Notes under the pieces: generated by a model
Told to the model about the DNA's origin: nothing
What the model saw: only the letters and a program-made list of their open reading frames with translations
The model's database searches: none
Position numbers and translations under genes: made by a program
Shown: piece by piece, positions 1 through 64,000 of the stretch
How the letters are laid out: the number at the start of each line of letters is the position of its first letter
Position numbering within the stretch: the first letter of the stretch is position 1
Origin: Candidatus Moraniibacteriota bacterium
Lineage (GTDB): Bacteria > Patescibacteriota > Minisyncoccia > Moranbacterales > UBA1568
Assembly (NCBI GenBank): GCA_052034935.1
Contig: JBPOIB010000007.1
Span: 134 to 64,133 of the forward strand
Direction: 5' to 3'
Length of the DNA stretch: 64,000 nt

Positions 1-250
1 GGTCGACATATTTCTTGTCGCCCGCCGCAATGTTCACACCGATAGGGTTTGTAACGTTCGCCGCTGTCAAGGTCGGGCTCGTATCACAGAACAGGAGGAT
101 TGATGCCTGGAGAGAATGGATCTGGGACTTGTAAGCCGCAATCTGGGCCTTTTCACGGGCACCGGAGAGACTGACCAATACCACCGAGGCGAGAATACCA
201 ATGATCGCGATAACGATGAGGAGCTCGATCAAGGTGAAACCTTTGTATGT
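1..250 (-). CDS. Type IV pilin (prepilin), 5'-partial at window edge; N-terminus [26 protein letters not shown]
   Basis: Reverse-complement translation of 1-250 gives the class III signal/pilin motif KG|FTLIELL with Glu+5. A perfect SD (AAGGAGGTGA) lies 5 nt upstream of the ATG at 250. Not in the ORF track because it is truncated by the window edge. Confidence 0.85.
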
Positions 251-368
251 TTTATTCATATTCTCACCTCCTTTCTTTTTTGTATTTGTTTGTTCACGCA
301 CTTTTATTCTACACTCTTTTTCTGAACCCTGCGAGACGTTCTGTCAACCTAAACTCTGTAGAAATCAG

Positions 369-1586
369 TTAGATCTGCCCCGCGATATTGTAAATCGGAA
401 GCAGAATTCCTACCGTCAGAATACCGACGCCGATGCCGAGTACGACGATGAGAATCGGCTCGATCAGCGATGTCAGATTGCGGGTCATGACATCAACTTC
501 TTGGTCATAGAATTTCCCAATACCCCCGAGAACATGGGCCATCGTCCCCGTTTCCTCACCGATCCGCACCATCTGGGAAACAATCGGTGGAATTTCATCC
601 GGATAGCGGTCGAAGACGCCGCTCATCGCGCCGCCGGTCTTCACTTCTTCCGCCGCCTTCAGCATGATCTGGGCATAAATCGTATTGCCGATGACATCGC
701 TCGTGATGATGAGCGCCCGGACCACCGGAATGCCCCCGGCCATGAGCGCGGACAGGTTTTCAGAAAACCGAGTGATGAAGACGTTCTTAGCGAGTGTCTT
801 GAATACCGGCAGATAGAGAATGATGACATCTCGCTCATGCTTACCGCTCTCCGTATTAAAGTGAAAATAGAGACCGAAAGCCGCTGCCCCGAAAGCGAGC
901 AATATGGCCCACCAGTACTGATTCATGAAATCACTCAGATTGATGAGCATCGTCGTATACCACGGCACCGCAACCTTCATCTCCTTGATCAAGCCGGTAA
1001 TTCTCGGGAGGATGAAGGTAAGTACGAGAAAACCGATAGCACCAGCGACGAGGATGACGAAAAACGGATAGAAAAGAGCACCCTTTATCTTCGCCGTGAG
1101 ATGGTAGTTTTTCTCGATTGAATCCGCGACGAACTCAATCGAACGCTGCAGATTACCCGAGATCTCGCCGGCTCGGATGATATTGATCGTCATGACATCA
1201 AAGACTTTCGGGTGCTTTTCCAAAGCCTCCGAAAATGACATTCCGTCTTCGATATTGTCCTCGATCTCTTTAAGGATAAGCTTCAGGTATCGATTGTCGA
1301 TCTGTTCACTAATCGTCTTGAGTGAGGTGACCACCGGCACCCGGGCCTCGATCAAAGTCGCGAGCTGGCGGAAAATAATCATCAGCTCCTTCGGAGAGAC
1401 GCCTTCCCAGAGTTTCTGGATTTCCCGAAGATATCCTTGGATATTCCCCTTCTCCTCGGTCGTCACCTGGAGCGGGATGAGTCCGTTGCGCTGCAGGATA
1501 TCGATTGCTGCTTCCCGTGAAACAGCCTCAACCAGACCCTCCTTCAGATCACCGGCCTCGGTTTTTGCTTTAAAATTGAATTTCAT
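369..1586 (-). CDS. pilC: Type IV pilus assembly platform protein PilC (GspF family)
   Basis: 405 aa with two GspF-like repeats and three TM segments; sits in the pilus operon. Confidence 0.9.
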   Translation of the reverse strand: MKFNFKAKTEAGDLKEGLVEAVSREAAIDILQRNGLIPLQVTTEEKGNIQGYLREIQKLWEGVSPKELMIIFRQLATLIEARVPVVTSLKTISEQIDNRYLKLILKEIEDNIEDGMSFSEALEKHPKVFDVMTINIIRAGEISGNLQRSIEFVADSIEKNYHLTAKIKGALFYPFFVILVAGAIGFLVLTFILPRITGLIKEMKVAVPWYTTMLINLSDFMNQYWWAILLAFGAAAFGLYFHFNTESGKHERDVIILYLPVFKTLAKNVFITRFSENLSALMAGGIPVVRALIITSDVIGNTIYAQIMLKAAEEVKTGGAMSGVFDRYPDEIPPIVSQMVRIGEETGTMAHVLGGIGKFYDQEVDVMTRNLTSLIEPILIVVLGIGVGILTVGILLPIYNIAGQI

Positions 1587-1637
1587 ACCTTCATCTTCTC
1601 AAAATACCGGGCCACTGGACGCGCGAACGTAACCGGA

Positions 1638-2729
1638 CTATTCACTCTCTTTTCTCACGAGCATTGTGAAGTAGTCCTTATTCTTCGAATATGCGATCGC
1701 ATCATCGATTGAGACAACTCCCCGACGCACAAGATCAGCGAGCGATCGATCGAGCGAAATCATCCCCTCTTTCATACTCGTCTCAATCACCGAATCAAGC
1801 TGGTGGACCTTATTCTCCCGGATAAGGTTCTCGACGGCATGATTCTTGAACATGATCTCAACCGCCGGCACCCGACCGCCAGAAAGCTGTGGTAGAAGCC
1901 GTTGGGAAACGACACCGAGGAGCACGTTTGCCAGCTGGAGACGGATTTGGTTCTGCTGATGGGATGGGAAGACATCAATCACGCGGTCGATGGTCTGCGG
2001 GGCGTCGTTCGTGTGGAGCGTCGCAAAGATGAGATGGCCCGTTTCGGCCGCTGTCATCGCGGTCGAGATCGTATCGAGATCGCGGAGCTCGCCGAGGAGC
2101 ACAACATTTACGTCTTCACGCAGCACCGCCCGAAGGGCGACAGCGAAGGATTTTGAATCGCGGCCAACTTCTCGCTGATTGATGATGCACTGGTCCTGGT
2201 CGTAGACGAATTCGATCGGGTCTTCAATCGTGACGATATGCTTCTGCTGATTATGATTGATATAGTCGACGAGAGCCGCCAAGGTCGTCGACTTTCCATG
2301 ACCGACCGGACCCGTCATGAGCACCAGCCCCTGGGTCGCATTCGTAAAGTTGTAGAGAGAAGTCGGAACATTGAGGTCTTCGAGGGCCCGGATCTTGTTC
2401 ATCACGAACCGCATCGTGATTGAGACGTACCCCTTCTGATTGAACACATTGACACGGAACCTGGCTCGGTCCTCAAAGTTGTACGAGAGATCCGTCTGGC
2501 CACTCTCATCCAACTCACGCTTCTTTTCATCGGTGAGAATGATATCCGAAATCGCTTTCGTATCAGCCGGCGTCAGCATTTTCTCCTTGGAAATCGGGTG
2601 GAGCTTGCCGTTTATTCGGAGCGTCGGAAGGCGGCCGACGACGAAGTGAACATCCGACGCTCCCTGTTGTCCGACCAGAGTCAGGATGCTCTTTAAGCGG
2701 GCCTCGATCTCCAGTGATTGTGATTCCAT
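1638..2729 (-). CDS. pilT: Twitching motility / pilus retraction ATPase PilT
   Basis: 363 aa; Walker A GPVGHGKSTT; PilT/PilU family length. Confidence 0.9.
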   Translation of the reverse strand: MESQSLEIEARLKSILTLVGQQGASDVHFVVGRLPTLRINGKLHPISKEKMLTPADTKAISDIILTDEKKRELDESGQTDLSYNFEDRARFRVNVFNQKGYVSITMRFVMNKIRALEDLNVPTSLYNFTNATQGLVLMTGPVGHGKSTTLAALVDYINHNQQKHIVTIEDPIEFVYDQDQCIINQREVGRDSKSFAVALRAVLREDVNVVLLGELRDLDTISTAMTAAETGHLIFATLHTNDAPQTIDRVIDVFPSHQQNQIRLQLANVLLGVVSQRLLPQLSGGRVPAVEIMFKNHAVENLIRENKVHQLDSVIETSMKEGMISLDRSLADLVRRGVVSIDDAIAYSKNKDYFTMLVRKESE

Positions 2730-2783
2730 AGATATAAGTATCGATTTTGTTTCTCGCTCTTCACTCTAGCACGACCCCCGTAA

Positions 2784-4472
2784 TCAATCCTCATCAATAA
2801 GCGATCCCTCAGTGACGCGCTCCACCTCCGCAACAGTTGTAATCCCTTTGAGAACCTTGAGTATACCGTCGCCCTTCATCATCATCATTTTCTGACGTAC
2901 CGCTTCGGTCATAAGTTCATGTTCACTCGCCGCTTTGTCCGTGATGATTATTTTAGCCTCATCCGTCACTTCGAAAACTTCGTAGATAGCAATCCGCCCT
3001 CGGTAACCAGTATTGCCGCACTGGTCGCACCCCTTGCCCTGGTATGCCTTGACCGGATCTTGCTTGCTCAGTTCATACGCTGCCAGTTCCTCGTCAGCGA
3101 CGGCTGAACGCATGGATTCTATCTTCTTCAGCATACCGGGAGTGAGCACCGCTTCTTCTTTACAGTTTTCACAAATCCGACGCACCAGCCGCTGGGCCGC
3201 AAGCGCCTGAATCGATGACGCGAGAAGAAAGGGTTCTGCTCCCATATCGATGAGACGGGGCAGACCTTTGATCGCGTCATTCGTATGAAGCGTCGAGAGG
3301 ACGAGGTGACCAGTTAAAGCTGCATGAATGGCCAATTCACCAGTCTCCTCGTCGCGAATCTCACCGACCATGATGACGTTCGGGTCTTGGCGGAGAATAG
3401 AGCGGAGTCCATCAGCGAAATTATAGCCGATTTCCGGGCGGATCTGGCTCTGGTTCACGCCTTCCATAAAATACTCCACTGGGTCTTCAAGCGTAATAAT
3501 ATTGCGCTCCTCCTGATTGAGAATCTGGAGAAAAGCGTAGAGGGTTGTGGACTTACCGGAGCCCGTCGGCCCGGTAATGAGAATAATTCCATACGGCTCG
3601 CGGATTTTTGTCGTCAACACCTCACGGTTGCGCCCCCAGAGGCCGAGCTTGTCGAGATCGGCCATATTGTTCGATTTGTCGAGGATACGCATCACTACTT
3701 TCTCACCCTCAATCACCGGAAGCGATGAGACACGAAGGTCGACCGTCTTGCTCTCAGTCTCGACCCGGAAACGACCGTCTTGCGGCTTCCGTTTCTCATC
3801 GATCTTCAGGTTGGCGAGAATCTTGATGCGAGAAATGACCGCTCGCCCGACATCACCAGGAAAAACGAGCGAGGCCTTGAGAAGACCATCGATACGGAAT
3901 CGGACGCGGTACTCGCCATCGATCGGCTCGATATGGATATCGCTCGCGCGCCCTTCGAGTGCATGCTTCACGATGACGTCAACAAGCTTAGCGATTGGCG
4001 CATCTTGGAGAATTTCCGGGGATCGATTGTTCACTTTTTTCTCCTCCCGGACCTCGATGGCAGCGTCTTGGTCGGCCTTGAGCGATACCATCGCTTCTTC
4101 CAATGCCTGGTCGGCACCCGAATACAATTTCATGAGCTCGACATAGGACTCTTTCGGGATGAGATAGACTTCAATTCCAACCCGCTCTTTTTCTGCAAGA
4201 AATCGCAGCACATTGAGCGCATCAAAATCTTGAGGGTCGACCATCGCCACCGAGAGCACTCCCTCCCTGCGATCAAAAATGAGCATCTGATACTTGCGAG
4301 CCGTCTCCTCCTGCATGATGGAAAGCGTCTTCTTATCAATCACCTGGGGAATAGGATCAAGTAAAGGTACGCCAAGACTAGCAGCCAGGGCGGCCGGATC
4401 TTGCACAACCGCCGGATCCACCTCCTGCTCTTGTCGGCTCGCGGAAGAAGGTATTGTTGACTCTTCGGGCAT
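2784..4472 (-). CDS. pilB: Type IV pilus assembly ATPase PilB (GspE family)
   Basis: 562 aa; Walker A GPTGSGKSTT; C-terminal tetra-Cys CxxC...CxxC zinc motif; N-terminal GspE-N domain. Confidence 0.9.
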   Translation of the reverse strand: MPEESTIPSSASRQEQEVDPAVVQDPAALAASLGVPLLDPIPQVIDKKTLSIMQEETARKYQMLIFDRREGVLSVAMVDPQDFDALNVLRFLAEKERVGIEVYLIPKESYVELMKLYSGADQALEEAMVSLKADQDAAIEVREEKKVNNRSPEILQDAPIAKLVDVIVKHALEGRASDIHIEPIDGEYRVRFRIDGLLKASLVFPGDVGRAVISRIKILANLKIDEKRKPQDGRFRVETESKTVDLRVSSLPVIEGEKVVMRILDKSNNMADLDKLGLWGRNREVLTTKIREPYGIILITGPTGSGKSTTLYAFLQILNQEERNIITLEDPVEYFMEGVNQSQIRPEIGYNFADGLRSILRQDPNVIMVGEIRDEETGELAIHAALTGHLVLSTLHTNDAIKGLPRLIDMGAEPFLLASSIQALAAQRLVRRICENCKEEAVLTPGMLKKIESMRSAVADEELAAYELSKQDPVKAYQGKGCDQCGNTGYRGRIAIYEVFEVTDEAKIIITDKAASEHELMTEAVRQKMMMMKGDGILKVLKGITTVAEVERVTEGSLIDED

Positions 4473-4486
4473 GATAAAAGAAAAAC

Positions 4487-5269
4487 TTACTCAAACGGAT
4501 TGATTTTTCCTGTTCCACCAGTCTCAAGCGGTGGAAGTGGGGTCGTAACGAACGTGATCAGACTATCCGCTGCTTTAAAATCAAACTCTGACGATTGAAA
4601 CAGTGGGATATTGAGCGCATTCGCCACCTGTTTTTCTTTAATGTATTGGAAATCAGCTGTCATTGACCCAGTAAGAAATACTGACTCGGCCGGTTCTGGC
4701 GACGCACCCTCAGTCTCCGCTCCTGCCTGCTCATCTTCCTGATAGGTAATAGAAAACTCTTTTGTCGTATGGAGTCGGTCCGACTGATACACGAGCCTGA
4801 AAAAATCTTTGATATTCTGGTACGCCCCAAACACCGAAACCTCGACTTCATAGCTCTCTGGCGGTTCCGGTGGAGCCTCTGGCACAAGCTCTAGTTCGCT
4901 ACCATCCTCCGGGACGGCAACGCTCTCCATCACTGTAATAACCTGCTCATTCTTGGTGATATTCAGGGCAGTGACTATCAATCCGGATTTCTGAGCAAGA
5001 TAGTTCAGCATATCAACGACGCGCTCTTCATCAAGCGTTTTCGGATAGTACCGCTCGATGAAAGCGACTGTATCACTACGACTCTCCAATGCCTGGCCCA
5101 CAGCAGTGATGTTCGCCGCAACGGAGTCGACTCGCGAGAGAGCGTCTTTTTGAAGGGATATCTCGCTCTGTTTCGTCGTAATCTCATCAATATTCGGCTT
5201 AATGTAGCTGATAGCCAAAATCAGTTCGATGATGATGAATGTCGGGAGAATGAGTATTTTGAGCCTCAT
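4487..5269 (-). CDS. pilO: PilO-like pilus assembly protein (N-terminal TM + coiled coil)
   Basis: Operon position after pilN; single N-terminal TM helix followed by a coiled-coil region. Confidence 0.6.
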   Translation of the reverse strand: MRLKILILPTFIIIELILAISYIKPNIDEITTKQSEISLQKDALSRVDSVAANITAVGQALESRSDTVAFIERYYPKTLDEERVVDMLNYLAQKSGLIVTALNITKNEQVITVMESVAVPEDGSELELVPEAPPEPPESYEVEVSVFGAYQNIKDFFRLVYQSDRLHTTKEFSITYQEDEQAGAETEGASPEPAESVFLTGSMTADFQYIKEKQVANALNIPLFQSSEFDFKAADSLITFVTTPLPPLETGGTGKINPFE

Positions 5270-5275
5270 ATGAAA

Positions 5276-5899
5276 CTAGCTTTCAGTTGATGCATCCGAA
5301 GACGAGATTATACGCTGCAAGCTGAGTTCGAATTCGATTTTCTTCGTCTCTTTATCGTACCCCACCTCTTCGACATGGACTGACGCTACGCTTTCGAGAT
5401 TCTTGAAGGCGAGCATCTGCTGAGCCAGATAACGGAAGCTGTCCGTAATCCCCACAATGGCAATCGATTGCTCTGCTTCAATCTGCCGATACTCTCTGAT
5501 CTGAATGGTATTCAGCGTGGCACGTTCCAAATCGGAAAAAGCTGCCTGAGGATCGGGATTCACCGCCTGATTTCTCGTAGCCGTATCGATCCGTTCACGG
5601 ATATCGACCGACCGGTTCACTCCGGGGCCATTAAGCGTAGCTGTTTTTTCGGCCGAGCTCGCCTGAAGCGATGCCAGCTCATCCTGCAGTCCGCCGAGAT
5701 ACCAGACCGACCCACCGTATACTCCGATAATAAGAATCAGGACACTGAGATTAATGAAAAATCCCCGGTCAAAGAACTTACCCCGAGCCAGGGCCTGCTT
5801 TTCTTGAATTGACTGCGAAAGATTGATACTACCCATGGATCTTTGGCTTTGTTTTTGTGTTGCAAGAGAGATGCTTCCTGATTCAGGAAGACTCTCCAA
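5276..5899 (-). CDS. pilN: PilN-like pilus assembly protein
   Basis: Short cytoplasmic N-terminus, one TM helix, coiled coil; overlaps the pilM 3' end by 17 nt. Confidence 0.6.
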   Translation of the reverse strand: MESLPESGSISLATQKQSQRSMGSINLSQSIQEKQALARGKFFDRGFFINLSVLILIIGVYGGSVWYLGGLQDELASLQASSAEKTATLNGPGVNRSVDIRERIDTATRNQAVNPDPQAAFSDLERATLNTIQIREYRQIEAEQSIAIVGITDSFRYLAQQMLAFKNLESVASVHVEEVGYDKETKKIEFELSLQRIISSSDASTES

Positions 5900-7049
5900 T
5901 CGGCTTTTTGAGCTGCTGGAGCAAGCGCTCCCAACGATTTCCTGTCGGTGGCGCGGTGCTTATCGATTTTTTCTCGTTTTTATGAATTCCTTGATTCGCC
6001 CCTTGAAGCGCCAGGCCGAGCGCGACAGAGAATGAAGTTCCCATGCGCTCGATAGCCGCTTCAAGTTCGACCGGATAGATGACTCGCTGCCAAGGATTGC
6101 CGATACCGACGGGCAGTCCGATCATATTCTGATAATAGGTCGCGAGACCTGAAAGCCGGGCCGTACCACCCGAAAGGATTATACCACTGATCGGGCGGTC
6201 CGGATGCTTCGACTGATGGATTGCTATGATACGCTGCATTTCCGAACCGATCACTTCAAGTCCTGGAAAGATAAGTTTTGTCTCCTCGGAATTCAGATAG
6301 TCATTTTCGCTCTTTTTCAACACCTCGGCGCGATCCAAAGCGATATTCAGCCCCTCTGATAAAGTCCGCGTAACATCCCGTCCGCCGACATCAAGATTCC
6401 GGCTGATTTTTACCAGGCCATTCTCCACCAGGACCAGGTTCGTAGCGCGCGAGCCGATATCCGCGACAAGGTATACCCCTTCATCACCGTCAATCACCGA
6501 ACGGACAAGGGAAAAGGTCTCAAGTTCGAGAAGCTGCATCGTATATTCAATCGACTGAATATAACTCTCATACCGCTCGACTTCCTTATTCAAGGCAGCA
6601 ACGAGTAGCACCTCCACCTTTCCCGGTCCCGATACCGTTCCATCCGGATTCGCTGATACCGTTTCACCGACAATCTCCCAGGACAGTGCCACTTCTTCGA
6701 GCGGCGATGGGATGTACTTGTGCGCTTCGAACTGAATCGCTTCTTCCAACTCCTTTTCGCTCATCTTGGGGAATTCGACGAGTGCAACGAGCCCGATAAA
6801 GGCTGGCATCGCCACGTAAACCTCTTTCGTTTTCGGTTGAAGGCGCTGGAGAAGCGCCCGCAGATGTGTCGTCACCCGGGCATCATAGCCACCAAGGTCC
6901 TGGGCCGACTCTTTTTCGAGCCCAACCAGGTTGATTTCGGCGTAATTCTCAAGGAAAATCTGATCCTTCTCGATACGGAGTTCGACCGCCTTGAGAGAAG
7001 ACGTGCCGAAATCGATGCCTAAAAAAGTCGGTTTTTTTAATCCGAACAT
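5883..7049 (-). CDS. pilM: Type IV pilus assembly protein PilM (actin-like ATPase fold)
   Basis: 388 aa; N-terminal GIDFGTSSLK actin-fold phosphate-binding motif. Confidence 0.85.
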   Translation of the reverse strand: MFGLKKPTFLGIDFGTSSLKAVELRIEKDQIFLENYAEINLVGLEKESAQDLGGYDARVTTHLRALLQRLQPKTKEVYVAMPAFIGLVALVEFPKMSEKELEEAIQFEAHKYIPSPLEEVALSWEIVGETVSANPDGTVSGPGKVEVLLVAALNKEVERYESYIQSIEYTMQLLELETFSLVRSVIDGDEGVYLVADIGSRATNLVLVENGLVKISRNLDVGGRDVTRTLSEGLNIALDRAEVLKKSENDYLNSEETKLIFPGLEVIGSEMQRIIAIHQSKHPDRPISGIILSGGTARLSGLATYYQNMIGLPVGIGNPWQRVIYPVELEAAIERMGTSFSVALGLALQGANQGIHKNEKKSISTAPPTGNRWERLLQQLKKPIGESS

Positions 7050-7162
7050 GTGATTTTATTTCATAGTCACTATACCATAATCTCCGGCACGGCTGAAAGA
7101 TTTTTCCGTTCCGATTTCAAAACGAGTGGTATACTACAGAAAAAGAAATATCTACTTCAATT

Positions 7163-7624
7163 ATGCGGATTTCCCTTCTCCTCTTTTTCTCGCTCTTTAC
7201 GATTTTTACTTCCGTGCTCTGGGCGCTGCCAGCTGCCGAAGTCCAGGCTGGTATCATCCCCTGCGGCCTCACAAAGGATGACCCTGCACTGGACGGGGAC
7301 CAGACAGTGAAATGCACCCTCTGCCATCTCGTCGTGGGCGTGAACAATATCATCATCCTGCTCCGGAATATCATGACGGCGCTCGCGATCGTGGTGATCG
7401 TAGCGATGGCTTTCGTCTACATCACGTCCGCTGGCGACGAGGGCCGCATGCGCTTTGCCAAGGAGGGTATCACCGCCGCGCTTATTGGCTTCGCCATCAT
7501 CCTCTTGGCCTGGCTCGCGGTGAACTTCGTTCTCACTCTGCCTATCTTCAATACCGGGCCCGACCGGCTGATCCGGGTCGACTGGCAAAAGATCCAGTGC
7601 AACACCGATTCGCTCGCCAAGTAA
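7163..7624 (+). CDS. Hypothetical exported Cys-containing protein with two C-terminal hydrophobic helices (VirB2/TrbC-like topology)
   Basis: Signal peptide MRISLLLFFSLFTIFTSVLWALPAAEVQA; a C-x16-C-x2-C region; then two TM helices; divergent from pilM. Confidence 0.45.
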   Translation: MRISLLLFFSLFTIFTSVLWALPAAEVQAGIIPCGLTKDDPALDGDQTVKCTLCHLVVGVNNIIILLRNIMTALAIVVIVAMAFVYITSAGDEGRMRFAKEGITAALIGFAIILLAWLAVNFVLTLPIFNTGPDRLIRVDWQKIQCNTDSLAK

Positions 7625-7685
7625 GGGACAGTTCCTGGTCGGTTTTTCGATACCAAACACCTTCCGAAACTGATCTCGAACTCCG

Positions 7686-7714
7686 TTGACATCCCCCCTC
7701 TCCAGCTCTACAAT
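7686..7714 (+). promoter_or_regulatory. Sigma-70 consensus promoter of clpC (TTGACA-17nt-TACAAT)
   Basis: TTGACA at 7686-7691, 17-nt spacer, TACAAT at 7709-7714; the predicted TSS is about 6 nt before the ATG at 7727. Confidence 0.6.
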
Positions 7715-7726
7715 TGGGTGTACTCT

Positions 7727-10219
7727 ATGCTCTCACCCACCTTCGACAGCAAGCTCTCCGCTCACGCCCGGCACGTCCTCAAAGAGGCCCGGGATATCGC
7801 TCGTTACACCCATGCCGAGACCATCGAGCCACGCCATCTCCTCCTCGCACTCTCGCTCGAACAAGGAGGGCTTGGCAGCATCATCCTCGAAAATATCGGC
7901 TTCAAAAAAGATGCCGTCGGCAAGCTCTGCCTTAAAAAAGACACTCGAACAAAGAAAAAGTCAGCTGCTGACTATTCGCCCGCACTCTCGGATGCGGTCC
8001 AGGTCATTTTGAAACGAAGCTACGTGCTCGCCAAAGAGCATGGTTATCCTTACGTCGGGACCGAGCACCTCGTTGCCGCGCTCCTGGAAAGCAACGATGC
8101 GACCCTCACTGAAATCATCCGGGCGCTTGACGTTGATGAAGAAAAAATCCAAAGCGCGCTCGAGACACATCTGCGCTTTGAGCACTTCCCCGAACTCGCC
8201 AAGATGTTCGATCTGCCCGACTTTAGTCTTGGTGAGCGACGACAGCCGAGCCGAGATACAAATCTTTCTTTCCTGGAGCAGTATACGATTGATTTAGCTG
8301 AACAGGCCGAGCAGGACGACCGTCAGTTCGTCGGTCGCGAACGGGAGCTCGAGCGGCTCATGCACATTCTCGGCCGCAAGGAGAAAAATAATGCTATCCT
8401 CGTCGGCGATCCGGGCGTCGGCAAAACCGCGCTTGTTACTGCTCTCGCGCTCCGGATGGAGAAAGGACTCGCGGGGCCGATTCTCTCCGGCAAACGTATC
8501 CGCTCACTGGATCTAGCGCTCCTCGTCGCTGGGACCAGTTTCCGCGGCGAATTCGAGAACCGGGTAAAGGAGCTTTTGGCCGAAACACGCGAGCATCCCG
8601 ATATCATCCTCTTCATCGACGAGATCCACACACTCATCGGAACCGGCAATACTCAGGGTGGTCTCGACGCAGCCAATATCCTGAAACCGGCCTTGGCACG
8701 CGGTGAAATCCAGGTAATCGGAGCGACAACCTTCACTGAATTCAAACGGCATTTCGAAAAAGACGCGGCGCTTGAGCGGCGTTTCCAACCGCTCGCGCTG
8801 GCCGAGCCATCCGCCGAGGAAGCACTCCACATCCTGGAACATGCCCGGCCATCGTATGAGGCCTTCCACGGACTTTCAATCGGATCCGATGCGCTTCATG
8901 CAGCGGTCGACTTATCGCTCCGCTATGTTCCCGACCGCTTCTTGCCGGATAAGGCACTCGACCTCCTCGACGAGGCTGCCTCCCTCGTCCGCCACCAGAG
9001 CGCCTGGCACGGACAGAAGGACTTCTCTTTACTCCTGGCGCTCGAGCGGGAATTTGACCGCGGCTCAGAAGAACAGGAGGAGCTCATTGCAAAAGGTGAG
9101 TATGAGCAGGCAGCCCGCATAAAAAAGTTGCAAAGCGTGACAGAGAAACGCATTGAGGAGATTGGCCACTCCCTGTCGAAGGAATCCGGTACGAAACGGC
9201 CGAAAGTCACTCGCGATGAGATCCTCCATATCATCTCGAAAACGACGGGCATCCCTTTCGCTCGGCTCTCGCGTGATACTCCCGGTGAGCGCATCGAACG
9301 AGCGCGCCAAGCGCTTGCCGCTCGCGTAATCGGACAGGAAGAAGCAAAAGTGAAAATTCTCTCGACTCTGACCCGTTCTGTCTCTGGCGTCAACGACCCG
9401 AATCGGCCGCTCGGCTCATTTCTCTTTCTCGGTCCTACCGGCGTCGGCAAAACCCATCTCGCCAAAGTACTGGCCGAGGAATTCTTCGGCGACGAGAAGG
9501 CGCTCATCCGGCTCGACATGAGCGAATTCATGGAGCGCCACTCGGTCGCCCAGATCATCGGTGCACCGGCCGGCTATGTCGGCTACGGTGAAGGTGGCAA
9601 ACTGACCGAGGCTGTCCGTCGAAGGCCGTATGCCGTCATCCTCTTCGACGAGATTGAAAAGGCTCATCCTGATGTCTTCAATATCCTTCTCCAGATCCTC
9701 GATGAAGGACTCCTGACCGATGCTGAGGGCCGCCGGGTTTCTTTCAAGCATACGCTCATCATCCTCACTTCGAATATCGGTACGGCAAGCTTTACTCAAT
9801 CGGCCAAGGTCGGGTTCGCCGAAGCGACTCCCGGCCGCGTGCTCCGGGCTGAGTTCGAAGCAATCAAACGTGAAGTCCTTGAGGAGCTGAAGAAGGAGAT
9901 GCGCCCTGAACTCCTCGGACGTCTCGACCAGACGATTGTCTTCGAAGCGCTTGATGCAAAAGCGATCAAAGCGATTGCTGCGCTCGAGCTCGAGCGCCTC
10001 AAGAAGCGGCTCGCCGAGCAGCATATCAGCCTGACCGTACCGTCCGCGATCGTCAATTGGATTGCTGCCAAAAGTTTCTCTCCTGAACAAGGCGCGCGAC
10101 TCGTCCGAAAGAACATCCAGGAATACGTCGAATCGGTCCTCGCCGAAAAGCTCGTCGCCAAACGGCTGCCGAAAAAGCTCGTTTTGTCGCTCCGCCATGA
10201 CGCCGTCCTCGCCCGCTAA
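7727..10219 (+). CDS. clpC: ATP-dependent Clp protease ATP-binding subunit ClpC (class I AAA+, two NBDs, UVR-like motif)
   Basis: Clp_N repeats; NBD1 Walker A GDPGVGKT; NBD2 Walker A GPTGVGKT; UVR-like KGEYEQAARIKKLQ. The ORF track starts at GTG 7718; ATG 7727 is preferred because the -10 box lies at 7709-7714. Confidence 0.9.
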   Translation: MLSPTFDSKLSAHARHVLKEARDIARYTHAETIEPRHLLLALSLEQGGLGSIILENIGFKKDAVGKLCLKKDTRTKKKSAADYSPALSDAVQVILKRSYVLAKEHGYPYVGTEHLVAALLESNDATLTEIIRALDVDEEKIQSALETHLRFEHFPELAKMFDLPDFSLGERRQPSRDTNLSFLEQYTIDLAEQAEQDDRQFVGRERELERLMHILGRKEKNNAILVGDPGVGKTALVTALALRMEKGLAGPILSGKRIRSLDLALLVAGTSFRGEFENRVKELLAETREHPDIILFIDEIHTLIGTGNTQGGLDAANILKPALARGEIQVIGATTFTEFKRHFEKDAALERRFQPLALAEPSAEEALHILEHARPSYEAFHGLSIGSDALHAAVDLSLRYVPDRFLPDKALDLLDEAASLVRHQSAWHGQKDFSLLLALEREFDRGSEEQEELIAKGEYEQAARIKKLQSVTEKRIEEIGHSLSKESGTKRPKVTRDEILHIISKTTGIPFARLSRDTPGERIERARQALAARVIGQEEAKVKILSTLTRSVSGVNDPNRPLGSFLFLGPTGVGKTHLAKVLAEEFFGDEKALIRLDMSEFMERHSVAQIIGAPAGYVGYGEGGKLTEAVRRRPYAVILFDEIEKAHPDVFNILLQILDEGLLTDAEGRRVSFKHTLIILTSNIGTASFTQSAKVGFAEATPGRVLRAEFEAIKREVLEELKKEMRPELLGRLDQTIVFEALDAKAIKAIAALELERLKKRLAEQHISLTVPSAIVNWIAAKSFSPEQGARLVRKNIQEYVESVLAEKLVAKRLPKKLVLSLRHDAVLAR

Positions 10220-10937
10220 AGCTAAATTCGCACACCTTCGGACCTTTCTCGCCGATCTTTTTTTCCCGCTTCATTGCTTCGGTTGCGAGCAAGAAGGAAC
10301 GCTCGCATGCAGCCGCTGCCTTGCTTCCATTCCGGAACGGGAATACCAAGAATGCCCGAACTGCCGCCGGCCTTATCAGAAAAACGGTGCCACGTGCCGC
10401 GAGTGCCGGAAATCAATCGCGCTTGATGGCCTCTTTATCGCTCGACCTTACCGCCACCGACTCGTCCAGAAGTTCATCTTCGCCCTAAAGTACCGCTTCA
10501 TCGATACGGCCGCTGAGCCCCTTGCTGCACTCCTCGCGGAAAGTATTTCTCATCATCCCTTTCCGCTCCCTGACATCGTCATCCCCGTTCCGCTCCATCC
10601 ACGGCGGAACCGGTACCGAGGATTCAACCAGGCAGTAGTCATCGCCGAAAAGCTCATGGCGCTCCTCCTTCCTGGAGTCCCTATTCCTGTCCGGAGCGAC
10701 ATCCTTCGTCGGATACGTTTCACAAAGCCACAGATGAAGACCGATTCTAAAGCGGAACGGATAGTCAATCTCTCAGCCGCTTTCGAAGTACCGCTTGAAA
10801 CAGCCGGACCGGTTGTCGGAAAAAGTATCTGGCTCATCGATGATGTCGCCACGACTGGCACAACGCTCAACGCCTGCGCCCGAACACTCAAAGAGGCCGG
10901 GGCAAAATCCGTCTGGGGAGTTGTTGTCGCCCGCTAG
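10197..10937 (+). CDS. comF: ComF family protein (phosphoribosyltransferase domain with N-terminal 4-Cys zinc finger)
   Basis: C-x2-C...C-x2-C followed by a PRTase motif LIDDVATTGTT; overlaps the clpC stop by 23 nt. Confidence 0.8.
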   Translation: MTPSSPAKAKFAHLRTFLADLFFPLHCFGCEQEGTLACSRCLASIPEREYQECPNCRRPYQKNGATCRECRKSIALDGLFIARPYRHRLVQKFIFALKYRFIDTAAEPLAALLAESISHHPFPLPDIVIPVPLHPRRNRYRGFNQAVVIAEKLMALLLPGVPIPVRSDILRRIRFTKPQMKTDSKAERIVNLSAAFEVPLETAGPVVGKSIWLIDDVATTGTTLNACARTLKEAGAKSVWGVVVAR

Positions 10938-11944
10938 TGAGAAGACCCTTGTTTCGTCTGTGCTTGAAAAAAATCCCAGATGATATCGTCGGCATTAATT
11001 GCGACCGACGGGGTTTTGCCACGCACGCTTCGACCTCCGGGCCAGGAATGCCCACCTGTTTCGGTGACTACGATTTCGATCTGTGACTGATTTTTCTGAG
11101 ATACATACAAGTCACCATAAGCACCTGGAACATCCAGCACACGCTTCGGTACCGAGTCCGCCTGATTACGTTCAATCCAGCGCTCAGCCGTTTCCTGGAC
11201 CGAAATAAAGTCCGTTACCTTGGATTCGTCGCGAAAAGCATCTTCGCCCGCGCCACCCGTGAAGATTACGTGTGTATCGTCCTTGGCATGGATATGCATC
11301 ACTGAAATCGGCCGTGAGGGACGGCAGGCCGGATTACCGTCCGTTCCGGCGACCGAAGCGACGGCCGCGAACGTATCGGCCATCGTGCAGGCCAGCGTAT
11401 GAGCGAACATTCCCCCATTCGACATACCGGTGGCGAATATCTTATTCGGATCGATATTGACCTGGCGCTCGATGTCCGCGATCACTTGTTTCGTGAAACT
11501 GACATCGTCAATTTTCTGATCGCGTGCATACCCGCAGCACGTCCCCGCATTCCAGGTCGCGAGGTGCTGACGCGGGAGACGGCTCGACCCATTCGGAAAA
11601 GCCACGATAAAACCTTCTTTTTCGGCTTTTTCTTTCCACCCATAATCAGCCGCGGCCTGTTCCATGTGACCGCCACCGCCATGGAAGAAAAGGACAAGTG
11701 GGGTCGGCTGCGAAGCATCATACGCTTTCGGGATATACAAGAGGTACTTCCGCCTGTCCCCGATCTTAAATTCGTGTTCTCCAGTACCGAGGGTAAAATC
11801 CGGCGTCATATCCTGACTGACTGGCAATGTTGCCGCTGGTTCGGATGAAACGAGACGCTCAGCTGAACGTCTATTCTGGCGCTGAATAACGATGAGAAAG
11901 ACAAGCACAAGGACAATAACGAGGACGACGGTACCAGTACGCAT
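10934..11944 (-). CDS. Alpha/beta-hydrolase esterase, polyhydroxybutyrate depolymerase (LpqC) family
   Basis: GMSNGG nucleophile elbow; N-terminal TM/signal anchor MRTGTVVLVIVLVLVFLIV. The ORF track starts at 12010; the internal start at 11944 is favoured. Confidence 0.7.
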   Translation of the reverse strand: MRTGTVVLVIVLVLVFLIVIQRQNRRSAERLVSSEPAATLPVSQDMTPDFTLGTGEHEFKIGDRRKYLLYIPKAYDASQPTPLVLFFHGGGGHMEQAAADYGWKEKAEKEGFIVAFPNGSSRLPRQHLATWNAGTCCGYARDQKIDDVSFTKQVIADIERQVNIDPNKIFATGMSNGGMFAHTLACTMADTFAAVASVAGTDGNPACRPSRPISVMHIHAKDDTHVIFTGGAGEDAFRDESKVTDFISVQETAERWIERNQADSVPKRVLDVPGAYGDLYVSQKNQSQIEIVVTETGGHSWPGGRSVRGKTPSVAINADDIIWDFFQAQTKQGSSH

Positions 11945-12006
11945 AGTGATAAATCTCGTTCGGATTATAGAGCTATAATACACCCTCGACACCGTGAAAG
12001 AATCAG

Positions 12007-13557
12007 TCAACTCTTGAGACCGAGCTTTTTGAGGCGCGCTCGAATCGCACCGTCGGTCCGGGAAAAAATTCTAGCAAGCTCAGCTGTTTGCTTGCCGATA
12101 CCGTACTCGCGCCGGAGTTTCCTGTCTTCCTCATCGCTCCAGCCCTTGTACGCTTTCGGTTTCTTCTTGCGCAGTTTTTCTATCGATGACAACTTCGGCT
12201 GGCTAGTGCTCTGTTTTGATATATCGCCTCCTTTTTTCAGTGGCCCGGCAAAAGCGACTTGTTTCTGCAGGCGTTCACCTTTCGGTAGCGCCGCAAATTC
12301 ATTTTTGGCCTGATCAGATTCCCGCCGGAGCTCGGCATCACGTGCCTGGACGGTCGGGTGCACCTGAAGCGCCTGCTCATTGAGGCCGCGGATGTAGAGT
12401 CCGGACAATCGCCGGACGCGCGACAAAGCAACATAGCCCATCCCGAACTCAAACGACTTCCGGAGGTCGATTTCCGCCGCATCGAGGCTCATACCCTGAC
12501 TCTTGTGCACCGTCACCGCCCACGCGAGCCGGAGCGGCAATTGCTCGATGGAGGCCACAACCTCATCACCATCCGAGAGCTGCCACTCAGCGGACGTCAC
12601 CACCACCTCGCGGCCAGCGAAAGTCTCAACGACCGGCATTTTCGTTTCTTCGTTAAAGCTCGTGATCCGTCCGAGTGTTCCGTTCACGTAGCCGTTTTCA
12701 AAATTGTTCTTCACGAACATCACTTGTGCACCGACTTTCAGCACCAGCCGTTCCGGAGCGAGACAGTTCTTCTGGAGTGTCTCGACGAGCTTCTTCTTTC
12801 CCCAGGACTTCATGCTGTAGGCGTACGCCTGCCCCTTGATCCGGTGGAGGCGATGGTCGTTGAGCACATCCACATCGGCGTTGTGAGTGAAAAGCTTCGC
12901 GACATCATTCGCGGTCACCTCTTCGGACTGCAGCGCTTCAACACGCTCTTCCAAAATGGCATAGGTATCCTCGGTCACTTTCCCGGTCCGGATGGCATTG
13001 AGGAGACTTTTCAGCCGGTCGTCCTCATGCCGATGCTGTTCCTCGAGATAGCATATTTTGACACCCATCGCCTGCCACGCCACTCCTTCGAAAGCGAAAC
13101 GGGCTTTCTTGCCACCTTTGGAGACCGGCGGCAACTGGAAGAAATCCCCACAAAGCACCACCTGCAGGCCGCCGAAGGGAAGGAAGGGATCTTTGGTCGC
13201 GCGACAGACTTGCTCCACGGCGTCGAGCCGATCGGCGTCGAGCATCGAGATTTCGTCAATGATGAGCACCTTGGTCCGGCGATAGCGCGCGTGGAGCTCG
13301 CCATCGGTCGCCAGTTCTTTAGCCTCCTGCCAGGTCAGCCCTTCGCGAATACCAATCCCCGACCAAGCATGGATCGTCTGGCCGTTCATATGTGTGGCGG
13401 CGATTCCGGTCGAAGCCGTCACGGCTACTCCGATTCCCTGTCGCTTCAGATACTCGATGTACTGGTTCAAAATGAATGTTTTCCCACTCCCGGCCGGGCC
13501 GGTCAGAAAGACATTTTGCCCCATTTTGAGGATTTCGAGGGCAGTTTTCTGGGTCAT
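12007..13557 (-). CDS. PIF1/RecD-family ATP-dependent DNA helicase with basic C-terminal HTH-like tail
   Basis: Walker A GPAGSGKTF; Walker B VLIIDEISM; PIF1 signature motifs; C-terminal KKPKAYKGWSDEEDRKLRREYG region. Confidence 0.85.
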   Translation of the reverse strand: MTQKTALEILKMGQNVFLTGPAGSGKTFILNQYIEYLKRQGIGVAVTASTGIAATHMNGQTIHAWSGIGIREGLTWQEAKELATDGELHARYRRTKVLIIDEISMLDADRLDAVEQVCRATKDPFLPFGGLQVVLCGDFFQLPPVSKGGKKARFAFEGVAWQAMGVKICYLEEQHRHEDDRLKSLLNAIRTGKVTEDTYAILEERVEALQSEEVTANDVAKLFTHNADVDVLNDHRLHRIKGQAYAYSMKSWGKKKLVETLQKNCLAPERLVLKVGAQVMFVKNNFENGYVNGTLGRITSFNEETKMPVVETFAGREVVVTSAEWQLSDGDEVVASIEQLPLRLAWAVTVHKSQGMSLDAAEIDLRKSFEFGMGYVALSRVRRLSGLYIRGLNEQALQVHPTVQARDAELRRESDQAKNEFAALPKGERLQKQVAFAGPLKKGGDISKQSTSQPKLSSIEKLRKKKPKAYKGWSDEEDRKLRREYGIGKQTAELARIFSRTDGAIRARLKKLGLKS

Positions 13558-13665
13558 ATTAGGAGAACTTCTTTAGGTCACGCATCATCCTACTGTAGAC
13601 GAGCGGGGCGAAAAAAGCCACCAGATTATTCGGATGGCTTCTTCGCAAAAATAAGGCTTTTCGCC

Positions 13666-14085
13666 CTACCCTACGAGGCTCAGCGTCGCGGCGGCAATCA
13701 TGAGGCAAGCCAAAGAACCACCGGCCATGATAGCTGTTTTCTTCACCATCCACTGTTTCGGTGTGCCGCCGAACATGACGGCGCTCACCTGTGTCGGCAC
13801 GATGAAACCAAGCCAGAAGAATCCGGCAATGCCATACGTATTCCACTCCAAGGGTAGCCCCGCGACAAAGAGCGCCAAGACAAAGGTCGTCATGAGCGTC
13901 CCGAGAAATTGGATTCCGAGATACGGCCACATCTCTTTTTGCGCCGCATCCTGCTCTTCATCGGAAAGCTGGTAGTAACCGTGCATCGCTCCCCATGTCT
14001 TGCCGAAAAGCGGCATATACCACACCCAGCCTACGATAAGCTGCAGTATGGTCGCGATGATGATAGCAAGATAATTAAGCTCCAT
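13666..14085 (-). CDS. DUF1761-family membrane protein
   Basis: 139 aa, four TM helices; W/Y-rich N-terminus typical of DUF1761. Confidence 0.6.
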   Translation of the reverse strand: MELNYLAIIIATILQLIVGWVWYMPLFGKTWGAMHGYYQLSDEEQDAAQKEMWPYLGIQFLGTLMTTFVLALFVAGLPLEWNTYGIAGFFWLGFIVPTQVSAVMFGGTPKQWMVKKTAIMAGGSLACLMIAAATLSLVG

Positions 14086-14186
14086 AGAAAAAATAAATGA
14101 TTATTTCCCCTTCACTATAACGTAAAATCTCCAAGTCACAAGACTGGAAATGCTATCGGTACGGACCAGGCTCTGCGGCACATTTT

Positions 14187-14747
14187 TTAGCTCTCATTGT
14201 TTACCTCATAGCGGAAGATGACACCACCATTCTGAAGCGATCGAGACTCCAAGAGTTTGAGGTTACGGGTCATATATTCATCAGTAAACAGTCTCCGGCC
14301 CTTACCAAGGATGATCGGGGCCACACACAAGCGAATCTCATCGATCATTCCAGCATTCAGAAGGGACTCCGTGAGCTTTCCACTCCCGAAAATATACATC
14401 GGCCGTTCACCCTGTTCTTTGAGCTGCCCCAGCTCGCTTACGGCATCATGGATAATTGTCGTGTTGTTCCACTCGGCCTTTTCGAGTGTCGTCGAGCACA
14501 CGACCTTCGCGATGCTCTTCATGAGCGGTGTCACCTCCCCCTCCGCATCCGCGGTCGGCCAGTAGTCAGCCATGCCCTGGTAGGTATTCTTGCCGAAGAC
14601 CAACATGTCCGCCTCACGCAGTTGCTCGAGACTGAGCGTTTCGAGTTCCGGCCCCCAGACGAGGGTGTGGAAAGATAGGTCCCACGGCTTCCCCCCTTCG
14701 AAACAGCCGTCAACCGTCACCACATTCCACACGATTATTTTTCTCAT
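14187..14747 (-). CDS. Dihydrofolate reductase family protein (RibD C-terminal domain)
   Basis: 186 aa; motifs VWNVVTVDG...FGKNTY...IFGSGKL. Confidence 0.75.
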   Translation of the reverse strand: MRKIIVWNVVTVDGCFEGGKPWDLSFHTLVWGPELETLSLEQLREADMLVFGKNTYQGMADYWPTADAEGEVTPLMKSIAKVVCSTTLEKAEWNNTTIIHDAVSELGQLKEQGERPMYIFGSGKLTESLLNAGMIDEIRLCVAPIILGKGRRLFTDEYMTRNLKLLESRSLQNGGVIFRYEVNNES

Positions 14748-14867
14748 AGCCTTGTTATGATTAAATACTGAAGTAATGAATAGCCTCTAAGAACTGACTT
14801 TCTCACCCCACTCTCTCATCATCGCCAAAAAAATACCAGGCCCCATTCAGGATCCTGGTATTTTTCT

Positions 14868-14959
14868 TGGTGCGGAGAGGGAGGGATTCGAACCCTCGAG
14901 GGTGATTAAACCCCGCCACGTTAGCAGTGTGGTGCCTTAAGCCGCTCGGCCACCTCTCC
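14868..14959 (-). tRNA. tRNA-Ser (anticodon GCU), class II with long variable arm
   Basis: Minus-strand GGAGAGGTGGCCGAGCGGCTTAAGGCACCACACTGCTAACGTGG...GAGGGTTCGAATCCCTCCCTCTCCG(CACCA). Anticodon loop CTGCTAA, T-loop TTCGAAT, 7-bp acceptor stem. The 3' tail is GCACCA, so the exact 3' end is ambiguous (14868 or 14873). Confidence 0.85.
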
Positions 14960-15212
14960 ATGTTTCATCCTGTCCAGAAACGATACGCCTGAACGCTTCG
15001 CCTCCTTTGTAGGATTTTACCAATTTTTCTATCCGCCTCGCTTCTGCTATATCGTCGAAGATTTTATAGCTGACTAATTGCCATTCGCCATTTCGCGTAG
15101 TTTGACCACCCGTATGGTTCTTATGGCGCGCTAGACGAGTAGAAAGTTCAAGACATGATCCGGTGTAATACTTACCGCTTATCTTGTCCTGAAGAATATA
15201 CGCGTATGGCAT
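14937..15212 (-). CDS. GIY-YIG nuclease family protein (UPF0213/YhbQ-like, about 92 aa)
   Basis: MPYAYILQD...GKYYTGS...RLARH matches the GIY-YIG core. The track ORF (14937-15299) carries 29 extra N-terminal codons that are simply translated tRNA-like sequence. Its stop codon is the TAA in the D-loop of tRNA-Ser. Confidence 0.7.
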   Translation of the reverse strand: MPYAYILQDKISGKYYTGSCLELSTRLARHKNHTGGQTTRNGEWQLVSYKIFDDIAEARRIEKLVKSYKGGEAFRRIVSGQDETWRGGRAA

Positions 15213-15216
15213 ATCT

Positions 15217-15291
15217 TTAAACCCCGCCACGTTAGCAGCCTGCCCCGCCTTGGCGGGGTGAAGTGCCTTAAGCCGCTCGGCCACCTCTCCA
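15217..15291 (-). repeat. Partial direct duplicate of tRNA-Ser (5' acceptor/D-arm plus anticodon loop-variable arm start; no T-arm)
   Basis: 28-nt and 22-nt blocks identical to tRNA-Ser at 14906-14960, separated by a 24-nt GC hairpin CCCCGCC-AAG-GCGGGG. Confidence 0.8.
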
Positions 15292-15339
15292 AAATTCACG
15301 CTTTACTCTAGCATAGCCGACTCTCCCCTTCAAGCCTAG

Positions 15340-15395
15340 GGAAACGGGCAAAAAAAGAGGCGGGCCGGTCCATGAGAGGGCCGGTCCGCCAGGGC
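15340..15395 (-). terminator. Probable intrinsic terminator of the desaturase gene (GC-rich imperfect hairpin followed by a U-run)
   Basis: Minus-strand GGCGGACCGGCCC..GACCGGCCCGCC followed by TCTTTTTTTG. Confidence 0.35.
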
Positions 15396-15408
15396 TTCTT
15401 TGTCGGCT

Positions 15409-16551
15409 TTACGACAGCTTGAGGCGGGCGAGTTTGCCCGCAAGTGCCCGGAGCCCCTCCGAGCCGCTCCGGAGCGCCGCATCACGCCAATGCATGAGTT
15501 CAACCAGAAGCTCGGTCTTGGAACGGTAATGCTTCGCCTCACCCGGTTCCGGGTCAGGTTCCGTCCAGAGCCTGATGAGCCGCTCGCGCATCGCTTCCCA
15601 ATCGACCGGTTCGTGCCGGTACTTCCGCCTCGTCTCATCGAACCAGCGGAGCGCCTGGTAGCGGAAGCAGATGATTGCCTCCACGGTAGCATCATCCCAG
15701 CGCTCGTTCGGGGCGAGCCTCACTTCAGGCGGAAGCCGGTCGACGCGGACGCGGGCGAGACCGAGATACGAAAGGGTGGCGATGTAGAGCCAGCCAATAT
15801 CGAACTCGTAGGGCTTGACCGAGAACTTGGCCGAGGTCGGATAGGTGTGGTGGTTGTTGTGGAGCTCCTCGCCACCGATGAGAATGCCCCAGGGCGAGAC
15901 GTTGGTCGAGGCATCAGCCGGGTCGAAATTGCGATAGCCCCACCAGTGGCCGAGGCCGTTGATGACACCCGTCGCCCACCAAGGGATCCAGACCATCTGC
16001 ACCGCCCAGACCGTCAGTCCGATCGCCCCGAAGAGGATGACATCGAGAACGAGCATTACGGCTACGCCCCACTTGCTCCAGGGAGTATAGAGATTCCGCT
16101 CGATCCAATCATCCGGCGTATTGCGGCCGTACTTCTCGATCGTCTCAGGATGAGCGGCTTCAGCCCGATAGAGTTCCACGCCGGTGAGGAGGAGCGCCTT
16201 GATGCCTCGGGTCTGCGGACTATGGGGATCCTCCTCGGTCTCGCATTTGGCATGGTGCTTGCGGTGCACCGCCACAAATTCCTTCGTGACCATGCCGGTG
16301 CCGATCCACAGCCAGAAACGGAAGAAATGCGACGGAATCGCGTGCAGATCCAGTGCCCGATGTGCCTGCGCGCGGTGGAGGAAAATGGTGACGGCCGAGA
16401 TGGTGATATGCGTCGTCACCAGCGTATACAGCAGAATCTGCCACCACGCTGAATCGATAGCGCCATGAGCGAGCCAATCGATGATGGCATCGCGAATAGT
16501 TTCCATAAGGGAGTCTCCTTCGAAACGTTGAAAGGCTGACAGAATTGTCAA
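15409..16551 (-). CDS. Membrane fatty-acid (acyl-lipid/acyl-CoA) desaturase
   Basis: 380 aa; histidine boxes HRKHH and HNNHH plus HRAxxH; multiple TM helices; the gene is 60-75% GC. Confidence 0.8.
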   Translation of the reverse strand: MTILSAFQRFEGDSLMETIRDAIIDWLAHGAIDSAWWQILLYTLVTTHITISAVTIFLHRAQAHRALDLHAIPSHFFRFWLWIGTGMVTKEFVAVHRKHHAKCETEEDPHSPQTRGIKALLLTGVELYRAEAAHPETIEKYGRNTPDDWIERNLYTPWSKWGVAVMLVLDVILFGAIGLTVWAVQMVWIPWWATGVINGLGHWWGYRNFDPADASTNVSPWGILIGGEELHNNHHTYPTSAKFSVKPYEFDIGWLYIATLSYLGLARVRVDRLPPEVRLAPNERWDDATVEAIICFRYQALRWFDETRRKYRHEPVDWEAMRERLIRLWTEPDPEPGEAKHYRSKTELLVELMHWRDAALRSGSEGLRALAGKLARLKLS

Positions 16552-16597
16552 AAAGCTGAGCTCATTATAAAAGTTTTTTCAGCTTTTACCAGAGCTT

Positions 16598-16635
16598 CAG
16601 TAAAAAAGAAAAAACACTCCATTTCTGGAGCGTTT
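16598..16635 (-). terminator. Intrinsic terminator of the nitroreductase gene
   Basis: Minus-strand CGCTCCA-GAAA-TGGAGTG followed by TTTTTTCTTTTTT. Confidence 0.6.
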
Positions 16636-16650
16636 TCCTCGCGAAAAGTC

Positions 16651-17286
16651 TTATTTCACGAACATGACCACATCATCGAATTCGCGACGAACCTTCGGAC
16701 GGGCCGCCGAAGTGTCTTCCCTCCGGTACCCGAGCGCGAGCATCACCGTCGACGTCAGATTCTTTTCCCGGAGGCCGAGAATCTCATCGACCGCAGTCGG
16801 GTCGAACCCTTCCATCGCCGCATTGTCGATACCGAGGAGTGAGGCGGTCTCCATCATCATGCCGAGGGCGATATACGCCTGACGAGCATTCCAGTTGTCG
16901 AGCGCTATATCGTCACGGCTCGCGATCACCCCGTCGAGCATCTGCTTGAACCCGTCGAGCGAAGCAAAGTCCTGATTCTGGATTTTCGCCGTCCGAGTGA
17001 TTCGCTCACCAACAATTTTCTCGCGCGCATCGGTCCGTCGGGCGATGACGACGAGATGTGATGCCTCGCTTACTTTCGGCTGGCCATAGCTCGCGGCCTG
17101 GATGTTCTCTCGGACCTTGGCATTCTCGATAACGATGAACTGCCACGGTTCGAGCCCGAACGAGCTTGGCGCGAGCCGCGCGCTTTCGAGGATAGTTGCA
17201 AGGTCTGCCTCCCCGATTTTTTTTGCCGAATCGAAATTCTGCACGGCAAAGCGCCACTCGAGCGCTTTGACGATATGCTCTTGCAT
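16651..17286 (-). CDS. Nitroreductase family NAD(P)H-dependent oxidoreductase
   Basis: 211 aa; nitroreductase fold motifs (RRAVRNF-like WRFAVQNF, PSSFGLEPW). Confidence 0.8.
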   Translation of the reverse strand: MQEHIVKALEWRFAVQNFDSAKKIGEADLATILESARLAPSSFGLEPWQFIVIENAKVRENIQAASYGQPKVSEASHLVVIARRTDAREKIVGERITRTAKIQNQDFASLDGFKQMLDGVIASRDDIALDNWNARQAYIALGMMMETASLLGIDNAAMEGFDPTAVDEILGLREKNLTSTVMLALGYRREDTSAARPKVRREFDDVVMFVK

Positions 17287-17308
17287 ACGTTGTATAATAG
17301 AGGTATAT

Positions 17309-17370
17309 TACACACTGCTTTAAACAGTGTAGTATTATATATAATATAGTACTACATAAAGTGTAGTACT
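17309..17370. promoter_or_regulatory. Two palindromic operator-like sites in the divergent nitroreductase/HxlR intergenic region
   Basis: Perfect AGTACTACA-TAAAG-TGTAGTACT at 17348-17370 and imperfect TACACACTG-N7-CAGTGTAGTA at 17309-17334; both share the half-site GTGTAGTA. Confidence 0.6.
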
Positions 17371-17379
17371 AAGTATCCT

Positions 17380-17709
17380 ATGAGTCAAGTCACCAACAAA
17401 AAGGACGCTTCCTCTGCCGGCTGTCCGAGAAAGGCCCTCGAAATTTTCGGTGATGTCCAGACACTCTCCATCATCGATACCCTCGCTTTGGGAGAGATGC
17501 GCTATTGCGAGCTCCAGCGAGCACTCGGCAACATGAACCCCGTCACGCTCGCCCGACGGCTCAAAAAACTCGAGGATGAGGGTATCGTTGAGCGGCGCGA
17601 GGAAACGGTCGACAAGCTCTCGGTCGCGTATCGCCTCAGGCCGAAAGGCGAGCATATGCTCCCCGTCCTCCGGAGTATCAAAGCCTTCGCAGAAAAATAC
17701 CTGCACTAG
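17380..17709 (+). CDS. HxlR/YodB-type (MarR-like, DUF24) redox-responsive transcriptional regulator
   Basis: 109 aa winged helix; N-terminal Cys in GCPRKALEIFGD resembles the YodB sensing Cys context. Confidence 0.8.
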   Translation: MSQVTNKKDASSAGCPRKALEIFGDVQTLSIIDTLALGEMRYCELQRALGNMNPVTLARRLKKLEDEGIVERREETVDKLSVAYRLRPKGEHMLPVLRSIKAFAEKYLH

Positions 17710-17714
17710 CTGCT

Positions 17715-18284
17715 ATGACTGCCTCAAAGAAAGTTCGCTGCCGCTGGGTCCCAGATGGAAATGAACTCTATACCGCCTATCATGACCAGGAATGGGGCCG
17801 CGCCGTTCGAGACGACAGCATCTTCTTCGAGTTCCTTATCCTCGAAAGTGCTCAAGCCGGACTCTCGTGGGAAACGATCCTGAAGCGGCGCGAGGGATAT
17901 CGGAAAGCCTTCGTTGGTTTTGATCCAGAAAAAGTTGCCCGATTCGGAAAGCGAGATATCGATCGTCTCGCCAAAGACGTTGGCATCATCCGCCACCGCC
18001 TGAAGATAGCTTCGACTATCAGTAACGCTCAGATTTTTCTCGCCATCCAGAAAGAATTCGGAAGCTTTACAAAATATGCCTGGAGTTTCGTTGGTGGGAA
18101 AACAAAGTTTCGCTCGAACAAAGAAACATCCGTTACGGGTCCTGAGGCTGAAGCTTTCGCTGCCGATTTGAAGAAACGTGGAGTGAAGTTCTTCGGCCCA
18201 GTGATCGCCTATGCCTTCATGCAGGCGACCGGCCTCGTCAACGACCATGAGCCTGCTTGTTTCCGTTTTCAGAAAAAATCTTAA
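17715..18284 (+). CDS. tag: DNA-3-methyladenine glycosylase I
   Basis: 189 aa; Tag motifs RCRWVPDGNELYTAYHDQEWG and AFMQATGLVNDHEPACF (zinc snap). Confidence 0.9.
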   Translation: MTASKKVRCRWVPDGNELYTAYHDQEWGRAVRDDSIFFEFLILESAQAGLSWETILKRREGYRKAFVGFDPEKVARFGKRDIDRLAKDVGIIRHRLKIASTISNAQIFLAIQKEFGSFTKYAWSFVGGKTKFRSNKETSVTGPEAEAFAADLKKRGVKFFGPVIAYAFMQATGLVNDHEPACFRFQKKS

Positions 18285-18302
18285 CTTATTACTCTCAAAA
18301 CC

Positions 18303-18785
18303 ATGGACGTGTTTCTCATCATCGGCACTCTCCTCGCCATTGTCGGTGTCATCGGCAGCATCATTCCCGCCCTCCCCGGTCCCATACTCGGATACGGAGC
18401 GCTTGTTCTTTTGTATTTCAGGGAAGGCAGTGAAGGCATATCCCCTCTCTCACTTGGGATTTTCGGCACACTCCTTGTTTTCGTCACCATTTTTTCGTAT
18501 GCAGCACCCGTCTGGGGCGCTCGTTTCTCGGGCGCATCAAAGACAGGTACGATCGGCGCCTGTATCGGCGCGATTCTCGGACTCATTTTCTTCCTGCCGC
18601 TTGGGATCTTCATCGGTGCCTTTGTGGGTGCAGTGATCGGTGAGCTTTCTACCGGGAAAGATGGCTCAGCCGCCCTCAAAGCAGGACTCGGCACCCTTCT
18701 CGGATCCGTCATGGTCATTTTTCTTCAGGCTATCTTTGCGCTGACAATGGCCGGATTCTTCTTCTACGCGCTCATTCGCAACTAA
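18303..18785 (+). CDS. DUF456-family membrane protein
   Basis: 160 aa; four TM helices; Gly-rich. Confidence 0.6.
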   Translation: MDVFLIIGTLLAIVGVIGSIIPALPGPILGYGALVLLYFREGSEGISPLSLGIFGTLLVFVTIFSYAAPVWGARFSGASKTGTIGACIGAILGLIFFLPLGIFIGAFVGAVIGELSTGKDGSAALKAGLGTLLGSVMVIFLQAIFALTMAGFFFYALIRN

Positions 18786-18791
18786 CTGGCT

Positions 18792-19499
18792 ATGCATACC
18801 CGACTTTTTCCTGCTTCGAAACGTGGCCATATCTCGTGGGACTGGCTCGATACCTATCACTCGTTCAGTTTCGGCCATTTCTACGATCCTGAGCTCATGG
18901 GTTTCGGTGCGCTCCGTGTCGTGAATGATGACACCATCGCTCCCGGCCAAGGTTTCGGGAAGCATCCGCACAGCGACATAGAGATCATCACCATCCCCCT
19001 CTCGGGTGCCGTCCTGCACGAGGACAATACCGGCAGCCACGGCATCACGCCCGCTGGTTCGGTTCAGGTCATGTCGGCCGGCCGTCATGTCGCCCACTCG
19101 GAAAGAAATGCTTCGGCGACTGAACCACTTTCACTCTTTCAGATTTGGATCGAGCCGAGGAGCTACGGCATCGACCCGCGCTATGAAGAAAAATCCTTTG
19201 ATCCGAAAGAAAGAGAAAACAGATGGCAGCTCCTTGTTTCCGGCGATGGCCGTCAGGGATCGCTCTCTATCCATCAGGACGCCTTCATCTCACTTGGTCG
19301 CTTCAAGGCTAGCGATTCATTCTCCTACGAACTCAAGAAACCGGATAATGTCGTCTTTCTCATGGTCGTCGAAGGAAAGGTCATCCTCAACCAAGAAATC
19401 CTCAATCGCCGCGATGCGATTGGTATTTCTGACACTCTGATCTTCACCGGCACAATGAGCGAGACCGGCGAGCTCATGGCTATCGAAATTCCCGCCTGA
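18792..19499 (+). CDS. Pirin-family protein (cupin; quercetinase/YhhW-like)
   Basis: HPHSDIEIITIPLSG metal-binding cupin motif; 235 aa. Confidence 0.85.
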   Translation: MHTRLFPASKRGHISWDWLDTYHSFSFGHFYDPELMGFGALRVVNDDTIAPGQGFGKHPHSDIEIITIPLSGAVLHEDNTGSHGITPAGSVQVMSAGRHVAHSERNASATEPLSLFQIWIEPRSYGIDPRYEEKSFDPKERENRWQLLVSGDGRQGSLSIHQDAFISLGRFKASDSFSYELKKPDNVVFLMVVEGKVILNQEILNRRDAIGISDTLIFTGTMSETGELMAIEIPA

Positions 19500-19524
19500 T
19501 TCAGAGTATCGAATCGAACTATCG

Positions 19525-19555
19525 AAAAACCACCCGATTACTCGGGTGGTTTTTC
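19525..19555. terminator. Bidirectional intrinsic terminator between the pirin and RRM genes
   Basis: AAAAACCACCCG-attact-CGGGTGGTTTTT: 7-bp GC stem flanked by an A-run and a T-run. Confidence 0.8.
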
Positions 19556-19574
19556 GTAAGATCAGAAAAGATCT

Positions 19575-19841
19575 TTAGGCCTGGTCTCGGTTCTCGAGCG
19601 GGCGCGCCTCATTGACTGTGAGGGTGCGACCGTCAAGTTCCTTGCCGTGCCAGATTTCGATGGCTTTTGCAGCCTCTTCCACAGTGGACATCTCGACGAA
19701 CCCGAAACCGCGTGAGCGGCCAGTGGCTCGGTCGATGATGATCTTCGTAGAGACAACCGAACCGGCTTGCGAGAAGGCGACCTTGAGGTCTTCTTCTGTG
19801 GAGCGGTACGGAATGCCACCGACGTACAGACGTGTCGACAT
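19575..19841 (-). CDS. RRM-type RNA-binding protein (RNP-1/RNP-2), about 88 aa
   Basis: RNP-2 LYVGGI and RNP-1 RGFGFVEM. The track ORF starts at 19898; internal start MSTRLYVGG preferred. Confidence 0.8.
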   Translation of the reverse strand: MSTRLYVGGIPYRSTEEDLKVAFSQAGSVVSTKIIIDRATGRSRGFGFVEMSTVEEAAKAIEIWHGKELDGRTLTVNEARPLENRDQA

Positions 19842-20061
19842 AGTGTAAAACTCTCTAGTTATGCAATCTATGTAAGACGACCTTCTGGCTTCATTCACGT
19901 AACAAGCGGCACCCGGAGGGTGCGAAACACTGTCGACGCCGAAATTCCGACCGAGAAAACCTTACTGTTGCATTTGGACCATAGCACAGATAAGCCATAA
20001 AGGCAAGGTCTGGCAGAATATGCTACAATAGGGGCGGAAAAGTAATAACCAAACGAACTGT

Positions 20062-20286
20062 ATGCAGAAAACGACGCATTTCGCGGTCTCTCGGGACAAG
20101 AACGGTGGCTATCGATGGAAACTCATCGGCGGCAATGGCGAATCAGTCGCAACCGGCGAGAGTTACAAGACCCGGCGAGCGATGATGAACGCGATTACGA
20201 ACCTTCGTCATTGGGCTGCAACCGATCGAATCGAGGAGGCGAAAACGAAGAAGAAAGTTGTGAAGAAATCAGCCGAACAGGCCTAG
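20062..20286 (+). CDS. DUF1508 (YegP/UPF0339) domain protein
   Basis: KNGGYRWKLIGGNGESVATGESYKTRRAMMNAI matches the YegP repeat. Confidence 0.7.
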   Translation: MQKTTHFAVSRDKNGGYRWKLIGGNGESVATGESYKTRRAMMNAITNLRHWAATDRIEEAKTKKKVVKKSAEQA

Positions 20287-21263
20287 CCCGCGAAAGCGGG
20301 TTTTTTCTTACCTTCGGACTCGGGCAGTATCCAGCCATTCTTCCGGACCAGCCACTGGAAAAGAATGAGTCCGATATTCCAGGGCAGCATTGAAAGGATC
20401 ACTACCATCACGGCGGCGGGATCACGGAAAATAGTTTCCGCCAAAAATATCGCGAGCGTGAAATTCATATACGAGAGCGAGAGTGTCACCGTCAGACGGT
20501 CTGTTCGGGAACGCCAAAAACAAGCAAAATAGCAGGCGATATGGAAGAGAATGAGTAGTCCCGACATAAGCAAGAATGCCTTCAGTGAGTCATCGCTCAT
20601 CAGTCCGGAGAGTATTTCGGCATTGTGTTTTGAGGCGATGCTCGCGATGAGGAGCCATAATGCCATGATCGATCCCGTGCGCGCGACCGATTGAGATGTA
20701 TGGATAAGATATTTTCCGTATGAAAAGTGCCGGACGAGCTGTGATATGAAAAGCGGCAACACCATGACCGTGAGCAGTGTCCGGAATATCGTGGATGGCT
20801 CGAAAGCAGTGGCGCCAGGGCCGAGGAATGAAAGGACTATAGGGAGCGAGAACACCGAGAGAAGCGATGTCCCAGCAGTCACAAAAAGCGAAAGGGGGAC
20901 ATTGCCACGAATCATATCCACAAAAAGTGGTGAGGTCATCCCGGCTGGCATGGCCGAAAGCAAAACCAGTGGTGCCAGAAGCTCCGGGAAAAAAATGATC
21001 GACAGGCCAGCGACAAAAACGGGGAAAGCGATGAGCCGGAGGAAACCGACCGCAAACAGGAGCTTGACGTCTCGAAATTCAGTAAGGATAGACCCAAGGT
21101 CAATCCGAAGACCGCTCACAAAAAATATGAACTGCAGAAAAAATACGGTCAGTCCGTGAACTGATGCGAACCACTCAGGGAAGAACAGCCCAGCCGCCAG
21201 AGCAGCCGCCAATCCCAGGAATGGCAGGTCATCCAACCGATGATGGATACCGGTGTGAGACAT
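20283..21263 (-). CDS. Sodium-dependent transporter of the bile acid:Na+ symporter (BASS/SBF) superfamily
   Basis: 326 aa, about 9-10 TM helices, SBF-like repeats. Confidence 0.5.
   Translation of the reverse strand: MSHTGIHHRLDDLPFLGLAAALAAGLFFPEWFASVHGLTVFFLQFIFFVSGLRIDLGSILTEFRDVKLLFAVGFLRLIAFPVFVAGLSIIFFPELLAPLVLLSAMPAGMTSPLFVDMIRGNVPLSLFVTAGTSLLSVFSLPIVLSFLGPGATAFEPSTIFRTLLTVMVLPLFISQLVRHFSYGKYLIHTSQSVARTGSIMALWLLIASIASKHNAEILSGLMSDDSLKAFLLMSGLLILFHIACYFACFWRSRTDRLTVTLSLSYMNFTLAIFLAETIFRDPAAVMVVILSMLPWNIGLILFQWLVRKNGWILPESEGKKKPAFAG
20284..20306 (+). terminator. Intrinsic terminator after the DUF1508 gene
   Basis: CCCGCGAAAGCGGG followed by TTTTTTCTT. Confidence 0.7.
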
Positions 21264-21266
21264 GTC

Positions 21267-21893
21267 CTAGTGTTCATCAAGAATCGGTTTGATCTCGTCC
21301 AGGATCCGATCGGCGATTTTTTCATAGCCGCGGTCATTCGGATGGATCGTATCGCTCATGAGCGTAGAATCACCGAAGACACCCTTGAGCGCGTCGGCGA
21401 TACTGAGTGCCTCACTCTTTTCGGCCAGAGCCTCATACTCTCCATCCGCTCCCCCACCAATTAGACCGCTCCGCACCCCGATAAGGACGACCGCCGCGCC
21501 ATCGGACTGAAAGCCGGCAATGATCTTTTCAAGATTCGCGAAGGTTTCCGTTCGCGGTACTTTCTGAAGAAAATCATTCCCCCCAAGGAGAATCAGTACG
21601 AGCCGCGGTTTCTCACTCCGTGCCGCTGTAAGTCGGGCGAGAACCTGTCGAGTCGTATCCCCCGAGACGCCATAATTGAGGACCGGTTCACCGAGGGACT
21701 CGCCGAGTAGTGTAGGTAGATCGTGGCCGACACTTGCCCCCACTCCTGCGACCAGACTATCACCAAAAAAGAGTATCGGCCCAGTCGAACGAAGCGGTAC
21801 GTTTTTTATCGCCGTATCGTCGACTAAAAAATACCAGACGAATCCTCCGGCTAAAACAAACGCACCGATTACTCCGGCTACTTTCAGCGACAT
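21267..21893 (-). CDS. SGNH/GDSL hydrolase (arylesterase/lysophospholipase L1-like)
   Basis: FFGDSLVAG block I; GGNDF block III; DTIHPN block V. Confidence 0.8.
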   Translation of the reverse strand: MSLKVAGVIGAFVLAGGFVWYFLVDDTAIKNVPLRSTGPILFFGDSLVAGVGASVGHDLPTLLGESLGEPVLNYGVSGDTTRQVLARLTAARSEKPRLVLILLGGNDFLQKVPRTETFANLEKIIAGFQSDGAAVVLIGVRSGLIGGGADGEYEALAEKSEALSIADALKGVFGDSTLMSDTIHPNDRGYEKIADRILDEIKPILDEH

Positions 21894-21896
21894 AGT

Positions 21897-22403
21897 CTAG
21901 TCTGGAATAAACTTAAGCGCCGCCCCGTTCATGCAGTAGCGTAGTCCGGTCGGAGCAGGACCATCAGCAAAGACATGACCCAGGTGTCCACCGGCGGTTG
22001 AAAGTACCTCCGTGCGTTCACCGAAAAGATCACCGTCCGGCCGAGTCAGGATAGCATCAGGGGAAATCGGCCGGGTAAAGCTCGGCCACCCCGTACCGGA
22101 ATCAAACTTATCTTCCGAGCGAAACAGTGGCTTTCCGGTATCGACAGCGACATAGGTGCCGGGACGCTTCTCATCATTGAGCGGACTCGAAAACGGCTTT
22201 TCCGTCCCCGCCTCACGGAGAATCTTATATGCCTCGGGAGAAAGCCGGCTCCGCCACTCATCTTCCGGCTCAGGAGCGGACAGAGAGAGCATTTGGCGTT
22301 CTTTCGCATCAGTCTGTTTATCATGCTGCCATAAGAAAACAACGGCTACTCCGACCGCGAACAGTCCGCCAACGATGAGAAGTTTCCAGAAAGAGGATTC
22401 CAT
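21897..22403 (-). CDS. msrB: Peptide-methionine (R)-S-oxide reductase MsrB with N-terminal membrane anchor
   Basis: GTGWPSF, HLGHVF, RYCMN motifs. Confidence 0.85.
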   Translation of the reverse strand: MESSFWKLLIVGGLFAVGVAVVFLWQHDKQTDAKERQMLSLSAPEPEDEWRSRLSPEAYKILREAGTEKPFSSPLNDEKRPGTYVAVDTGKPLFRSEDKFDSGTGWPSFTRPISPDAILTRPDGDLFGERTEVLSTAGGHLGHVFADGPAPTGLRYCMNGAALKFIPD

Positions 22404-22439
22404 AGATTCTTTGCTAATTGTAGCAAAGAACGACTTTAT

Positions 22440-23213
22440 TTACGCTCTCAGGCCACGTCCCGTCTTGAACAAATACCATGTGTAGGCAAAGAGTACCGTT
22501 GTGAGACCGATGAGTAAGTTCGCGGCGAAGATCACTGATACGTCAGAAACTCCGAGGAACCCGTACCGGAAACCATTAACCATATAAAGGATCGGGTTCC
22601 ACTGTGAGACGGATTGCCAGAACGGCGGTAGCATCGTAATGGAATAGAACACGCCACCCAGATACGTCAGCGGCGTCAGAACGAAATTCGGTACGATTGA
22701 AATTCCGTCGAAACCATTAGCGAAGACGCCATTTAGCAATCCGGCCAGAGAGAAAAGCACTGAGGTGAGGAGTGCAAAAAGAAGCATGATTCCGGGATGA
22801 GCCATTGGGACATCGGTAAAAAAACTCGCGACAACCATAACCAATGCTGCTACTGTCATCCCACGAAGTACGCCTCCCGAGACATAGCCAGCGATGACAA
22901 CCGGGTATGGGGTCGGTGAGACCATGATTTCCTCGAGTGTTTTCTGGAATTTTGCAAAGTAGAATGACGATACAGTATGCATGAAGGAGCTCGTGATGAC
23001 TGACATCATGATAAGACCGGGAATGATGAATTCCATGTAAGAGTAGCCGTTGATTGGCGCGATCTGCGAGCCGATGAAACCGCCAAAGATGACGAAATAC
23101 AGCGACATCGTGACGACCGGTGGCAGAAGTGTCTGCGACCATACCCGCAGATACCGCAGCGTCTCTTTTCGGACAATTGTGTAGTAGGCGACCAACAGTT
23201 CTGTTCCGGTCAT
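22440..23213 (-). CDS. ABC-2 type transporter permease
   Basis: 257 aa, six TM helices. Confidence 0.75.
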   Translation of the reverse strand: MTGTELLVAYYTIVRKETLRYLRVWSQTLLPPVVTMSLYFVIFGGFIGSQIAPINGYSYMEFIIPGLIMMSVITSSFMHTVSSFYFAKFQKTLEEIMVSPTPYPVVIAGYVSGGVLRGMTVAALVMVVASFFTDVPMAHPGIMLLFALLTSVLFSLAGLLNGVFANGFDGISIVPNFVLTPLTYLGGVFYSITMLPPFWQSVSQWNPILYMVNGFRYGFLGVSDVSVIFAANLLIGLTTVLFAYTWYLFKTGRGLRA

Positions 23214-23218
23214 AGACT

Positions 23219-24136
23219 TCAGGCTTTATTGGTTTTCTGGACGAAGAATTCTTCGAGCCGATTCGTCTTATTCCGAAGGCTTTTCACTTCTAGGCCGAGA
23301 CTATGGAGAGCGAGGATAGCCTTATCTAGAGTCGCATCCTTGGTGAGGGTGAGTTCGACCGACCGGTCTCCCGGCACAGCGGAAAACGGCTGGAGTTTTG
23401 CCAAATCCTGTTCCAGAATCGATGTCCCGAGATCGAAAACAAATGTCTCTTTCTCCATCGATGCAAGTAGGGACTTGATTTCGCCTCGCTCCACAATCTC
23501 ACCCTGACTGATAATGGCCACGTGCCGGCAGAGCTGCTCTGCTTCTTCCAGGTAATGAGTCGTGAGGATAATCGTCACACCTGACTCATTGAGCTCGCGG
23601 AGAAAGTCCCACATTCCGCGTCGAAGCTCGATATCAACGCCGGCCGTTGGCTCATCGAGAATGAGCAGTCTCGGTTCATGGACGAGGCCGCGGGCAATCA
23701 TGAGTCGGCGCTTCATCCCGCCAGACAGTGAGCGCGCTGTTTCATGCCGCTTCTCCCACAACCCAAGCTTTTTCAGGTATTTTTCCGCCGCAATTGCCGC
23801 CTTTTTCCGGGGAATACCATAATATCCCGCTTGGTCGATGATGATATTCTCAACCTTCTCGAAGATGCCGAAGTTGAATTCCTGAGGAACGACGCCGACA
23901 TGCTGCTTGGCTTTTGCTGGTTCATCATCAATGGAAAGGCTTCCGATACTAACCATACCCGCATCCTTATTGACGAGACCGGATACGATACCGATGAGTG
24001 TCGTCTTACCGGCGCCGTTGGGGCCGAGGAGCGCGAAGAAATCGCCCTCTTCGACATCGAGCGAGACGCCTTTAAGCGCGCTCACTCCGTTCGCATAGGT
24101 CTTCTTCAGGTCTTTGATCGATAATGCTACGGCCAT
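23219..24136 (-). CDS. ABC transporter ATP-binding protein
   Basis: Walker A GPNGAGKTT; signature LSGGMKRRL; Walker B ILDEPT. Confidence 0.9.
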   Translation of the reverse strand: MAVALSIKDLKKTYANGVSALKGVSLDVEEGDFFALLGPNGAGKTTLIGIVSGLVNKDAGMVSIGSLSIDDEPAKAKQHVGVVPQEFNFGIFEKVENIIIDQAGYYGIPRKKAAIAAEKYLKKLGLWEKRHETARSLSGGMKRRLMIARGLVHEPRLLILDEPTAGVDIELRRGMWDFLRELNESGVTIILTTHYLEEAEQLCRHVAIISQGEIVERGEIKSLLASMEKETFVFDLGTSILEQDLAKLQPFSAVPGDRSVELTLTKDATLDKAILALHSLGLEVKSLRNKTNRLEEFFVQKTNKA

Positions 24137-24143
24137 AAGGGTG

Positions 24144-24662
24144 CTATTTCTGAATCGCCTTCAGCGGCAGATGACCGATGAAATCGGCCTTTCCGAGCGG
24201 CACACCCTCTCTCCGGAGAATGCCGTAGGCGATCGTCACATGAAAAAAGAAATTCGGGAGGGAAGATTCGAACAGCGCCTCCTCGGCCAGAAGGTACGTA
24301 TCCGGAACATACGGAAATAGGATCTGCCGTGAGCTCGCGCCTTCGAACAGCGCCGGGTTGAGTGTCTTGAGGTAATCGACCGTCTTCCGAATTCGCTCAA
24401 TCGCCTGATCGAAAGTCGTTTCAACATCCTCCATCTTCGGTGGTTCCTGTCCGGCCAAGCGTGCGCTGATCCCTTTAGCATGATCAGAAGCAATCTGCAC
24501 CTGACGGATAAGCGGGAACATATCCGGCGCCAGTTTCGCGTCCAGCAGCTCATCTTCTGATTTTCCCTGTTCTTTCGCCCAGCTCTGACTCTTAGCAAGA
24601 ATCTGCGCGAGATTCTCAAGCATCTTCACATAGACCGGCACGGAAGCGTCGTAAAGATTCAT
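24144..24662 (-). CDS. DUF1993-family protein
   Basis: N-terminus MNLYDASVPVYVKMLENL typical of DUF1993. Confidence 0.6.
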   Translation of the reverse strand: MNLYDASVPVYVKMLENLAQILAKSQSWAKEQGKSEDELLDAKLAPDMFPLIRQVQIASDHAKGISARLAGQEPPKMEDVETTFDQAIERIRKTVDYLKTLNPALFEGASSRQILFPYVPDTYLLAEEALFESSLPNFFFHVTIAYGILRREGVPLGKADFIGHLPLKAIQK

Positions 24663-24721
24663 AAAATATATTCAATTGGGTATTTATCTGGACAAAAAAC
24701 CAGCCGAAGCACCAGGCGGCT

Positions 24722-25498
24722 CTATCGAATCTCGTACGTCAGACTGACATTCACCTTTGTTTCGTTCGTACCAGGCTCGATAGCGAGAGCCGCCGCGTTT
24801 GCCGACAGACCCTTGGCACCGTATGCATCGCCCTCAGCTGCACCGCCGCCATAGCCAAACATCTGCTGGGGCGTCTCATAAATCGAAATCAGTTTACCGA
24901 TTTCGAAGCCAGCATCTTTCGCAATCCGAGCCGCTTTCTCCTGGGCAGCTTCGATAGCTTTATTTCTTGCATCAGATTTTGTATCCTCTTCGTCATCCAC
25001 AGTAAAGACGACTTGGGAGACTGTATTCGCACCCTTGGATACCACACCCGAGAGAAGATCCCCGATCTTATCCGTTTCTCGGACCGTCACACGCAGAGTC
25101 TGAGTCAGGGTATAGCCAGCAATTATCGGTTGCGGACAGACTGAAAGGCCGACACAATTCGGGTAGTCATAGCGAGGAGACAGTGTATATTCCTCCGTCT
25201 TGAGATCTTTTTCAGCAACGCCCGATTCTTTCAGGAACGCGTTTACCGCTGCCATTTTTTCGGTATTCGCCTTCTGAACAGCGGCAACATCCCTTCCCTG
25301 ATCAGAAACAACGGAAACGGAAAATTTCGCGACATCGGGCACGATTTCAACCCTACCCTCTCCTTCGACGGTAAAGCTTCGCGTTGGGTACGTCTTGTCC
25401 ACCGAACGACCGAACTCTACCGCGGCAAGAAGTGCAGCAACAGCGATGAGGAGCCAGGAAAGAGATTTTACCGACTGCTGCGTATTTTCGTGAAACAT
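24722..25498 (-). CDS. SIMPL-domain (DUF541) periplasmic protein
   Basis: 258 aa, signal anchor, SIMPL-like repeats. Confidence 0.6.
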   Translation of the reverse strand: MFHENTQQSVKSLSWLLIAVAALLAAVEFGRSVDKTYPTRSFTVEGEGRVEIVPDVAKFSVSVVSDQGRDVAAVQKANTEKMAAVNAFLKESGVAEKDLKTEEYTLSPRYDYPNCVGLSVCPQPIIAGYTLTQTLRVTVRETDKIGDLLSGVVSKGANTVSQVVFTVDDEEDTKSDARNKAIEAAQEKAARIAKDAGFEIGKLISIYETPQQMFGYGGGAAEGDAYGAKGLSANAAALAIEPGTNETKVNVSLTYEIR

Positions 25499-25606
25499 AA
25501 GATGATTACGTTAATTAGCCTTAGTATACGTTGGCTGGCCGGTGACAGCAAGAAAACGAGCTGAAATAAGCCTTAAAAGAAACTCTTTTCGAAACCATCA
25601 CGTATC

Positions 25607-26080
25607 TTAGAAGGCCGACTTCATTTCAGTGAGCGAGTCATTGAACGCTTTGGTCGTCAGGGACGATCCGCCAACCTTGTCGATAGCATTAAGCTCGGAA
25701 AGTTTCTTTCCCTTTACGGCCAGCGGGAATCCCTCGGCGAAAGCGGTTTGTCGCTTTTTGGAAATCTCATTCGTGGCCAACACGTCGGCCTTGGCGTCGA
25801 CAATCATGCCGGTTGAATCAACAAAGAGCGAAAACTTCACATCATCCTTGCCTGAAGGATTACCGTAACTTGCATTGACCGAAATTTCCTTAGCCTCCTT
25901 GTTCGCCGTTACTGGTACCTCCTGTGCTTCCGGAACCATCGATTTTGAGGTTGTCGTTTTCGCAGTCGTCATTGTCGGTTCCGGTTCTGTTTTCGAAGGC
26001 AGCAGGAATTTCACCGCCGCTACGAGTCCCGCCAGAGCGGCGACACCGAGAAATATCGTGCTTTTTTTAATTGGCGCCAT
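25607..26080 (-). CDS. Exported FMN-binding-domain-like protein (paralog of 54632-55090)
   Basis: C-terminal block VKGKKLSELNAIDKVGGSSLTTKAFNDSLTEM is nearly identical to the paralog and resembles the FMN_bind flavinylation region (D-x-V-S-G-A-T-x-T-S). Confidence 0.4.
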   Translation of the reverse strand: MAPIKKSTIFLGVAALAGLVAAVKFLLPSKTEPEPTMTTAKTTTSKSMVPEAQEVPVTANKEAKEISVNASYGNPSGKDDVKFSLFVDSTGMIVDAKADVLATNEISKKRQTAFAEGFPLAVKGKKLSELNAIDKVGGSSLTTKAFNDSLTEMKSAF

Positions 26081-26141
26081 ACTATAGAAAGTAAAGTATT
26101 ACCTCCTCATTCTCTCTCAGCTTGCAGTTTTCATCAACCCC

Positions 26142-27371
26142 CTATTCATAACGAAGCGCCTCGATCGGATTGAGTCGTGCCGCACGGCTGGCCGGATAAT
26201 AGCCAAAGACGATGCCTATGACCGCCGAGACACTGAAAGCGAGGAGTATTGAATTAACCGAGATTTCCGCCGAAAGACCATACCGATTGAGAAGAGAAGC
26301 GATGACGACACCCCAAAAAATCCCGAGGAGACCGCCAACGAACGTAAGGACTACGGCCTCGAAAAGAAATTGGAGCCGGATATCCCGACCACGGGCACCA
26401 ATCGACTTCCGAAGGCCGATCTCCCGGGTGCGTTCAGTGACAGAGGTCAGCATCATATTCATGATTCCGATTCCACCCACGATGAGGGAAATACCTGCGA
26501 CTGCTCCGAGGAGCATTGTTAACGTTTCTGTCACCGTTGACGCTGTCGCAACGATGTCCGCCTGGTTCAGAAGCGAAAAGTCCGCCGTCTCGCCTACTGC
26601 TATCCCATGCGTAGCCATGAGTGCCAATTTTACCTCTTCAGCGGCAATGGCCATATCCTCGCCGGTCCGTATCTGGACATTGATATTCGAAAGGAATTTG
26701 CTACCCGTTAAAAATTGCTGTGCTGTCGCAACAGGGATATAGATGACATCATCCGAACTTCCGAATCCAGTTCCGCCCTTCGCGACGGTCACGCCAATAA
26801 CCGTAAAATCAACGCTGCCGATCCGAACTTTCCTTCCGATCGGGTCAGTCTCGGGAAAAAGCTCGCTCGCGACCTCGGGACCAAGAACGGCCACCTTTGA
26901 CAGCGAGCGCTCATGGGTCGCCGTAAGAAATACACCTTGGGACAGCTGAATATTACGCACCATGGGGTATTCCGACGTAACCCCCATGACACTCGTATTC
27001 GTATTCTTCCCTTCGGCCGTAACCTGTTTTCCTCGTGCCTGAGCTTCCGGGGCGACTGCCTGGACGCTCGGTAAAGCTTCAAGAACAGCAACGTCTTCAA
27101 GCGTAAGCGACTGAGCCGATCCCTGAGCACCTTGGACGGACGAACCAGGGCCTTGCTGCGCGCCGGGACGGATGATGACAAGATTAGATCCAATCGCCTG
27201 GATATTCTCTTTAATCGCCGTCTGGGTCCCTTGGCCGATAGCAACCATGATAATGACCGAGGCAATACCAATCACAATTCCGAGCACGGTCAGACTCGTA
27301 CGTGACTTATTGACGGTCACGGCTGTATAGATTTCCTGGATGAGGTCTGGAGCAAGCATAGGAATATTCAA
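26142..27371 (-). CDS. ABC transporter permease, FtsX/MacB family
   Basis: 409 aa; N-terminal TM, large periplasmic domain, C-terminal FtsX 3-TM bundle. Confidence 0.85.
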   Translation of the reverse strand: MNIPMLAPDLIQEIYTAVTVNKSRTSLTVLGIVIGIASVIIMVAIGQGTQTAIKENIQAIGSNLVIIRPGAQQGPGSSVQGAQGSAQSLTLEDVAVLEALPSVQAVAPEAQARGKQVTAEGKNTNTSVMGVTSEYPMVRNIQLSQGVFLTATHERSLSKVAVLGPEVASELFPETDPIGRKVRIGSVDFTVIGVTVAKGGTGFGSSDDVIYIPVATAQQFLTGSKFLSNINVQIRTGEDMAIAAEEVKLALMATHGIAVGETADFSLLNQADIVATASTVTETLTMLLGAVAGISLIVGGIGIMNMMLTSVTERTREIGLRKSIGARGRDIRLQFLFEAVVLTFVGGLLGIFWGVVIASLLNRYGLSAEISVNSILLAFSVSAVIGIVFGYYPASRAARLNPIEALRYE

Positions 27372-28060
27372 CGGGATTTTCGAGTCAGTACATCACCCAC
27401 AAGTTCGCCATCACGAATTGAAAGGATACGATCAGCATGGTTCGCTACATCATCCTCGTGAGTAATAAGGATGACGGTGTGTCCCAACTCTCGGTTTAGC
27501 CGTTCAAATGTCTCGAGCACTTTCTCTCCGGTCTTGGTATCGAGGTTTCCGGTCGGCTCGTCAGCCAGAATAAGCGCCGGTTCATTCACAAGCGCCCGAG
27601 CAATTGCAACGCGTTGCATCTGCCCGCCCGAAAGCTGATTGGACTTATGCTCCCAGCGCGCTTCTTCCAGACCAACAGCGCGGAGTGCCTTCGCCGCCCG
27701 TTCGGCCCGTTCGGCCCGCGGCGCCTCGAGGTAGACGAGTGGCAACATCACATTGCGCAGCACGCTCGTCCGCGCGAGAAGATTGAATGCCTGGAAGACA
27801 AATCCGATCTTCTCGCGGCGTAACACGGCCAATTCATCCTCGGAAAGCCGAGAGACGTCTTTCTTGTCAAAAAAATATTGACCGGAAGTCGGCGTATCAA
27901 GTGCCCCAAGGATGTGCATAAGCGTTGACTTTCCGCTCCCGCTCGGACCCATGATTGACACGAATTCACCGTCTCGAATCGTGAAAGAGACTCCTTTGAG
28001 GACTTCCGTCCTTTCATCACCATTCACATATGATTTTCTGATGTTTCGGCATTCGAGCAT
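27368..28060 (-). CDS. ABC transporter ATP-binding protein (MacB/LolD-type)
   Basis: [10 protein letters not shown]; [15 protein letters not shown]; overlaps the permease start by 4 nt. Confidence 0.9.
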
Positions 28061-28068
28061 AGGAAGAG

Positions 28069-29235
28069 CTATCTTGCCATCGAGCGGCTCTGGCCGCTGC
28101 TCTGACCACGGAAAATATTCATGAGCGAACCCTGGTTTGATGTTCTTGCCGAAGGAGCGTTCGTTGTAGACACACTAGTGACAAAGACTCTGTCACCTTC
28201 TTTGAGGCCAGAAATGACTTCCGTGTAAATATCATTTGAAAGTCCGGTAATGATTTCCCGACTTTCTTTGTCCGAAGGAGCATCCTCGCTGCCTCCGGTC
28301 CGACGATTCTCGAGAGAGACAGACACTGTTGTTTTCCCTTCGCTTGTCTTCAGAGCGGCATTCGGAACAAGAAGAACGCCGACCTTCTCATTGACGATGA
28401 TTTCCGCGCTCGCGCTCATTCCCGGCTTCAGTCCTGCCAGCTGTTCAAGGAACTCAATCTCAGCACTATATGAAACAACACTCTGTTCAATCGTACCGAT
28501 CGTCGCGAGCTTTGAGAGCACTCCTGAAATGACTACTCCTGGAAAAGCGTCGAAAGAAAGCTTGGCCGCATTCCCCTCCCTCACTTTCGCCGCATCGACC
28601 TCGTTAAGAGAAACAGCCACCCGGAGCTTTTTCGTAATCACTGACGCAAGAACGCTTGTCTGGGAAATCGTATCTCCGCTATCGACTGTGAGACCGGTAA
28701 CGATACCGTCGAAGGGGGCGCGGATCGTATAATCTGCCAAACGATCACGAGCATCGAGAACAGCGAGCTCACTCGAGGCAACCGAAGCTGCCGCAATCTG
28801 ACGCTCCCTCGTGTCATCTTCCGTCTTTTTCGGGTACAACTCCTCAGTTTGGCGCGCTTTGATTTTCGCCTGACGCAGACTGAGCTCAGCGCGCTCCACA
28901 TCCCGCCATGCATCCTGGTTATCGAGAACTGCAATTACCTGTCCCTTCCTCACTTCCTGATCATTTTTTACTGCGATAAGCGTCACCTCGATCGCATCAC
29001 CGGCAGCAACCGGTTTTAGGTCAACCTGAGATTCTGCTTCCACCTGACCGCTGCCGGACACCGTTATCCGGAGGTCGCCTCGTTCGACGGAAACCGGCTT
29101 CTGGAAAACATCCGAAGCAGTAGATCCGGTTTCGTCGCTCCCCGAAAAAAAGATGTACCCGCCTACCAGGAGCGCTCCGGCAGCAACAAGCACCTTAATC
29201 CGATGATTGACGATCACTTGAAAAATTCTCGGCAT
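28069..29235 (-). CDS. Efflux periplasmic adaptor (HlyD/MacA family)
   Basis: 388 aa; N-terminal TM, coiled-coil hairpin, biotinyl-lipoyl-like and beta-barrel segments. Confidence 0.8.
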   Translation of the reverse strand: MPRIFQVIVNHRIKVLVAAGALLVGGYIFFSGSDETGSTASDVFQKPVSVERGDLRITVSGSGQVEAESQVDLKPVAAGDAIEVTLIAVKNDQEVRKGQVIAVLDNQDAWRDVERAELSLRQAKIKARQTEELYPKKTEDDTRERQIAAASVASSELAVLDARDRLADYTIRAPFDGIVTGLTVDSGDTISQTSVLASVITKKLRVAVSLNEVDAAKVREGNAAKLSFDAFPGVVISGVLSKLATIGTIEQSVVSYSAEIEFLEQLAGLKPGMSASAEIIVNEKVGVLLVPNAALKTSEGKTTVSVSLENRRTGGSEDAPSDKESREIITGLSNDIYTEVISGLKEGDRVFVTSVSTTNAPSARTSNQGSLMNIFRGQSSGQSRSMAR

Positions 29236-29262
29236 AGGAAAAATGCTTTTTACGGCTTACGC

Positions 29263-29853
29263 TTATTTCATATCACTCATCGGCCCCATGCCGGTGTCTT
29301 TCATTACCTGTTCAACCCTCTCCGCATCATCTTTACCTACAGCCCTGATGAAATCTGCCTCGATGGACCCATCTTCTCTCGGTTTTCCGAGAACAATGAT
29401 GCGATCTTCTACTTCGAGGCCGGAAAATTCTATCGGATCGCCCTTCTTCTTTATCCTGGTCTTACCGGTAACCGTGACAGCATGCTCATTACCTTCCGGA
29501 CTTTCAATTGTAATCAACCACTCGGAAAGGCCGATAATTCTTCCAGCTGTTCCATACCCACTCCGCATCGGACCTTTGTCCATGTCGCGAGATATCATTC
29601 CTGGACCGCCCATCGGTCCAGGAAGATTCAAGTAGCGCTTGCCGTAATTATCATCCCAACGTTCAGAAAAATGAGCCTTCCGAATCCCGGCAGAAAAGCC
29701 GAACCCAAAGCTGAGAACGGCCACAAGGAGAACGCCGAAAAGACCAGCAAGAATAACGGACATCCGGCTACCAACAAGTGACTTCTTCTTAGCAGTGAGC
29801 GTTTCTGAATAATGATTGTGCGAAGCAGTGGCAAGTGGTTCTTTCGTTTCCAT
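29263..29853 (-). CDS. Hypothetical membrane-anchored periplasmic protein
   Basis: 196 aa with a single TM helix; operon position downstream of the sigma/anti-sigma pair. Confidence 0.4.
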   Translation of the reverse strand: METKEPLATASHNHYSETLTAKKKSLVGSRMSVILAGLFGVLLVAVLSFGFGFSAGIRKAHFSERWDDNYGKRYLNLPGPMGGPGMISRDMDKGPMRSGYGTAGRIIGLSEWLITIESPEGNEHAVTVTGKTRIKKKGDPIEFSGLEVEDRIIVLGKPREDGSIEADFIRAVGKDDAERVEQVMKDTGMGPMSDMK

Positions 29854-29873
29854 AGTTCTTCGGTAGAAAATGA

Positions 29874-30293
29874 TTAAGCAGCACTCAGCCCACGCGCTTC
29901 ATGAAAAGCGACTATCGAAGCGTAGCGGGAGCGGAATGCAAGCGAGAGGAAATGAAGGAAGAGCGGAGCGATAAGAAGCGCGATGGGAGTCACGGGGAAG
30001 GTCTCGGCGAGAGAATAGAGAAATACTTCAGAATACGCCCTAACGAAGGAGAGGTCGGAAAAAACCAGGGTGACAATCTGTGAGAATTCCGAAGCGATCA
30101 GACTGTCTCCGAGTGTCACGAGATACCAGACGAAGCAACAGAAAGAAAAAAGAGCACTCCAAGTAGCCAGTCCCGCCCGGGCTCGGGCACTTTTCAGGCG
30201 CTCTTCCTCGATCGCGTTTCCGATACGCGATACCAGCCCATTCGGAACGGACGGATTTGTTTCGTTAAAAAGCGCCTGGAGCGTCATCGACAT
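29874..30293 (-). CDS. Putative anti-sigma factor (membrane protein downstream of the ECF sigma)
   Basis: 139 aa, TM helices; immediately 3' of the ECF sigma gene (21-nt gap). Confidence 0.4.
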   Translation of the reverse strand: MSMTLQALFNETNPSVPNGLVSRIGNAIEEERLKSARARAGLATWSALFSFCCFVWYLVTLGDSLIASEFSQIVTLVFSDLSFVRAYSEVFLYSLAETFPVTPIALLIAPLFLHFLSLAFRSRYASIVAFHEARGLSAA

Positions 30294-30314
30294 ATAGGTA
30301 GCATGTACTGTTTA

Positions 30315-30917
30315 TTACGAGAATTCACCTATTTTAGGCGCAAGACCGCCAGCTAAAAGACTTTTCAGCTGTCGAATTGCCCTTTGATGCCGGCTTTTGA
30401 CTGTATTATATGACTCCCCAGAGATCTCGGCTGCCTCATGAAGACTGAATCCTTCCTGGTATATCAGAACGATAAGAGATCGGTGTTTTTCAGGGAGCTC
30501 AGCGAGCACTCGGTCAAGCTCATGGGCAGACTCCTCTCGAAAAAAAAGCTCGTCCGGAAGGAGTCCATCATCTGGTTCATCGGCAAACGGTTCCTCTTTA
30601 CCATCGCTCGCAAATGCAGAGAACGGCAACGATTTCTTTTTCTTCAGCCAATCATAGGCTGCATTCTTGGCAATCGCGAAAAGCCAGGTACGGAAAGGTT
30701 TCGCCGTATCAAAGCGAGCGAGATGTTTCCAGACTTTGATGAAAGTTTCCTGAACAAGATCCTCCGCGACTGCCCGGTCCTGCACCATCCGGTAGAGAAA
30801 GGCATAAACGCTTCCGGTATGCTTTTCCAGCAACATTTGAAACGCGACATCATTCCCTAATCGAAAATCTTCGATAAGCGCGCCATCGTCATACTGCTGT
30901 TCTGGGAGTGGTTCCAT
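30315..30917 (-). CDS. ECF (sigma-70 family group IV) RNA polymerase sigma factor
   Basis: Region 2 VQETFIKVW; region 4 HTH LHEAAEISGESYNTVKSR. Confidence 0.85.
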   Translation of the reverse strand: MEPLPEQQYDDGALIEDFRLGNDVAFQMLLEKHTGSVYAFLYRMVQDRAVAEDLVQETFIKVWKHLARFDTAKPFRTWLFAIAKNAAYDWLKKKKSLPFSAFASDGKEEPFADEPDDGLLPDELFFREESAHELDRVLAELPEKHRSLIVLIYQEGFSLHEAAEISGESYNTVKSRHQRAIRQLKSLLAGGLAPKIGEFS

Positions 30918-31202
30918 TTAGTCTTCGCTTGGGAGGTCGTCCGTCGAGAGCGAAGACAACAGCCGGTCGATATCAGCGATCGTCTTGTCAGCTGTTTCTA
31001 CGGCAGCTGAAGCCTCGGCCTTCTTCTGATCCTCTGTCTCTTTTGCTGAAATAACTTCCCGATTGTCCGTAAAACCAGCTCTCTCCCGGAGCGCCAGTCG
31101 CTGCTGTTCATCCTGAGTAATCCAAAAGATGATACCGAGCGATGCAGCGAAAAGAAGCAGTGAGCTTGTAATTCCGGCGATGCGGATAATTTTCTTGAAC
31201 AT
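30918..31202 (-). CDS. Hypothetical small membrane protein
   Basis: 94 aa; N-terminal TM; acidic C-terminus. Confidence 0.4.
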   Translation of the reverse strand: MFKKIIRIAGITSSLLLFAASLGIIFWITQDEQQRLALRERAGFTDNREVISAKETEDQKKAEASAAVETADKTIADIDRLLSSLSTDDLPSED

Positions 31203-31205
31203 ACG

Positions 31206-31910
31206 CTATTTGATCTGGTCCCGAGCGACCCGAATAGGGACGAGAATGTTCACCCGATAGTGCTCAATCAGCGCATCTCTTGCGGTCAGTACCACTCTTC
31301 GAGCGTCACCCCGGACAGCCGTTCTCGTTGACTGATCGTCTTTCATTGTTCCGATATACGTTGCTCGATACGTGTCATAAGCTGAAAGGAGGATTCCAGC
31401 TCTTTTCTCAAGCTCTGGGAACTGAGCTTCAATAGAGGTCGTATCAACCCCTCGCGACCGGAGAAAAGCTAGCATGCTCTCTGTTCGCTTTCCAAGCTCT
31501 GAGATATCAGCTTCTTTTTTTGACCGGATCCGGCCGATAAGGTCATCATTCCGAGCAGAATTCTGCGGCAGCATCAAAGTCCGGCCAGGAGTGGTAGGGG
31601 CAACCGGGGTTGATGCTGTAGCTGGGGCACTTTTCACTCCGGTGAATTCTGGATCGTTCTTAATCTCTTCGATCCGCTTCGCACATTCTTTCTCCGACAA
31701 CCCTGCTCGTTTCATACAACTCTCCACATTGAGATTGTTCTTCACAAGCGACTTACACATCCCCTCACCGAGTCCCGTCTGCTTTTTGCATTCATCCAAA
31801 ACGACCCGGTAAGTACCTGCCGAAACCGGAACCGACAAAAAGAACCCGGCCGATATCAGGACAACAGTCGCATATCCAATCCTTTTTATCGTCGGAGCAG
31901 AGCAAGACAT
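31206..31910 (-). CDS. Hypothetical secreted protein (signal anchor, six Cys in first 80 aa)
   Basis: 234 aa. Confidence 0.4.
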   Translation of the reverse strand: MSCSAPTIKRIGYATVVLISAGFFLSVPVSAGTYRVVLDECKKQTGLGEGMCKSLVKNNLNVESCMKRAGLSEKECAKRIEEIKNDPEFTGVKSAPATASTPVAPTTPGRTLMLPQNSARNDDLIGRIRSKKEADISELGKRTESMLAFLRSRGVDTTSIEAQFPELEKRAGILLSAYDTYRATYIGTMKDDQSTRTAVRGDARRVVLTARDALIEHYRVNILVPIRVARDQIK

Positions 31911-31983
31911 AACAAAAATAGGGTTCCCTCTCTAGTATAGACTACTTCCGAATCCATCAAATGGACGCATTTTTCTGCAGAAC

Positions 31984-32397
31984 TCAGTCGCGAAGCTGTT
32001 TTTCCATCCACTGCTGGAGTATAATCCGCGCCGCTTCCGCATCATCCTTTTTTCCGACACCCTTCTCCCCTCGGCTAATAAGCGCTTGTTGGGCAAGCTT
32101 CGTCGTGAACATCTCATCCTGGTAGGCGATAGCAACGCCAGTTTTCACGATCAGCTGCCGGCCGAGTTTCTCGCCAGGATACTCCACTCGTTCGCGATTG
32201 ACATGTGATGGGATACCGATGACGACCGTTCCGACGTTTTCTGCCTCGATCAAGATGGCTAGCCGATCAATTAATCCTTCGTCATTGCGCTCAGTCATAA
32301 ACGGGATCGCCACTCCCGTTTCCGCATGTGCCAGGGCAACACCGACATCCTGACTCCCCCAATCAATCCCGAGAAAATTTTCACCCACCTCGCTCAT
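31984..32397 (-). CDS. ruvX: Holliday junction resolvase-like protein RuvX/YqgF
   Basis: GIDWGSQDVGVALA motif (RNase H-like YqgF). Confidence 0.85.
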   Translation of the reverse strand: MSEVGENFLGIDWGSQDVGVALAHAETGVAIPFMTERNDEGLIDRLAILIEAENVGTVVIGIPSHVNRERVEYPGEKLGRQLIVKTGVAIAYQDEMFTTKLAQQALISRGEKGVGKKDDAEAARIILQQWMEKQLRD

Positions 32398-33170
32398 ACC
32401 CGGGTCAGTATCTCCGATCCCTCCGGCGTAATGAGCACCGTATCTTCAGCATGCCCAGAAAGCGCTCCGTCAGCCGTCACGAATGTCCACCCGTCAGAGG
32501 CGAGACGAACCTGGAAGGTACCGGCATTAACCATTGGCTCGAGTGCCACCGTCATTCCGGCCTTAAACCGGGCATTGGTAAGACCGGAGCCGACATAATT
32601 CGGGATTTGCAACTCTTCATGGAGCTCATGACCGACGCCATGACCGACCAGATCGCGGACACAGGAAAAGCCAGCCGCCTTCGCCACCGCCTCGACCGCT
32701 CGGGCATATTCGTCAATAGTGGACCCGTCATGAAGAGTCGCGATTCCCGCTTCAAGCGCCGCTTCTGTCACTATCTTTATTCTCTTCACCGGAGCCGACC
32801 CGGTACCAATCACTTTCATGCGCGCCATATCGGAAACCATGCCCCGATAACGCATACCAATATCGATTTTGAGCAAATCCCCATCAGCAAGAATACGGTC
32901 TTTTTTAGGGATACCGTGCACCACCTCTTCATTGATCGAGAGGCAGACAGCTGCCGGAAACGGCGGAGCGCCCCAGGCCTCGCCGTAGCCCTTGAAAATC
33001 GGATCTCCACCCGCTTTACGGATCTGCCTTTCCGCCAGATCGCCAAGCTCTCCAGTGGAAATACCGGCAACCGCTTTCTCGAGAAGCTCTCCAATGACAG
33101 CGGCTAAGCGGTGCCCCGATTCTCGAAGTGCTTCGATTTCCTGCATGGTTTTAATACGGTCTTTCGGCAT
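32394..33170 (-). CDS. map: Type I methionine aminopeptidase
   Basis: 258 aa; metal ligands D, D, H, E, E conserved; HGIP motif. Confidence 0.9.
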   Translation of the reverse strand: MPKDRIKTMQEIEALRESGHRLAAVIGELLEKAVAGISTGELGDLAERQIRKAGGDPIFKGYGEAWGAPPFPAAVCLSINEEVVHGIPKKDRILADGDLLKIDIGMRYRGMVSDMARMKVIGTGSAPVKRIKIVTEAALEAGIATLHDGSTIDEYARAVEAVAKAAGFSCVRDLVGHGVGHELHEELQIPNYVGSGLTNARFKAGMTVALEPMVNAGTFQVRLASDGWTFVTADGALSGHAEDTVLITPEGSEILTRV

Positions 33171-33172
33171 AA

Positions 33173-33835
33173 CTAGTCTGGTCGAACATGTTCAAGGATA
33201 TACTTAAAGACTTTATAGGTTTCCTGATTCCCATCAACGTGAAGCAATTGATCGGTCGACTCAAAGTATTTCACCACAGGCAACGTCTCCTGGTGGAAGA
33301 TCTGATGGCGTTTTCGCACTCCCTCTTCAGTATCATCCGCGCGCTGCGCAATATGTCCGCCGCAGTACCGGCAGGGCTTTTCGCTATCAATCAAGTTTTT
33401 TCCGAGAATATAGGACCGTTTACAGCCATCACAAGCGTAGCGCTTTGAAATACGCTCAACTGAGACCGCTTCCGGCACATCGATAAAGATAACGCTGTTC
33501 AGCATCCGGCCTGATTCTGTCAGAACATCGAGCACCTTCTGGATCTGGCTCTCGCGGCGCGGAATACCATCAATAAGGAGTCCGACCGTACTCGGAACGG
33601 AATGAACCGCATCGACAAGTACTGAGAAAACAATATCATCCGGGGCGAACTCATGCTTCACGTTGATGAAGTCATTCACTTGACGGCCAAGCGGAGTGTC
33701 ATGAGCGGCCACGGCGCGAAGTTCAGCCCCGATATCGATATGAGCGAGATGAAGCGAGCTTTTCAGAAGCTCAGCCTGAGTGCTTTTACCGCTCCCGGCG
33801 GACCCGAGCAGTATGTACGTATCCCGATGAGGCAT
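33173..33835 (-). CDS. adk: Adenylate kinase with zinc-binding LID (CxxC...CxxC)
   Basis: P-loop GSAGSGKST; LID CDGC...CRYC. Confidence 0.9.
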   Translation of the reverse strand: MPHRDTYILLGSAGSGKSTQAELLKSSLHLAHIDIGAELRAVAAHDTPLGRQVNDFINVKHEFAPDDIVFSVLVDAVHSVPSTVGLLIDGIPRRESQIQKVLDVLTESGRMLNSVIFIDVPEAVSVERISKRYACDGCKRSYILGKNLIDSEKPCRYCGGHIAQRADDTEEGVRKRHQIFHQETLPVVKYFESTDQLLHVDGNQETYKVFKYILEHVRPD

Positions 33836-33886
33836 AGAGAATTGACTTGATGTAAAATAATTACTCTGAAAAAAAAAGGGGGGGAT

Positions 33887-35158
33887 TTAGAGCCCCTCGT
33901 AGCTGCGCATCATGAGCTGACTCTGGATATGCTTCACGAGCTCGAGTACGACGGAAACGACGATAAGAATGCTGACACCGCCGATCGAAAGCGCTTGGAT
34001 GCCAGTCATTCCTTGGACAGCGATCGGAAGCACGGCGATCACACCGAGAAAAAGGGCTCCCGTGAAGGTAATCCTCGTGATGATGTGATGGAGATATTCG
34101 GCAGTCGACATTCCCGGGCGGATACCAGGGACATAGCCGCCCTGCTTCTGAAGATTTTCCGAAATCTTCACCGGATCGAAAACGACGGCGGTATAGAAGT
34201 AGGTGAAAAGAACGACGAGTGTGAAGTAGGAAATACCGTACACCCATTGGTTCTGGAGGAAGGTCGAGACTGAGACGGCCATCGCGGCGATATCCGCATT
34301 CGCCGAGGCGACGAAGTAATTCGCAATCATGGTCGGAATGAGAATGAGCGAAACAGCGAAAATGATTGGGATGACACCGGCCTGATTCACGCGAAGCGGC
34401 AGGTGAGTAGCAGAACCGCCGTAGACACTCGAACCTCGCGTCCGCTTGGCATAGGCAATCGGGATTGTCCGTTGACCCTCATTGATAAAAATGACCCCGG
34501 CAATGGTGATGAGGCCGAGCACCAAGAATATGAGATAGGTGAAGAATTGGGATGAATCCCAGGTAGAGAAGAGACGAGAAACCCCGGTCGGAAGCGCTGC
34601 TACGATACCAGCGAAGATGAGCATCGAGACACCGTTGCCGAGCCCCTTTTCCGTGATGAGCTCACCGAGCCACATGAGAAATACCGTACCGGCCGTCGCC
34701 GAGAGAATGATAACCACAATCGTGAACGACGAGATATCACCGAGAATGTTCTGCGAACGGAGCAGCGAAATCATACTGAACGACTGGAGTAAGGCGAGTG
34801 GCACGGTCAGCCAGCGCGTCCACATATTGAACTTCTGCCGGCCCTGTTCCCCCTCTTCCTTGTACATCTTTTCGAGCTTCGGAAATATCGTCTGCATGAG
34901 CTGCATGATAATCGAAGCCGTGATGTACGGCGCAACGCCCAGAAGCACGACCGAGATGTTCGACAAGCCGCCGCCCGAGAAGATATTCAGAAGCCCGAGA
35001 AGCGCATTGTCCTCGAAGAGCCGCTTCAGCTCGAAGACATCGACGCCGGGAAGCGGAATATTCGCCACGAGACGATAAATGACAAGCAGACCAATGATAA
35101 ACAAGATCTTTTTGCGAAGATCCGGCGTCCGGAGGATTTGGGAAAAAATTTCAGTCAT
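33887..35158 (-). CDS. secY: Preprotein translocase subunit SecY
   Basis: 10 TM helices, SecY signature. The track ORF starts at 35200; start MTEIFSQIL at 35158 preferred. Confidence 0.9.
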   Translation of the reverse strand: MTEIFSQILRTPDLRKKILFIIGLLVIYRLVANIPLPGVDVFELKRLFEDNALLGLLNIFSGGGLSNISVVLLGVAPYITASIIMQLMQTIFPKLEKMYKEEGEQGRQKFNMWTRWLTVPLALLQSFSMISLLRSQNILGDISSFTIVVIILSATAGTVFLMWLGELITEKGLGNGVSMLIFAGIVAALPTGVSRLFSTWDSSQFFTYLIFLVLGLITIAGVIFINEGQRTIPIAYAKRTRGSSVYGGSATHLPLRVNQAGVIPIIFAVSLILIPTMIANYFVASANADIAAMAVSVSTFLQNQWVYGISYFTLVVLFTYFYTAVVFDPVKISENLQKQGGYVPGIRPGMSTAEYLHHIITRITFTGALFLGVIAVLPIAVQGMTGIQALSIGGVSILIVVSVVLELVKHIQSQLMMRSYEGL

Positions 35159-35284
35159 AAAGCAAGTTCTTAACCTTCGTTTACTGGGACACGAAAACAA
35201 GCTTCCGCCTCACCAGCCTCAATTGGTGATAAAGTCAAAAACATCCTTATTTTAGGCCAAAATGACCGAATTGGCAATTCTCAT

Positions 35285-35326
35285 AAAGAAAAGAAAGCGC
35301 CGAGCACCCTATTGGGACACTCGGCA
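35285..35326 (-). terminator. Intrinsic terminator after the inserted lipoprotein gene, upstream of secY
   Basis: Minus-strand GCCGAGTG-loop-CTCGGC followed by GCTTTCTTTTCTTT. Confidence 0.5.
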
Positions 35327-35345
35327 AATTCACACTCGTTGTCGG

Positions 35346-35927
35346 CTAACGTTGCACACACACCGGAGAAACAGCTGGTCCCCACTCGGGAGGACGAATC
35401 GAACCGTCCTCACCACAGTCAATGAACTGCTTGGTTCCTGGGTGATACATCACCCACCGTTCTGCCCACCAATTCATTTGGTATGCCCGCAACGAAGCAT
35501 AGATCAGAAGCCACCCTGCCTTGTACTCTCGAATTTCCAGGACCGGCGCTAGATAGTCTTGCCCAGCAATTCGAGCTGATATCTGCTGAAGCTCTGGTAC
35601 GAGTATTCCTCCTACCGAGACTTTAGAGATCGGCGTCAACCGATAGCGGAACCGTAGTGTGAGCACGACTGGGACACCAGCCGAAGTGACCCCTCGGAAC
35701 TCAATGTCGCTCGGATCAGCCATAGATTGTGGTTCGGGGCCCACTGGTTCGCCAACATAAGGAAGGATGCGCCGACTTTCACTTTCATTCAAGAAAGCAG
35801 CCCTGACTTCGGCTGCCGTAGAAAATGGCATCGCCGGAATATCATCTCCCCCGCCACCACAGGCAGCAAGCATGGCGATGAAAATGAGGGTAGCGAAGAG
35901 CCAAGCAGTACGGCAACGATTGGTCAT
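35346..35927 (-). CDS. Hypothetical lipoprotein (lipobox LAAC) inserted between rplO and secY
   Basis: MTNRCRTAWLFATLIFIAMLAAC lipoprotein signal; GC-rich; own terminators on both sides. Confidence 0.6.
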   Translation of the reverse strand: MTNRCRTAWLFATLIFIAMLAACGGGGDDIPAMPFSTAAEVRAAFLNESESRRILPYVGEPVGPEPQSMADPSDIEFRGVTSAGVPVVLTLRFRYRLTPISKVSVGGILVPELQQISARIAGQDYLAPVLEIREYKAGWLLIYASLRAYQMNWWAERWVMYHPGTKQFIDCGEDGSIRPPEWGPAVSPVCVQR

Positions 35928-36046
35928 GATCTCTCTCCTTGAGAGGTTGTCGAGGAACGGGGTTGTTTCGTCTCCCCTACGGGAGTGAGTTTACCCCCGT
36001 AAAGTGACTTTACTGTATACCATGGAACACGTTATTTGTACATAAT

Positions 36047-36075
36047 AAAAGAGCCTCTGAGGCAGAGACTCTTTT
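36047..36075. terminator. Bidirectional terminator hairpin after rplO
   Basis: AAAAGAGCCTCTG-AGG-CAGAGACTCTTTT with T/A runs on both sides. Confidence 0.6.
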
Positions 36076-36095
36076 ACCTAGTTTTCTTTAGGAAG

Positions 36096-36530
36096 CTACT
36101 CTTCGATCGTGGAACCGCCCGCCCGAAGGACTTCAGCGGCACCAGTTGTGAGCTCGATGTCCTTACCGATAACGAGCTTCTTCGTGAGTTTACCTGTATT
36201 GACGATTTTCACACCCGCTCGACGGACGACTTTGCCGAAAATTTTCTTTTCGACGAACGCATCGCGCGTCACTTTTTCACCTTCTTTGAAATGCTTCTCA
36301 AGACGGTCGAGCGTCACGGTGAAAAGCTTCTGATAGACTGATTTGAAGCCACGGAGTTTCTTCATGCGCTCGACAAGACTGGAGCGTCCACCTTCGAAGA
36401 GCGGGTCCTTTTTCTTACCGTGAGCACCCTGTCCCTTCGTTCCGCGGCCGGAAGTCGTACCACGCTTGCCACCACGACCGATGCGCTGAACCTTCTTCCG
36501 AGGAGCAAGTTGTAATTCGTGAATCTGCAT
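36096..36530 (-). CDS. rplO: 50S ribosomal protein L15
   Basis: Gly/Arg-rich N-terminus RIGRGGKRGTTSGRGTKGQ. Confidence 0.9.
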   Translation of the reverse strand: MQIHELQLAPRKKVQRIGRGGKRGTTSGRGTKGQGAHGKKKDPLFEGGRSSLVERMKKLRGFKSVYQKLFTVTLDRLEKHFKEGEKVTRDAFVEKKIFGKVVRRAGVKIVNTGKLTKKLVIGKDIELTTGAAEVLRAGGSTIEE

Positions 36531-36539
36531 AGGAATTTC

Positions 36540-37133
36540 TTAGGCGGTAACTTCCGCTTTGCTGTCAGCAACCTTGGTTTCGGCTACTTTTTCCGGAACC
36601 GCTTCGACGGCTACCGCTTCTTCGGGCCGAGTCCGGAGGCGCTGGAGGGCGAGGAGAGTCGCTTGAGCGACGTTCAGGTTATTCGAGCTGCCGAGGGACT
36701 TCGCGATAATGTCTTTGGCACCGAGGAGATCCATGACCGCCCGGACCGCACCACCAGCGATGAGTCCTCGACCAGCCGCAGCCGGTTTGAGAAGCACCTT
36801 GGCACTGCCATACTTCGCCGTCACATCATGAGCAATCGAGCTCCCGGTGAGCTCTACGCTGATCATGTTCTTCTTGGCTGCTTGGAAAGCCTTCTGGATG
36901 GCATCGGAGACATCCGATCCCTTGGCGACGCCCACACCGACCTTGCCCTTGCGATTGCCGATAACCAAGGTCGCACGGAAACGGAAACGTCGTCCGCCTT
37001 TCACGACACGGGTAACACGCGCCAGATTGAGCATCTTCTGGTCGTATTCCGGCCGTTCGCGGCGCGGACCTCGCGATCCACCGCGGCGCGGCCGTCCACC
37101 CTTCCCTGCTGATTGATTATTGTTGGTCGCCAT
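36540..37133 (-). CDS. rpsE: 30S ribosomal protein S5 (no rpmD/L30 gene follows it)
   Basis: S5 dsRBD and C-terminal domain; only a 10-nt gap to rplO. Confidence 0.9.
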   Translation of the reverse strand: MATNNNQSAGKGGRPRRGGSRGPRRERPEYDQKMLNLARVTRVVKGGRRFRFRATLVIGNRKGKVGVGVAKGSDVSDAIQKAFQAAKKNMISVELTGSSIAHDVTAKYGSAKVLLKPAAAGRGLIAGGAVRAVMDLLGAKDIIAKSLGSSNNLNVAQATLLALQRLRTRPEEAVAVEAVPEKVAETKVADSKAEVTA

Positions 37134-37156
37134 AAAGCTTTACGTATTCAAAATAC

Positions 37157-37513
37157 TTACATCTCGACACCCGTACCGCGCACCGCTTCGGCCACCGCCT
37201 TCACCTTGCCGTGATACAGATAGCCAGCACGATCAAAGACTGCCTTTTTTGCGCCGAGCTTCATCAGACGGTCTCCGAGAAGTTTACCGACTGCAGAGGC
37301 CTCAACGACGGTGTTCTTGGACTTTTTGCCGAGCTCCTGGTAATTGGCCTGGGCAATTGTCTTTCCAGCGAAATCGTTTACCGCCTGGACCGAAACGCCC
37401 TGAAGACTCCGGAACACGACAATCCGCGGACATTCAGCGGTACCGGCAATCTTCGATCGGACACGGATGTGCCGACGGGTACGCTTCAGCTTGGTTGGAT
37501 GGGTCTTTTTCAT
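37157..37513 (-). CDS. rplR: 50S ribosomal protein L18
   Basis: 118 aa L18 signature. Confidence 0.9.
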   Translation of the reverse strand: MKKTHPTKLKRTRRHIRVRSKIAGTAECPRIVVFRSLQGVSVQAVNDFAGKTIAQANYQELGKKSKNTVVEASAVGKLLGDRLMKLGAKKAVFDRAGYLYHGKVKAVAEAVRGTGVEM

Positions 37514-37522
37514 AGCGTTTGA

Positions 37523-38059
37523 TTAGGCGGAGGCCTTCTTACCTTCCTTGCGACGGACTTGTTCACCGACATAGCGGAATCCCTTGCCCTTGTATGGCTC
37601 AACCGGCTTCAGCTTCTTGATAACCGCTGCGAACTGTCCAACTTTCTGCTTGTCCATTCCGGAAAGGGTGAGGACATTGTTTTCGATTTTCGCCTCGATT
37701 CCTTCAGGGATTTCCATCACGACCGGGTGGGAAAAACCAAGCGCGAGGTTGAGCTTCTTGCCAGCGACGGCCATTCGGAAACCGACACCGTTCAGTTCGA
37801 GTTGGCGAGAAAATCCGGTCGTCACACCCTCGAAGAGATTCTTCACGAGTTTTGCAACCGTCCCCCACATGGCGAGTGCCTGAAGCGAACTCCCCTTCTT
37901 TTCGACAAGAATCTGCCCATCAACAATCGTAATCGCGACATCGAGCGTGTGCGTCAGAGTAAGCGTCCCCTTCGGACCTTTCACCGTCAAGACATTCGCG
38001 TGAAGCGATGCCTCACACTTATCCGGGATCTGAAATGGCTTTTTTCCAATTCTACTCAT
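37523..38059 (-). CDS. rplF: 50S ribosomal protein L6
   Basis: 178 aa, two L6 repeats. Confidence 0.9.
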   Translation of the reverse strand: MSRIGKKPFQIPDKCEASLHANVLTVKGPKGTLTLTHTLDVAITIVDGQILVEKKGSSLQALAMWGTVAKLVKNLFEGVTTGFSRQLELNGVGFRMAVAGKKLNLALGFSHPVVMEIPEGIEAKIENNVLTLSGMDKQKVGQFAAVIKKLKPVEPYKGKGFRYVGEQVRRKEGKKASA

Positions 38060-38069
38060 AGTCGTGTAT

Positions 38070-38474
38070 TTACCAGGCTTGGCAGATATATTCCCCTCCG
38101 AGGCGGCGTTTGTGGGCCTGGAGTCCGGTCATGAGTCCCTGGGAAGTCGAGATGATCGAGATACCGTAACCATTCTTCACTTTGACGACCTCATTCTTCT
38201 TGACATAGACACGACGGCCTTCCTTGCTGATGCGCTCAATCTCCTGGATGGCTCCCTCGCGCTTTGTGAGCGACAGATCACGGTACTTCAGGGTGATGCT
38301 GAGATCCTTCTTCACACCCTCCTCGACAACCGCCACATCCTCGACAAAACCTTCCGCCTTGAGAATCTCAGCGATTGACAGTTTCATTCGGGAAGCTGGA
38401 ATACGCACGGTCGCATGTCCTGCGCGCTGTGCATTCCTGATTCGAGTGAGCATTTCTGCTATTGGGTCTAACAT
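38070..38474 (-). CDS. rpsH: 30S ribosomal protein S8
   Basis: MLDPIAEMLTRIRNA start. The track ORF runs to 38630 through rpsZ; internal start at 38474 used. Confidence 0.9.
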   Translation of the reverse strand: MLDPIAEMLTRIRNAQRAGHATVRIPASRMKLSIAEILKAEGFVEDVAVVEEGVKKDLSITLKYRDLSLTKREGAIQEIERISKEGRRVYVKKNEVVKVKNGYGISIISTSQGLMTGLQAHKRRLGGEYICQAW

Positions 38475-38502
38475 ACCTGATGATTTATGAGGGTTCTCGT
38501 AA

Positions 38503-38688
38503 TTACCATGACGACTTTCTGACTCCGGGGATCTCGCCTTTGCTCGCGAGCTCTCGGAAGCAGATACGGCAGATATCGTAGGCTCGCATATAGCCGTGTT
38601 TCCGGCCGCAACGCCAGCAACGCCGAACAATCCGGGTCGAGAACTTCGGGGTCTTCAGTGAGCGAGCGTAGGTCGATGTTTTTGCCAT
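38503..38688 (-). CDS. rpsZ: 30S ribosomal protein S14, zinc-binding type Z (61 aa)
   Basis: CxxC...CxxC zinc ribbon [22 protein letters not shown]. Confidence 0.9.
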
Positions 38689-38696
38689 AGCTTTGG

Positions 38697-39260
38697 TTAG
38701 CGTGATTCTTCTGATTTACCCGTCTGGAGCGGCAATCCGATGGCCCGGAAGAGGGCCTCACCCGACTTCACGTCCTTCGCGGTGGTCACAATCGTAATCT
38801 GGAAACTGAAAATAGTCTGCACTTTCTCCGGGACGATTTCTGGAAAAACGAGATGCTCTTTGATACCGATATTGCAGTTACCGTAGGTATCGACGGATCG
38901 AAGCGTGATTCCCTGGAAGTCACGAACACGCGGCAGAGCGACATGGATGAGGCGATCAAGGAAATCCCACATCCGCTTTCCCCGAAGCGTCGTGCGCATT
39001 CCGACTTCGAGATCCTCGCGGATCTTGAATCCGGCGATCGCTTTCCGAGCCTTGGTCGAAACTACTTTCTGACCCGTGATCATTTCGAGCGAAGTGCGGA
39101 TCTCGTCGATGCGGTTCGATTCCTTGAGGAATTTACCCACGCCGACATTCACCACGACCCGGTCGATCTTCGGGAGCGCATTCGGATTCTCCGTACCGAG
39201 AAGTTTTTTCAGGGCCGGGAGAGCTTTCGCTTCGTAATTTTTCTTCGTAAGAGATGACAT
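38697..39260 (-). CDS. rplE: 50S ribosomal protein L5
   Basis: 187 aa L5. Confidence 0.9.
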
Positions 39261-39268
39261 AGTATCTG

Positions 39269-39577
39269 CTAGTTGATATCCTTGCCGGATTTCTTGCTGA
39301 CGCGCACCTTGTCTGTTCCATTCATGCGGTAGCCGATGCGGGTCGGTTTGCCAGTTTCAGCGTCGACGAGCATGACGTTCGAAACATGGAGCGGCATCGC
39401 CATTTCGATCCGTTCGCCCTTCTCGCCCGCGCTCTTGCCCTTGCGGTGACGCTTACCCATGTTGGCTCCTTCGACGACCACCCGGTCGGCTTCAGGGAAA
39501 ACCCGAACAATCGTGCCGCGCTTGCCGCGGTCCTTGCCAGCTATCACTTGTACTTGGTCGCCTTTCTTGATCTTCAT
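39269..39577 (-). CDS. rplX: 50S ribosomal protein L24
   Basis: KOW motif MKIKKGDQVQVIAGKDRGK; internal start at 39577 (track ORF extends to 39715). Confidence 0.9.
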   Translation of the reverse strand: MKIKKGDQVQVIAGKDRGKRGTIVRVFPEADRVVVEGANMGKRHRKGKSAGEKGERIEMAMPLHVSNVMLVDAETGKPTRIGYRMNGTDKVRVSKKSGKDIN

Positions 39578-39581
39578 AGCC

Positions 39582-39953
39582 TTAGAGTACTTCGGGTGCG
39601 AGTGAAACGATTTTCGCGAAACCTTTCTCGCGCAGTTCGCGAGCGATCGGTCCGAAGATGCGGGAACCCTTCGGCTCCTGGGTCGCACCTTCGAGGATAA
39701 CAGCGGCATTCTCATCGAAACGGATGTACGAATTGTCTTTGCGGCGATGAGCGGTGCGCTGACGAACGATGACCGCTTTCACCTTATCGCCCTTCTTCAC
39801 GAGACCGCGCGGTTCGGCGACCTTCACCGAAGCCACCACGATATCACCAAGTCCGGCATAGCGTCGGCGCGTCCCGCCGAGCACTTTGAAGCACTCGATG
39901 ACTCGGGCTCCCGAGTTGTCTGCGACGATCAGTCTGGATTCTGCTTGGATCAT
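39582..39953 (-). CDS. rplN: 50S ribosomal protein L14
   Basis: [17 protein letters not shown] start. Confidence 0.9.
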
Positions 39954-39954
39954 A

Positions 39955-40209
39955 TTAGAGGGCGATGATGTGATGCTTCTCTTTCGAGAGCGGTCGGCAC
40001 TCACGGAAGGTCACGACCTGACCGAGTGCATATTCCTTACCTTCTGTTTCAACCTTGTACCGCTTGGTGGCCTGGTACTGCTTCTTGTATTTCGGGTGTG
40101 TCTTGAGCGTCTCGACAGCGACGACCACCGTATTTTTCATCCCAACCGAAACCACCGTCCCTTTCCAGGTTGGGCTATTCGTTTGCTTGGTTGTGTTCGA
40201 TGGTGTCAT
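39955..40209 (-). CDS. rpsQ: 30S ribosomal protein S17
   Basis: OB-fold S17; internal start at 40209. Confidence 0.85.
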
Positions 40210-40225
40210 ACGTTCTTGAGTTACA

Positions 40226-40426
40226 TTAGTCCTCTTTGGCCGTTCCTTCCTCGCGCTCAAGCGTGTGGAGTCGGGCGATATCGCGCCGCGTTTTCCGATG
40301 CTCGCTGTGCTGCTTCGAAGCGCGTGTTGCGAGGTCGAAACGGAGCGTCCGGAGCTTGTCTTGAAGCTCGAGAAGAGTTTTCTCGCGCTCACCGACTGAT
40401 TTTTCCCGCCATTCTTTCGCTTTCAT
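40226..40426 (-). CDS. rpmC: 50S ribosomal protein L29
   Basis: ELQDKLRTLRFDLATR L29 helix; start at 40447 or 40426. Confidence 0.85.
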   Translation of the reverse strand: MKAKEWREKSVGEREKTLLELQDKLRTLRFDLATRASKQHSEHRKTRRDIARLHTLEREEGTAKED

Positions 40427-40427
40427 A

Positions 40428-40847
40428 CTATTGTTCTTTGACGACAAATCGGCTCTTTACGGACAACTTGTGAGCGGCAAGACGCATTGCCTCAGCAGCA
40501 GTCGCTTTCGGCACACCGTCGAGCTCGAAGAGCATACGGCCGGCAGAGACCTTGGCAGCAAAGTGGTCTGGCGTTCCTTTTCCTTTACCCATCGGTGTCT
40601 GCTCGCCCTTCTTCGTAATCGGCGTGTCAGGGAAGATGCGAATCCAAACTTTTCCACCGCGAGCGATGAACCGAGTCATAGCCCGGCGAGCGGCCTCGAT
40701 CTGACGGGCAGAGATGATTCCACCCTCAGTCGCCTTCAGTCCGAAAGCACCGAAACTGATTTTGTCGCCGCGCGAAGCAACCGTCCCGACCGGATTGTAT
40801 CCGCGCTGGACTTTGCGATGCTTCACTTTTCGGGGCATGAGGTTCAT
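40428..40847 (-). CDS. rplP: 50S ribosomal protein L16
   Basis: 139 aa L16. Confidence 0.9.
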
Positions 40848-40873
40848 AGCCGTCTTCTTTCTCGTATCTAAAA

Positions 40874-41533
40874 TTATTCTTCGATTTTTTCTTCAAACTT
40901 CTCTCCCTTGTAGATCCAGACCTTCACGCCGATCACACCGTAGGTCGTCTTCGCTTCATAGCGGGCGAAGTCAACATCGGAACGGAGCGTATGGAGAGGG
41001 ATCTTACCGCGGGAGAGCCATTCGCGGCGGGACATTTCGGCGCCGCCGAGACGGCCAGCGATTTCAATCTTCACACCAAGGAGCGCCTTATTCGCCTCTA
41101 CCTGGTCGAGCGTTCCTTTGAGCACACGACGGAACGGGGTCCGCTTCTCGAGCTGCTCGGCCACCTGCTGAGCGACGAGCATCGCACTCTCTTCCATGTG
41201 TTTCACTTCCTGAACTTCGACTTTGAGGTCGACTTTCTTGCCAGCGAAGAAACGCTTACGGAGAGCTCGGGTGAGGTCCTCGATGCCGGTACCACCACGA
41301 CCGATGAGGACACCAGGGCGGGAAGTGCGGATAATCACCTTCATCATGCCAGTCGAGCGCTCAATCTCGACGGATGCGATGGCTGCGCTCTTCCACTGCT
41401 TCTGGATGAAATCGCGCATCTCAACGTCCTTTCGGAGATTGGTACGGAGTGTTTTGCCCTCAGCAAACCAGCGTGACTGCCAGTCAGCGGTGATTCCCAG
41501 GCGGATTCCAGTTGGATTGGTCTTGTTTCCCAT
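40874..41533 (-). CDS. rpsC: 30S ribosomal protein S3
   Basis: KH domain plus S3-C. Confidence 0.9.
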
Positions 41534-41538
41534 AGCGC

Positions 41539-41991
41539 TTAGGCTTGCTTGTTTTCAGTCTTTTTAGCGGCGACTTTCTTGGCGACCGGTTTGGAAACGG
41601 TTTTCTTCGTGGCGGTCTTAGCAACTTTTTTGGCAATCACTTTCTTTACCTCTTTCACGGCTCGCTCATCGAGGACGATACGAACCTTGGAGGTACGACG
41701 GAGAATAGGCGTTGCCTGACCGAAGGCTTTCGGAGTGAAGCGCTTGAGCCGGACGCCGTCCATAACGGCAACCTCTTTCACGAAAAGCCCTTCTTCAGCG
41801 AGCTGGAAATTGTTCTTCGCATTGGCAATCGCGCTTTTGAGCAGCACCATGATCGGCTGCGAGCTCCGCTTCACCTGACGGCGGAGCTGGACGAGTGCAG
41901 CCACGACGCCCAAGCCCACAATCGAGTGGGTCACCAATCGCACCTTGCGAGGAGCGATGCGCAGATTGTTGAGTGTTGCTTCGACGCGCAT
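41539..41991 (-). CDS. rplV: 50S ribosomal protein L22 with Lys/Ala-rich C-terminal extension
   Basis: 150 aa. Confidence 0.9.
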   Translation of the reverse strand: MRVEATLNNLRIAPRKVRLVTHSIVGLGVVAALVQLRRQVKRSSQPIMVLLKSAIANAKNNFQLAEEGLFVKEVAVMDGVRLKRFTPKAFGQATPILRRTSKVRIVLDERAVKEVKKVIAKKVAKTATKKTVSKPVAKKVAAKKTENKQA

Positions 41992-42000
41992 ACGGAAATA

Positions 42001-42336
42001 TTATTTCTTGTCAGTTGATTTGGCAGCCTTCGCAGCATCGAGTTCACGCTGCTTGCTCGCGAGTTCGATCTCTTTCTGCATCTTGCCACCATGGCGGGTA
42101 AACTTCCGAGTGAGCGAAAACTCGCCCAAGCGATGACCAACCATTTCTTCAGTCACGAGTACCGAGACGAAGTCCTTGCCGTTGTGAACGCCAAAGGTAA
42201 AGCCTACCATTTCAGGCGCGATGACGCAAGCGCGCGACCAGGTCTTGATGACCGTACGGTCCCCGTGCGGCCGGCCATCGATCTTCTTCAAGAGTCGAGG
42301 GTCGACGTATGGTCCTTTTTTGAGACTTCGTGACAT
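42001..42336 (-). CDS. rpsS: 30S ribosomal protein S19 with C-terminal extension
   Basis: 111 aa. Confidence 0.9.
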
Positions 42337-42341
42337 AGGCT

Positions 42342-43169
42342 TTACTTCTTATTGCGGCGGCGGATGATGTATTGATTGGTGCGATGCTTGCGTTTTCTGG
42401 TCTTCTTCCCGAGAGCAGCCTTACCCCATGGGGTCTTCGGATGCATACCGATCGGCTGGCGACCCTCACCACCACCGTGCGGATGGTCGACCGGGTTCAT
42501 CGCGGTACCGCGGACGGCCGGACGACGGTTCATATGGCGGGCGCGGCCGGCTTTTCCGATGCGTTCAGCACTGTGCTCGAAGTTCGAGACCTGGCCGATC
42601 GTCGCATAGCAATCTTTCGGCACGAGGCGAACTTCGCTTGAGGAAAGCTTCACCTGTGCCATCGGACCATCGAGCGCCATCAAGGTCGCCTGGGAACCGG
42701 CACTCCGGACGATCTGTCCGCCTTTGCCACGCTGCATTTCGATATTGCAGATAGTCGTACCAGCCGGGATATTGGAAAGAAGGAGGCGGTTACCGAGCTC
42801 AACTGGGGCTTCCGGACCGGAAACAATGGTCTGACCGACCCGCATATCATGGGTCGCGAGGATATAGCGCTTCTCACCATCGGCGTACGTCAAAAGCGCA
42901 ATCAGGGCCGAACGGTTCGGATCGAGCTCGATCGAGGCAATCTTGGCCGGGATGCCATGCTTATCCTGTTTGAAATCAATAATGCGGTAGCGACGCTTCA
43001 CACCGCCACCCTGGTGGCGAACCGAAATCTTACCGAGTGAGCGACCCGCCTTCTTTGGCTTTGGTGCCAGGAGCGATTTCTCCGGCTTTCGGTCCGTGAC
43101 GGCATCCGGCTTCACGATCGACATGAAACGGCGTCCGGCATTATTCTTTTTGTAGATCTTGATGGCCAT
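42342..43169 (-). CDS. rplB: 50S ribosomal protein L2
   Basis: 275 aa; GGGEGRQP motif. Confidence 0.95.
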
Positions 43170-43173
43170 AGTC

Positions 43174-43515
43174 TTAGATACCGGCTTGGAATAACTGGAT
43201 TGTTTCGCCTTTCTTCAATCGGACGAGCGCTTTCTTGACGGCGCTGCGACGACCGGCGGTCTGGCCGTAATTCTTTTTCTTTCCCGGAAGACGGACCATA
43301 TTCACCGCGACGACAGAAACGCCATAAGCCTCTTCAACCGCGCGTTTCACTTCAGTCTTGGTCGCGGACATCGTGACCTGGAACACGTACTGGTCGAGGG
43401 CGTTCACGGCATACGATTTCTCGGTAATGCGCGGACGGACCAACACGCGGGTCGCGAGAGACGAGAGTTTCTTCTCGACTTTCGATTCCTTTTCAGTTTT
43501 CTTGAGAATAGCCAT
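43174..43515 (-). CDS. rplW: 50S ribosomal protein L23
   Basis: 113 aa. Confidence 0.9.
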   Translation of the reverse strand: MAILKKTEKESKVEKKLSSLATRVLVRPRITEKSYAVNALDQYVFQVTMSATKTEVKRAVEEAYGVSVVAVNMVRLPGKKKNYGQTAGRRSAVKKALVRLKKGETIQLFQAGI

Positions 43516-43520
43516 AGTGA

Positions 43521-44162
43521 TTATTTCTTCCAGCTCTTGAACCGGCTATCAATCTCCATGAGACCGGACTTGCTCATGAGCACGTATTCACTCTTGAGAA
43601 GATGGAGCACATTGAGATCGGGGTTATGAGCAACCGTCACGGTCGGGATATTGCGCATCGCCCGGGCGTCGGCCTGTTCAGCGGTCATAACACTCACAAC
43701 TACTTTGCGCGGGCTGATAGCGAGCGCGGTGAGGGCTTTTTCAAAAATCTTTGTCTTCTTATCAGCGACCGCGAGGGTATCGGTGACAATAAGCTTTCCC
43801 GTGCGCAGCTTTTCAGAAAGAGCGATAAGCACCGCCTTCTGACGCATCTTCTGACTCACTTCACGGTAGAAATTCCGTTCATTGGTCGGACCATGAGTCA
43901 CACCACCCTTGCGCCACAAAGGACTACGGACGGAGCCGGCACGTGCGCGACCGGTGCCTTTCTGCTTCCATGGTTTCTTGCCGGTACCAGCGCGCTCGGA
44001 TCGATCTTTCGTATGAGCGATCGGGCTCCGGAGATTTCCCATGAGGACGGTAAAGACTTGATGGACAAGTGCGTCATTGCGCTCCACATTGAAAATCCGA
44101 TCGTCAACTTCCATCGTTTCGACATCTTTCCCGGCCAAGTTTTTGACAATGATTTGAGACAT
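43521..44162 (-). CDS. rplD: 50S ribosomal protein L4
   Basis: 213 aa. Confidence 0.9.
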   Translation of the reverse strand: MSQIIVKNLAGKDVETMEVDDRIFNVERNDALVHQVFTVLMGNLRSPIAHTKDRSERAGTGKKPWKQKGTGRARAGSVRSPLWRKGGVTHGPTNERNFYREVSQKMRQKAVLIALSEKLRTGKLIVTDTLAVADKKTKIFEKALTALAISPRKVVVSVMTAEQADARAMRNIPTVTVAHNPDLNVLHLLKSEYVLMSKSGLMEIDSRFKSWKK

Positions 44163-44166
44163 ATTC

Positions 44167-44766
44167 TTACTTGGCGCTACGGATTTCTACCAATCGGCCG
44201 ACGACTCCTGGAACTGCGCCGCGGACACCGAGCACGCCCTTTTCCGCATCGACGAATTCGACAACGAGATTCTTTACTGTGAATCGATCCGCGCCCATGC
44301 GGCCGGCCATGCGACGACCCTTGATAACGTGTTCAGGAAATGTTGCTCCAATCGAACCTGGTTTGCGAAGATCGTGCTTGCCACCGTGAGAGGCGCGGCC
44401 ACCGGCAAATCCATACCGCTTGACGACACCCTGAAAACCCTTTGCCTTGGTGATACCAGAGACATGGACTTTTTCGCCGATCTCGAACTGAGCGACTGAG
44501 ACCGTAGTAGAAAGCGCAAAATTCTCAAGTGTTTTGACACCTTCCTCTTGGCTGCCGTCATTCAGATCGAGCCGGAATTCGCGGGCGGTCGTTTTCTTCG
44601 TCGTCAGTGGATGAGAAAGCTGCACCGCAACATAGCCGTCCTTCTCCGCCGTCCGATGAAGCGAGACCGTGTTCGGCTCGCACTCAATCAAGGTCACGTT
44701 CAAGGCCCCCTTCGTTTCATCGAAGAGCGTCGTCATGCCGAGTTTTTTGCCGAGGAGACACTTCAT
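44167..44766 (-). CDS. rplC: 50S ribosomal protein L3
   Basis: Start MKCLLGKKLGMTTLF (track ORF extends to 44799). Confidence 0.9.
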   Translation of the reverse strand: MKCLLGKKLGMTTLFDETKGALNVTLIECEPNTVSLHRTAEKDGYVAVQLSHPLTTKKTTAREFRLDLNDGSQEEGVKTLENFALSTTVSVAQFEIGEKVHVSGITKAKGFQGVVKRYGFAGGRASHGGKHDLRKPGSIGATFPEHVIKGRRMAGRMGADRFTVKNLVVEFVDAEKGVLGVRGAVPGVVGRLVEIRSAK

Positions 44767-44914
44767 AACAGATTTGTACTTGGGTAAAGGTGGTAACAAA
44801 AAAACTGGATCACTTGTCCGCGTGCCAGTTTCTGTCTGGCTCGCTTAGTATCTTTTCTTCGACTTTCGTAAGAGGAGAAGAAGAGACTTGAACGAGTGGC
44901 TTACGCCGTCACAA

Positions 44915-45244
44915 CTACATTTTTATTTCGATATCCACTCCGGCCGGCAAATCGAGATTCGTGAGATTATCGATTGTCTTCGCGTTGGGATTGAGGATGT
45001 CGATGAGGCGCTTATGAACCCGCATCTCGTACTGATCGCGCGAATTCTTGTGGACGAACGTCGAGCGGTTGACCGTCACCTTGTGGATCTCGGTCGGGAG
45101 CGGTACTGGGCCGGTGATTTCCGCACCTGTACGTTCCGCTGTCTCGACGATTTTCCGGGCTGACTGATCGATGACCTTGTGGTCATAGGCCTTGATCTTG
45201 ATCCGGACTCGCGTCGTCACTTCCTCTTTTTTCTTCGTAGCCAT
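44915..45244 (-). CDS. rpsJ: 30S ribosomal protein S10
   Basis: 109 aa. Confidence 0.9.
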
Positions 45245-45315
45245 GATTTGTGAATGAGTCTGTTGAGAGAACAGTCGTCTCGGGAACCTTTTTCCCGAGA
45301 CTCAGTTCCATCAAA

Positions 45316-46509
45316 TTATTTGAGGATCTTCGTCGCGACACCGGCACCAACGGTACGACCACCTTCACGAATAGCGAAGCGCATACCTTCTTCCATAGCG
45401 ACTGGAGCGATGAGGACGATTTTGAGCTTGATAGTGTCACCGGGCATCACCATCTCGGTACCTTCCGGGAGAATCACTTCACCGGTCACATCTGTGGTAC
45501 GGATGTAGAACTGCGGCTTGTAACCCTTGAAGAACGGAGTGTGACGACCACCTTCTTCCTTGGAGAGGATATAGACCTCACCTTCAAATTCGGTGTGCGG
45601 AGTGATGGATCCCGGCTTGGCCAAGACCTGACCGCGCTCAACATCTTCTTTCTTGATACCGCGGATGAGGAGACCAGCGTTGTCACCGGCCTGACCACGG
45701 TCGAGCTGCTTGTTAAACATCTCGATACCAGTCACAACCGTCTTCGCAAGCGGGCGGAGACCGACGATTTCGACTTCTTCGTTGATGTTCACGATACCAC
45801 GCTCGATACGGCCAGTGACGACGGTGCCACGACCTTCAATCGAGAAGATATCTTCAATCTGCATCAGGAATGGTTTGTCGGTATCACGAACCGGTTCTGG
45901 GATTTTTTCATCAAGAGCGGCAACGAGATCGAGAATCGGCTTGGCGTCAGCATCATCAACACCTTTTGATTCGAGAGCCTTGAGGGCGCTCCCACGAATC
46001 ACCGCAGCGTTGTCACCGTCAAATTCGTATTTGGAGAGGAGTTCGCGAACCTCAGCCTCGACGAGGTCGATGAGTTCAGCGTCATCCACCATGTCGACTT
46101 TGTTGAGGAAAACGACGATATTCGGAACACCGACCTGCTTGGCGAGAAGGATGTGCTCACGGGTCTGGGGCATTGGACCATCAGTGGCCGAGACAACGAG
46201 AATCGCACCGTCCATCTGGGCAGCACCGGTAATCATGTTCTTGATGTAGTCGGCGTGCCCTGGGCAGTCAACGTGCGCATAGTGGCGCTTGTCAGACTCG
46301 TACTCGCAGTGGGACGTCGAGATCGTGATACCGCGCTCCTTTTCTTCCGGAGCCTTGTCGATTTCATCAACACCCTTCTCTTTGGCAAAACCCTTCATCG
46401 AGAGGACATGGAGAAGAGCGGCCGTGGTGGTCGTCTTGCCATGGTCGACGTGGCCAATAGTACCAACGTTAACGTGCGGTTTAGAACGGTTGAATTGCTC
46501 TGCTGCCAT
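45316..46509 (-). CDS. tuf: Elongation factor Tu
   Basis: [18 protein letters not shown] GTPase motifs. Confidence 0.95.
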
Positions 46510-46924
46510 ACTGTTGACTGACACCCCGACCCGTCTTCGACGGATTTTCGGTGCCCACCTTAAGTGAATGATTTATTACGAAAAATTTTTCATCTCCCTG
46601 TTCCGGCCTTGCCAACAGACAAAAACGGCTCAGGAAAGCGTCAATCAGGATGATAGCAACCCACTGAAATCCTGTCAAGATGGACTAAACACATCATCGG
46701 AAGAAAGACTGTTCGACCTGGTCTTTATTCATCAACACAACAATGGATCCTTATAAAATGAGACTGATCCGTCCCCCACTTGGCAGATGATGAGACATCA
46801 GCCTTGGTTAGGGACACCACTCCCTGGCGAACCCTGGGGCCAAAGTCCTCACCGATCAATGCACCCCTCCCTTAACCTGAAGGCTTCTTCCATGAGGTGT
46901 CAGGGTCGTTTTTTTTGCAAGTAA

Positions 46925-47368
46925 CTAGCGTCCGAAAGCGTCTTCCAACGCCTGCCGGGCCATCTTTTCATTTGCGGTGAGACCGTGAAAACCAACTCCT
47001 TTGCCTCGCTTTTCGGAACCGTCCTTTAGAAGAATAATTACCTCAACATACACAATCTTTTCTCCTTCAAAGTCACGCGGGCCACTCAGAGTAAACTCAG
47101 CCCGCGCTCCCGGCGCTTGCCGCTCAAGACTTTTTACGAGCGACTCCCGTTGAAACGGTGTCAATTCAAAGTTGAGCGTGATATTCTCCCTCCCTCGCTC
47201 TGGCGCAGCCATCACTTCCGGAGATACGACACCAAACGCGGCAGCACCAGCGACTGCGCCGGCAGTTTTCAAGAAATTCCGTCGACTCATCACAGCCTGG
47301 TCTTCTGGAGAAAGTCCGGTCTTTTCTTCTTCTGCCGATATGGAAGGTATGGCCTCAAAATTTTTCAT
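46925..47368 (-). CDS. Small exported protein with twin-arginine (Tat) signal peptide, unknown function
   Basis: SRRNFLKTAGAVAGAAAFGVVSPEVMA|AP: canonical S-R-R-x-F-L-K, hydrophobic core, AxA site. Alternative start at 47290 (MSRRNFLK). Confidence 0.6.
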   Translation of the reverse strand: MKNFEAIPSISAEEEKTGLSPEDQAVMSRRNFLKTAGAVAGAAAFGVVSPEVMAAPERGRENITLNFELTPFQRESLVKSLERQAPGARAEFTLSGPRDFEGEKIVYVEVIILLKDGSEKRGKGVGFHGLTANEKMARQALEDAFGR

Positions 47369-47475
47369 AATTTTTTAACTAAGTTAAAGACAAACCTATT
47401 TTAACATAGGCAAGATTTAAAAAAATAAACAAAAAAAGCCCGGGACAGGCCCGGGCTTTGGAAATTCTGGAACAA

Positions 47476-49575
47476 CTATTTCTCCTCTTTCGGCGCTTTC
47501 GCACCCATGATCTCTTCAGCCACATTGCGCGGGACTTCCGCGTAGTGGGCGAATTCCATGGAGTAGCTCGCACGGCCCTGGCTCATCGAGCGCATCTGGG
47601 TCGCGTACCCGAACATACTGGCGAGCGGCACTTCAGCCGAGACTTCCTTCACCCGGGCATTGCCTTCGCCGCGATCGGTCATCTCCTTGATGATACCGCG
47701 CTTCGCGTTGAGGTCACCGACAATATCGCCCATGAAGCTCTCCGGCATGATGACGGTCACTTTCATGATTGGCTCGAGAATGATTGGCTTGGCCCGGCGC
47801 ATCGCCTCTTTGAAGGCGAGTGAACCCGCGATCTTGAAGGCTGCTTCCGAGGAGTCGACATCATGGAAGGATCCATCATAGACGGTCGCCTTCACATCGA
47901 CAACCGGATAACCAGCGAGGACACCGGTGCTGGTCGCCTCTTCGATACCTTTGTTGATCGGCTTGATGAATTCCTGCGGAATGACACCACCTTTGGTTTC
48001 ATCGAAGAACTCATAGCCTTTGCCCTGTTCATTCGGTTCGAGACGAATCCAGCAATGACCGTACTGGCCACGACCACCCGACTGGCGGACGTACTTACCT
48101 TCGGCTTGAGCCATCTCGCGAATCGTTTCGCGGTAGGCAACCTGCGGACGACCGACATTGACTTCGACTTTGAATTCGCGGCGCATGCGATCAACGATAA
48201 TATCGAGGTGGAGCTCACCCATACCGGAGAGGATAGTCTGACCGCTGTCTTCGTCGGTGTGTACTCGGAAAGTCGGATCTTCTTCGGAAAGCTTCTTTAA
48301 AGCGACACCCATCTTCTCCTGGTCTGCTTTGGTCTTCGGCTCGACGGCGATATCAATAACCGGTTCTGGGAAGACGATATTCTCGAGAATGACTGGAGCA
48401 TCCGGATCACAGAGCGTATCACCCGTCATGGTGACTTTCATACCGACGAGCGCGCCGATATCGCCCGAGGTCAGGTCTTCGATTTCTTCCCGGTGATTGG
48501 CATGCATGCGGAGGATACGACCGATACGCTCTTTTTCATTTTTGGTCGAGTTCAAAACGTATGATCCGGCTTTGATCGTACCGGAGTACACGCGGAAGAA
48601 GGTCAACTGACCAACGAACGGATCGGTAGCAACTTTGAACGCGAGCGCAGAGAAAGGAGCCTCGTCATTCGTCTCGCGGATAAGTTCCTTGTCATTTTTC
48701 GGATCAGTACCTACAACCGGCGGAATATCGACTGGAGATGGCAGATAGTCAACAACTGCATCGAGCACGAGCTGGACACCCTTGTTGCGAAGCGCGGTAC
48801 CAGTCATCACCGGATGGAGACGCACCTCGACGGTGGCCTTACGGAGGGCGGCCTTGAGCTCAGGAACGGAAATTTCTTCGCCGTTCAAGTACTTTTCTGT
48901 GAGGACATCATCCGTTTCGGAAATTTTCTCCACCATTTTCTCGCGCCATTCCTTGGCTTTGTCGACATACTCAGCCGGGATTTCACCCTCAATGATGATC
49001 TCACCCATATCACCATCAAAGGTGTAGGCTTTCATTTTCATGAGATCAATCAGTCCGTAGAAGTCACCCCGAAGTCCGAGTGGGTACTGGATCGCAACCG
49101 CGTTCGGTGTGAGACGGTTCCAGATGGAAGAAATCGCGTCTTCAAAAACCGCGCCCTCCTTATCGATCTTGTTAATGAAACACATGCGGGGAACTTTGTA
49201 CTTCTCCGCTTGACGCCACACGGTTTCGGACTGCGGTTCCACACCCTCCTTGCCATCAAACACGACAACACCACCATCGAGGACGCGAAGTGAGCGCTCT
49301 ACCTCCACGGTAAAGTCCACGTGTCCCGGCGTGTCGATGATATTGATATGATGGTCTTTCCAGTAGCAAGTCGTTGCGGCCGAAGTGATGGTGATGCCGC
49401 GCTCACGCTCCTGCTCCATCCAGTCCATGGTCGCTTCGCCTTCATGCACTTCGCCAATCTTGTGGGTGATACCGGTATAGAAAAGGATACGCTCAGTCGT
49501 CGTTGTTTTTCCGGCGTCGATGTGCGCGATGATACCGATATTGCGATACTTCTCAATGGCGATTTTGCGGGGCAT
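47476..49575 (-). CDS. fusA: Elongation factor G
   Basis: 699 aa; [18 protein letters not shown]. Confidence 0.95.
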
Positions 49576-49674
49576 ACGAAACGTTTGCTATTTGGTTACG
49601 TGAATAAAAAACAATCAATCTGCGGGAGCTGCTTTATCAGATTCAGAGAGAGAAAAAAAACGGAAAAGCTCACT

Positions 49675-50142
49675 TTAGGCAAAGTGAGCGAAGGCTTTGT
49701 TGGCTTCGGCCATCCGATGGGTCTCGTCACGCTTCTTCATGGCGGATCCAATCTTGTTCGAGGCGTCGATGAGCTCGTCAGCGAGCTTGTTGGCCATGGA
49801 CTTGCCTTTGCGGTTGCGGCAGCTGTCGCGGATCCAACGCATCGCGAGGACCTGGCGGCGCTCGCCGGAAACCGGGACCGGGACCTGGTAGTTCGCTCCA
49901 CCGACGCGGCGGCTTTTCAGTTGGAGAAGAGGGGAAACGTTCTTGATGGCTTGTTCAAAAGTATTGAGACCGGCTTTCTTGGTCCGCTCGGCGATGATAT
50001 CAAAGGCATCGTAGATGATACGCTCGGCGATGCTCTTTTTGCCACCCCACATAATCATCCCGACGAAATGCCCAACCAAAGGATTGCCGAAACGAGCGTC
50101 CGGCTTCCATGTCTTATCAAATTGTCGCTTTCTCCGTGGCAT
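49675..50142 (-). CDS. rpsG: 30S ribosomal protein S7
   Basis: 155 aa. Confidence 0.9.
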   Translation of the reverse strand: MPRRKRQFDKTWKPDARFGNPLVGHFVGMIMWGGKKSIAERIIYDAFDIIAERTKKAGLNTFEQAIKNVSPLLQLKSRRVGGANYQVPVPVSGERRQVLAMRWIRDSCRNRKGKSMANKLADELIDASNKIGSAMKKRDETHRMAEANKAFAHFA

Positions 50143-50163
50143 AAATTTCGTTCAGATTGGCAC

Positions 50164-50583
50164 TTAGTCTTTCTTCTTCTCCTTCTTCGCACCGTACTTC
50201 GAGCGGCTCTGCTTTCTCGTTGTCACGCCGGCAGCATCGAAGATACCGCGAACGACGTGATAGCGTACACCTGGAAGGTCCTTCACGCGGCCGCCCCGAA
50301 TCATGACGATCGAGTGCTCCTGGAGATTGTGGCCTTCGCCCGGGATGTAGGCCGTCACTTCCATGCCGTTGGTGAGCCGGACACGAGCAATCTTGCGCAT
50401 CGCGGAGTTCGGTTTCTTTGGGGTCATGGTCGTCACCTTGAGACAGACTCCCCGCTTGTAGGGACTATCAGTCTTGGTAATGCGATTCTTGACCGTATTG
50501 ATAACAAAAGTCATCGCCGGAGACTTGGATTTCTTCTTGGCGATCTTGCGCGGGCGCTTGATAAGCTGATTGATGGTGGACAT
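50164..50583 (-). CDS. rpsL: 30S ribosomal protein S12 (carries an insertion of about 10 aa after SKSPA)
   Basis: [24 protein letters not shown] motifs; 139 aa versus the typical 124. Confidence 0.9.
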
Positions 50584-50648
50584 TCGTGTCGAATTCGTTA
50601 GCTTAGGCTTGAGACAAACAAAAAAAGACGTGTTGTCGATGTGAAACG

Positions 50649-50677
50649 AGTGTACCGGATAGGAAACTGCTTGTCAA
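50649..50677 (-). promoter_or_regulatory. Candidate sigma-70 promoter of the rpsL-rpsG-fusA operon
   Basis: Minus-strand TTGACA (50672-50677), 17-nt spacer, TACACT (50649-50654). Confidence 0.45.
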
Positions 50678-50691
50678 CTGGATACTCGAAT

Positions 50692-51411
50692 CTACAGAAT
50701 CAACCCGAAGAAAAGGTTCAGAAAAAACGACATAAAGGCGCTAATCGGGGCTGGGAAAAGAAAAATGATAAAAAGGAGGACGAAGAAGCCATACTGCTCG
50801 AGCTGGAGCTGTGTCCGCTCGCTCACTGGGAAGAAGGTGAAGAGGATTTTCGAACCATCCAAGGGTGGGATCGGCAGCAGATTGAAGCAGCCCAGGACGA
50901 CATTCCAGAAAACCACAAAGAGGAGGAGACCAAAAAAGATACTCGGGAGAGAGCCCGCCATGAGTGCCGCCAGATCACCGAAGCGCTCAAGGAAGCCGCT
51001 TCCACCGCCGATGACCTTGGAGAAGCTCCGGTACATCTCGAGTTTCTCGCCCGTCGCAAGAGGAACGACCATAGCGAGTACAGCAGCTACAAAAGCCATA
51101 ATAAAATTTGTCGCCGGACCAGCAAGCGCTACTTGGAGCGGCCCCCATTTCTGATCCCGGAGATTGGTCGGATTGTACGGTACCGGCTTGGCATAGCCGA
51201 AAGCAAAACCGGTCGGGATGAGGAGGAGCGGAATGAGAATGGAACCAATTGGATCGATATGGCTCACCGGATTCAACGTAATTCGCCCGGCAAATTTTGC
51301 CGTGATGTCGCCGAGCCAAAGTGCCACAACCCCATGCGACACTTCATGGATGATCACCGAGTAGAGCAGCGTGGCGAAATAAAACGCCAAGAGAACAATT
51401 TCATTAGACAT
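50692..51411 (-). CDS. Site-2 protease family (M50) zinc metalloprotease
   Basis: HEVSHG (HExxH) in the first TM; LDG motif; multi-TM. Confidence 0.8.
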   Translation of the reverse strand: MSNEIVLLAFYFATLLYSVIIHEVSHGVVALWLGDITAKFAGRITLNPVSHIDPIGSILIPLLLIPTGFAFGYAKPVPYNPTNLRDQKWGPLQVALAGPATNFIMAFVAAVLAMVVPLATGEKLEMYRSFSKVIGGGSGFLERFGDLAALMAGSLPSIFFGLLLFVVFWNVVLGCFNLLPIPPLDGSKILFTFFPVSERTQLQLEQYGFFVLLFIIFLFPAPISAFMSFFLNLFFGLIL

Positions 51412-51775
51412 AGAAAGGTTTTGAGAGGAATACCGTAAGTATCGGAGCGGAAAATAAAATCCACTCCCCTTACCAAGATACCATATCCGACAGGGTCCTT
51501 CTCCACTCTTGCCGAAATCGATTAAGCATGATATCCTCGGTAGGCATCTAAACAGCCTTTGAAGTTTTTGCTATGAGCCGTGTCTGCCAACTTTCCGGCC
51601 GGGGAACCCAAACCGGTAATAAAATCAGCCATTCCAAGCGCCATACCCGCCGCACATTCGCGATTAATCTCCAGACGAAGCGCATCGGCGGCATGAAATT
51701 CCGGCTTTCGACTCGTGCCATCCGGACTTTGGCGAAGTCTGCCGCCTAGACCTTGGCTTCATTGCTGAATCAAAT

Positions 51776-51806
51776 AAAAACGAGGCTGTGGAGCCTCGTT
51801 TTTATT
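51776..51806. terminator. Bidirectional intrinsic terminator
   Basis: AAAAA-CGAGGCT-GTGG-AGCCTCG-TTTTTAT. Confidence 0.6.
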
Positions 51807-51893
51807 ATCCCCCTAAAAAAGATGGCCGGCATGGACAAAGTGCCTAAAATATGCAATTATTTAGCGTCCAATCAAGGACACAAGGAGACAGAG

Positions 51894-52031
51894 ATGCCCT
51901 TTCCTCCCGCACCGTTCACCCTGATGATGTACAAAGTGAACGAGTGGCTGTTCGCCGCCATCGTTCTGTCAACGATGTTCCCCTCGCTCTGCGTCACCAG
52001 CCTCTCGACTGCCCCACTGGGGATCTGGTAG
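51894..52031 (+). CDS. Candidate 45-aa hydrophobic micro-protein
   Basis: Strong SD AAGGAGACAGAG before the ATG at 51894; followed by a terminator at 52051-52092. MPFPPAPFTLMMYKVNEWLFAAIVLSTMFPSLCVTSLSTAPLGIW. Confidence 0.3.
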   Translation: MPFPPAPFTLMMYKVNEWLFAAIVLSTMFPSLCVTSLSTAPLGIW

Positions 52032-52050
52032 CGAGCGAAAGACACCTCGG

Positions 52051-52092
52051 CCCACCGGCAGGAAACCTGCTTCGGTGGGCTTTCTGCTTTTT
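52051..52092 (+). terminator. Intrinsic terminator (hairpin CCCACCG...CGGTGGG followed by CTTTCTGCTTTTT); also lies just 3' of dsbB
   Basis: 7-bp GC stem with a 15-nt loop, then a T-run; an A-run precedes it on the other strand. Confidence 0.55.
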
Positions 52093-52131
52093 ATACAAAG
52101 CCAATGTTCTGGCAGCATTTTCCACCAATGA

Positions 52132-52641
52132 TTAGCTTGGGTCGGACGGAGTAGTTTTGCTTCTTGTATAAATCCAAAGGCCGGCCAGAGTCAGTCCAGT
52201 GAAGGCGATGAGTGACCAGTCAGCGATTGAAAGTCCGAGCATAGTCCAATCGATAATCGCACAGTTACCAGTACCGCCAAGTGCTGCGAGAAAGTCATCA
52301 AGCATGGAACCGAAGGAAACCGCACAGCCGCTTGATTCCACTATTTTCTGGAAATGCTGGAGATAGACGTGGCGAGCCGCGATCATCCAACCAACAAATG
52401 CAAAGAGAGAAACGGCCAGGCCCGCTGCCCGGATGGTAAACTGGCGCCACCAGCCCATATAACCAGTCAGTGCCGAAAGTCCCACAAAGGCATAAAAGAA
52501 ACGTTGTGCGATACAAAGCGGACACGGAACGAGGTTTACCATATGGACCAGATACATGGCAAAGAGAAGCAGACTCGCACAATAGATCGCGATAGCAAGG
52601 AGGAGATTTTTCGGCTCGAACAGAAGACGAAGGTAGTGCAT
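52132..52641 (-). CDS. dsbB: Disulfide bond formation protein B
   Basis: CPLC in the first periplasmic loop; second Cys pair later; 4 TM helices. Confidence 0.8.
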   Translation of the reverse strand: MHYLRLLFEPKNLLLAIAIYCASLLLFAMYLVHMVNLVPCPLCIAQRFFYAFVGLSALTGYMGWWRQFTIRAAGLAVSLFAFVGWMIAARHVYLQHFQKIVESSGCAVSFGSMLDDFLAALGGTGNCAIIDWTMLGLSIADWSLIAFTGLTLAGLWIYTRSKTTPSDPS

Positions 52642-52781
52642 ACGTTATGACAAGAAATTCCCTTTTCAGTATAGCAGCCGTACCCGAAAACGTATTCCCA
52701 CCCACTGTAACCCCCTCTCTCTTTTAGTGAACTGCTGTCGGTTGTTATGATGCGTGATGCGCCACACAGTCATTGTCTTCG

Positions 52782-53024
52782 CTACTTCCTAAGAGAAATA
52801 TCCATATCTGTGATTTTCTGCTCGAGAAGCGGCATAACACCATCAAGCATCCGATTCCAAAGAGCGCTATTCGTCGCTTGAAGAACAACATCCAAAACTC
52901 GCCCGGCCGCGACAACGCCAATCTTCTCACCGCGTTCTTTTTCGAAATATCCGATTATCTCACCTACTGCATGACGGCGTTCCACATCGGAAAGCACATC
53001 CCAGTCGCGCTTCACTCCGGACAT
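52782..53024 (-). CDS. DUF2164-family protein
   Basis: 80 aa, YoaH-like. Confidence 0.5.
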   Translation of the reverse strand: MSGVKRDWDVLSDVERRHAVGEIIGYFEKERGEKIGVVAAGRVLDVVLQATNSALWNRMLDGVMPLLEQKITDMDISLRK

Positions 53025-53034
53025 ATCTGTGTGC

Positions 53035-53685
53035 CTATTTTGGCATCTTCAGCACATCAACGACACGGCCATTCATGACGAAATTATCCTCTGACGTGAG
53101 AAAAATCGGCTGATGCCTTTTATCAGTCGACTCGGGTAGGAGGGCGATCATCTTGCCGCCCTGAGAGCGGTATGTTTTCACCGTTGCGAGCCCGTCGATC
53201 ACGACGAGTACCCGATCACCATTCTTGTACTCTTTCACCTCGGCATCAACCAGGACGAAATCGCCATTCTGGATGAGCTTACCGTTCACCTTGGCACGAT
53301 TCATCGATGTGCCGGAGATCTGGACAGCGAAGACATTATGATCCTTAACGAGCCGTTTCGAGACGCGCAGGTACCCTTCGACGTACTGATCAGCAAACAT
53401 GGTTGCCGCTCCAGCACTCGCGGCTCCGAAAACCGGAATCTCGACAAAACTATCAGAATTCACACCCTTGAGGAGAATCCCGCGGTCCTCACTCGTCCGT
53501 TCGATGTAGCCTTTGTCCTCGAGCGCATTCAGGTAGAGGAAAAAGCTTCGAAGGCTTTTCAGGTTCAGTCCGAGCTTACTACTCTCCTCTTTGATTTCAC
53601 GTACCGTCGGCATTTCACCGTGGTCGGTAAAGAACTGTTTTATGGCCTGGAGGACAATGCGCTGTTTTTGAGTCAGGATTTCCAT
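53035..53685 (-). CDS. lexA: LexA repressor (S24 peptidase)
   Basis: N-terminal wHTH; Ala-Gly cleavage site region; Ser nucleophile GTSM; catalytic Lys. Confidence 0.9.
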   Translation of the reverse strand: MEILTQKQRIVLQAIKQFFTDHGEMPTVREIKEESSKLGLNLKSLRSFFLYLNALEDKGYIERTSEDRGILLKGVNSDSFVEIPVFGAASAGAATMFADQYVEGYLRVSKRLVKDHNVFAVQISGTSMNRAKVNGKLIQNGDFVLVDAEVKEYKNGDRVLVVIDGLATVKTYRSQGGKMIALLPESTDKRHQPIFLTSEDNFVMNGRVVDVLKMPK

Positions 53686-53756
53686 AGTGCTTATGTGTTT
53701 ACTTCACTTACACTATGAATTATATAATCTTCCGAAATCCTGTCAAACGACCATTT

Positions 53757-54620
53757 TCAAAAGAGTTCTCCCCGCCAGTCTGGACTCACTATCGTTTGAC
53801 CGTCAGATCGAAAAACGAGGTAACTCGAACGAAACGAGCGGGCCAATGCCGGATAACATTCTTCGATAGCGAGGAACAGCCCCGAGGTCATGCAGTCCGC
53901 GGACCAGGCATCAGGCGCGAGCGCAGCGCAGCCCACAACCAATTCGATAACTTTCCGCGTTCCAGGGTCAACTAGGTGATGCCACTTCCCCCACCGCCGC
54001 CGAAAACTATCCGACACGGCAAGACCCTGTTGTGACAGTTCGACGACACCTGCCGCAATATCAGGCTTTCCAGGATATTCAATAGCTACGCGCCAGGGTC
54101 GGCCATCCGCTTTGGACGTTCCGAACATATCGCCGCCCCCATCCACGATAAAATATTCATAACCTACCCGGCGGACAATGTCCGCAATCCGATCGATGCA
54201 GTAACCCTTGCCAATACCACCGAGATCAAAGGCCGCCGGACCATCGAGCACTAACGCGCCGTCGACGAGCGACCAGGCCGGGAGCTGCTCTCCGTATTGA
54301 ATCGAGACCAACTTTGACTGACCGCCATAGCCTACTCCTTCGAGAACACCTCCAACGACTGGATCATACACGCCGCCAGTGAGTCCGCGGAGGAGCGCCG
54401 CCCGTTCAAGAAGCCGGAAAAATTCAGGGGAAATCGGATAAGTTCCAGCAGCAACCTCTCGAAAAGCATTTGTCTCTGAGCCGGGCAAAAAACGCGAAAA
54501 ACGGGACTCAAAGTCCCGCGCATAACTGACCACCTGCTCACGGAGACTCTCCGGGATTGACTCGGTGTCAACCACAACTGACCAGGCCGTCCCCAGCCCT
54601 TGGAAACCAATCGTCTGCAT
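53757..54620 (-). CDS. apbE: FAD:protein FMN transferase (ApbE family), no signal peptide detected
   Basis: 287 aa with ApbE core motifs (DLGGIGKGY, DGGGD); begins MQTIGFQGLGTAWSV without a lipoprotein signal. Confidence 0.75.
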   Translation of the reverse strand: MQTIGFQGLGTAWSVVVDTESIPESLREQVVSYARDFESRFSRFLPGSETNAFREVAAGTYPISPEFFRLLERAALLRGLTGGVYDPVVGGVLEGVGYGGQSKLVSIQYGEQLPAWSLVDGALVLDGPAAFDLGGIGKGYCIDRIADIVRRVGYEYFIVDGGGDMFGTSKADGRPWRVAIEYPGKPDIAAGVVELSQQGLAVSDSFRRRWGKWHHLVDPGTRKVIELVVGCAALAPDAWSADCMTSGLFLAIEECYPALARSFRSSYLVFRSDGQTIVSPDWRGELF

Positions 54621-54631
54621 GTATCTATTCG

Positions 54632-55090
54632 CTAAATCTGCTTCTGGAGATCTTTGATTGCGTCATTGAACGCCCATGTTGTCAGTGAGGACTGGCCAAC
54701 CTTGTCGATAGCGGTCAGTTCGGACAGCTTCTTGCCCTTGAGGATAACATTCACCTCGCTATTAAAATCTTTTTTCTTCTCGGGCACTTCATTCGTCTCA
54801 GCATCCAGTGTCTGAATCTGCTCGATCATCCCCGCCGCGTCAAGGGTCACTACAAATCGGAGATGGTCTACCTTATCACCTGGCACCTCATAACTCACCG
54901 TCGCACTCACTTCGCGCGGTTTATCCATGACGGCAACCGGCGCCGGAACAGTTTCCGGCTTCATCGAACGAAAGATGCTGGCCGCCTGACGATAATAAAT
55001 CGCTACGGTAACAACGAGAACGAAAGCAATAAGTACAAGACTCTTGGGTATTTTTTGCATACTCTTTTTATTTTTTTTCGACACCACCAT
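54632..55090 (-). CDS. Membrane-anchored FMN-binding-domain-like protein (probable ApbE substrate)
   Basis: N-in signal anchor; C-terminal KGKKLSELTAIDKVGQSSLTTWAFNDAIKDL; 11-nt gap to apbE. Confidence 0.45.
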   Translation of the reverse strand: MVVSKKNKKSMQKIPKSLVLIAFVLVVTVAIYYRQAASIFRSMKPETVPAPVAVMDKPREVSATVSYEVPGDKVDHLRFVVTLDAAGMIEQIQTLDAETNEVPEKKKDFNSEVNVILKGKKLSELTAIDKVGQSSLTTWAFNDAIKDLQKQI

Positions 55091-55188
55091 AATACACCCG
55101 GGCTAAGCTGGAATCAAACGACTTATTTGAGATTCAAAGAAAAAAGTCCTTACCGCCAAGTGGCGACAAGGACCCTGAGAAAAACCGC

Positions 55189-55551
55189 TCAAGCGATGCG
55201 ACGATTGATTGCGCGGCGGATATGCCGCCTGACTCGGCCGAGCGAAAGAGGCCTCCCCGGTTCGAAACGAATGAATGGGAAGCGCCAGCGGCCGACACCA
55301 GGACCGATAAGGAGTGTTCCTTTCGGCGGGGCATCGACACCGACCTGGAAATCGATCTGAATCGTGAGCCGCCAGAGCGCGCCGGCCGGGTGCACGATGT
55401 TCATCTCATCGTCCCGAACCTCGTCGAGGAATCCTGGAATCCACGGGTGATGCATCACAAGATGCTCATACACCGCATGGATCGAATCCGGAGTTCGCTC
55501 GATCAAAACACCATTTTGGAAACGGCGCCAGACAACCAGCGGCAGCATCAT
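55189..55551 (-). CDS. Hypothetical protein (GC-rich)
   Basis: 120 aa ORF, no recognisable motif. Confidence 0.35.
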   Translation of the reverse strand: MMLPLVVWRRFQNGVLIERTPDSIHAVYEHLVMHHPWIPGFLDEVRDDEMNIVHPAGALWRLTIQIDFQVGVDAPPKGTLLIGPGVGRWRFPFIRFEPGRPLSLGRVRRHIRRAINRRIA

Positions 55552-55757
55552 GGGTTACCCTCCTTGAAGCGAGTCAACAGTTGGGAAAAAACGAAGACGG
55601 TCAGCTTAGCGGAAAGAATGCACACAGTCAATGCTGTCCCACTCCTTGTAGATACAAAGACTAGCGGAAACTCCCGTATTGCCGTCTCTCTTCCCTCATG
55701 CTATGCTAGGCGCTCAAGTTTTTTCCCAATTCCTATAACCTTCCCGGAGGAAATCGC

Positions 55758-55952
55758 ATGCTCCCCGTCTCTCGTGAAACACTGTTCGTGACGCTCATCT
55801 GCGCTCTCGCAATCGGATCCGCGATGATTCCGTTCCTGCTTTCTCCAGACAGCACCGGGTTCTGGCACATCGATACCAGAGCACAGTCATCGAGCGAGCA
55901 GTCTGCGCCAGCGGCTGAGCCGCCACATCAAAACGCCAGCAGCCCTCAGTGA
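55758..55952 (+). CDS. Hypothetical small membrane protein
   Basis: SD GGAGG 7 nt upstream of the ATG; one TM helix. Confidence 0.4.
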   Translation: MLPVSRETLFVTLICALAIGSAMIPFLLSPDSTGFWHIDTRAQSSSEQSAPAAEPPHQNASSPQ

Positions 55953-56051
55953 ACGTCGCTGCGTCAAACGCGCCGCCCGCAATGTCAGGCGGCCTTTTTC
56001 TTTTCTCGCAAGACAAAACCGGCTCCTTAGAGCCGGCTGAATTAGCTCTTA

Positions 56052-56225
56052 TTATTTTTTGGTCTGGACTATCTGGGCCCTCGACTGAGCCTCCGAATCA
56101 TACATACTCGCCTCAGCATAGTCGGCCTGGATGCCCTGGCTTTTGTTGACGACTAACTGTCCCATGAGAAAAGAAACGGAAACGACGAGGGTGAGTGCAA
56201 GAAGAGTAGGGATTTGATGACGCAT
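56052..56225 (-). CDS. 57-aa secreted peptide (signal peptide, Gln/Ala-rich mature part)
   Basis: MRHQIPTLLALTLVVSVSFLMG...; followed at 56020-56045 by a hairpin and T-run terminator on the minus strand; below the ORF-track size cutoff. Confidence 0.4.
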   Translation of the reverse strand: MRHQIPTLLALTLVVSVSFLMGQLVVNKSQGIQADYAEASMYDSEAQSRAQIVQTKK

Positions 56226-56310
56226 AGATTTTTATATTAATATTCTTCCCTTACTCTAGCATGAGACCGCTGCTCGAATCTATCATTCTGTCCATGCTAT
56301 CATTTGTTAT

Positions 56311-56994
56311 ATGACCAATCCATCCGAAATGCCACCCGTGCAGCCGCCGAAACCAGTCGCGGAGACCCCTCGGCACGAATTACCCGTGACAGAGCCACAA
56401 ATACCTGATGCGCCAACTCACCCGGAAAAACCCCTTGATCCGCCGCAGCTGAGTATTAAAGAACGCGTTTCAGCTGACACCCTGACACCCGAACAGGCAG
56501 AACAAGCCGCGAGAATGTTCGAACCCATTCGGGATCCAGTATTGAACGCCGCCCGGAGACAAGAAGCCAGAGAGCGCCAACGTCTCCATCCCGACCAGGA
56601 TGGCCCTGTCGTTCCCTCCACGGCGGCTGAAATGGCCGAGTATGAACGACGCTACGATAGCGGATGGCAAGACCCTGCTGATTCGCAAAGCCGCGAAGCA
56701 GTCAATCAGAAGGAACGCGAGGATTTAGAAAATCTAAGAAGGGCGGTTGAACTCATGGATGAGTTTGAGCTTGCCTATCCCCTGCAAGAATTGCACGCGA
56801 TTACTCATATTTCGGTTCCTGAGCTCATGGCGCATCCAATCCGGAAGCCAGCCAACATTGCCCTCGTTCATATCCGAAAAGCGATAGACGCTACTGGATC
56901 AAAGAAAATACCAGAGATTGAGGAACGCTACCTCCGTCTTTCTCGAGCAGTCGGAAAATATAACTCTCTCAGTAAATCAGTCGAGCACGATTAG
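56311..56994 (+). CDS. Hypothetical protein with Pro-rich N-terminus
   Basis: 227 aa. Confidence 0.4.
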   Translation: MTNPSEMPPVQPPKPVAETPRHELPVTEPQIPDAPTHPEKPLDPPQLSIKERVSADTLTPEQAEQAARMFEPIRDPVLNAARRQEARERQRLHPDQDGPVVPSTAAEMAEYERRYDSGWQDPADSQSREAVNQKEREDLENLRRAVELMDEFELAYPLQELHAITHISVPELMAHPIRKPANIALVHIRKAIDATGSKKIPEIEERYLRLSRAVGKYNSLSKSVEHD

Positions 56995-57039
56995 CGACTT
57001 CCTATCAGATAAAGAAAAAAGAGGGGGGCCGCATCACGT

Positions 57040-57070
57040 GCGGCTCCCCTTTGGAAACACGGTGAGTCCT
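57040..57070. terminator. Bidirectional terminator (GGGGGCCGCA-TCACG-TGCGGCTCCCC)
   Basis: 10-bp GC stem; a T-run on the minus strand (TCTTTTTTCTTT) and AAAAAAGAG/TTTGG on the plus strand. Confidence 0.6.
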
Positions 57071-57083
57071 GACTGACTCGGCG

Positions 57084-57350
57084 CTACCGGCAACCTTCGG
57101 CCGGCTGGGCAGATTCGGACTCTCCCATCTCCTCGACGAGGAGGTAAGCGGTCTGCCGACTCCAGGGTTCTTCGAAAGAGACCACCCGCTTCTCGCAGAT
57201 GGCGCCGTTCGGCATCTGCACGTCCGCCACGCTGCACGAGACTTCGATCTCGGCACCGGCTCGGATCTCGAAGCGGGATGCCTCGAGGTATCCTGTATCC
57301 GGGTTGTGCTTGAAGACAAGCACGTTCTTCGTGAGTTTAATGGTCGTCAT
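57084..57350 (-). CDS. Hypothetical protein (88 aa)
   Basis: SD AAGGAGA 8 nt upstream of the ATG at 57350; the track ORF extends to 57413. Confidence 0.4.
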   Translation of the reverse strand: MTTIKLTKNVLVFKHNPDTGYLEASRFEIRAGAEIEVSCSVADVQMPNGAICEKRVVSFEEPWSRQTAYLLVEEMGESESAQPAEGCR

Positions 57351-57509
57351 CGACACTTCTCCTTCGGTTGGGGTGGTGGAAAATGAGAAAGGAACTTCCG
57401 CCGAGTATCGCAAATCCGGCCGCCTGAGTCAAATGAAAACCGCCGAGAATCACTCCGGTGCGGTTTTTGGTTTTTTCATCCTGCCGTCAGATGCACTCCC
57501 TGACTGTCA

Positions 57510-58112
57510 TTAAAGAATCTTCCTCGGCTGCAAAAGGACGAAAAAGAAAGAGATAAGTGCAAAGGCAGCCATGATGATGAAGACCGGCACGAAACCAAAA
57601 TAGGTAGCAATAAATCCGCCGGCTACCACTCCTACCGCCGAGATCAAGCTATGAAAAATACTCCATGAGGAATAATCCCTTACTGTTTCTCCGTGATCCA
57701 GATGCCTTGCGAAAAGGGCATTGAATGACGGGCTGCCGAGTGCCTCCCCCAATCCGAGAAGTACCTGGACGAAGAGGAGCATCGGCATGTTGGCAACGAA
57801 GATATACGCGAGCCAGGCGATGGCTCGGACGAGGAATCCCGCCATGAGGAGGTATTCTTTCTCTCTCATCCGATCGCCGAACTGGGCAATCAAGAGAGTA
57901 AACAGCGTAGAGGCGATCAGAAAAGCAGCCGAAGAGGCGCTGATGGCCACCGGAGTCGAAACGATTCTCTCAACATACACCGCATATAGCGGACCGAGCA
58001 GGCTCGCACCGAAAATAAAAATCCCGTTCGCTTGAAAAAGCACTTTGAGTCCTTTGTTTCTCATGTTTCTCATTGTACATGAGAAGTCTCCCACCGACCC
58101 AAAAATATACAT
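57510..58112 (-). CDS. Half-size MFS-like membrane protein (6 TM), possibly a truncated transporter
   Basis: 200 aa; resembles the C-terminal half of an MFS transporter. Confidence 0.4.
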   Translation of the reverse strand: MYIFGSVGDFSCTMRNMRNKGLKVLFQANGIFIFGASLLGPLYAVYVERIVSTPVAISASSAAFLIASTLFTLLIAQFGDRMREKEYLLMAGFLVRAIAWLAYIFVANMPMLLFVQVLLGLGEALGSPSFNALFARHLDHGETVRDYSSWSIFHSLISAVGVVAGGFIATYFGFVPVFIIMAAFALISFFFVLLQPRKIL

Positions 58113-58239
58113 TCACCCCTTCAAAGGATTGACAGGATGCTTTTTTTGCTGTTCAATGCAAGGTCGGTCTCGAAGCAAGCTACCCGGGGCCGATAGGTCC
58201 CTTTGTCCCTTCCCACAACGCTTCGAGGAGTTCCTCACC

Positions 58240-58980
58240 ATGTTCCGACACATCATCCCCGCCCTCACCCTGCTCGTCGGGATTGCCTTCGCCAGCCCCG
58301 GCGTCGCCCAGTCCCTCAACCGGGTCTGCAGCGGCGCCCTGCCGGACGTCCCCATACCGCCTGACGCGCTCCACATGGTCGAGGTGATCCAACCCGAGTA
58401 CCAGCCGCCCCAAAGGATGGCCGACCTCGGCTTCGATCACATCACGCCGACCATCAATGTGGTCACAACGTACCCGTGCAATCGCGGCCTCGGCTCGATG
58501 GTCGAGATCGAGGAGATGCGTCTCGTCCGCTACGACCACCTGACGAAGGTGCACATCACCGAGCAGACGATTCGCTACGGCACCGCCGCCACCCTCGTTG
58601 GCGCGATGTGGTACCGCGAACCGGTCTGGTTCCAGAGCGGCCAGCCGAATCCGCAGCCGTGGGTGACGTGGATCCAGAGCGGCAACTTCGCCGTCAGCGT
58701 CCAAGCGACCCCGCTCGGCGTCTACCACTGGTGGGGCCATCCCCGGCTGAAGATGAAGCCCGGCTACGCCTACTTCGTGGAAGCGAAAATCCGGGTCATC
58801 GGTGACACCCGCGTCCAGCTCGGGCTCGACTACTGGCGCGGCGCCACGACCATCTACAACGGCTACTCGGCCGGCTGCGTCAATTCGAACAATTGCGAAG
58901 CCTACCAAAGCCACTGGATCGGTCCGACGAATGGCCAGTTCGTCACCGTCATCACCCCGATGACGCTCTACACCCCCTGA
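58240..58980 (+). CDS. Hypothetical secreted protein, GC-rich (about 62%)
   Basis: Signal peptide MFRHIIPALTLLVGIAFASPGVAQS; SD GAGGAG. The track ORF starts at 58045. Confidence 0.5.
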   Translation: MFRHIIPALTLLVGIAFASPGVAQSLNRVCSGALPDVPIPPDALHMVEVIQPEYQPPQRMADLGFDHITPTINVVTTYPCNRGLGSMVEIEEMRLVRYDHLTKVHITEQTIRYGTAATLVGAMWYREPVWFQSGQPNPQPWVTWIQSGNFAVSVQATPLGVYHWWGHPRLKMKPGYAYFVEAKIRVIGDTRVQLGLDYWRGATTIYNGYSAGCVNSNNCEAYQSHWIGPTNGQFVTVITPMTLYTP

Positions 58981-58997
58981 CCGCCACGCTTCGCCAC

Positions 58998-59050
58998 GCG
59001 AAGCAACAGTAAAGCCGCCCTCTGCACCAGCACGGCGGCTTTCAATTTTT
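58998..59050 (+). repeat. Hairpin repeat R1 (subfamily A: GCTTCGC-CAC-GCGAAGC ... GCCGCC-loop-GGCGGC-TTTCAATTTTT); terminator of 58240-58980
   Basis: See finding; shares a 50+ nt consensus with R6. Confidence 0.75.
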
Positions 59051-59118
59051 CCTTTCCTTCTTAGTCAATCACAAACATCCACATTCCCAACATCTCAAAG
59101 AGTCTCTATACTACCCTG

Positions 59119-60078
59119 ATGAAGATACTCTTTGGGCTCATTATCCTCCTACTCCTCGCCGCTTTCACTTTAGTTTTTCCGCAGACCAAAAAAGAATCCC
59201 AAGAATCCATAGTGACCAAAGAACCCCCAGCACGTGAAGAAGAAAATATCACGGATGCCATCGCCGAAAAAAAGCCCCTTTCAATCTCCCTTTCTTCTCC
59301 CTCGGCCATCCAAGGAGAACCAGTACTCGTGACGGCAGAAGGAATTACTGACCGCTCACTCGTCGAGTCCTTCACCTTCGACGGGAAATCAATTCCGGTT
59401 TTCGAACATGAAGGAAAATTAGCTGCCTTTCTCAGCATCGACCTGCACAAAAAGCCCAGCTCCTACGAAGTGACGCTCCTTTCGAAAGACGGCGAAAAAG
59501 CGACCGTCAGTCTCGAAGTCAAAGAGCGCATTCTCCCCGTATCGGATTTTGACATTCCCGAAAGCTTTGGTGGCAACACTGTGGCCGGCGAACAAAAACT
59601 CACGAGCAATTTAGAATCTGACACCAAGACCTTGAACGCTGTCACAGCGCTCATCAGTCCCGAAAAGCTTTGGACGGAAGCCTTTCGCCCTCCGCTCGAC
59701 GGTAACCCGGTTGTCACTGACACCTATGGCTATAGCCGACAAACTGGCGCCACCAATATCAGTCACAATGGTACCGACTTCCGGGCCGCCGTCGGCACTC
59801 CGGTGTACGCCATGAATGCCGGCCAAGTGGCATTTGCCGGAACGTTCCGGAATTATGGCCACACCGTTATCATCGATCACGGCCAGGGACTGATGACCAT
59901 GTACATGCATCTCTCCGAACTCAAAGTCGAAACTGGCACGCCCGTAAAAAAGGCCGCTCTGATCGCGCTCTCCGGCAATACCGGCTACTCGCTCGGCCCC
60001 CACCTCCACCTCTCCGTCCGGATTTATGGTTACTCCCTAGATCCCATCAAATTCCTCGAACTCATGGGCCCGAAATAA
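59119..60078 (+). CDS. M23-family (LytM-like) peptidoglycan metalloendopeptidase, secreted
   Basis: HxxxD and HxH (GPHLHLSV) motifs; signal peptide. Confidence 0.8.
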   Translation: MKILFGLIILLLLAAFTLVFPQTKKESQESIVTKEPPAREEENITDAIAEKKPLSISLSSPSAIQGEPVLVTAEGITDRSLVESFTFDGKSIPVFEHEGKLAAFLSIDLHKKPSSYEVTLLSKDGEKATVSLEVKERILPVSDFDIPESFGGNTVAGEQKLTSNLESDTKTLNAVTALISPEKLWTEAFRPPLDGNPVVTDTYGYSRQTGATNISHNGTDFRAAVGTPVYAMNAGQVAFAGTFRNYGHTVIIDHGQGLMTMYMHLSELKVETGTPVKKAALIALSGNTGYSLGPHLHLSVRIYGYSLDPIKFLELMGPK

Positions 60079-60103
60079 ACCAGCGAGTACAAAGCAGACA
60101 GCA

Positions 60104-60140
60104 CCGCCAAAGGATACTCTCCGAGGCGGCTTTCGTTTTT
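60104..60140 (+). repeat. Hairpin repeat R2 (subfamily B: CCGCC-AAGGATACTCTCCGAG-GCGGC-TTTCGTTTTT); terminator of the M23 gene
   Basis: See finding. Confidence 0.7.
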
Positions 60141-60199
60141 CAAGCTATCATGGCTGAAATGAATCACATCTCTCTCCCGCGAACACAGCCCAAAAAGAG

Positions 60200-60532
60200 C
60201 TATCGAAGCTTCACTGCCGTACCGTAGGCGAGGATTTCAGCAGCACCCGTCATGATCTGCGATGTCGTGAATCTGACTGACACGACAGCATCAGCTCCCA
60301 TGTCCTTGGCTTGCTGCTGCATCCGTTGCAGTGCTTCTTCACGGGCATCGGTCATTGCCTTCACGTACCCCTTGATTTCTCCGCCGACGAGACTCTTTAG
60401 TCCGGCGCCGATATCACTCCCGATATGCCGTGCACGGATAGTATTGCCCATCACCATTCCGAGTGTCTCAGTGATCTCTTTCCCTGTGATAACATCAGTC
60501 GTTGTGACAAACATAGTACTAAGTGTCTTCAT
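60200..60532 (-). CDS. YbjQ/UPF0145-family protein
   Basis: MFVTTTDVITGKEI...AVKL matches the UPF0145 core; start at 60532 or 60514 (the track ORF runs to 60628). Confidence 0.7.
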   Translation of the reverse strand: MKTLSTMFVTTTDVITGKEITETLGMVMGNTIRARHIGSDIGAGLKSLVGGEIKGYVKAMTDAREEALQRMQQQAKDMGADAVVSVRFTTSQIMTGAAEILAYGTAVKLR

Positions 60533-60586
60533 AAATTTACAGTTCCAGTATATCAAACGACCCCACTCGGCATCGGCCCCTACCAC

Positions 60587-60620
60587 TCGCGAAGCAAAAG
60601 TAAGGCGGCTTTCAATTTTT
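60587..60620 (+). repeat. Hairpin repeat R3 (subfamily A, internally deleted copy)
   Basis: CGCGAAGCAAAAGTAA-GGCGGCTTTCAATTTTT. Confidence 0.6.
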
Positions 60621-60629
60621 CTTTTCACA

Positions 60630-61320
60630 CAATAAAACCAGCCTTTCGGCTGGCTTTGAAAAGTATCAAAACTGTTGAGAGAGGAGAAGCGGAATCGGTT
60701 GAAACCGCTTCTCCCTGTATAGGTCGACCGGACGAACTCGCCTGAAGCGAAATGGACGAACGGTCTTCCTCCCGAGTTTGCAGCAGATGGGCTTGGCCGA
60801 GTGTCGAATGGGCGCAGGCCGGACCCTCCCGACGAGCGAGCACAGTTCCAAGTGAACTCACTTATCGGCTCCGCCAGTATCCATCTGTTTTTAGCACCCC
60901 AAGGGGCGGCATAGGCAGTCCGACTGCCCTACTCTCTCCTCCAATGCGCGTGGTCGCCAAACGCGGACCGTGGAGATCTAAACGCGGGTAAGGAACATGG
61001 TGAGAAAAATTTCTCTCAACAACTTTGATCGTAATTGGAAATGAATCAATACTCTTGAGAGAGAAGGAGTCGAGTACGCGGAAACGACTCCCTCTCAAGT
61101 AGTAGCCGAGGCACCCATCAAGAGTTGCCCCCATCTGTGCGAGAAAGGAACCCACCTTTTGATCCGTGCTGATCAGGCACTTACCCCAAGATAGTTTTCC
61201 AGCCCCAGAAATCCCCCGGCTTGAACGTTGAGAATTGCTTCTCTCAAGAATATTGATGTGCAAAATAACTGAAAAGCAGTATGGCAAAGAACAGCCGTTC
61301 CGTCAATCCTCAGATACAAA
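60630..61320 (+). ncRNA. ORF-free segment of about 0.7 kb with related long hairpins; candidate structured noncoding RNA(s), strand tentative
   Basis: No credible ORF. H1 (60674-60720) is a 10-bp GC stem; H2 (61054-61099) is an approximately 15-bp stem; both begin CT(N)TTGAGAGAG and have GAAA-ending loops. Bounded by R3 and R4. Confidence 0.3.
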
Positions 61321-61323
61321 AAA

Positions 61324-61360
61324 GCCGCCAAGGATCACTCCGAGGCGGCTTTCAATTTTC
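61324..61360 (+). repeat. Hairpin repeat R4 (subfamily B)
   Basis: GCCGCC-AAGGATCACTCCGAG-GCGGC-TTTCAATTTTC. Confidence 0.7.
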
Positions 61361-61398
61361 CCGTGTCATAATGAACAATTCTTTTCTGAATCTGAAAG

Positions 61399-62091
61399 CT
61401 AACGTGTATATGGATTAACCCCGGTGCAATCAGGATTATCTTTCCATGACCCCGGCCAATTTTTCCAATATAGATATTCTTCTTCATCTACAGCGACTAC
61501 CTTTGCAATTTTTGCTTCATTAGATTCACCCAAACCATGATACTTTGATGCGCTATAGTTCGAGATTATTATCGTTGCTTTCCCCGAAACATTGCATACA
61601 TCTCCCTCCACATTAGATTGTGGGACTTTTGTTTTTTGACTAAGTAACGCTACCGAATCATCGTAGAAATCAAGTACTTTATCTCCATTGTTCCAATCTT
61701 GGCCGGCTAGATTAGGAAATAAATATTCCTGCTCACGATTAATCCGAAACCAACCATCTGCACTACCTCTCCAATAGGTACCTGAAACCGTTACATAGCC
61801 TTGATAGTAGTAATTGTTCTCATCCTCTCCCACTTTCACAAACGGTTTAGTTATAGGGGTAGTTTCTATTAGTCCGTCTTCTTTCTCGGACCCTATAGTA
61901 GTGGCCTCAGTAATTAGCCCCGCTGACTGAACGGGCTCAGACCGAGGAATCGATTGAACTTGCGTAGTATCACCTTTAATCAACGACACTTGCGAGGGAT
62001 ATGATTTCGGTACACTAAAAAAATTTACTGCTGCAAAAAGTGAGAGAACAACTACCACTGCACAAAAAAGGTAGATTTTATGAAAATTCAT
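61399..62091 (-). CDS. Hypothetical secreted protein in an AT-rich (about 40% GC) islet
   Basis: Signal peptide MNFHKIYLFCAVVVVLSLFAAVNF; 230 aa; Trp/Tyr/Asn-rich. Confidence 0.5.
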   Translation of the reverse strand: MNFHKIYLFCAVVVVLSLFAAVNFFSVPKSYPSQVSLIKGDTTQVQSIPRSEPVQSAGLITEATTIGSEKEDGLIETTPITKPFVKVGEDENNYYYQGYVTVSGTYWRGSADGWFRINREQEYLFPNLAGQDWNNGDKVLDFYDDSVALLSQKTKVPQSNVEGDVCNVSGKATIIISNYSASKYHGLGESNEAKIAKVVAVDEEEYLYWKNWPGSWKDNPDCTGVNPYTR

Positions 62092-62139
62092 ATTTGATTT
62101 TATTTGCCTTCATTCTACAGGAACGCCTATTAAACAAAA

Positions 62140-62178
62140 GCTGCCAAGGATCACTCCGAGGCGGCTTTCAATTTTTTC
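62140..62178 (+). repeat. Hairpin repeat R5 (subfamily B)
   Basis: GCTGCC-AAGGATCACTCCGAG-GCGGC-TTTCAATTTTTT. Confidence 0.7.
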
Positions 62179-62246
62179 TTTTAAAAAAGAATAGGGTCTG
62201 CCACGCGGTACGTGACAAACCCTTTCGTAAACCAGGGCGAGCCACC

Positions 62247-62591
62247 CTAGCCATCGAGTGCCCCAATCGCCTGATCGATATCCGCTTGCCAGTATTCGGG
62301 AGCGAAGTCCTTGAGCCAGACTTGCTGGACGCATGCTTGAGCAAATATCCGGACCACATCGGCCTTGTCGCCGTCTTGATAGCGGAACCCCGGACACTCG
62401 AGGACCGTGATCGAGTAGCCTTCGGCCCGCTCGAGATTCTCCGCCAGAGTGCCCTCGCCGAACTTCATCGGCGGATCCTCTTGGTACTCGTCGTCAGGCC
62501 AGAGCCCGCTCGCATCATATTCCTCGAGCTCCTCGCGTGAGTGGTGAAGGATTTCCGGACGCCCGCAGTGGGCACAGTTGAAACGGAACAT
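62247..62591 (-). CDS. Hypothetical Cys-containing acidic protein (CxxC at N-terminus)
   Basis: MFRFNCAHCGRPE...; 114 aa. Confidence 0.4.
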   Translation of the reverse strand: MFRFNCAHCGRPEILHHSREELEEYDASGLWPDDEYQEDPPMKFGEGTLAENLERAEGYSITVLECPGFRYQDGDKADVVRIFAQACVQQVWLKDFAPEYWQADIDQAIGALDG

Positions 62592-62667
62592 GGTCGTTCT
62601 CCTTGGGCAAAGAAATACAATGAACTCGGGACCACTCTAGCGCGGAGATAGTCCGCCGTCAAACAAA

Positions 62668-62705
62668 AACCGCTGATAATCACTCCGAGGCGGCCTTCGA
62701 TTTTT
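62668..62705 (+). repeat. Hairpin repeat R7 (subfamily B, diverged)
   Basis: ACCGC-TGATAATCACTCCGAG-GCGGC-CTTCGATTTTT. Confidence 0.6.
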
Positions 62706-62811
62706 CCTATACTTGAGACTCAAATCTGACTATTGCAAATAGCCATATTTTATGCTATAATTTACAGTTAGTAGTTTTTTCCTAACCCGCAACCCCTCAC
62801 CGGAGAAACCG

Positions 62812-63141
62812 ATGAAATACCGACTGACGATTTCCATCATCTTCTCGCTGTGCCTGCTGGCAACCAACGGGGCGTTGTTCCTCTTCCTCTACTCCATCGA
62901 TGGCGACATCGGGAGATGGGCGTACGAGCGGCGCGCGGTCGAACGCATGCAGATGATGCAGGAATTCCACCGCACCCACCCACGTCCCGCATCAATCGGA
63001 TCTGCCCCCGCATACGGAGAAGGTTGGTTCATCATCGAACCAAAACTCGTGGACAAGCAGTGGAACGGCCCCGGACTCCTCCCCGGAGACCAGCCGGAAC
63101 CCTTGCCACCGTCCTGGGAACCACCGCCGCCCATCAAGTGA
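62812..63141 (+). CDS. Hypothetical membrane/secreted protein with Pro-rich C-terminus
   Basis: N-terminal TM; 109 aa; SD GGAG. Confidence 0.4.
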   Translation: MKYRLTISIIFSLCLLATNGALFLFLYSIDGDIGRWAYERRAVERMQMMQEFHRTHPRPASIGSAPAYGEGWFIIEPKLVDKQWNGPGLLPGDQPEPLPPSWEPPPPIK

Positions 63142-63154
63142 GGACAAGTCTTCG

Positions 63155-63212
63155 CCAAGCGAAGCAAAAGCAAAGCCGCCCTCTGCACCAAGCAAGGCGG
63201 CTTTCAATTTTA
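63155..63212 (+). repeat. Hairpin repeat R6 (subfamily A, full length); terminator of 62812-63141
   Basis: CTTCGCCAAGCGAAGCAAAAGCAAAGCCGCCCTCTGCACCAAGCAAGGCGGCTTTCAATTTT. Confidence 0.75.
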
Positions 63213-63227
63213 CAAAACTCAAGTCAG

Positions 63228-63905
63228 CTATTGATTTGATTGGCCATCGAGCGGTGCGGTCTCGCTCGTATTTGAAACTACACTATAAACGCCAAACGCG
63301 ACTGGACCCGCTGAACTCGACCCGGTTGGATCCTGCACTACAAACCGATCTTCATCAAGCCACCATAGCGGCCTTCCGTCCAATTCCTTGATGAGCTTCT
63401 TACTTTGTGTATCCCAAACCCTCGTTTTCTGAATCGATGTGCCCTTCGTATAGGCGATATATCTTCCCTGGGGACTGATCTTTGGTCCCTGAACATCGGC
63501 CCAGGTACTGGCTTCAACTACCGTACCGACGAGCGACGGGAACTCAGCATGGATAATGCTCATATCGGCCGTTGGATTTTGTGAGTAGCTAAATACCCAT
63601 TGTTTGCCATCACGAGTAAAAGAGTATTGGCCCTGACCAAACTGGATTGGCTTTGGAAATGTGATGTAGTCGGCTTTGAATTTCTCTATGTCAAAAATCA
63701 CCATTCTTTCCCTTGGTCCGTTCGCCCCTTCGACATTTTCAGATGCAACAGCCAAGACATGGCTCGCATCCACAAAAGCAGTTATTCCCTCAAGCGGAAA
63801 CAGATGAGTATCAATACCGGTTTCAATATCGAAGACATGGAAGCCCGGTACGTCCCCTGAATGAAACTGTTCCTGTTTATCCCAGGGGAGAATTTCTATA
63901 CCCAT
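63228..63905 (-). CDS. WD40-like beta-propeller (TolB/PD40-like) repeat protein
   Basis: PD40-like repeats (SPQGRYIAYT, FTRDGKQWVFS); 225 aa. Confidence 0.5.
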   Translation of the reverse strand: MGIEILPWDKQEQFHSGDVPGFHVFDIETGIDTHLFPLEGITAFVDASHVLAVASENVEGANGPRERMVIFDIEKFKADYITFPKPIQFGQGQYSFTRDGKQWVFSYSQNPTADMSIIHAEFPSLVGTVVEASTWADVQGPKISPQGRYIAYTKGTSIQKTRVWDTQSKKLIKELDGRPLWWLDEDRFVVQDPTGSSSAGPVAFGVYSVVSNTSETAPLDGQSNQ

Positions 63906-64000
63906 ACCCTCGATTACCTTCCGAGAACTCAGTGAGTCATTTTTGATGTAGTAAATAAAACGCTTACTATCAGGGGACCAGTCGGTAATGTACTCGACCG

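Follow-up and report, generated by a model that had tools for sequence, protein, structure and literature searches.

Endonuclease genes lodged within other genes have been described as mORFs (mobile endonuclease ORFs) from fungal mitochondria, where they occur in atp6 of Allomyces and in atp6, atp9, cox2 and nad3 of Glomus (PMC3630166). In these cases an endonuclease ORF, sometimes of the GIY-YIG type, has entered a host gene and brought along a duplicate of the gene part next to it; the host gene keeps its function, the partial copy that was displaced lies beside the ORF, host gene and insert are transcribed together, and presence or absence varies among close relatives (PMC3630166). The locus described here, a tRNA-Ser(GCU) gene in a 64,000-nucleotide stretch of DNA from a Candidatus Moraniibacteriota bacterium (the window), has the same layout, with an ORF in a host gene, a flanking partial duplicate and a functional gene restored. 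What an mORF brings, however, is the 3' (C-terminal) end of a protein-coding gene, with the native copy left downstream; the element described here brings the 5' part of a tRNA gene, and the displaced copy remains upstream, together with the promoter. Unlike mORFs, the element also has a bacterial host, encodes a catalytic domain of 91 aa only, and has a conserved palindrome in the displaced copy.

Other described systems share single aspects of this arrangement. T4 SegB is encoded by a GIY-YIG gene located outside introns among tRNA genes and is thought to promote its own inheritance along with that of its flanks (PMC2330249). Seg genes lie between genes and lack a palindrome, in contrast to the position inside a duplicated tRNA, with a palindrome, seen here. 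Seg proteins, as far as we know, are longer than 200 aa and possess DNA-binding domains. The best match in sequence and fold is to the UPF0213 or prokaryotic Slx1-like proteins, such as B. halodurans BH0048 (1zg2) and E. faecalis EF2693 (1ywl), which likewise consist of a minimal GIY-YIG domain and lack accessory domains (PMC1564403). No report linking this family to tRNA genes was found in the literature. Stand-alone proteins of this type are common in bacteria and, to our knowledge, have been assigned no biological role.

Integrative elements that target tRNA genes also insert in the gene, regenerate it from an element-borne copy and become flanked by direct repeats. They are kilobases long, encode a tyrosine or serine recombinase and duplicate the 3' part of the tRNA, whereas the insert here is 331 bp long, has no recombinase and duplicates the 5' part. 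REP/RAYT and IS200/IS605 elements combine short GC-rich palindromes with a small nuclease gene, each protein subfamily having its own palindrome; in the present case the fold is GIY-YIG rather than HUH/Y1, the palindromes are not scattered through the loci examined, and the element keeps to tRNA genes. A literature search that included a paper on tRNA introns in Patescibacteria found no description of the arrangement, in agreement with the first-pass annotation of the window, which had taken it to be undescribed.

Anatomy of the tRNA-Ser(GCU) locus

The features of the locus, all on the minus strand, are as follows.

14872-14959, minus strand: intact class II tRNA-Ser(GCU) (ARAGORN and Rfam RF00005)
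15263-15290, minus strand: partial tRNA copy, segment 1, an exact copy of tRNA nt 1-28
15239-15262, minus strand: palindrome module TTCA-CCCCGC-CAAG-GCGGGG-CAGG, replacing tRNA nt 29-32
15217-15238, minus strand: partial tRNA copy, segment 2, an exact copy of tRNA nt 33-54 (14906-14927)
14937-15212, minus strand: GIY-YIG nuclease gene, 91 aa, from ATG at 15212 to stop TAA at 14937-14939
14932-15262, minus strand: 331-bp insertion relative to an empty site, from the repeat spacing of 331 nt and alignment with the related metagenomic contig L064
15305-15333, minus strand: promoter-like region, TTGAAG (15328-15333), 17 nt, TAGAGT (15305-15310), matching 8/12 consensus positions
14823-14865, minus strand: terminator-like hairpin 3' of the tRNA (inverted repeat I7), a 12-bp perfect stem with a 13-nt loop, followed by a T-run

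The intact tRNA, recognised in the first-pass annotation, is confirmed by ARAGORN and by a match to RF00005 over 14873-14959 (53.8 bits, E=1.6e-10); its CCA end is not encoded in register. The bounds first given, 14868-14959, are right at 14959 and include 4-5 extra bases at the other end. The partial copy had been placed at 15217-15291, and both of its exact repeats stand, measuring 29 nt and 22 nt here, with the qualification that G1 is at 15290 and that 15291 is position T-1, also common to the tRNA. Segment 1 (repeat families D1-D3) comprises the 5' acceptor strand, the D-arm and nt 26-28, and together with T-1 forms the exact 29-nt repeat 15263-15291 = 14932-14960. Segment 2 (family D5) contains the anticodon loop, the 3' anticodon stem and the start of the variable arm, identical at 22/22 nt. 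An exact repeat of 28 nt inside 1.2 kb lies far beyond chance. As first noted, the T-arm and 3' acceptor strand are missing from the copy. The copy gave no tRNA match in Rfam even at E<=10, an outcome to be expected of a truncated sequence; this does not contradict a tRNA origin, which the exactness of the repeats settles. The 5' anticodon-stem strand is indeed replaced by a 24-nt module, though not by the perfect 24-nt hairpin first described: the core of the module is a 16-nt hairpin (15243-15258) with a 6-bp stem, CCCCGC/GCGGGG, and the loop CAAG.

The 331-bp insert holds the palindrome module, a second set of tRNA nt 33-54, AGAT and the ORF, together with a copy of tRNA nt 1-28; within the 28-nt repeat its boundaries could equally be drawn in several other registers. 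The downstream tRNA is complete because the insert carries this copy of nt 1-28, while the original 5' part is left upstream as a truncated remnant that is interrupted by the palindrome and keeps the tRNA promoter. The promoter-like region now upstream of the truncated copy is nearly the same as the region directly 5' of the intact tRNA in L064. A strict sigma-70 scan found no promoter, the 8/12 match falling below its threshold, and the tRNA promoter is accepted on the grounds of its conservation with the empty site. Similar hexamers precede the partial copy in two related loci (L001, L007), and the stretch between ORF and tRNA contains no comparable motif. The terminator hairpin was missed by the scan, its loop being longer than 8 nt; the homologous position in L064 likewise forms a hairpin. 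An integrase-mediated tRNA island was rejected, as the duplicated part is 5' and neither the insert nor the flanking 2-3 kb or so on each side contains a recombinase; no integrase or transposase gene is found close by. A group I intron was rejected as well, the tRNA being uninterrupted and no intron family matching in 14500-15700 even at E<=10 (Rfam).

The GIY-YIG core that had been read between the copies was confirmed by a Pfam match to PF01541 over residues 2-67 (E=9.9e-11; 42.2 bits, the curated cut-off being 22.6). The gene ends, as first proposed, on the TAA in the D-loop, its last 22 nt overlapping the tRNA. The open frame, first read as starting in the partial copy, runs from GTG at 15299 (120 aa), and the public gene call is the corresponding 120-aa ORF extended into the tRNA remnant, but every homologue aligned starts at the ATG at 15212, giving 91 aa. 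Sequencing run SRR34217545 contains the identical gene. Residues Y5, Y16, R26, H30 and E62 do not vary across 16 homologues, and from alignment to UPF0213 and I-TevI and from what is known of the family we take them to be catalytic. The AlphaFold2 model (pLDDT 84.7) confidently places the predicted protein in the GIY-YIG fold, a three-stranded sheet with flanking helices. Its best Foldseek matches are 1zg2, Slx1 6seh (rmsd 1.8 A over 70 columns), 1ywl, I-TevI 1ln0 and UvrC 1yd6, with E-values that are modest (best 2.6e-3) because the domain is small. The nearest solved relatives by sequence are 1zg2 (3.3e-8) and 1ywl (2.2e-4). Going by these sequence matches, the protein is a catalytic-domain-only GIY-YIG of the UPF0213/Slx1-like branch, for which a profile search returned 8,423 cluster representatives at E<=1e-3.

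The GIY-YIG domain takes up the entire length of the protein, Pfam detected no other domain, and there is no separate DNA-binding domain, for which reason the protein is described as homing-like rather than filed under I-TevI or Seg. The group-I-intron endonuclease model TIGR01453 matched weakly, below its cut-off (E=3e-4). A reading as a defence or phage gene was rejected, neither the PADLOC defence and toxin models nor the PHROG models matching the protein. Viral contigs yielded no relative by protein profile and no window-type palindrome, leaving a phage vector without evidence. The double palindrome of a second subfamily, described below, occurred once in a viral contig with neither tRNA nor GIY-YIG gene, which is uninformative. 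The ORF is under purifying selection (dN/dS 0.07-0.24), and its composition is foreign, with a GC3 of 0.42 against 0.68-0.75 in neighbouring genes.

Empty site, relatives and palindromes

The first-pass annotation had suggested that a GIY-YIG cassette inserted in a tRNA gene, with regeneration of the tRNA by partial duplication, and this is directly supported by the empty site in L064, which has a single intact tRNA-Ser(GCU) without the 331 bp. The promoter and leader are identical at about 41/43 nt, the terminator is similar and the downstream RibD_C gene is 79% identical, a divergence that marks L064 as a different organism; gain in one lineage and loss in the other are indistinguishable. 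Against L064, the insertion falls between tRNA nt 28 and 29. The two window copies are identical to each other and, relative to L064, show differences in the D-loop and variable arm alike; because they are identical, comparison with L064 sets neither apart as carried or native. Presence and absence at the same site, as in homing, are thus seen between organisms rather than within one population.

Turnover is also visible among other loci. Of 121 metagenomic tRNA-Ser(GCU) loci, the majority are without the GIY-YIG gene, and tRNA-derived fragments lie 5' of tRNA-Ser in about 20/104 loci. Scars without the ORF, comprising remnant and palindrome, were found in L054 and L112; searched against Rfam at the gathering threshold, ORF-less elements 5' of tRNA-Ser returned tRNAs only. 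Two remnants in tandem occur in L016, and in L086 a window-type ORF stub lies 5' of another subfamily's cassette. As read from their sequences, the scars and the tandem and nested copies show gain and loss. Segment 1 is identical to the tRNA of its own locus in 8/10 related loci, though the tRNAs differ between loci (remnants differ from their own tRNA at a mean of 0.5 positions and from those of other loci at 4.0). Remnants decay by deletions and extra insertions in L010, L011, L014 and L016.

All close homologues found in Patescibacteria (L001-L017, L071) share the layout, on contigs of up to 252 kb with differing flanking genes, and it is conserved across Paceibacterota and Moraniibacteriota relatives at 51-74% protein identity. 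Homologues and neighbouring genes in common also place the window in the Patescibacteria, as Moraniibacteriota-like. The possibility raised in the first-pass annotation that relatives would be all alike and show no mobility is thus half borne out: gene-bearing relatives do share the layout, yet signs of turnover are clear. No recent transfer was caught within the window-type subfamily, dS being at least 0.8 between all sampled copies, and inheritance in this small group looks mostly vertical. The second GIY-YIG subfamily, which is larger, is located 5' of tRNA-Ser (GCU, UGA or CGA) in 6/6 loci, with its own double palindrome and with remnants that shrink to as little as 8 nt (L142). The same design is found with tRNA-Met in an Omnitrophota relative and with tRNA-Leu in a Bacteroidota subfamily (Pedobacter, Mucilaginibacter). 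Of the 39 GIY-YIG ORFs in the fetched loci, all share the strand of a tRNA that is no more than 340 nt away, apart from four at contig ends without a tRNA call and three that belong to a single tandem array. Some loci hold several cassettes, and decayed ORFs occur as well. The signs of horizontal movement expected of homing thus include the foreign GC3, the Ser-GCU, Ser-UGA, Ser-CGA, Met and Leu targets of related subfamilies, and nested and tandem copies.

The palindromes differ by subfamily, being CCCCGC-N3-4-GCGGGG in the window type and CCAGCC-N3-GGCTGG plus TCCGCC-N3-GGCGGA in the second subfamily; a further subfamily has CCCGATAGCTATCGGG. Across nine aligned loci of the window type the stem and flanks, ACCCCGC...GCGGGGC, are invariant and the loop varies. 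In the second subfamily the dyad is kept by compensatory changes (TCCGCC/GGCGGA against TCGGCC/GGCCGA; CCAGCC against TCAGCC). In all fetched loci the window-type palindrome occurs only at the remnant position, with a single copy in the window, and about 750 kb of fetched loci contained no dispersed palindromes, only those next to GIY-YIG genes.

A proposed selfish cassette weighed against its rivals

The locus probably represents a cassette that is selfish and homing-endonuclease-like, makes use of the tRNA promoter and restores the gene it targets. Remnant, ORF and tRNA would form one transcript from that promoter, with the remnant as 5' UTR. With the stop codon in the D-loop, cleavage by RNase P at tRNA position +1 would turn the message into a non-stop mRNA, and full-length nuclease would come from unprocessed transcripts only, so its level would be low. 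The predicted nuclease would break, or promote recombination at, cassette-free tRNA-Ser genes, and repair would then copy the cassette from a filled allele, with homology supplied on both sides by the tRNA itself (nt 1-28 to the left, the remainder to the right). Copying through tRNA homology would produce the 5' duplication at every event and would explain why the remnant matches the resident tRNA. The cassette could be lost when the ORF is deleted and a scar stays behind, or when the 28-nt direct repeats recombine and restore an empty site. More speculatively, the palindrome may be a working part of the cassette that destroys the target or the fold in the remnant, shortens the uninterrupted direct repeat, or serves as a recognition element for the nuclease. 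We infer that spread of the cassette is nuclease-driven. Points against a selfish cassette include that the protein has no DNA-binding domain for sequence-specific recognition, that a target inside the tRNA would persist in the intact tRNA of the filled allele, posing a problem of self-immunity, that the empty site belongs to another organism, that descent within the window-type subfamily looks mostly vertical, and that the strict promoter scan was negative.

On a wider scale, the genomic surroundings point to a selfish role in the UPF0213-like family, at least in its Patescibacteria and Bacteroidota branches. Three or more of its subfamilies recur in one setting, within or next to a duplicated tRNA gene, accompanied by a cognate palindrome and showing gain, decay and loss of the selfish type. 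It is tentatively proposed that stand-alone UPF0213-type GIY-YIG genes with their subfamily-specific palindromes could constitute an unrecognised class of minimal mobile elements that colonise tRNA genes, mostly class II Ser and Leu, in Patescibacteria, Omnitrophota and Bacteroidota, regenerating the tRNA from a carried segment and using its promoter. If true, this would be the first biological role for a widespread family, and a partnership of nuclease and hairpin comparable to REP/RAYT on a different nuclease fold. A family lacking an assigned function thereby gains a testable hypothesis, with Pedobacter and Mucilaginibacter as cultivable carriers. Carrying the 5' segment and borrowing the promoter would be a way to insert in an essential RNA gene harmlessly, the mirror image of integrative islands and mitochondrial mORFs.

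Much of the palindrome evidence would also fit a different and rather unlikely emphasis, in which the mobile unit is the palindrome plus a cognate GIY-YIG nuclease acting on the DNA hairpin or dyad, comparable to REP/RAYT or to IS200/IS605 ends and TnpA. The tRNA duplications would then be a by-product, and tRNA genes would be preferred as landing sites because their arms form hairpins. The subfamily-specific palindromes and compensatory changes argue for this, as do a protein that is identical in L142 and L143 while the palindromes are missing in one and present in the other, the inverted orientation of the module in L086, a tandem array of at least five palindrome-plus-ORF units without a tRNA in L151, the placement of Bacteroidota palindromes in the D-loop and T-loop of pseudo-tRNA copies, and a fold closest to the structure-specific nuclease Slx1. 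The confinement of the palindromes to the vicinity of GIY-YIG genes, with one copy in the window, speaks against it, and alone it does not explain why a complete tRNA is regenerated every time; moreover, we know of no GIY-YIG transposase. Less probable again is a domesticated operon, in which a host nuclease gene is co-expressed with tRNA-Ser and the truncated copy is a selected cis-acting leader acting as processing site, stabiliser or translational control. The conserved layout, the identity of the remnant with its own tRNA in most loci and the invariant palindrome stem are consistent with such an operon, and a GIY-YIG/TrmH fusion was taken by others as a hint that prokaryotic Slx1-like proteins have a role involving RNA (PMC1564403). 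Yet most tRNA-Ser(GCU) loci, a close relative's included, do without the gene, remnants decay (down to 8 nt in L142), loci may hold multiple cassettes and decayed ORFs, and the GC3 of the ORF is foreign. In the minimum-free-energy fold of the window the 5' palindrome arm pairs with the variable-arm copy, but this alternative pairing is not conserved, relatives having GGCAGGG there, and its reading as a switch was rejected.

The first-pass annotation had offered a decoy or processing element as an alternative, one that fits less well with partial copies that decay. In its fuller form, that of an addiction module whose GIY-YIG protein acts on tRNA-Ser RNA with the remnant transcript as decoy or antitoxin, it is very improbable. 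In its favour, the window remnant keeps the D-arm, anticodon loop and variable-arm start exactly, and remnant and tRNA evolve in concert; other subfamilies, however, retain only 8-20 nt of tRNA, the remnant has no T-arm or acceptor helix and no tRNA score, and the defence and toxin models do not match. The characterised GIY-YIG enzymes, as far as we know, all cut DNA. That faulty assembly produced the locus, or that a local duplication arose neutrally next to an ORF unrelated to it, is scarcely credible, the same architecture being present in more than 25 independent assemblies and samples, some within contigs of 117-840 kb, with a conserved palindrome and an ORF under selection. Assemblers do struggle here, as contigs L002, L004, L007 and L008 break inside the repeat, and for genome work on Patescibacteria the cassette has practical consequences in that its duplications break assemblies and gene-calling programs carry the ORF on into the remnant of the tRNA.

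The tRNA-Ser(GCU) locus and its nuclease

The intact tRNA-Ser(GCU) gene and the exact upstream repeats of its own 5' part, claimed in the first-pass annotation, were confirmed by ARAGORN, the Rfam model RF00005 and the repeats themselves, and the GIY-YIG ORF placed between the copies was borne out by a match to the Pfam profile PF01541. Every feature of the locus lies on the minus strand.

Features of the tRNA-Ser(GCU) locus
14872-14959, minus: intact tRNA-Ser(GCU), the sole tRNA in the 64 kb by ARAGORN; RF00005, 53.8 bits
ATG 15212 to stop TAA 14937-14939, minus: GIY-YIG ORF, 91 codons; PF01541, E=9.9e-11
15217-15238, minus: remnant segment 2, exact repeat of tRNA nt 33-54
15239-15262, minus: palindrome module, 24 nt in place of tRNA nt 29-32, with hairpin CCCCGC-CAAG-GCGGGG
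15263-15291, minus: remnant segment 1, exact repeat of tRNA nt 1-28 plus the preceding T; remnant start at 15290
14 nt 5' of the remnant, minus: promoter-like TTGAAG-17-TAGAGT, read from sequence
3' of the tRNA, minus: hairpin (inverted repeat) and T-run

The remnant has neither T-arm nor 3' acceptor strand and obtained no tRNA score in the Rfam search. The ORF, at first described as about 92 codons starting inside the partial copy, does stop at the TAA of the tRNA D-loop, but all homologues start at the ATG, here four bases past remnant segment 2, rather than at GTG 15299 of the longer frame; the public 120-aa gene call (P0001) follows that frame, and its extra part merely translates the tRNA remnant. 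The hairpin is likewise present, but it occupies only part of the 24 nt previously taken for one perfect hairpin. This palindrome occurs once in the window, and in the fetched loci it is confined to this position of the cassette. A single further palindrome of the form CCCGC-N4-GCGGG, at 20287-20300 of the window (CCCGCGAAAGCGGG), is probably an ordinary terminator stem. The neighbouring genes are ordinary, encoding a PIF1-like helicase, DUF1761, RibD_C, a fatty-acid desaturase, a nitroreductase and HxlR.

The encoded protein is a bare catalytic domain without a recognition domain—in this the same as the "minimal, Slx1-like" GIY-YIG form described in prokaryotes (PMC1564403)—in which Y5, Y16, R26, H30 and E62 are invariant across 16 homologues. 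Among proteins of solved structure, BH0048 and EF2693, both UPF0213, are nearest to it, and an AlphaFold2 model (pLDDT 84.7) superposes on the GIY-YIG domains of UPF0213, Slx1, I-TevI and UvrC; no defence or phage family matched it. Pairwise dN/dS values of 0.07-0.24 among six window-type genes (the subfamily of the window gene) indicate that the protein is maintained by selection, and a GC3 of 0.42, against 0.68-0.75 in four neighbouring genes, marks the ORF as compositionally foreign. We file the protein as GIY-YIG/UPF0213, and not in the I-TevI/Seg family because of the missing recognition domain, and liken the working of the element to that of a homing cassette or of an mORF, the mobile endonuclease ORF of fungal mitochondria.

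The empty site and the proposed working of the cassette

A scan of metagenome contigs used as query the 3' two-thirds of tRNA-Ser(GCU), the part absent from the remnant. In the empty site L064, the promoter and leader directly 5' of a single intact tRNA-Ser(GCU) match the leader 5' of the window remnant at about 41 of 43 positions, the terminator is similar, and the RibD_C gene is 79% identical to that of the window. What sets the window apart is exactly the 331 bp that separate its repeats, a comparison that cannot tell gain from loss because L064 is a different organism. Given the matching leaders and this difference, the window remnant is read as the original 5' gene end with its promoter still attached. 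On this alignment the insert brings in the palindrome, nt 33-54 in copy, the ORF and nt 1-28 copied anew. L064 thus supports the earlier proposal that a GIY-YIG cassette inserted in a tRNA gene which was regenerated by partial duplication. Compared with the window, L064 also has additional genes, about 1.9 kb in all, that separate the tRNA from the RibD_C orthologue (615-2514), and similarity upstream of the promoter stops about 50 nt before the tRNA, placing the tRNA unit at a rearrangement boundary.

The same order—promoter-like region, tRNA nt 1-28, palindrome, anticodon loop, ORF, intact tRNA-Ser(GCU)—is shared by all close homologues with readable context (L001-L017, L071 and L147), which come from Moraniibacteriota, Paceibacterota and other Patescibacteria at 51-74% protein identity. 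Some of these loci lie inside contigs of 117-252 kb and other contigs break in the repeat; the flanking genes vary from locus to locus. Two MAGs labelled 'uncultured Bdellovibrionales' (L010, L012) carry the window-type cassette, otherwise found only in Patescibacteria, and their contigs may be mis-binned or the label wrong. Nine aligned loci show no variation in the palindrome stem or in the bases right beside it, but do vary in the loop and in the pre-ATG spacer. The first 28 nt of the remnant equal the tRNA of the same locus in 8 of 10 loci, despite eight distinct tRNA sequences, with a mean of 0.5 differences to the locus's own tRNA as against 4.0 to those of other loci.

Sequence comparison shows the design of these loci: the cassette is inserted into a tRNA gene, the tRNA is regenerated, the remnant keeps the promoter, selection maintains an intact nuclease, and cassettes have repeatedly been gained, have decayed and have been lost. 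Each subfamily has a palindrome of its own, which is clearly under selection. Remnant, ORF and tRNA would be co-transcribed, as no other conserved promoter-like element is present, and because the ORF stops within the tRNA, a given transcript could be either processed by RNase P or translated in full, but not both. The nuclease would induce a break or recombination in cassette-free tRNA genes, followed by repair from the filled allele via tRNA homology, the 5' duplication being recreated each time. Such repair would maintain the match between remnant and resident tRNA and would allow jumps between Ser isoacceptors, to which the D-arm is common. Loss would occur by deletion of the ORF or recombination of the 28-nt repeats.

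Other subfamilies and known systems

A second, larger Patescibacteria subfamily (566 matches at E<=1e-8) lies immediately 5' of tRNA-Ser, with anticodon GCU, UGA or CGA, in all six loci whose context was read, loci picked by protein only. Its leader holds tRNA nt 1-8 or 1-12, a conserved double palindrome (CCAGCC-N3-GGCTGG, then TCCGCC-N3-GGCGGA) and sometimes a D-loop piece; both dyads are kept by compensatory changes, the module is inverted in L086, and the same protein is encoded without the palindromes in L142 and with them in L143. At about 1030-1290 in L143, roughly 200 nt are inserted after the T-arm and 3' acceptor region of tRNA-Ser(GCU), and beyond them the T-arm and 3' acceptor end recur, which suggests partial duplications on the 3' side too. 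Two Veblenbacteria-like contigs (L144, L145; about 580-1650) hold a dense mosaic of two GIY-YIG genes, 3-4 double-palindrome copies and an intact tRNA-Ser(UGA), which appears to be flanked by the two separated halves, 5' and 3', of an older tRNA whose acceptor stem differs (GCGGAGGCG...CGCCTCCGC). One double palindrome of this subfamily is intergenic in a viral IMG/VR contig of 14.7 kb (L148, 4944-4973), without a tRNA and with no adjacent GIY-YIG gene evident.

Beyond tRNA-Ser, an Omnitrophota gene (35% identical) is preceded on its 5' side by tRNA-Met nt 1-29, a 77-nt double hairpin and nt 30-38, and followed by an intact tRNA-Met. A Bacteroidota subfamily (234 matches) has an intact tRNA-Leu(GAG or CAA) just upstream and is followed by a pseudo-tRNA-Leu whose D-loop and T-loop carry the palindrome CCCGATAGCTATCGGG. 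In Pedobacter, palindrome-bearing 5' tRNA-Leu fragments stand upstream in tandem: in Pedobacter sp. KBS0701 (L149, CP042171.1, about 160-476), at least four units of about 65 nt, each of tRNA-Leu nt 1-13, palindrome and part of the D-arm, lie directly 5' of an intact tRNA-Leu(GAG). In a contig with GIY-YIG genes of the Bacteroidota type (L151, contig_16420, 1.56 Mb; 1-1485), five units or more form a tandem array with a period of 376 nt, each a 94-aa GIY-YIG ORF and a 91-nt spacer containing CCCGATAGCTATCGGG, with no tRNA in the stretch read. All but seven of the 39 GIY-YIG ORFs in fetched loci are on the same strand as a tRNA and at most 340 nt from it, the exceptions being four at contig ends without a tRNA call and three in the L151 array.

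In integrative islands the duplicated part of the tRNA gene is the 3' one and a recombinase is required, whereas the cassette duplicates the 5' part and no recombinase is found among the genes near it in the window. In REP/RAYT and IS200/IS605, the nuclease that goes with the palindromes has a fold other than GIY-YIG. T4 SegB (PMC2330249), a free-standing homing enzyme of the GIY-YIG type whose gene sits in a tRNA cluster, is a larger protein encoded between genes. The nearest described design is the mitochondrial mORF, whose endonuclease ORF carries a duplicate of the host gene's adjoining end, the native end being left as a flanking partial copy (PMC3630166); the cassette is its mirror image, on a bacterial tRNA gene. 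The literature searched held no description of the arrangement, which we rate as of a known kind, a selfish endonuclease cassette, unusual in its tRNA 5'-half regeneration, minimal nuclease, cognate palindrome and breadth across phyla.

Turnover at tRNA-Ser(GCU) genes

Only a handful of the 121 tRNA-Ser(GCU) genes matched in the metagenome scan have a GIY-YIG gene upstream, and no recent transfer was caught among the sampled copies. In L054 and L112 the remnant and palindrome stand directly 5' of the tRNA without an ORF; the order in L016 is remnant, ORF, second remnant, tRNA; and L086 keeps a 3' stub of a window-type ORF with its remnant upstream of the other-subfamily cassette. Some remnants are, by their sequence, decaying, with four substitutions in L010, D-loop deletions in L014 and L016, and additional GC-rich palindromic insertions in L011, L014, L007 and L071. 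Upstream sequence of 300 nt or more was available for 104 loci, and in 26 of them it repeats 10 or more consecutive nt of the 5' part of the tRNA; in about 20 of these the repeat begins at the tRNA's own 5' end, and the remainder seem to be chance hits or other tRNAs close by. In L015 (3036-3125), about 200 nt downstream of tRNA-Ser(GCU), ARAGORN called another tRNA-Ser whose anticodon, ACT, is unusual.

Elements without an ORF, about 70-185 nt long and often in tandem, were also observed 5' of tRNA-Ser(GCU) (L050 4367-4586, L066 1085-1314, L088, L058, L140/L135, L039, L084 and L041), each opening with 12-18 nt from the very 5' end of the tRNA next to it. They have no Rfam match and may be non-coding relatives of the cassette or a separate structured RNA. 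In L050 and L066 a 3' segment complementary to the tRNA-derived opening pairs with it and so closes a fold of several hairpins that resembles a cloverleaf, and a three-sequence alignment has compensatory changes in 9 of 29 predicted pairs; in several loci the tRNA leader of about 20 nt is duplicated as well.

Follow-up and report, generated by a model that had tools for sequence, protein, structure and literature searches.

Bidirectional Rho-independent terminators combine an A-tract, a GC-rich stem-loop and a T-tract, lie between convergent or tandem genes and have stable predicted folds on both strands. REP elements and the BIMEs that they form in enterobacteria and pseudomonads are short extragenic imperfect palindromes centred on a consensus, often with 3' UTR roles as terminators or mRNA stabilisers. 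Integron cassette arrays and CALINs consist of single-gene units of heterogeneous composition with co-oriented structured repeats between them; cassette content and order vary among relatives while orientation is kept. The hairpin family described here resembles each of these systems in the respects named. Uptake sequences occur genome-wide, at about one per kb and in both orientations, and the homology used by minimal mobile elements is that of the flanking genes. In the minimal mobile elements of Neisseria, homologous recombination following transformation swaps alternative genes between conserved flanks, and Neisseria terminators contain conserved short sequences (PMC1852404, PMC3787668).

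A clustered and co-oriented hairpin family

The initial annotation of the window (i.e., the whole 64-kb stretch of DNA that was analysed) described seven co-oriented copies of a hairpin repeat within 4.3 kb. Both a pattern search and a covariance model run with filters off placed every copy on the + strand, in agreement with that description; the clustering also held, but the number rose to eight and the span to 5.8 kb (57429-63217), the copy at 57429-57480 lying outside the range first given (Table 1). The motif GGCGGCTTTCAATTTT was found exactly at 59034, 60604, 61344, 62160 and 63196 and with two mismatches at 60125 and 62689, always on the + strand. Allowing up to three mismatches gave 9 matches against 0.84 expected, a number reached by none of 100 shuffles; the GGCGGCTTTCAATTTT-like matches at 56538 (-) and 63669 (+) were put down to chance. 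As annotated, the family was confined to one stretch of the window: the covariance model detected no copy in the remaining 57 kb, and non-copy matches in the 64 kb never fell below E = 0.08, save for the reverse strands of the same hairpins. As had also been noted, the stems of the other terminators in the window are unrelated to this family.

Among relatives, 24 further copies were found in the syntenic island of nine Patescibacteria (Moranbacteria-like). Exact matches to a 16-mer core were confined to one stretch of a 136-kb relative contig, as were exact matches to the core plus the upstream GCCGCC arm in a 90-kb relative contig. The copies are 73-100% identical to a single consensus and conserve loop and tail. 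The hairpins are a true repeat family, distinct from the generic terminator of the genome, and the module is a lineage-specific intergenic element, carried here by a Moranbacteria-like member of the Patescibacteria.

Table 1. Hairpin copies, genes and associated elements of the island (window positions; handles beginning with L denote related loci).
Feature	Coordinates	Covariance-model match	Strand	Details
Eighth copy, diverged B-type	57429..57480	57429-57480	+	56.8 bits, E 4e-12; 3' of MFS gene (-)
Promoter-like TTGACT-17-GATACT	57432-57404		-	Directly after the 57429 copy on the minus strand; predicted to serve an 88-aa gene
Signal-peptide protein gene	58240..58980		+	61% G+C DNA; no Pfam match; homologues in L151 and L158 on the same strand
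R1, A-type	58989..59055	59004-59055	+	GCTTCGC-CAC-GCGAAGC hairpin, then GCCGCC-N14-GGCGGC, tail TTTCAATTTTTCC; 3' of 58240-58980 (+), 5' of M23 (+); fold -28.9 kcal/mol, z -6.05
M23 peptidase gene	59119..60078		+	PF01551, 8.9e-31
R2, diverged B-type	60093..60146	60093-60146	+	Between convergent M23 (+) and YbjQ (-)
YbjQ-family gene	60200..60526		-	PF01906, 7.9e-39; NUDIX gene in its place in L151
R3, truncated A-type remnant	60580..60625	60590-60625	+	24.5 bits; first-hairpin 3' arm and tail kept, second-hairpin 5' arm and loop deleted
'ORF-free' cassette	60628..61306		-	Promoter-like site, two RNA-like copies, own terminator
Terminator hairpin of this cassette	60655-60628			
Structured RNA-like element, two tandem copies	61257-61045 and 61029-60665			No Rfam match; unclassified
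Promoter-like TTGACG-17-CATACT	61306-61278		-	After R4; predicted to serve the RNA-like element
R4, canonical B-type	61314..61365	61314-61365	+	3' of 61399-62091 (-); fold -20.1 kcal/mol (+), -21.8 (-)
230-aa protein gene, N-terminal hydrophobic segment	61399..62091		-	43% G+C DNA
R5, canonical B-type	62130..62181	62130-62181	+	72.8 bits; between two tandem minus-strand genes
114-aa gene (62247-62591) unit	62193..62591		-	Own strong terminator 62223-62193, separate from R5
Promoter-like TTGACG-17-TAGAGT	62662-62634		-	Beside R6
R6, B-type	62659..62710	62659-62710	+	Divergent intergenic region, no gene 3' end; stem decayed; loop, 3' half and abutting -35 box kept; fold z -0.13 (+ strand)
Promoter-like TTGCAA-17-TATAAT	62733-62761		+	Beside R6
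109-aa gene	62812..63141		+	No Pfam match
R7, A-type, two hairpins	63150..63217	63165-63217	+	Between convergent 62812-63141 (+) and 63228->64000 (-); 93% identity to R1 over 41 nt
Gene of ~394 aa, 3' part	63228..64000		-	73% identical to P0012; 3' end abuts R7; frame open to window end, gene runs off window

Module structure and covariation

The module measures ~52 nt and consists of an A-tract, a 6-bp GCCGCC/GGCGGC stem, a 2x2 internal loop, a 3-bp inner stem (GGA/UCC), a UCAC tetraloop and the tail TTTCAATTTTTCC. Two forms exist, as the initial annotation had proposed, but its labels for the last two copies were swapped. Form A has a different loop and an extra upstream hairpin; in form B, what had been read as one loop (AAGGATCACTCCGA) is in fact the internal loop, inner stem and tetraloop described above. 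Predicted folds reach -16 to -22 kcal/mol on either strand for canonical copies and -25 to -30 kcal/mol for the A-type. In an alignment of all 32 copies 87.5% of cells pair, compensatory change was seen in 5 pairs (e.g., GCCACC/GGTGGC, GUCGCC/GGCGAC), and the covariation score was reached by 2 of 500 shuffles. On the + strand the U-tract is interrupted (UUUCAAUUUU). The stems of the three copies from divergent intergenic regions (R6, L152 9920 and L155 6811) contain mismatches; of these copies R6 alone was folded, giving just -6.3 kcal/mol (+ strand). Truncated copies (R3, L151 9911, L155 12973) always keep the 3' half, and a hybrid copy (L149 4327) joins an A-type head to a B-type hairpin.

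Position of the copies at gene junctions

A gene 3' end adjoins six of the eight window copies, the exceptions being R6 and the truncated R3. The copies are oriented independently of the flanking genes, as first observed; R4, R5 and the 57429 copy lie at the 3' ends of minus-strand genes, and R2 and R7 between convergent genes. The initial annotation had also set the family against ordinary terminators, overlooking the upstream A-tract, which would make the hairpin a bidirectional terminator. Given their position at gene 3' ends, the fold on both strands and the -35 box that often adjoins the minus-strand U-tract, the copies are most likely bidirectional terminator/insulator joints rather than an alternative to terminators; both termination and promoter use are predicted.

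Copies with the 5' end of a minus-strand gene to their left have a -35 TTGAC box directly next to the A-tract, except for R4, where it lies ~13 nt further upstream, and R3 and R5, which have no clear box; copies after plus-strand genes have no such box at the A-tract. The 57429 hairpin and its promoter-like site form a module of ~75-80 nt (window 57387-57477) that is also found before PurN in L149 and L155 and before Fic in L158. R5 appears partly redundant, since gene 62247-62591 already has a strong terminator.

Cassette turnover among relatives

The island begins a few genes past lexA-apbE and, in relatives, ends at the 16S rRNA gene. The module is present at nearly every gene junction of this hypervariable island, whose cassettes range from 43% to 61% G+C; the + strand GC skew is uniformly negative across the window. 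The gene context given in the initial annotation was confirmed (M23 peptidase, YbjQ-family gene, signal-peptide protein in GC-rich DNA and the 43% G+C gene), and its view of the region as accessory or plastic was borne out by comparison with relatives. Island content varies among them (SduA, Fic, NUDIX, Amidase_3, PurN, ImuB, GH6, M23 and YbjQ), as do the content and order of genes between copies, while M23, PurN and a 291-aa gene shift in position relative to an anchor gene and always keep their strand. Cassettes have thus turned over among relatives. Throughout the window and nine related loci (one per genome), all 32 significant copies point the same way with respect to the island, and they occupy ~18 distinct junction types, which may be convergent, tandem-minus, tandem-plus or divergent. 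Positional orthologues are no closer to each other (0.69-0.86) than random pairs (0.78), and non-orthologous copies can share a 39/39-nt identical core in genomes whose coding DNA is ~66-74% identical.

Between the window and L151 (96% identical), homology ends 3 bp past the M23 stop codon at R2, and M23 is followed in L151 by another copy and then by the NUDIX gene. The homologue of 61399-62091 in L161 (81%) has copies on both flanks and different neighbours, and homology ends at the repeats, the shared block extending from 61344 to 62182 (3' half of R4 through the end of R5). This coincidence of breakpoints with copies is weak evidence for recombination at the repeats, given that the short spacers are mostly filled by the module, so that any gene replacement would break close to it anyway. 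The family has no part in two indels that separate the window from L151, namely a two-gene segment at 55617-55694, which has no repeat, and an Amidase_3 unit bounded by 10-bp microhomology, and both count against a role of the modules in exchange. In the window, the orthologue of the site behind the anchor gene has diverged by drift into another perfect hairpin that retains the TCAC loop. The island encodes no dedicated transposase or integrase, and integrase or recombinase Pfam families were absent from the island gene tables of the window and relatives, including L152 and L158, whose island can be followed from lexA as far as the RNA-like element (which adjoins the 16S gene in L065 and L152).

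Possible origins of the array

We propose that the modules are bidirectional terminators which insulate single-gene units and also provide homology for cassette exchange, a reading to which we assign a probability of roughly 50%. Transcription of the hairpin and U-tract would lead to intrinsic termination in both directions and thereby insulate single-gene transcription units from each other, and the minus-strand U-tract, often running directly into the -35 TTGAC box, would create a fused terminator-promoter joint. The modules would further supply short homology where single-gene units are gained, lost or permuted, be it by direct-repeat recombination or, once DNA has been taken up, by recombination of collinear islands. 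Such a role is suggested by the direct repeats found at junction after junction and common to related genomes, and exchange at direct repeats would explain both the uniform orientation and the kept strand of permuted genes. Termination alone leaves the strict co-orientation and the conserved loop and tail unexplained. The interrupted U-tract on the + strand and the partial redundancy of R5 weigh against this reading, and at ~35-50 nt the repeats are about as short as RecA-dependent exchange allows.

It is possible, though unlikely, that the copies are ordinary intrinsic terminators only, which arose from one local ancestor by tandem duplication under selection for termination, with co-orientation as a by-product. 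Their terminator anatomy, the position of most copies at gene 3' ends, the stem decay where termination is unneeded (R6) and the drifted hairpin after the window anchor gene with its retained TCAC loop would all fit, as would the fact that the A, B and L161 loop types have only stem and T-run in common. However, the intervening genes are unrelated, so tandem duplication alone does not yield the array; positional orthologues are no closer than non-orthologues, which are up to 100% identical at ~70% coding identity; the same hairpin-promoter module precedes different genes in different genomes; and copies persist in divergent intergenic regions.

Somewhat more doubtful is a trans-acting site-specific system analogous to integrons, with the folded hairpins or arm-spacer-arm core sites as recombination sites, in which single-gene units would leave as circles and re-enter at other copies, building up a co-oriented array. 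This would account for an orientation that is uniform regardless of gene direction over ~18 junction types and 10 genomes, for one copy per junction between single-gene units of heterogeneous G+C, for permuted gene order with kept gene orientation, for sequence conservation that extends to loop and tail and includes a 39/39 match between diverged genomes, for the retained 3' half of all three truncated copies and for hybrid A/B copies. Yet no island gene table, those of L152 and L158 included, contains an integrase or recombinase Pfam family, the AAC/GTT core triplets and two-box architecture of attC are absent, the cassettes occur on either strand with putative promoters of their own, breakpoints are not fixed at one position but lie on the 5' side of the hairpin, within it and on its 3' side, and some island indels ignore the repeats.

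We consider it improbable that the family is a short mobile element of the REP/BIME type, as the initial annotation had suggested, or of the MITE type, mobilised by a transposase encoded elsewhere (RAYT or IS200-605 type) and oriented by replication direction. Single-strand transposition systems such as IS200/IS605 do yield an orientation bias of this kind, the uniform orientation matches the uniformly negative GC skew, and the copies are extragenic hairpins with a star-like relationship around the consensus. Against this, genome-wide dispersal was not seen: there is no copy in the 57 kb of flanking chromosome and, with the exact scan patterns, none outside the island in the 136-kb and 90-kb contigs. 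Inverted pairs, terminal inverted repeats, target-site duplications, a GTAG-type head and a RAYT gene were likewise lacking, no locus has a Y1 transposase, and copies recur at the same junctions across relatives. Finally, a metagenome assembly artefact joining different organisms through a shared repeat is very improbable: although neighbouring units range from 43% to 61% G+C and R4 interrupts a k=31 assembly, window positions 49408-61356 with four copies recur in an independent Logan assembly (contig L021 stops at 61356, within R4), nine other assemblies have the same island architecture with co-oriented copies, and L161 likewise has copies on both sides of the 61399-62091 unit.

Comparison with known systems

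In terms of known classes, the family lacks defining features of REP/BIME elements, integron attC sites, MITEs and uptake sequences. REPs occur genome-wide in hundreds of copies, often as alternating pairs (BIMEs), with a GTAG-type head and RAYT transposases, whereas here the copies are single, co-oriented and restricted to one island, with no RAYT seen. Unlike attC sites, which have two boxes and extrahelical bases over a length of 55-140 nt, the hairpin measures ~32 nt and has no R''/R' AAC/GTT cores; unlike in integrons, there is no intI, and the genes, found on both strands, have putative promoters of their own. In contrast to known bidirectional Rho-independent terminators, one sequence family occupies almost every junction of a single island, divergent intergenic regions among them, with conserved loop and tail, uniform orientation and, at most copies preceding a minus-strand gene, a -35 box fused on the minus-strand side. 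Compared with the minimal mobile elements and uptake-sequence terminators of Neisseria, the putative homology would here reside in a ~50-nt junction module found in one island only.

A family of co-oriented hairpin repeats

A pattern search of the window with the 16-mer GGCGGCTTTCAATTTT returned five exact occurrences and two with two mismatches, all on the plus strand and at the positions of the seven hairpin copies (R1 to R7, numbered 5' to 3') that the initial annotation had reported; when up to three mismatches were allowed, we obtained 9 matches against 0.84 expected by chance. We then used a covariance model built from 18 copies to search the 64-kb window with filters off. This detected exactly eight copies, all on the plus strand and all between 57429 and 63217 (i.e., in 5.8 kb of 64 kb and in a single orientation), and none in positions 1-57400. 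The seven known copies are thus real, and an eighth, diverged copy (copy 8, 57429-57480, B-type) had been missed. The proposed division into two subfamilies also holds, with the labels of the last two copies interchanged: the A form comprises the copies starting at 58989 and 63150 together with the truncated one at 60580, and the B form those at 60093, 61314, 62130 and 62659. The stems of the window's other terminators are unrelated to those of the copies, as had been noted.

To place these copies in a wider context, we examined the syntenic loci of nine related genomes (L151, L152/L065, L155, L158, L149, L144, L161, L165 and L167), which were reached via an anchor gene (56311-56994), the 61399-62091 gene and pattern scans. 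The host lineage is Patescibacteria, and one homologue of the anchor gene is annotated as Candidatus Moraniibacteriota. The relatives contributed 24 further significant copies, every one oriented relative to the surrounding gene-variable island as in the window, so that 32 of 32 copies are co-oriented, with one copy per intergenic region and in convergent, tandem-minus, tandem-plus and divergent junction contexts alike. Exact matches were confined to one stretch in a 136-kb relative contig (16-mer core, among the matches listed) and likewise in a 90-kb contig (16-mer core plus upstream GCCGCC arm). A scan of genome contigs with the 16-mer found L065 among the matches listed and proves little beyond that; the remaining pattern matches were unrelated terminators of other phyla.

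Judged by their sequences, the copies form a real repeat family, with 73-100% identity to a single consensus. Positional orthologues were 0.69-0.86 identical and no closer than random pairs (0.78), and a 39-nt core was identical in non-orthologous copies of the window and L149, genomes whose coding DNA is only about 66-74% identical. We also found 5'-truncated copies and a hybrid (L149 4327) with an A-type head and a B-type hairpin. A hairpin-plus-promoter module of about 75-80 nt (57387-57477 in the window) precedes the 88-aa gene in the window, PurN in L149 and L155, and Fic in L158. Our literature search found no prior description of the module.

Anatomy and predicted fold

The B form, a module of about 52 nt, reads (T)CAAACAAAA-GCCGCC-AA-GGA-TCAC-TCC-GA-GGCGGC-TTTCAATTTTTCC, i.e., a 6-bp GC stem prolonged by A/U pairs, a 2x2 internal loop, a 3-bp inner stem and a tetraloop. 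The A form has a different loop and an additional upstream hairpin, GCTTCGC-CAC-GCGAAGC. Canonical copies have predicted folding energies of -16 to -22 kcal/mol on either strand and A-type copies of -25 to -30 kcal/mol; predicted folds are weaker for R2, copy 8 and R6 (decayed stem, -6.3 kcal/mol), and R3 is a truncated remnant. The stem is followed by UUUCAAUUUU on the plus strand and by UUUUGUUU or UUUUUUGU on the minus strand. In the 32 model-aligned copies 87.5% of cells pair, compensatory changes occur at five pairs, and the covariation score was matched by 2 of 500 shuffles, which, given an alignment fitted to the model, lends modest support; covariation in the 18 copies alone was not significant.

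The B-type loop (GGATCACTCC / AATCACTCC; window 61330-61343, 62146-62159, 62675-62688 and 57445-57456) resembles the 16S rRNA 3' end (GAATCACCTCC, L065 about 7395-7420) minus one C, and on the minus strand it reads as the Shine-Dalgarno-like GGAGTGAT; both resemblances may be coincidental.

Copies as predicted terminators and terminator-promoter joints

The layout of this part of the window alternates between genes and modules.

Genes, hairpin modules and the RNA-like element in the repeat-bearing part of the window
Feature	Position	Strand	Remark
88-aa gene	57084-57350	-	
Copy 8	57429-57480	+	module, diverged B-type
MFS gene	57510-58112	-	probably truncated
Signal-peptide protein	58240-58980	+	61% G+C
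R1	58989-59055	+	module, A form
M23 peptidase gene	59119-60078	+	
R2	60093-60146	+	module, B form
YbjQ-family gene	60200-60526	-	
R3	60580-60625	+	module, truncated A form
ORF-free unit	60628-61306		
Unclassified structured RNA-like element	61257-61045 and 61029-60665	-	two tandem copies, in ORF-free segment 60628-61306
R4	61314-61365	+	module, B form
230-aa gene	61399-62091	-	43% G+C
R5	62130-62181	+	module, B form
114-aa gene	62247-62591	-	
R6	62659-62710	+	module, B form
109-aa gene	62812-63141	+	
R7	63150-63217	+	module, A form
Gene of about 394 aa	63228->64000	-	

In their predicted fold, canonical copies present on both strands a GC-rich stem-loop immediately followed by a U-tract, as expected of an intrinsic terminator. 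Because an A-tract stands upstream, the hairpin is predicted to terminate minus-strand transcription as well, and therefore 6 of the 8 copies in the window directly adjoin the 3' end of a gene, on one strand or on both; the exceptions are the truncated R3 and R6, which sits in a divergent intergenic region. Copies that have the 5' end of a minus-strand gene on their left usually show a -35 TTGAC box directly next to the A-tract (in R4 it lies about 13 nt further upstream, and R3 and R5 have no clear box), with promoter-like sites at 57432-57404, 61306-61278 and 62662-62634. A comparison of copy flanks showed the box to be absent from copies located after plus-strand genes. Taken together, the gene-end positions and adjoining -35 boxes suggest that the module is a terminator and often a fused terminator-promoter joint.

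Several neighbouring features deserve mention. A separate, strong terminator of 14 bp (62193-62223, minus strand) belongs to the 114-aa gene and lies just upstream of R5 on the map, so that two terminators are stacked there. The product of the MFS ORF is 200 aa long and aligns with no more than the N-terminal half of the Pfam profile (positions 4-172 of 347); the gene is probably truncated and ends at copy 8. After the anchor gene (57000-57060), the window and L151 carry a different perfect hairpin, GGGGGGCCGCA-TCAC-GTGCGGCTCCCC, at a site that holds a B-type copy in L152, L155, L158, L149, L165 and L167; this would be either a diverged orthologue retaining the TCAC loop or a replacement.

Gene turnover in the island

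The stretch had been proposed to be accessory and plastic, a view supported by gene turnover and position changes among relatives. The island begins just past lexA-apbE and, in L065/L152, reaches as far as a 16S rRNA gene; L158 and L161 also have the conserved stretch located after the RNA-like element in L065/L152. Island genes differ between relatives and include Shedu SduA, Fic/RhuM, NUDIX, Amidase_3, PurN, an S24/ImuB pair, GH6, M23, YbjQ and a restriction-endonuclease-like gene (judged by eye from sequence motifs, with no family match on record). The M23, PurN and 291-aa genes vary in position relative to the anchor gene, and no shared gene changes strand; units differ in G+C content, from 43% to 61%. 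A 73% homologue of the last window gene lies in a different, repeat-free context.

Compared with the closest relative, L151, homology stops 3 bp past the M23 stop codon, and a different copy and gene come next. In the comparison with L161, homology around the 61399-62091 unit begins in the 3' half of R4 and stops where R5 ends, and the neighbours differ on both sides. Breakpoints near the module are expected anyway, because spacers are short and mostly filled by it, and two indels that distinguish L151 from the window make no use of the hairpin family. One is an 858-bp unit (L151 6568-7425, missing at window 58084-58090) that contains a weak family hairpin, an Amidase_3 gene and a promoter; the 10-bp direct repeat A(A/G)TCTCTCGC that bounds it suggests that microhomology, and not exchange at the hairpins, gave rise to the indel. 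The other is a two-gene segment (95 aa and 253 aa; L151 2930-4170) in place of 77 bp in the window (55617-55694), with a family repeat at neither junction.

Defence-type genes lie close to lexA in the islands of L152 (10621-11727), L155 (10688-11665), L158 (10659-11630) and L149 (707-1582), the types being Shedu SduA, Fic/RhuM and the restriction-endonuclease-like protein judged by eye; in L155, an S24 peptidase/ImuB-type SOS pair likewise lies close to lexA. The minus-strand 16S rRNA gene of L065 (about 7395-8000, equivalent to L152 from about 12570 to its end) has an insertion of about 180 nt near the 3' domain. This locus shares synteny with Moranbacteria-like Patescibacteria, and the label 'uncultured Bdellovibrionales' of the L065 record is therefore probably mistaken. 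The window organism was also assembled independently at k=31 (L021, Logan SRR34217545), and that contig ends at window position 61356, inside R4. Assembly at short k thus breaks in these repeats, a possible reason why several MAGs have the islands at contig ends.

A structured RNA-like element between modules

The ORF-free unit holds a tandem pair of an RNA-like element (about 210-370 nt), enclosed by a promoter-like site and a terminator of its own. The element is closed by a 16-19-bp terminal helix, ATCAATAYTCTTGAGAGAG...CTCTCTCAAGARTATTGAT, which shows compensatory changes and in which mismatches turn into G.U pairs on the minus strand only. RNAalifold predicted 68 pairs, 18 of them with compensatory changes, and Rfam gave no match for the element or the ORF-free segment. 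Homologues occur in L152 (11919-12290), L158 (two copies, 6588-6880 and 13061-13390), L149 (119-450) and L161 (54-343), located either just downstream of the 16S 3' end (L065/L152, and probably L158 and L161) or between hairpin modules. The element behaves as a cassette lying between modules. A guide-RNA role was rejected, as element and hairpin showed no consistent complementarity, and viral matches to its terminal arm were coding coiled-coil sequence, due to chance.

Interpretation and significance

The best-supported reading is that the module is a lineage-specific bidirectional terminator or insulator, often with a predicted fused promoter, at nearly every junction of a hypervariable island. 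Termination alone does not explain the uniform orientation. Recombination between direct repeats or between collinear islands would fit it, and through its direct-repeat topology and shared sequence the module probably also provides homology for the exchange of single-gene units. Alternatively, the orientation could reflect dominant minus-strand transcription and replication direction, given a GC skew that stays negative over the whole window and a 16S gene that, in relatives, points into the island. A dedicated site-specific recombination system is possible; recombinase and transposase families were absent from every island gene table (window and fetched relatives). The boldest reading, which we consider improbable, is a cassette platform of CPR bacteria independent of an integron integrase, in which an unlinked recombinase or the host recombination machinery would cut out single genes with their terminator-promoter joints, a structured RNA gene included, and insert them again at co-oriented hairpins beside the 16S gene.

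Patescibacteria have tiny genomes with few recognised mobile elements, and how they vary accessory and defence genes is little understood. Among the relatives, the island carries Shedu SduA, Fic/RhuM, a restriction-endonuclease-like gene and cell-wall hydrolases, with turnover between close relatives. If the joints were also exchange points, they would offer minimal plug-and-play gene acquisition without an integrase. Even read conservatively, the family clearly exemplifies a single terminator sequence that is reused and held to consensus across genomes, which bears on terminator prediction and, because short-k assemblies break at repeats, on assembly.

Comparison with known element classes

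The module departs from REP/BIME, attC, MITE and uptake sequences in at least one defining feature each. CRISPR is ruled out by a spacing of 480-1570 bp that holds whole genes, and a phage link by 16-mer matches in viral contigs that were single and due to chance. Rfam searches returned only tRNA-Ser for the window and, for the repeats, nothing beyond a weak ctRNA-like hairpin match (E=0.1). Uptake sequences (DUS/USS) are in genome-wide excess, at about 1 per kb in both orientations, whereas the module keeps to its one stretch and orientation. MITEs have terminal inverted repeats and target-site duplications; the flanks of 30 copies showed no duplication and no terminal repeat other than the hairpin itself, which, with no transposase found, also argues against an IS200/605-derived element.

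The initial annotation had favoured a REP/BIME-like family, and this did not survive the comparison. REP/BIME elements occur in high copy number, dispersed along the chromosome, and form alternating, inverted clusters, whereas here we saw no dispersal (in the window or, for exact matches, in the 90-kb contig and, among the matches listed, the 136-kb contig) and no pairing, all copies being co-oriented and single in their intergenic regions. A GTAG-type head is absent from the alignment of copies, and no fetched locus had a Pfam match to a Y1 transposase (RAYT).

In integrons, attC sites carry R'' RYYYAAC and R' GTTRRRY cores, a two-box stem and extrahelical bases over about 55-140 nt; by contrast, no AAC...GTT pair frames the module, and its hairpin spans about 32 nt. 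Phage_integrase-type matches were absent from the L152 and L158 islands (lexA to the RNA-like element adjoining 16S in L065/L152), and no more than about 2.3 kb of the source contig falls beyond the window. The missing cores, short length and lack of intI rule out attC sites proper, although an adjacent intI tyrosine recombinase is not required for CALIN. What the module has in common with attC arrays and CALIN is its arrangement, in which co-oriented sites separate single-gene cassettes.

Follow-up and report, generated by a model that had tools for sequence, protein, structure and literature searches.

What occupies a 0.7-kb segment in the genome of a Candidatus Moranbacteria bacterium (Candidate Phyla Radiation, CPR), in which no reading frame gives a plausible protein, is the question raised by the locus described here. 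The segment (positions 60630-61320 of the window, by which we mean the whole 64-kb stretch of DNA that was analysed) is adjoined by a ybjQ gene and by a gene for a secreted-looking protein, and has a GC content of 0.58-0.60 versus ~0.40 in the adjacent gene. A first-pass annotation, made from the sequence alone, listed several local hairpins and offered three readings: (i) one or more structured noncoding RNAs, (ii) a MITE-like element, or (iii) a degraded gene. Overlooked in that description was the main feature of the segment, two long-range pairs of inverted repeats that divide it.

Here we delimit the units bounded by these repeats, report homologous units in related genomes, describe the covarying core they share, and weigh the resulting evidence against several alternative explanations. 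The segment very probably contains two genes of a new family of structured RNAs, both on the minus strand; the family is previously undescribed.

Two tandem units bounded by long-range inverted repeats

Two 18-nt inverted repeats, pairing 60665-60682 with 61012-61029 and 61045-61062 with 61240-61257, each bound one unit and enclose 329 and 177 bp, respectively. Read on the minus strand, to which all features below belong unless otherwise indicated, the segment comprises two tandem units: unit B (61257 to 61045; 213 nt), followed by a 15-nt spacer (61030-61044) and unit A (61029 to 60665; 365 nt); the tandem units of a related contig, L080, are separated by a 17-nt spacer. Each unit is closed by a helix of 16-18 bp between its own two ends. 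The 19-nt end motif ATCAAWACTSTTGAGAGAG has four occurrences, confined to the 0.7-kb segment, where 0.06 would be expected, and neither a search with this motif nor a covariance model revealed additional units elsewhere in the 64-kb window. Folding of the whole region gave z-scores of -8.1 on the minus and -5.9 on the plus strand, with minimum free energies (MFE) of -293.6 and -253.3 kcal/mol, respectively; single units A and B had z-scores of -4.3 and -5.2.

Unit B, matched by covariance model R1 with 81.7 bits (E = 3e-19), consists of helices P1 and P4 and a single long-range helix bearing a variable domain, with no separate P3. Its P1, seen in the inverted repeat and the core alignment, joins the 5' strand AUCAAUAUUCUUGAGA (61242-61257; also in the MFE fold) to the 3' strand UCUCAAGAGUAUUGAU (61045-61060). 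Directly after the 5' strand lies P1a (61226-61241), a small alternative hairpin corresponding to the third hairpin originally listed, which is indeed present (TTGAGA at 61228-61233 with TCTCTCAAG at 61240-61248). In MFE folds a P2-like helix pairs AGCCGGGG (61214-61221) with CCUCGGCU (61104-61111), the variable domain sitting between these strands, and the P4 hairpin (61061-61096) has a 12-bp stem and the 12-nt loop UUUCCGCGUACU.

Unit A has a more elaborate order of helices. P1, again given by the inverted repeat and the core alignment, pairs AUCAAAGUUGUUGAGA (61014-61029) with UCUCAACAGUUUUGAU (60665-60680). P2, found in folds and in the core alignment, pairs CCCGCGUU (60981-60988) with AACUCGGG (60771-60778) and carries a distal variable domain of 202 nt with several hairpins (60779-60980). 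P3 (60721-60770), supported by the same two lines of evidence, comprises an AGG/CCU extension, an internal loop, and a GACCG/CGGUC segment with an inner stem; P4 (60681-60716) ends in the 12-nt loop UUUCAACCGAUU. The variable domain is kept only in the A-type orthologue, a unit in contig L063 that aligns pairwise with unit A over its full length at 72% identity. Compensatory changes between the two keep the helices inside this domain, and their consensus fold reaches -110.8 kcal/mol versus -90.4 kcal/mol on the opposite strand.

The two long GC hairpins to which attention was first drawn are genuine, H1 pairing GGAGAAGCGG (60683-60692) with CCGCTTCTCC (60705-60714) and H2 lying at 61054-61099; their common plus-strand prefix CT(N)TTGAGAGAG and their GAAA loop ends were also described correctly. 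They prove to be one and the same helix, P4, of units A and B, respectively.

Homologous units and their genomic context

Eight further units were retrieved from about seven related contigs: one each in L003, L050, L063 and L079, and two each in L078 and L080. Six of these, from five contigs, belong to the 3' trailer of 16S rRNA: on the 16S strand, they follow the processing stem by ~45 nt and precede the terminator, 3' of the complete 16S match (model positions 1-1533). In L003, for example, the unit lies outside the processing stem (13757-13778/15656-15677), and no promoter- or terminator-like site occurs between 16S and unit. The other two (L079 and L078 8609-8901) stand alone, apart from coding genes, the L078 copy having a terminator-like hairpin downstream only. 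Since stand-alone copies exist, the link to 16S is not obligatory; in the window itself Rfam detected no rRNA, and the pair of units there is without 16S trailer or tail sequence. L078 carries a unit upstream of an M23 gene.

Orientation follows local transcription in all nine complete units, including the six in 16S trailers, and each genome bears two to three divergent paralogues. Around the trailer units, upstream flanks are 92-97% identical and downstream flanks 76-95%, mostly >90%, the interiors being unalignable. The hosts being different species (M23 identity 67-87%), the contrast can equally well come from the ordinary divergence that unconstrained sequence undergoes, and we make no claim of cassette swapping at this site.

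More distantly, Moranbacteria whose M23 protein is 53-61% identical to that of the window (L002, L004, L081-L085 and L088) yielded no unit by motif search or covariance model, a weak 18-bit match within a Fic gene of L085 being taken as noise; three closer relatives (L077, L086 and L087) are not countable, as their contigs stop too early. The closest sampled relative without a unit is L004, and the unit is therefore dispensable for 16S maturation in general. A metagenome scan for the end motif returned 70 loci, of which two were true and 68 were chance matches without a partner arm, and a scan of viral contigs gave one chance match and no true unit. A search for strain variants of the locus by way of ybjQ returned an identical Logan contig alone, and the 225-aa neighbour had no record.

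A covarying core shared by the units

The units share a core in which (i) P1, which joins the 5' and 3' ends through 16-18 bp, hardly varies in sequence; (ii) P2 carries a fast-evolving domain of 74-202 nt; (iii) P3 is a hairpin with an AGG/CCU extension; and (iv) P4, a 12-bp hairpin with a 12-nt loop, is stacked on P1, abutting it with zero unpaired bases between. P2 with a directly following AGG...CCU-extended P3 occurs in unit A, in seven other complete units, and in the L079 unit, which is cut. Because tracts of GAGAG/CUCUC permit two or three registers (P1a, P1b and the base of P4), the junction can be placed only approximately.

Automatic MAFFT alignment, of whole units as of trimmed cores, misaligned the middle, and we therefore built a hand-segmented, N-padded alignment, every column of which MAFFT preserved. 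In this hand-curated core alignment of ten units (nine of them complete) from about eight contigs, 93.6% of 423 cells are paired, compared with 41-50% when partners are slid, and 20 of 47 core pairs show changes on both sides, a level of covariation reached in 0 of 500 shuffles; these pairing statistics are inflated by curation with the structure in mind, above all in P3, and relatedness among the units can inflate them too. By helix, P1 is 96.5% paired across units with two compensatory pairs, P4 is 95.4% paired with five, and compensatory pairs make up four of eight in P2 and all eight in P3. The P2-like helix of unit B was not counted, as it may or may not be homologous to the P2 found elsewhere. 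RNAalifold, applied to a model-made alignment, recovered P1-P4 with 17 compensatory pairs, and single-sequence MFE folds yield the same helices. Covariation in units from related genomes, the check that the first-pass annotation had itself proposed, upholds its reading of one or more structured noncoding RNAs.

The fast-evolving domains have no k-mer common to all (AGAUGG, in five of nine, is unconvincing), and they gave no match to the rest of the compared loci as potential antisense targets. Complementarity of P1 arms, junctions and P4 loops to the leader, 16S and trailer was no better than that of shuffled controls.

Strand and transcription signals

Helix cells on the minus-strand reading contain 27 G-U as against four A-C combinations, and the RNA strand of the units is therefore minus. 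A conserved U-G occurs within the P1 "inverted repeat" of seven of nine units, where the opposite strand has an A-C mismatch.

Signals consistent with this strand flank the pair. A promoter-like site (61278-61306), sigma-70-like and TG-extended by consensus match (TTGACG-17 nt-CATACT), lies outside the inverted repeats with its -10 ending 20 nt upstream of unit B, and a matching TTGACG-17-TACTAT is found 16 nt upstream of the stand-alone L079 unit. At the other end, consensus matching predicts an intrinsic terminator of the two-unit transcript (60630-60653), CCAGCC-GAAA-GGCUGG followed by UUUUAUUG, which the minus-strand MFE fold shows as a 3'-terminal hairpin of 10 bp and which escaped a simple terminator scan because its upstream A-run pairs with the U-run. 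On the plus strand this is the small hairpin CCAGCC-TTTC-GGCTGG listed originally, which exists as described but was placed 2 nt off, its true position being 60638-60653. From these sequence signals, the window pair would be made from its own candidate promoter as one transcript of ~640 nt ending at 60653-60630. The repeat R4 (61315-61375), a hairpin followed by UUUUUUGUAU, terminates the minus-strand gene that lies upstream (61399-62091) and forms the upstream boundary of the RNA locus; the earlier proposal that R4 ends a plus-strand transcript of the segment does not hold.

Comparison with known RNAs and elements

Rfam 15, applied to the whole window at the gathering threshold, identified only a tRNA at 14873-14959. 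At E <= 10 the region gave eight chance-level matches (11-21.5 bits against cut-offs of 45-93), and the homologous units in L080 and L078 gave nothing. The known families suggested at first (GOLLD, ROOL, HEARO, raiA, ribozymes and introns) thus find no Rfam match: models of GOLLD, ROOL, HEARO, raiA and OLE are silent even at E <= 10, and RNase P, 6S, SRP and Y RNA, ribozymes and group I/II introns do not reach gathering scores. ARAGORN called no tRNA or tmRNA gene between 60000 and 62000, and phage and plasmid collections contained no blastn match to the region.

Several specific candidates were rejected. RNase P RNA, a single-copy gene with the conserved sequences CR-I to CR-V in the canonical order P1-P2-P3-P4, is countered by the Rfam result, by the two to three divergent paralogues per genome, and by the placement of a GGAGGAA-like motif near the 3' end, inside P2/P3 and not after the 5' P3; multiple divergent paralogues, a wrong helix order and the lack of conserved motifs speak likewise against RNase P, tmRNA, SRP, 6S and group I/II intron readings. 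A retron was dismissed for want of an adjacent reverse transcriptase.

Bacterial Y RNAs of the YrlA type are modular, with a stem of the 5' and 3' ends that binds protein and a variable effector module, and often occur as tandem paralogues. The units resemble them, as these RNAs are generally known, in the conserved end stem, the variable module and the tandem arrangement, but lack an Rfam match and differ in size and branching; no Ro/Rsr gene was seen near the locus. With raiA, ROOL, GOLLD, OLE and HEARO the units have in common that they are large, strongly structured and backed by covariation, with functions unknown or recently emerging, and from these they differ in architecture, in 16S-trailer context and in host clade.

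Two further comparisons concern the rRNA transcript. Spacer and distal tRNAs and 5S rRNA are also stable RNAs co-transcribed with rRNA, one per rRNA, and cut from the precursor, and the site immediately 3' of 16S is the usual position of a tRNA. The helix order of the units (end helix, small hairpin, long arm, extra arm, and a hairpin on the end helix) even recalls an oversized cloverleaf, in topology only; the units have no ARAGORN or Rfam match to tRNA or 5S, their end helix is 16-18 bp and not 7, and T-loop and CCA features are absent. Intervening sequences (IVS) of bacterial 23S and 16S rRNA, which RNase III excises, are similar in being extra RNA in the rRNA transcription unit with a long basal helix, in their sporadic presence among relatives, in combining a conserved base with a variable tip, and in that P1 (16-18 bp) on P4 (12 bp) would be of the right size for RNase III. 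However, IVS are simple extended hairpins of ~100 nt within mature-rRNA helices, whereas the units lie outside the mature 16S and its processing stem, measure 213-365 nt with a five-helix covarying core, and also exist as stand-alone genes, the window copy being beside no rRNA. Short insertions of the RNase III type have been reported in 23S genes of CPR bacteria (PMC11270868).

Alternative explanations

The alternative that survives best, though we judge it unlikely, is a highly structured, cis-acting element of the 3' external transcribed spacer that stops 3'-to-5' exonucleases or steers the course or timing of pre-16S processing and is functionless after release; copies elsewhere would stabilise or insulate neighbouring transcripts in the manner of REP, ERIC or Correia repeats. 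Such a role suits the placement of six of the ten units between processing stem and terminator, a conservation of P1/P4 about equal to that of the flanking processing sequences, and variable domains with no motif in common. It fits less well with the stand-alone copies (the window pair, L079 and L078 8609-8901), which are separate from coding genes: the window pair comes with its own promoter-like site and terminator, and L079 with a promoter-like site, as would be expected of independent genes. Blocking an exonuclease, moreover, needs less than a junction of five helices that all covary, the A-type variable domain preserves its own helices through compensatory changes, and the 16S of L004 matures without any unit.

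Less probable still is a MITE-like, non-autonomous mobile DNA that spreads by transposition or recombination, with 16-18 bp terminal inverted repeats and an RNA fold that is incidental or serves the element. All units have inverted ends of 16-18 nt, with conserved termini and unalignable interiors; tandem copies occur in the window and in L080; the sites are of three kinds, namely 16S trailers, a position upstream of the L078 M23 gene, and one beside the window ybjQ; and they are absent from L004 and more distant Moranbacteria. Against mobility as a DNA transposon, target-site duplications are found at none of the nine complete units and orientation is tied to transcription in every one; the strand-specific G-U pairs within the "inverted repeats" indicate selection on RNA and not on duplex DNA ends; the internal helices P2, P3 and P4 covary; copies are few, two in 64 kb and two true matches in the metagenome collection; and no relative was found among phage, plasmid or viral-contig sequences. 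Correia, ERIC and REP repeats are comparable in their terminal inverted repeats, RNase III-sensitive transcript hairpins, multiple copies and varying presence among relatives. Those repeats, however, are short, near-identical, numerous and found in either orientation, Correia elements with target duplications, whereas the units are few, deeply diverged in their interiors, co-oriented with transcription and free of such duplications, and have a branched covarying core.

An invertible DNA switch, in which promoter-bearing segments between inverted repeats are flipped by a site-specific recombinase, has the appropriate geometry (18-bp repeats around 177 and 329 bp) and a gene for a secreted-looking protein alongside, yet it is highly improbable: the nine complete units have a single orientation relative to flanks and 16S, the repeats do not enclose the candidate promoter, none of the neighbouring ORFs tested yielded a recombinase domain, and a DNA switch would be expected neither to have G-U pairs specific to one strand nor to show covariation in its internal helices. 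A decayed protein-coding gene, to which overlapping ORFs of 141, 79 and 78 aa might point, can be set aside almost entirely: these ORFs have no Pfam match and are not conserved in L063, where indels of 17, 9, 3 and 2 nt relative to unit A break them into other frames; the longest straddles the boundary of two independent units; and a translated-unit profile run against 5.8 billion proteins retrieved a single called ORF, itself another unit, leaving no frame with clear homologs that spans the region.

Proposed mechanism and implications

These units are best read as members of a new family of stable structured RNAs that is restricted to one clade. In its full extent, as tandem paralogous RNA genes of an undescribed family of a Moranbacteria subclade, including release by RNase III and the roles suggested below, we consider this account somewhat more probable than not. 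Stacked on one another, P1 and P4 would form a duplex of ~28 bp that RNase III could cut, with the same enzyme and logic as in release of pre-16S from the adjacent stem, leaving stable RNAs with clamped ends. Whether units are excised at P1 in this way, as pre-16S is, we regard as an even proposition, inferred from the length of the helix and the neighbouring 16S stem; cleavage by RNase III of stems flanking rRNAs is established (PMC6582327).

Any particular function must be proposed more tentatively. The conserved core would be the part recognised by a partner, and the near-invariant sequence of P1 suggests a protein that recognises this helix by its sequence. The P2-distal domain may confer on each paralogue its own identity. 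In relatives the presence of one copy per 16S leads us to guess that the RNA has to do with making ribosomes or with translation, a link suggested by co-transcription with 16S. A possible, though rather doubtful, extension is a modular class of CPR RNA in which an invariant clamp core (P1/P4 and a five-way junction) with a dedicated partner is combined with a fast-evolving, paralogue-specific domain, made one per 16S from the rRNA operon and acting in trans in ribosome biogenesis or translation, or else in genetic conflict, the last considered because of the fast-evolving domain and the turnover of paralogues.

Large covariation-supported folds that belong to no known family are rare, and orphan folds have in the past opened up new biochemistry, examples being riboswitches, ribozymes, OLE, raiA, ROOL, GOLLD and the guide RNAs of IscB/TnpB. 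To our knowledge, almost nothing is known of noncoding RNA in the Candidate Phyla Radiation. Present sampling shows a narrow family, with eight or nine contigs from a single Moranbacteria subclade, which for now limits its general importance. In relatives of the window genome this RNA forms part of the 16S rRNA transcript, which no other unit of the cell exceeds in expression. Were it a trans-acting partner of the ribosome or its assembly, it would represent a lineage-specific addition to a highly conserved machine; were it a selfish passenger of the rRNA operon at the RNA level, elements of this kind would be new.

Two tandem units closed by end-to-end helices

The segment at about 60630-61320, with a GC content (0.58-0.60) above that of its surroundings, gave folding z-scores against shuffled sequence of -5.9 (plus strand) and -8.1 (minus strand). 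The four hairpins claimed by the first-pass annotation are all found in the sequence, the small one at 60638-60653, 2 nt from its assigned position; the dominant feature is two long-range inverted-repeat pairs, 60665-60682 with 61012-61029 and 61045-61062 with 61240-61257. Within the 64-kb window, a 19-nt end motif has four occurrences, all inside the segment (0.06 expected). By these two features the segment resolves into two tandem units 15 nt apart, each closed by an end-to-end helix: unit A (60665-61029; 365 nt) and unit B (61045-61257; 213 nt). The long hairpins H1 and H2, thought to be related, are the same hairpin, one per unit. Units A and B match over about 50 nt at one terminus and about 30 nt at the opposite one, share nothing in their interiors, and differ in their end helices at two positions changed on both arms (G-C to C-G, A-U to U-A). 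We consider it very probable that the segment comprises two minus-strand genes belonging to a new family of structured RNAs.

A conserved, covarying fold

Single-sequence folds of ten cores returned the same helices: P1 (16-18 bp), joining the unit ends; P1a, a small hairpin that re-uses GAGAG of P1; P2, bearing a domain of 74-202 nt; P3, directly after P2, with an AGG/CCU extension; a 4-nt AUUC junction; and P4 (12 bp, 12-nt loop), which abuts P1. The core alignment was segmented by hand, with a placeholder for the variable domain and unit B excluded from P2 and P3. In this alignment, standard pairs occupy 93.6% of 423 cells, falling to 41-50% when 3' partners are slid by one to three columns. 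Covariation, proposed earlier as a check, is evident in these few, mutually related sequences aligned with the structure in view: 20 of the 47 pairs changed on both sides (P1, 2/16; P2, 4/8; P3 extension, 1/3; P3, 8/8; P4, 5/12), and none of 500 shuffles reached the observed score. A covariance model built from the core alignment finds the units at 41-100 bits; across the window and 16 Moranbacteria loci it gave no other credible match. RNAalifold, applied to a model-made alignment of six units, again predicted P1-P4, with 17 compensatory pairs, and the A-type variable domain has compensatory changes of its own between the window and contig L063, one of the related Moranbacteria contigs (L-numbers) described below. 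Structured noncoding RNA, one of the options first raised, is thus supported by a conserved, covarying multi-helix fold, in the form of two minus-strand units rather than isolated hairpins.

The RNA is encoded on the minus strand, since the relatives' 16S genes and terminators lie on that strand, folds are stronger there, core-helix cells contain 27 G-U against 4 A-C, and pairing drops from 93.6% to 88.2% if the opposite strand is read as RNA. The G-U count includes a U-G at P1 position 8, which is kept in seven of nine units. Repeated GAGAG/CUCUC tracts permit alternative helix registers; one possible alternative pairs CUCUC after P1 with GAGAG at the base of P4, and its two arms also vary in a compensatory way, reading UCUCG/CGAGA in L080, UUCUCAA/UUGAGAG in unit B and UCUCUCG/CGGGAGA in L003.

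Homologous units in 16S trailers and at stand-alone loci

A neighbouring M23 peptidase gene assigns the window to Candidatus Moranbacteria, of the Candidate Phyla Radiation (CPR); positions 49408-61356 are identical in one Logan contig. Relatives came from three sources: genomes scanned with the peptidase, metagenomes scanned with a degenerate version of the end motif, and peptidase homologues that were looked up. Eight further units were found outside the window: L003 13495-13712, L050 606-857, L063 119-450 (an orthologue of unit A, 72% identical over its full length), L078 15082-15411 and 8609-8901, L079 1-266 (truncated where its contig stops), and the tandem pair L080 4107-4349 and 4367-4587. 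Within the subclade, here taken as an M23 identity of 68% or more to the window protein, all contigs of sufficient reach have one or more units; the more distant Moranbacteria contigs examined carry none. The called 90-aa "protein" P0121, from a 2537-nt Logan contig of another sample and ending ...FERKLFPRIQLLLSQEY, is a translated L050-type unit, and thus represents at least one additional family member.

Six of these eight units, in L003, L050, L063, L078 (15082-15411) and L080, share the strand of the 16S rRNA gene. On the upstream side an interval of about 45 nt separates them from the 3' strand of the 16S processing stem; on the downstream side they are followed by a conserved tail of about 120 nt and then an intrinsic terminator. 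In L003 the stem (13757-13778 with 15656-15677) leaves the unit outside, and no promoter- or terminator-like site was found between 16S and unit; the unit therefore belongs to the 16S transcript. L004 has 16S, trailer and terminator without a unit. The stand-alone loci are the window pair, L078 8609-8901 and L079; the window contains no rRNA and no 16S trailer or tail sequence. At two of these three loci a promoter-like TTGACG-17-(C/T)A..(C/A)T on the RNA strand precedes the end helix by 16-20 nt, and 11 nt past the window pair lies a terminator-like CCAGCC-GAAA-GGCUGG-UUUUAUUG on the RNA strand. The window pair would form a single transcript of about 640 nt, from about 61270 to about 60630.

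The tail (L003 13380-13494, L050, L063, L078 14960-15081, L080 3985-4106; also L004 13885-14040) contains GUGAAGAGG and a palindrome of AAGGAAUUUCCUU type, and has no Rfam match. Inside its 16S gene (about 14300-14380), L003 also carries roughly 80 nt of inserted AT-rich sequence, of a kind reported in CPR rRNA genes (PMC11270868), and a 114-nt tRNA match in L080 (3400-3513, minus strand) implies a long insertion or intron-like extra arm.

Alternative identities

A MITE-like element, also suggested initially, is at odds with the few copies, fixed orientation and RNA-level selection, and with the lack of target-site duplications; the units are not a classical MITE. A degraded gene fares worse. 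No credible ORF exists, as first noted: the 141-, 79- and 78-aa ORFs overlap one another, match no Pfam family and are not kept in another genome's orthologous sequence, and a translated-unit profile searched against 5.8 billion proteins retrieved one called ORF, itself another unit, which rules out a protein gene. The Rfam comparison proposed as a check gave no family matching the segment or homologous loci at gathering score or E ≤ 10. No tRNA or tmRNA was found in the segment, nor phage or plasmid relatives of it, and viral contigs gave a chance match only. An inverton is ruled out by the single orientation throughout and a promoter-like site outside the repeats.

A hypervariable neighbourhood

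The neighbourhood downstream of M23 is hypervariable and punctuated by R repeats. Genes at 60079-64000 differ from those of every relative compared (L003, L077, L078, L080): the window has ybjQ, L077 (whose M23 is 96% identical) has NUDIX, L078 has a formyl-transferase/Fic set and L080 has SduA. The R hairpin, GCCGCC-N14-GGCGGC (59024-59056, 60119-60141, 60594-60626, 61315-61375, 62131-62191, 62660-62720, 63186-63218), has T-runs on both sides and follows nearly every gene of the stretch, and is therefore probably a bidirectional terminator. In the three full copies the plus-strand loop, AAGGATCACTCCGA, is nearly identical to the 3' end of 16S (GGAUCACCUCC); read on the minus strand, where the flanking genes lie, it becomes GGAGUGAUCC, which is nearly complementary to the anti-Shine-Dalgarno end of 16S. 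A 41-nt direct repeat (CTTCGCCAMGCGAAGCAA...AAAGCCGCCCTCTGCACCA; 58989-59029 and 63150-63190, 93% identical) has a third, weaker copy at 60580-60620, each abutting an R repeat.

Predicted processing and role

P1 stacked on P4 would form a duplex of about 28 bp, adjoining in relatives the 16S processing stem, the classic RNase III substrate (PMC6582327). This juxtaposition suggests excision of the units by RNase III, to which we give roughly even chances; excised units would probably persist as RNAs with clamped ends. P1a may sequester the P1 5' strand until transcription has passed the 3' strand, which lies 200-350 nt farther downstream, and so aid folding. P1 is conserved in sequence as well as pairing, comparably to flanking pre-rRNA (92-97% identity upstream and 76-95% downstream, among hosts with M23 proteins 67-87% identical), which points to a possible sequence-specific reader. 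No antisense target was found among the collected sequences, and complementarity to pre-16S did not exceed chance.

In working, the closest parallels are the intervening sequences of rRNA, together with spacer tRNAs and the 5S of rRNA operons, which are released from rRNA precursors via flanking helices. In design, the units come closest to Y RNAs, which combine a conserved end stem with a variable module and occur as tandem paralogues. The units fail the defining features of all of these, and of MITEs. The RNA family is new and, as sampled, narrow, confined to one Moranbacteria subclade. We hold any particular function with less confidence than RNase III excision; because most genomes make one copy of the RNA per 16S, our guess is that its function may be tied to ribosome production.
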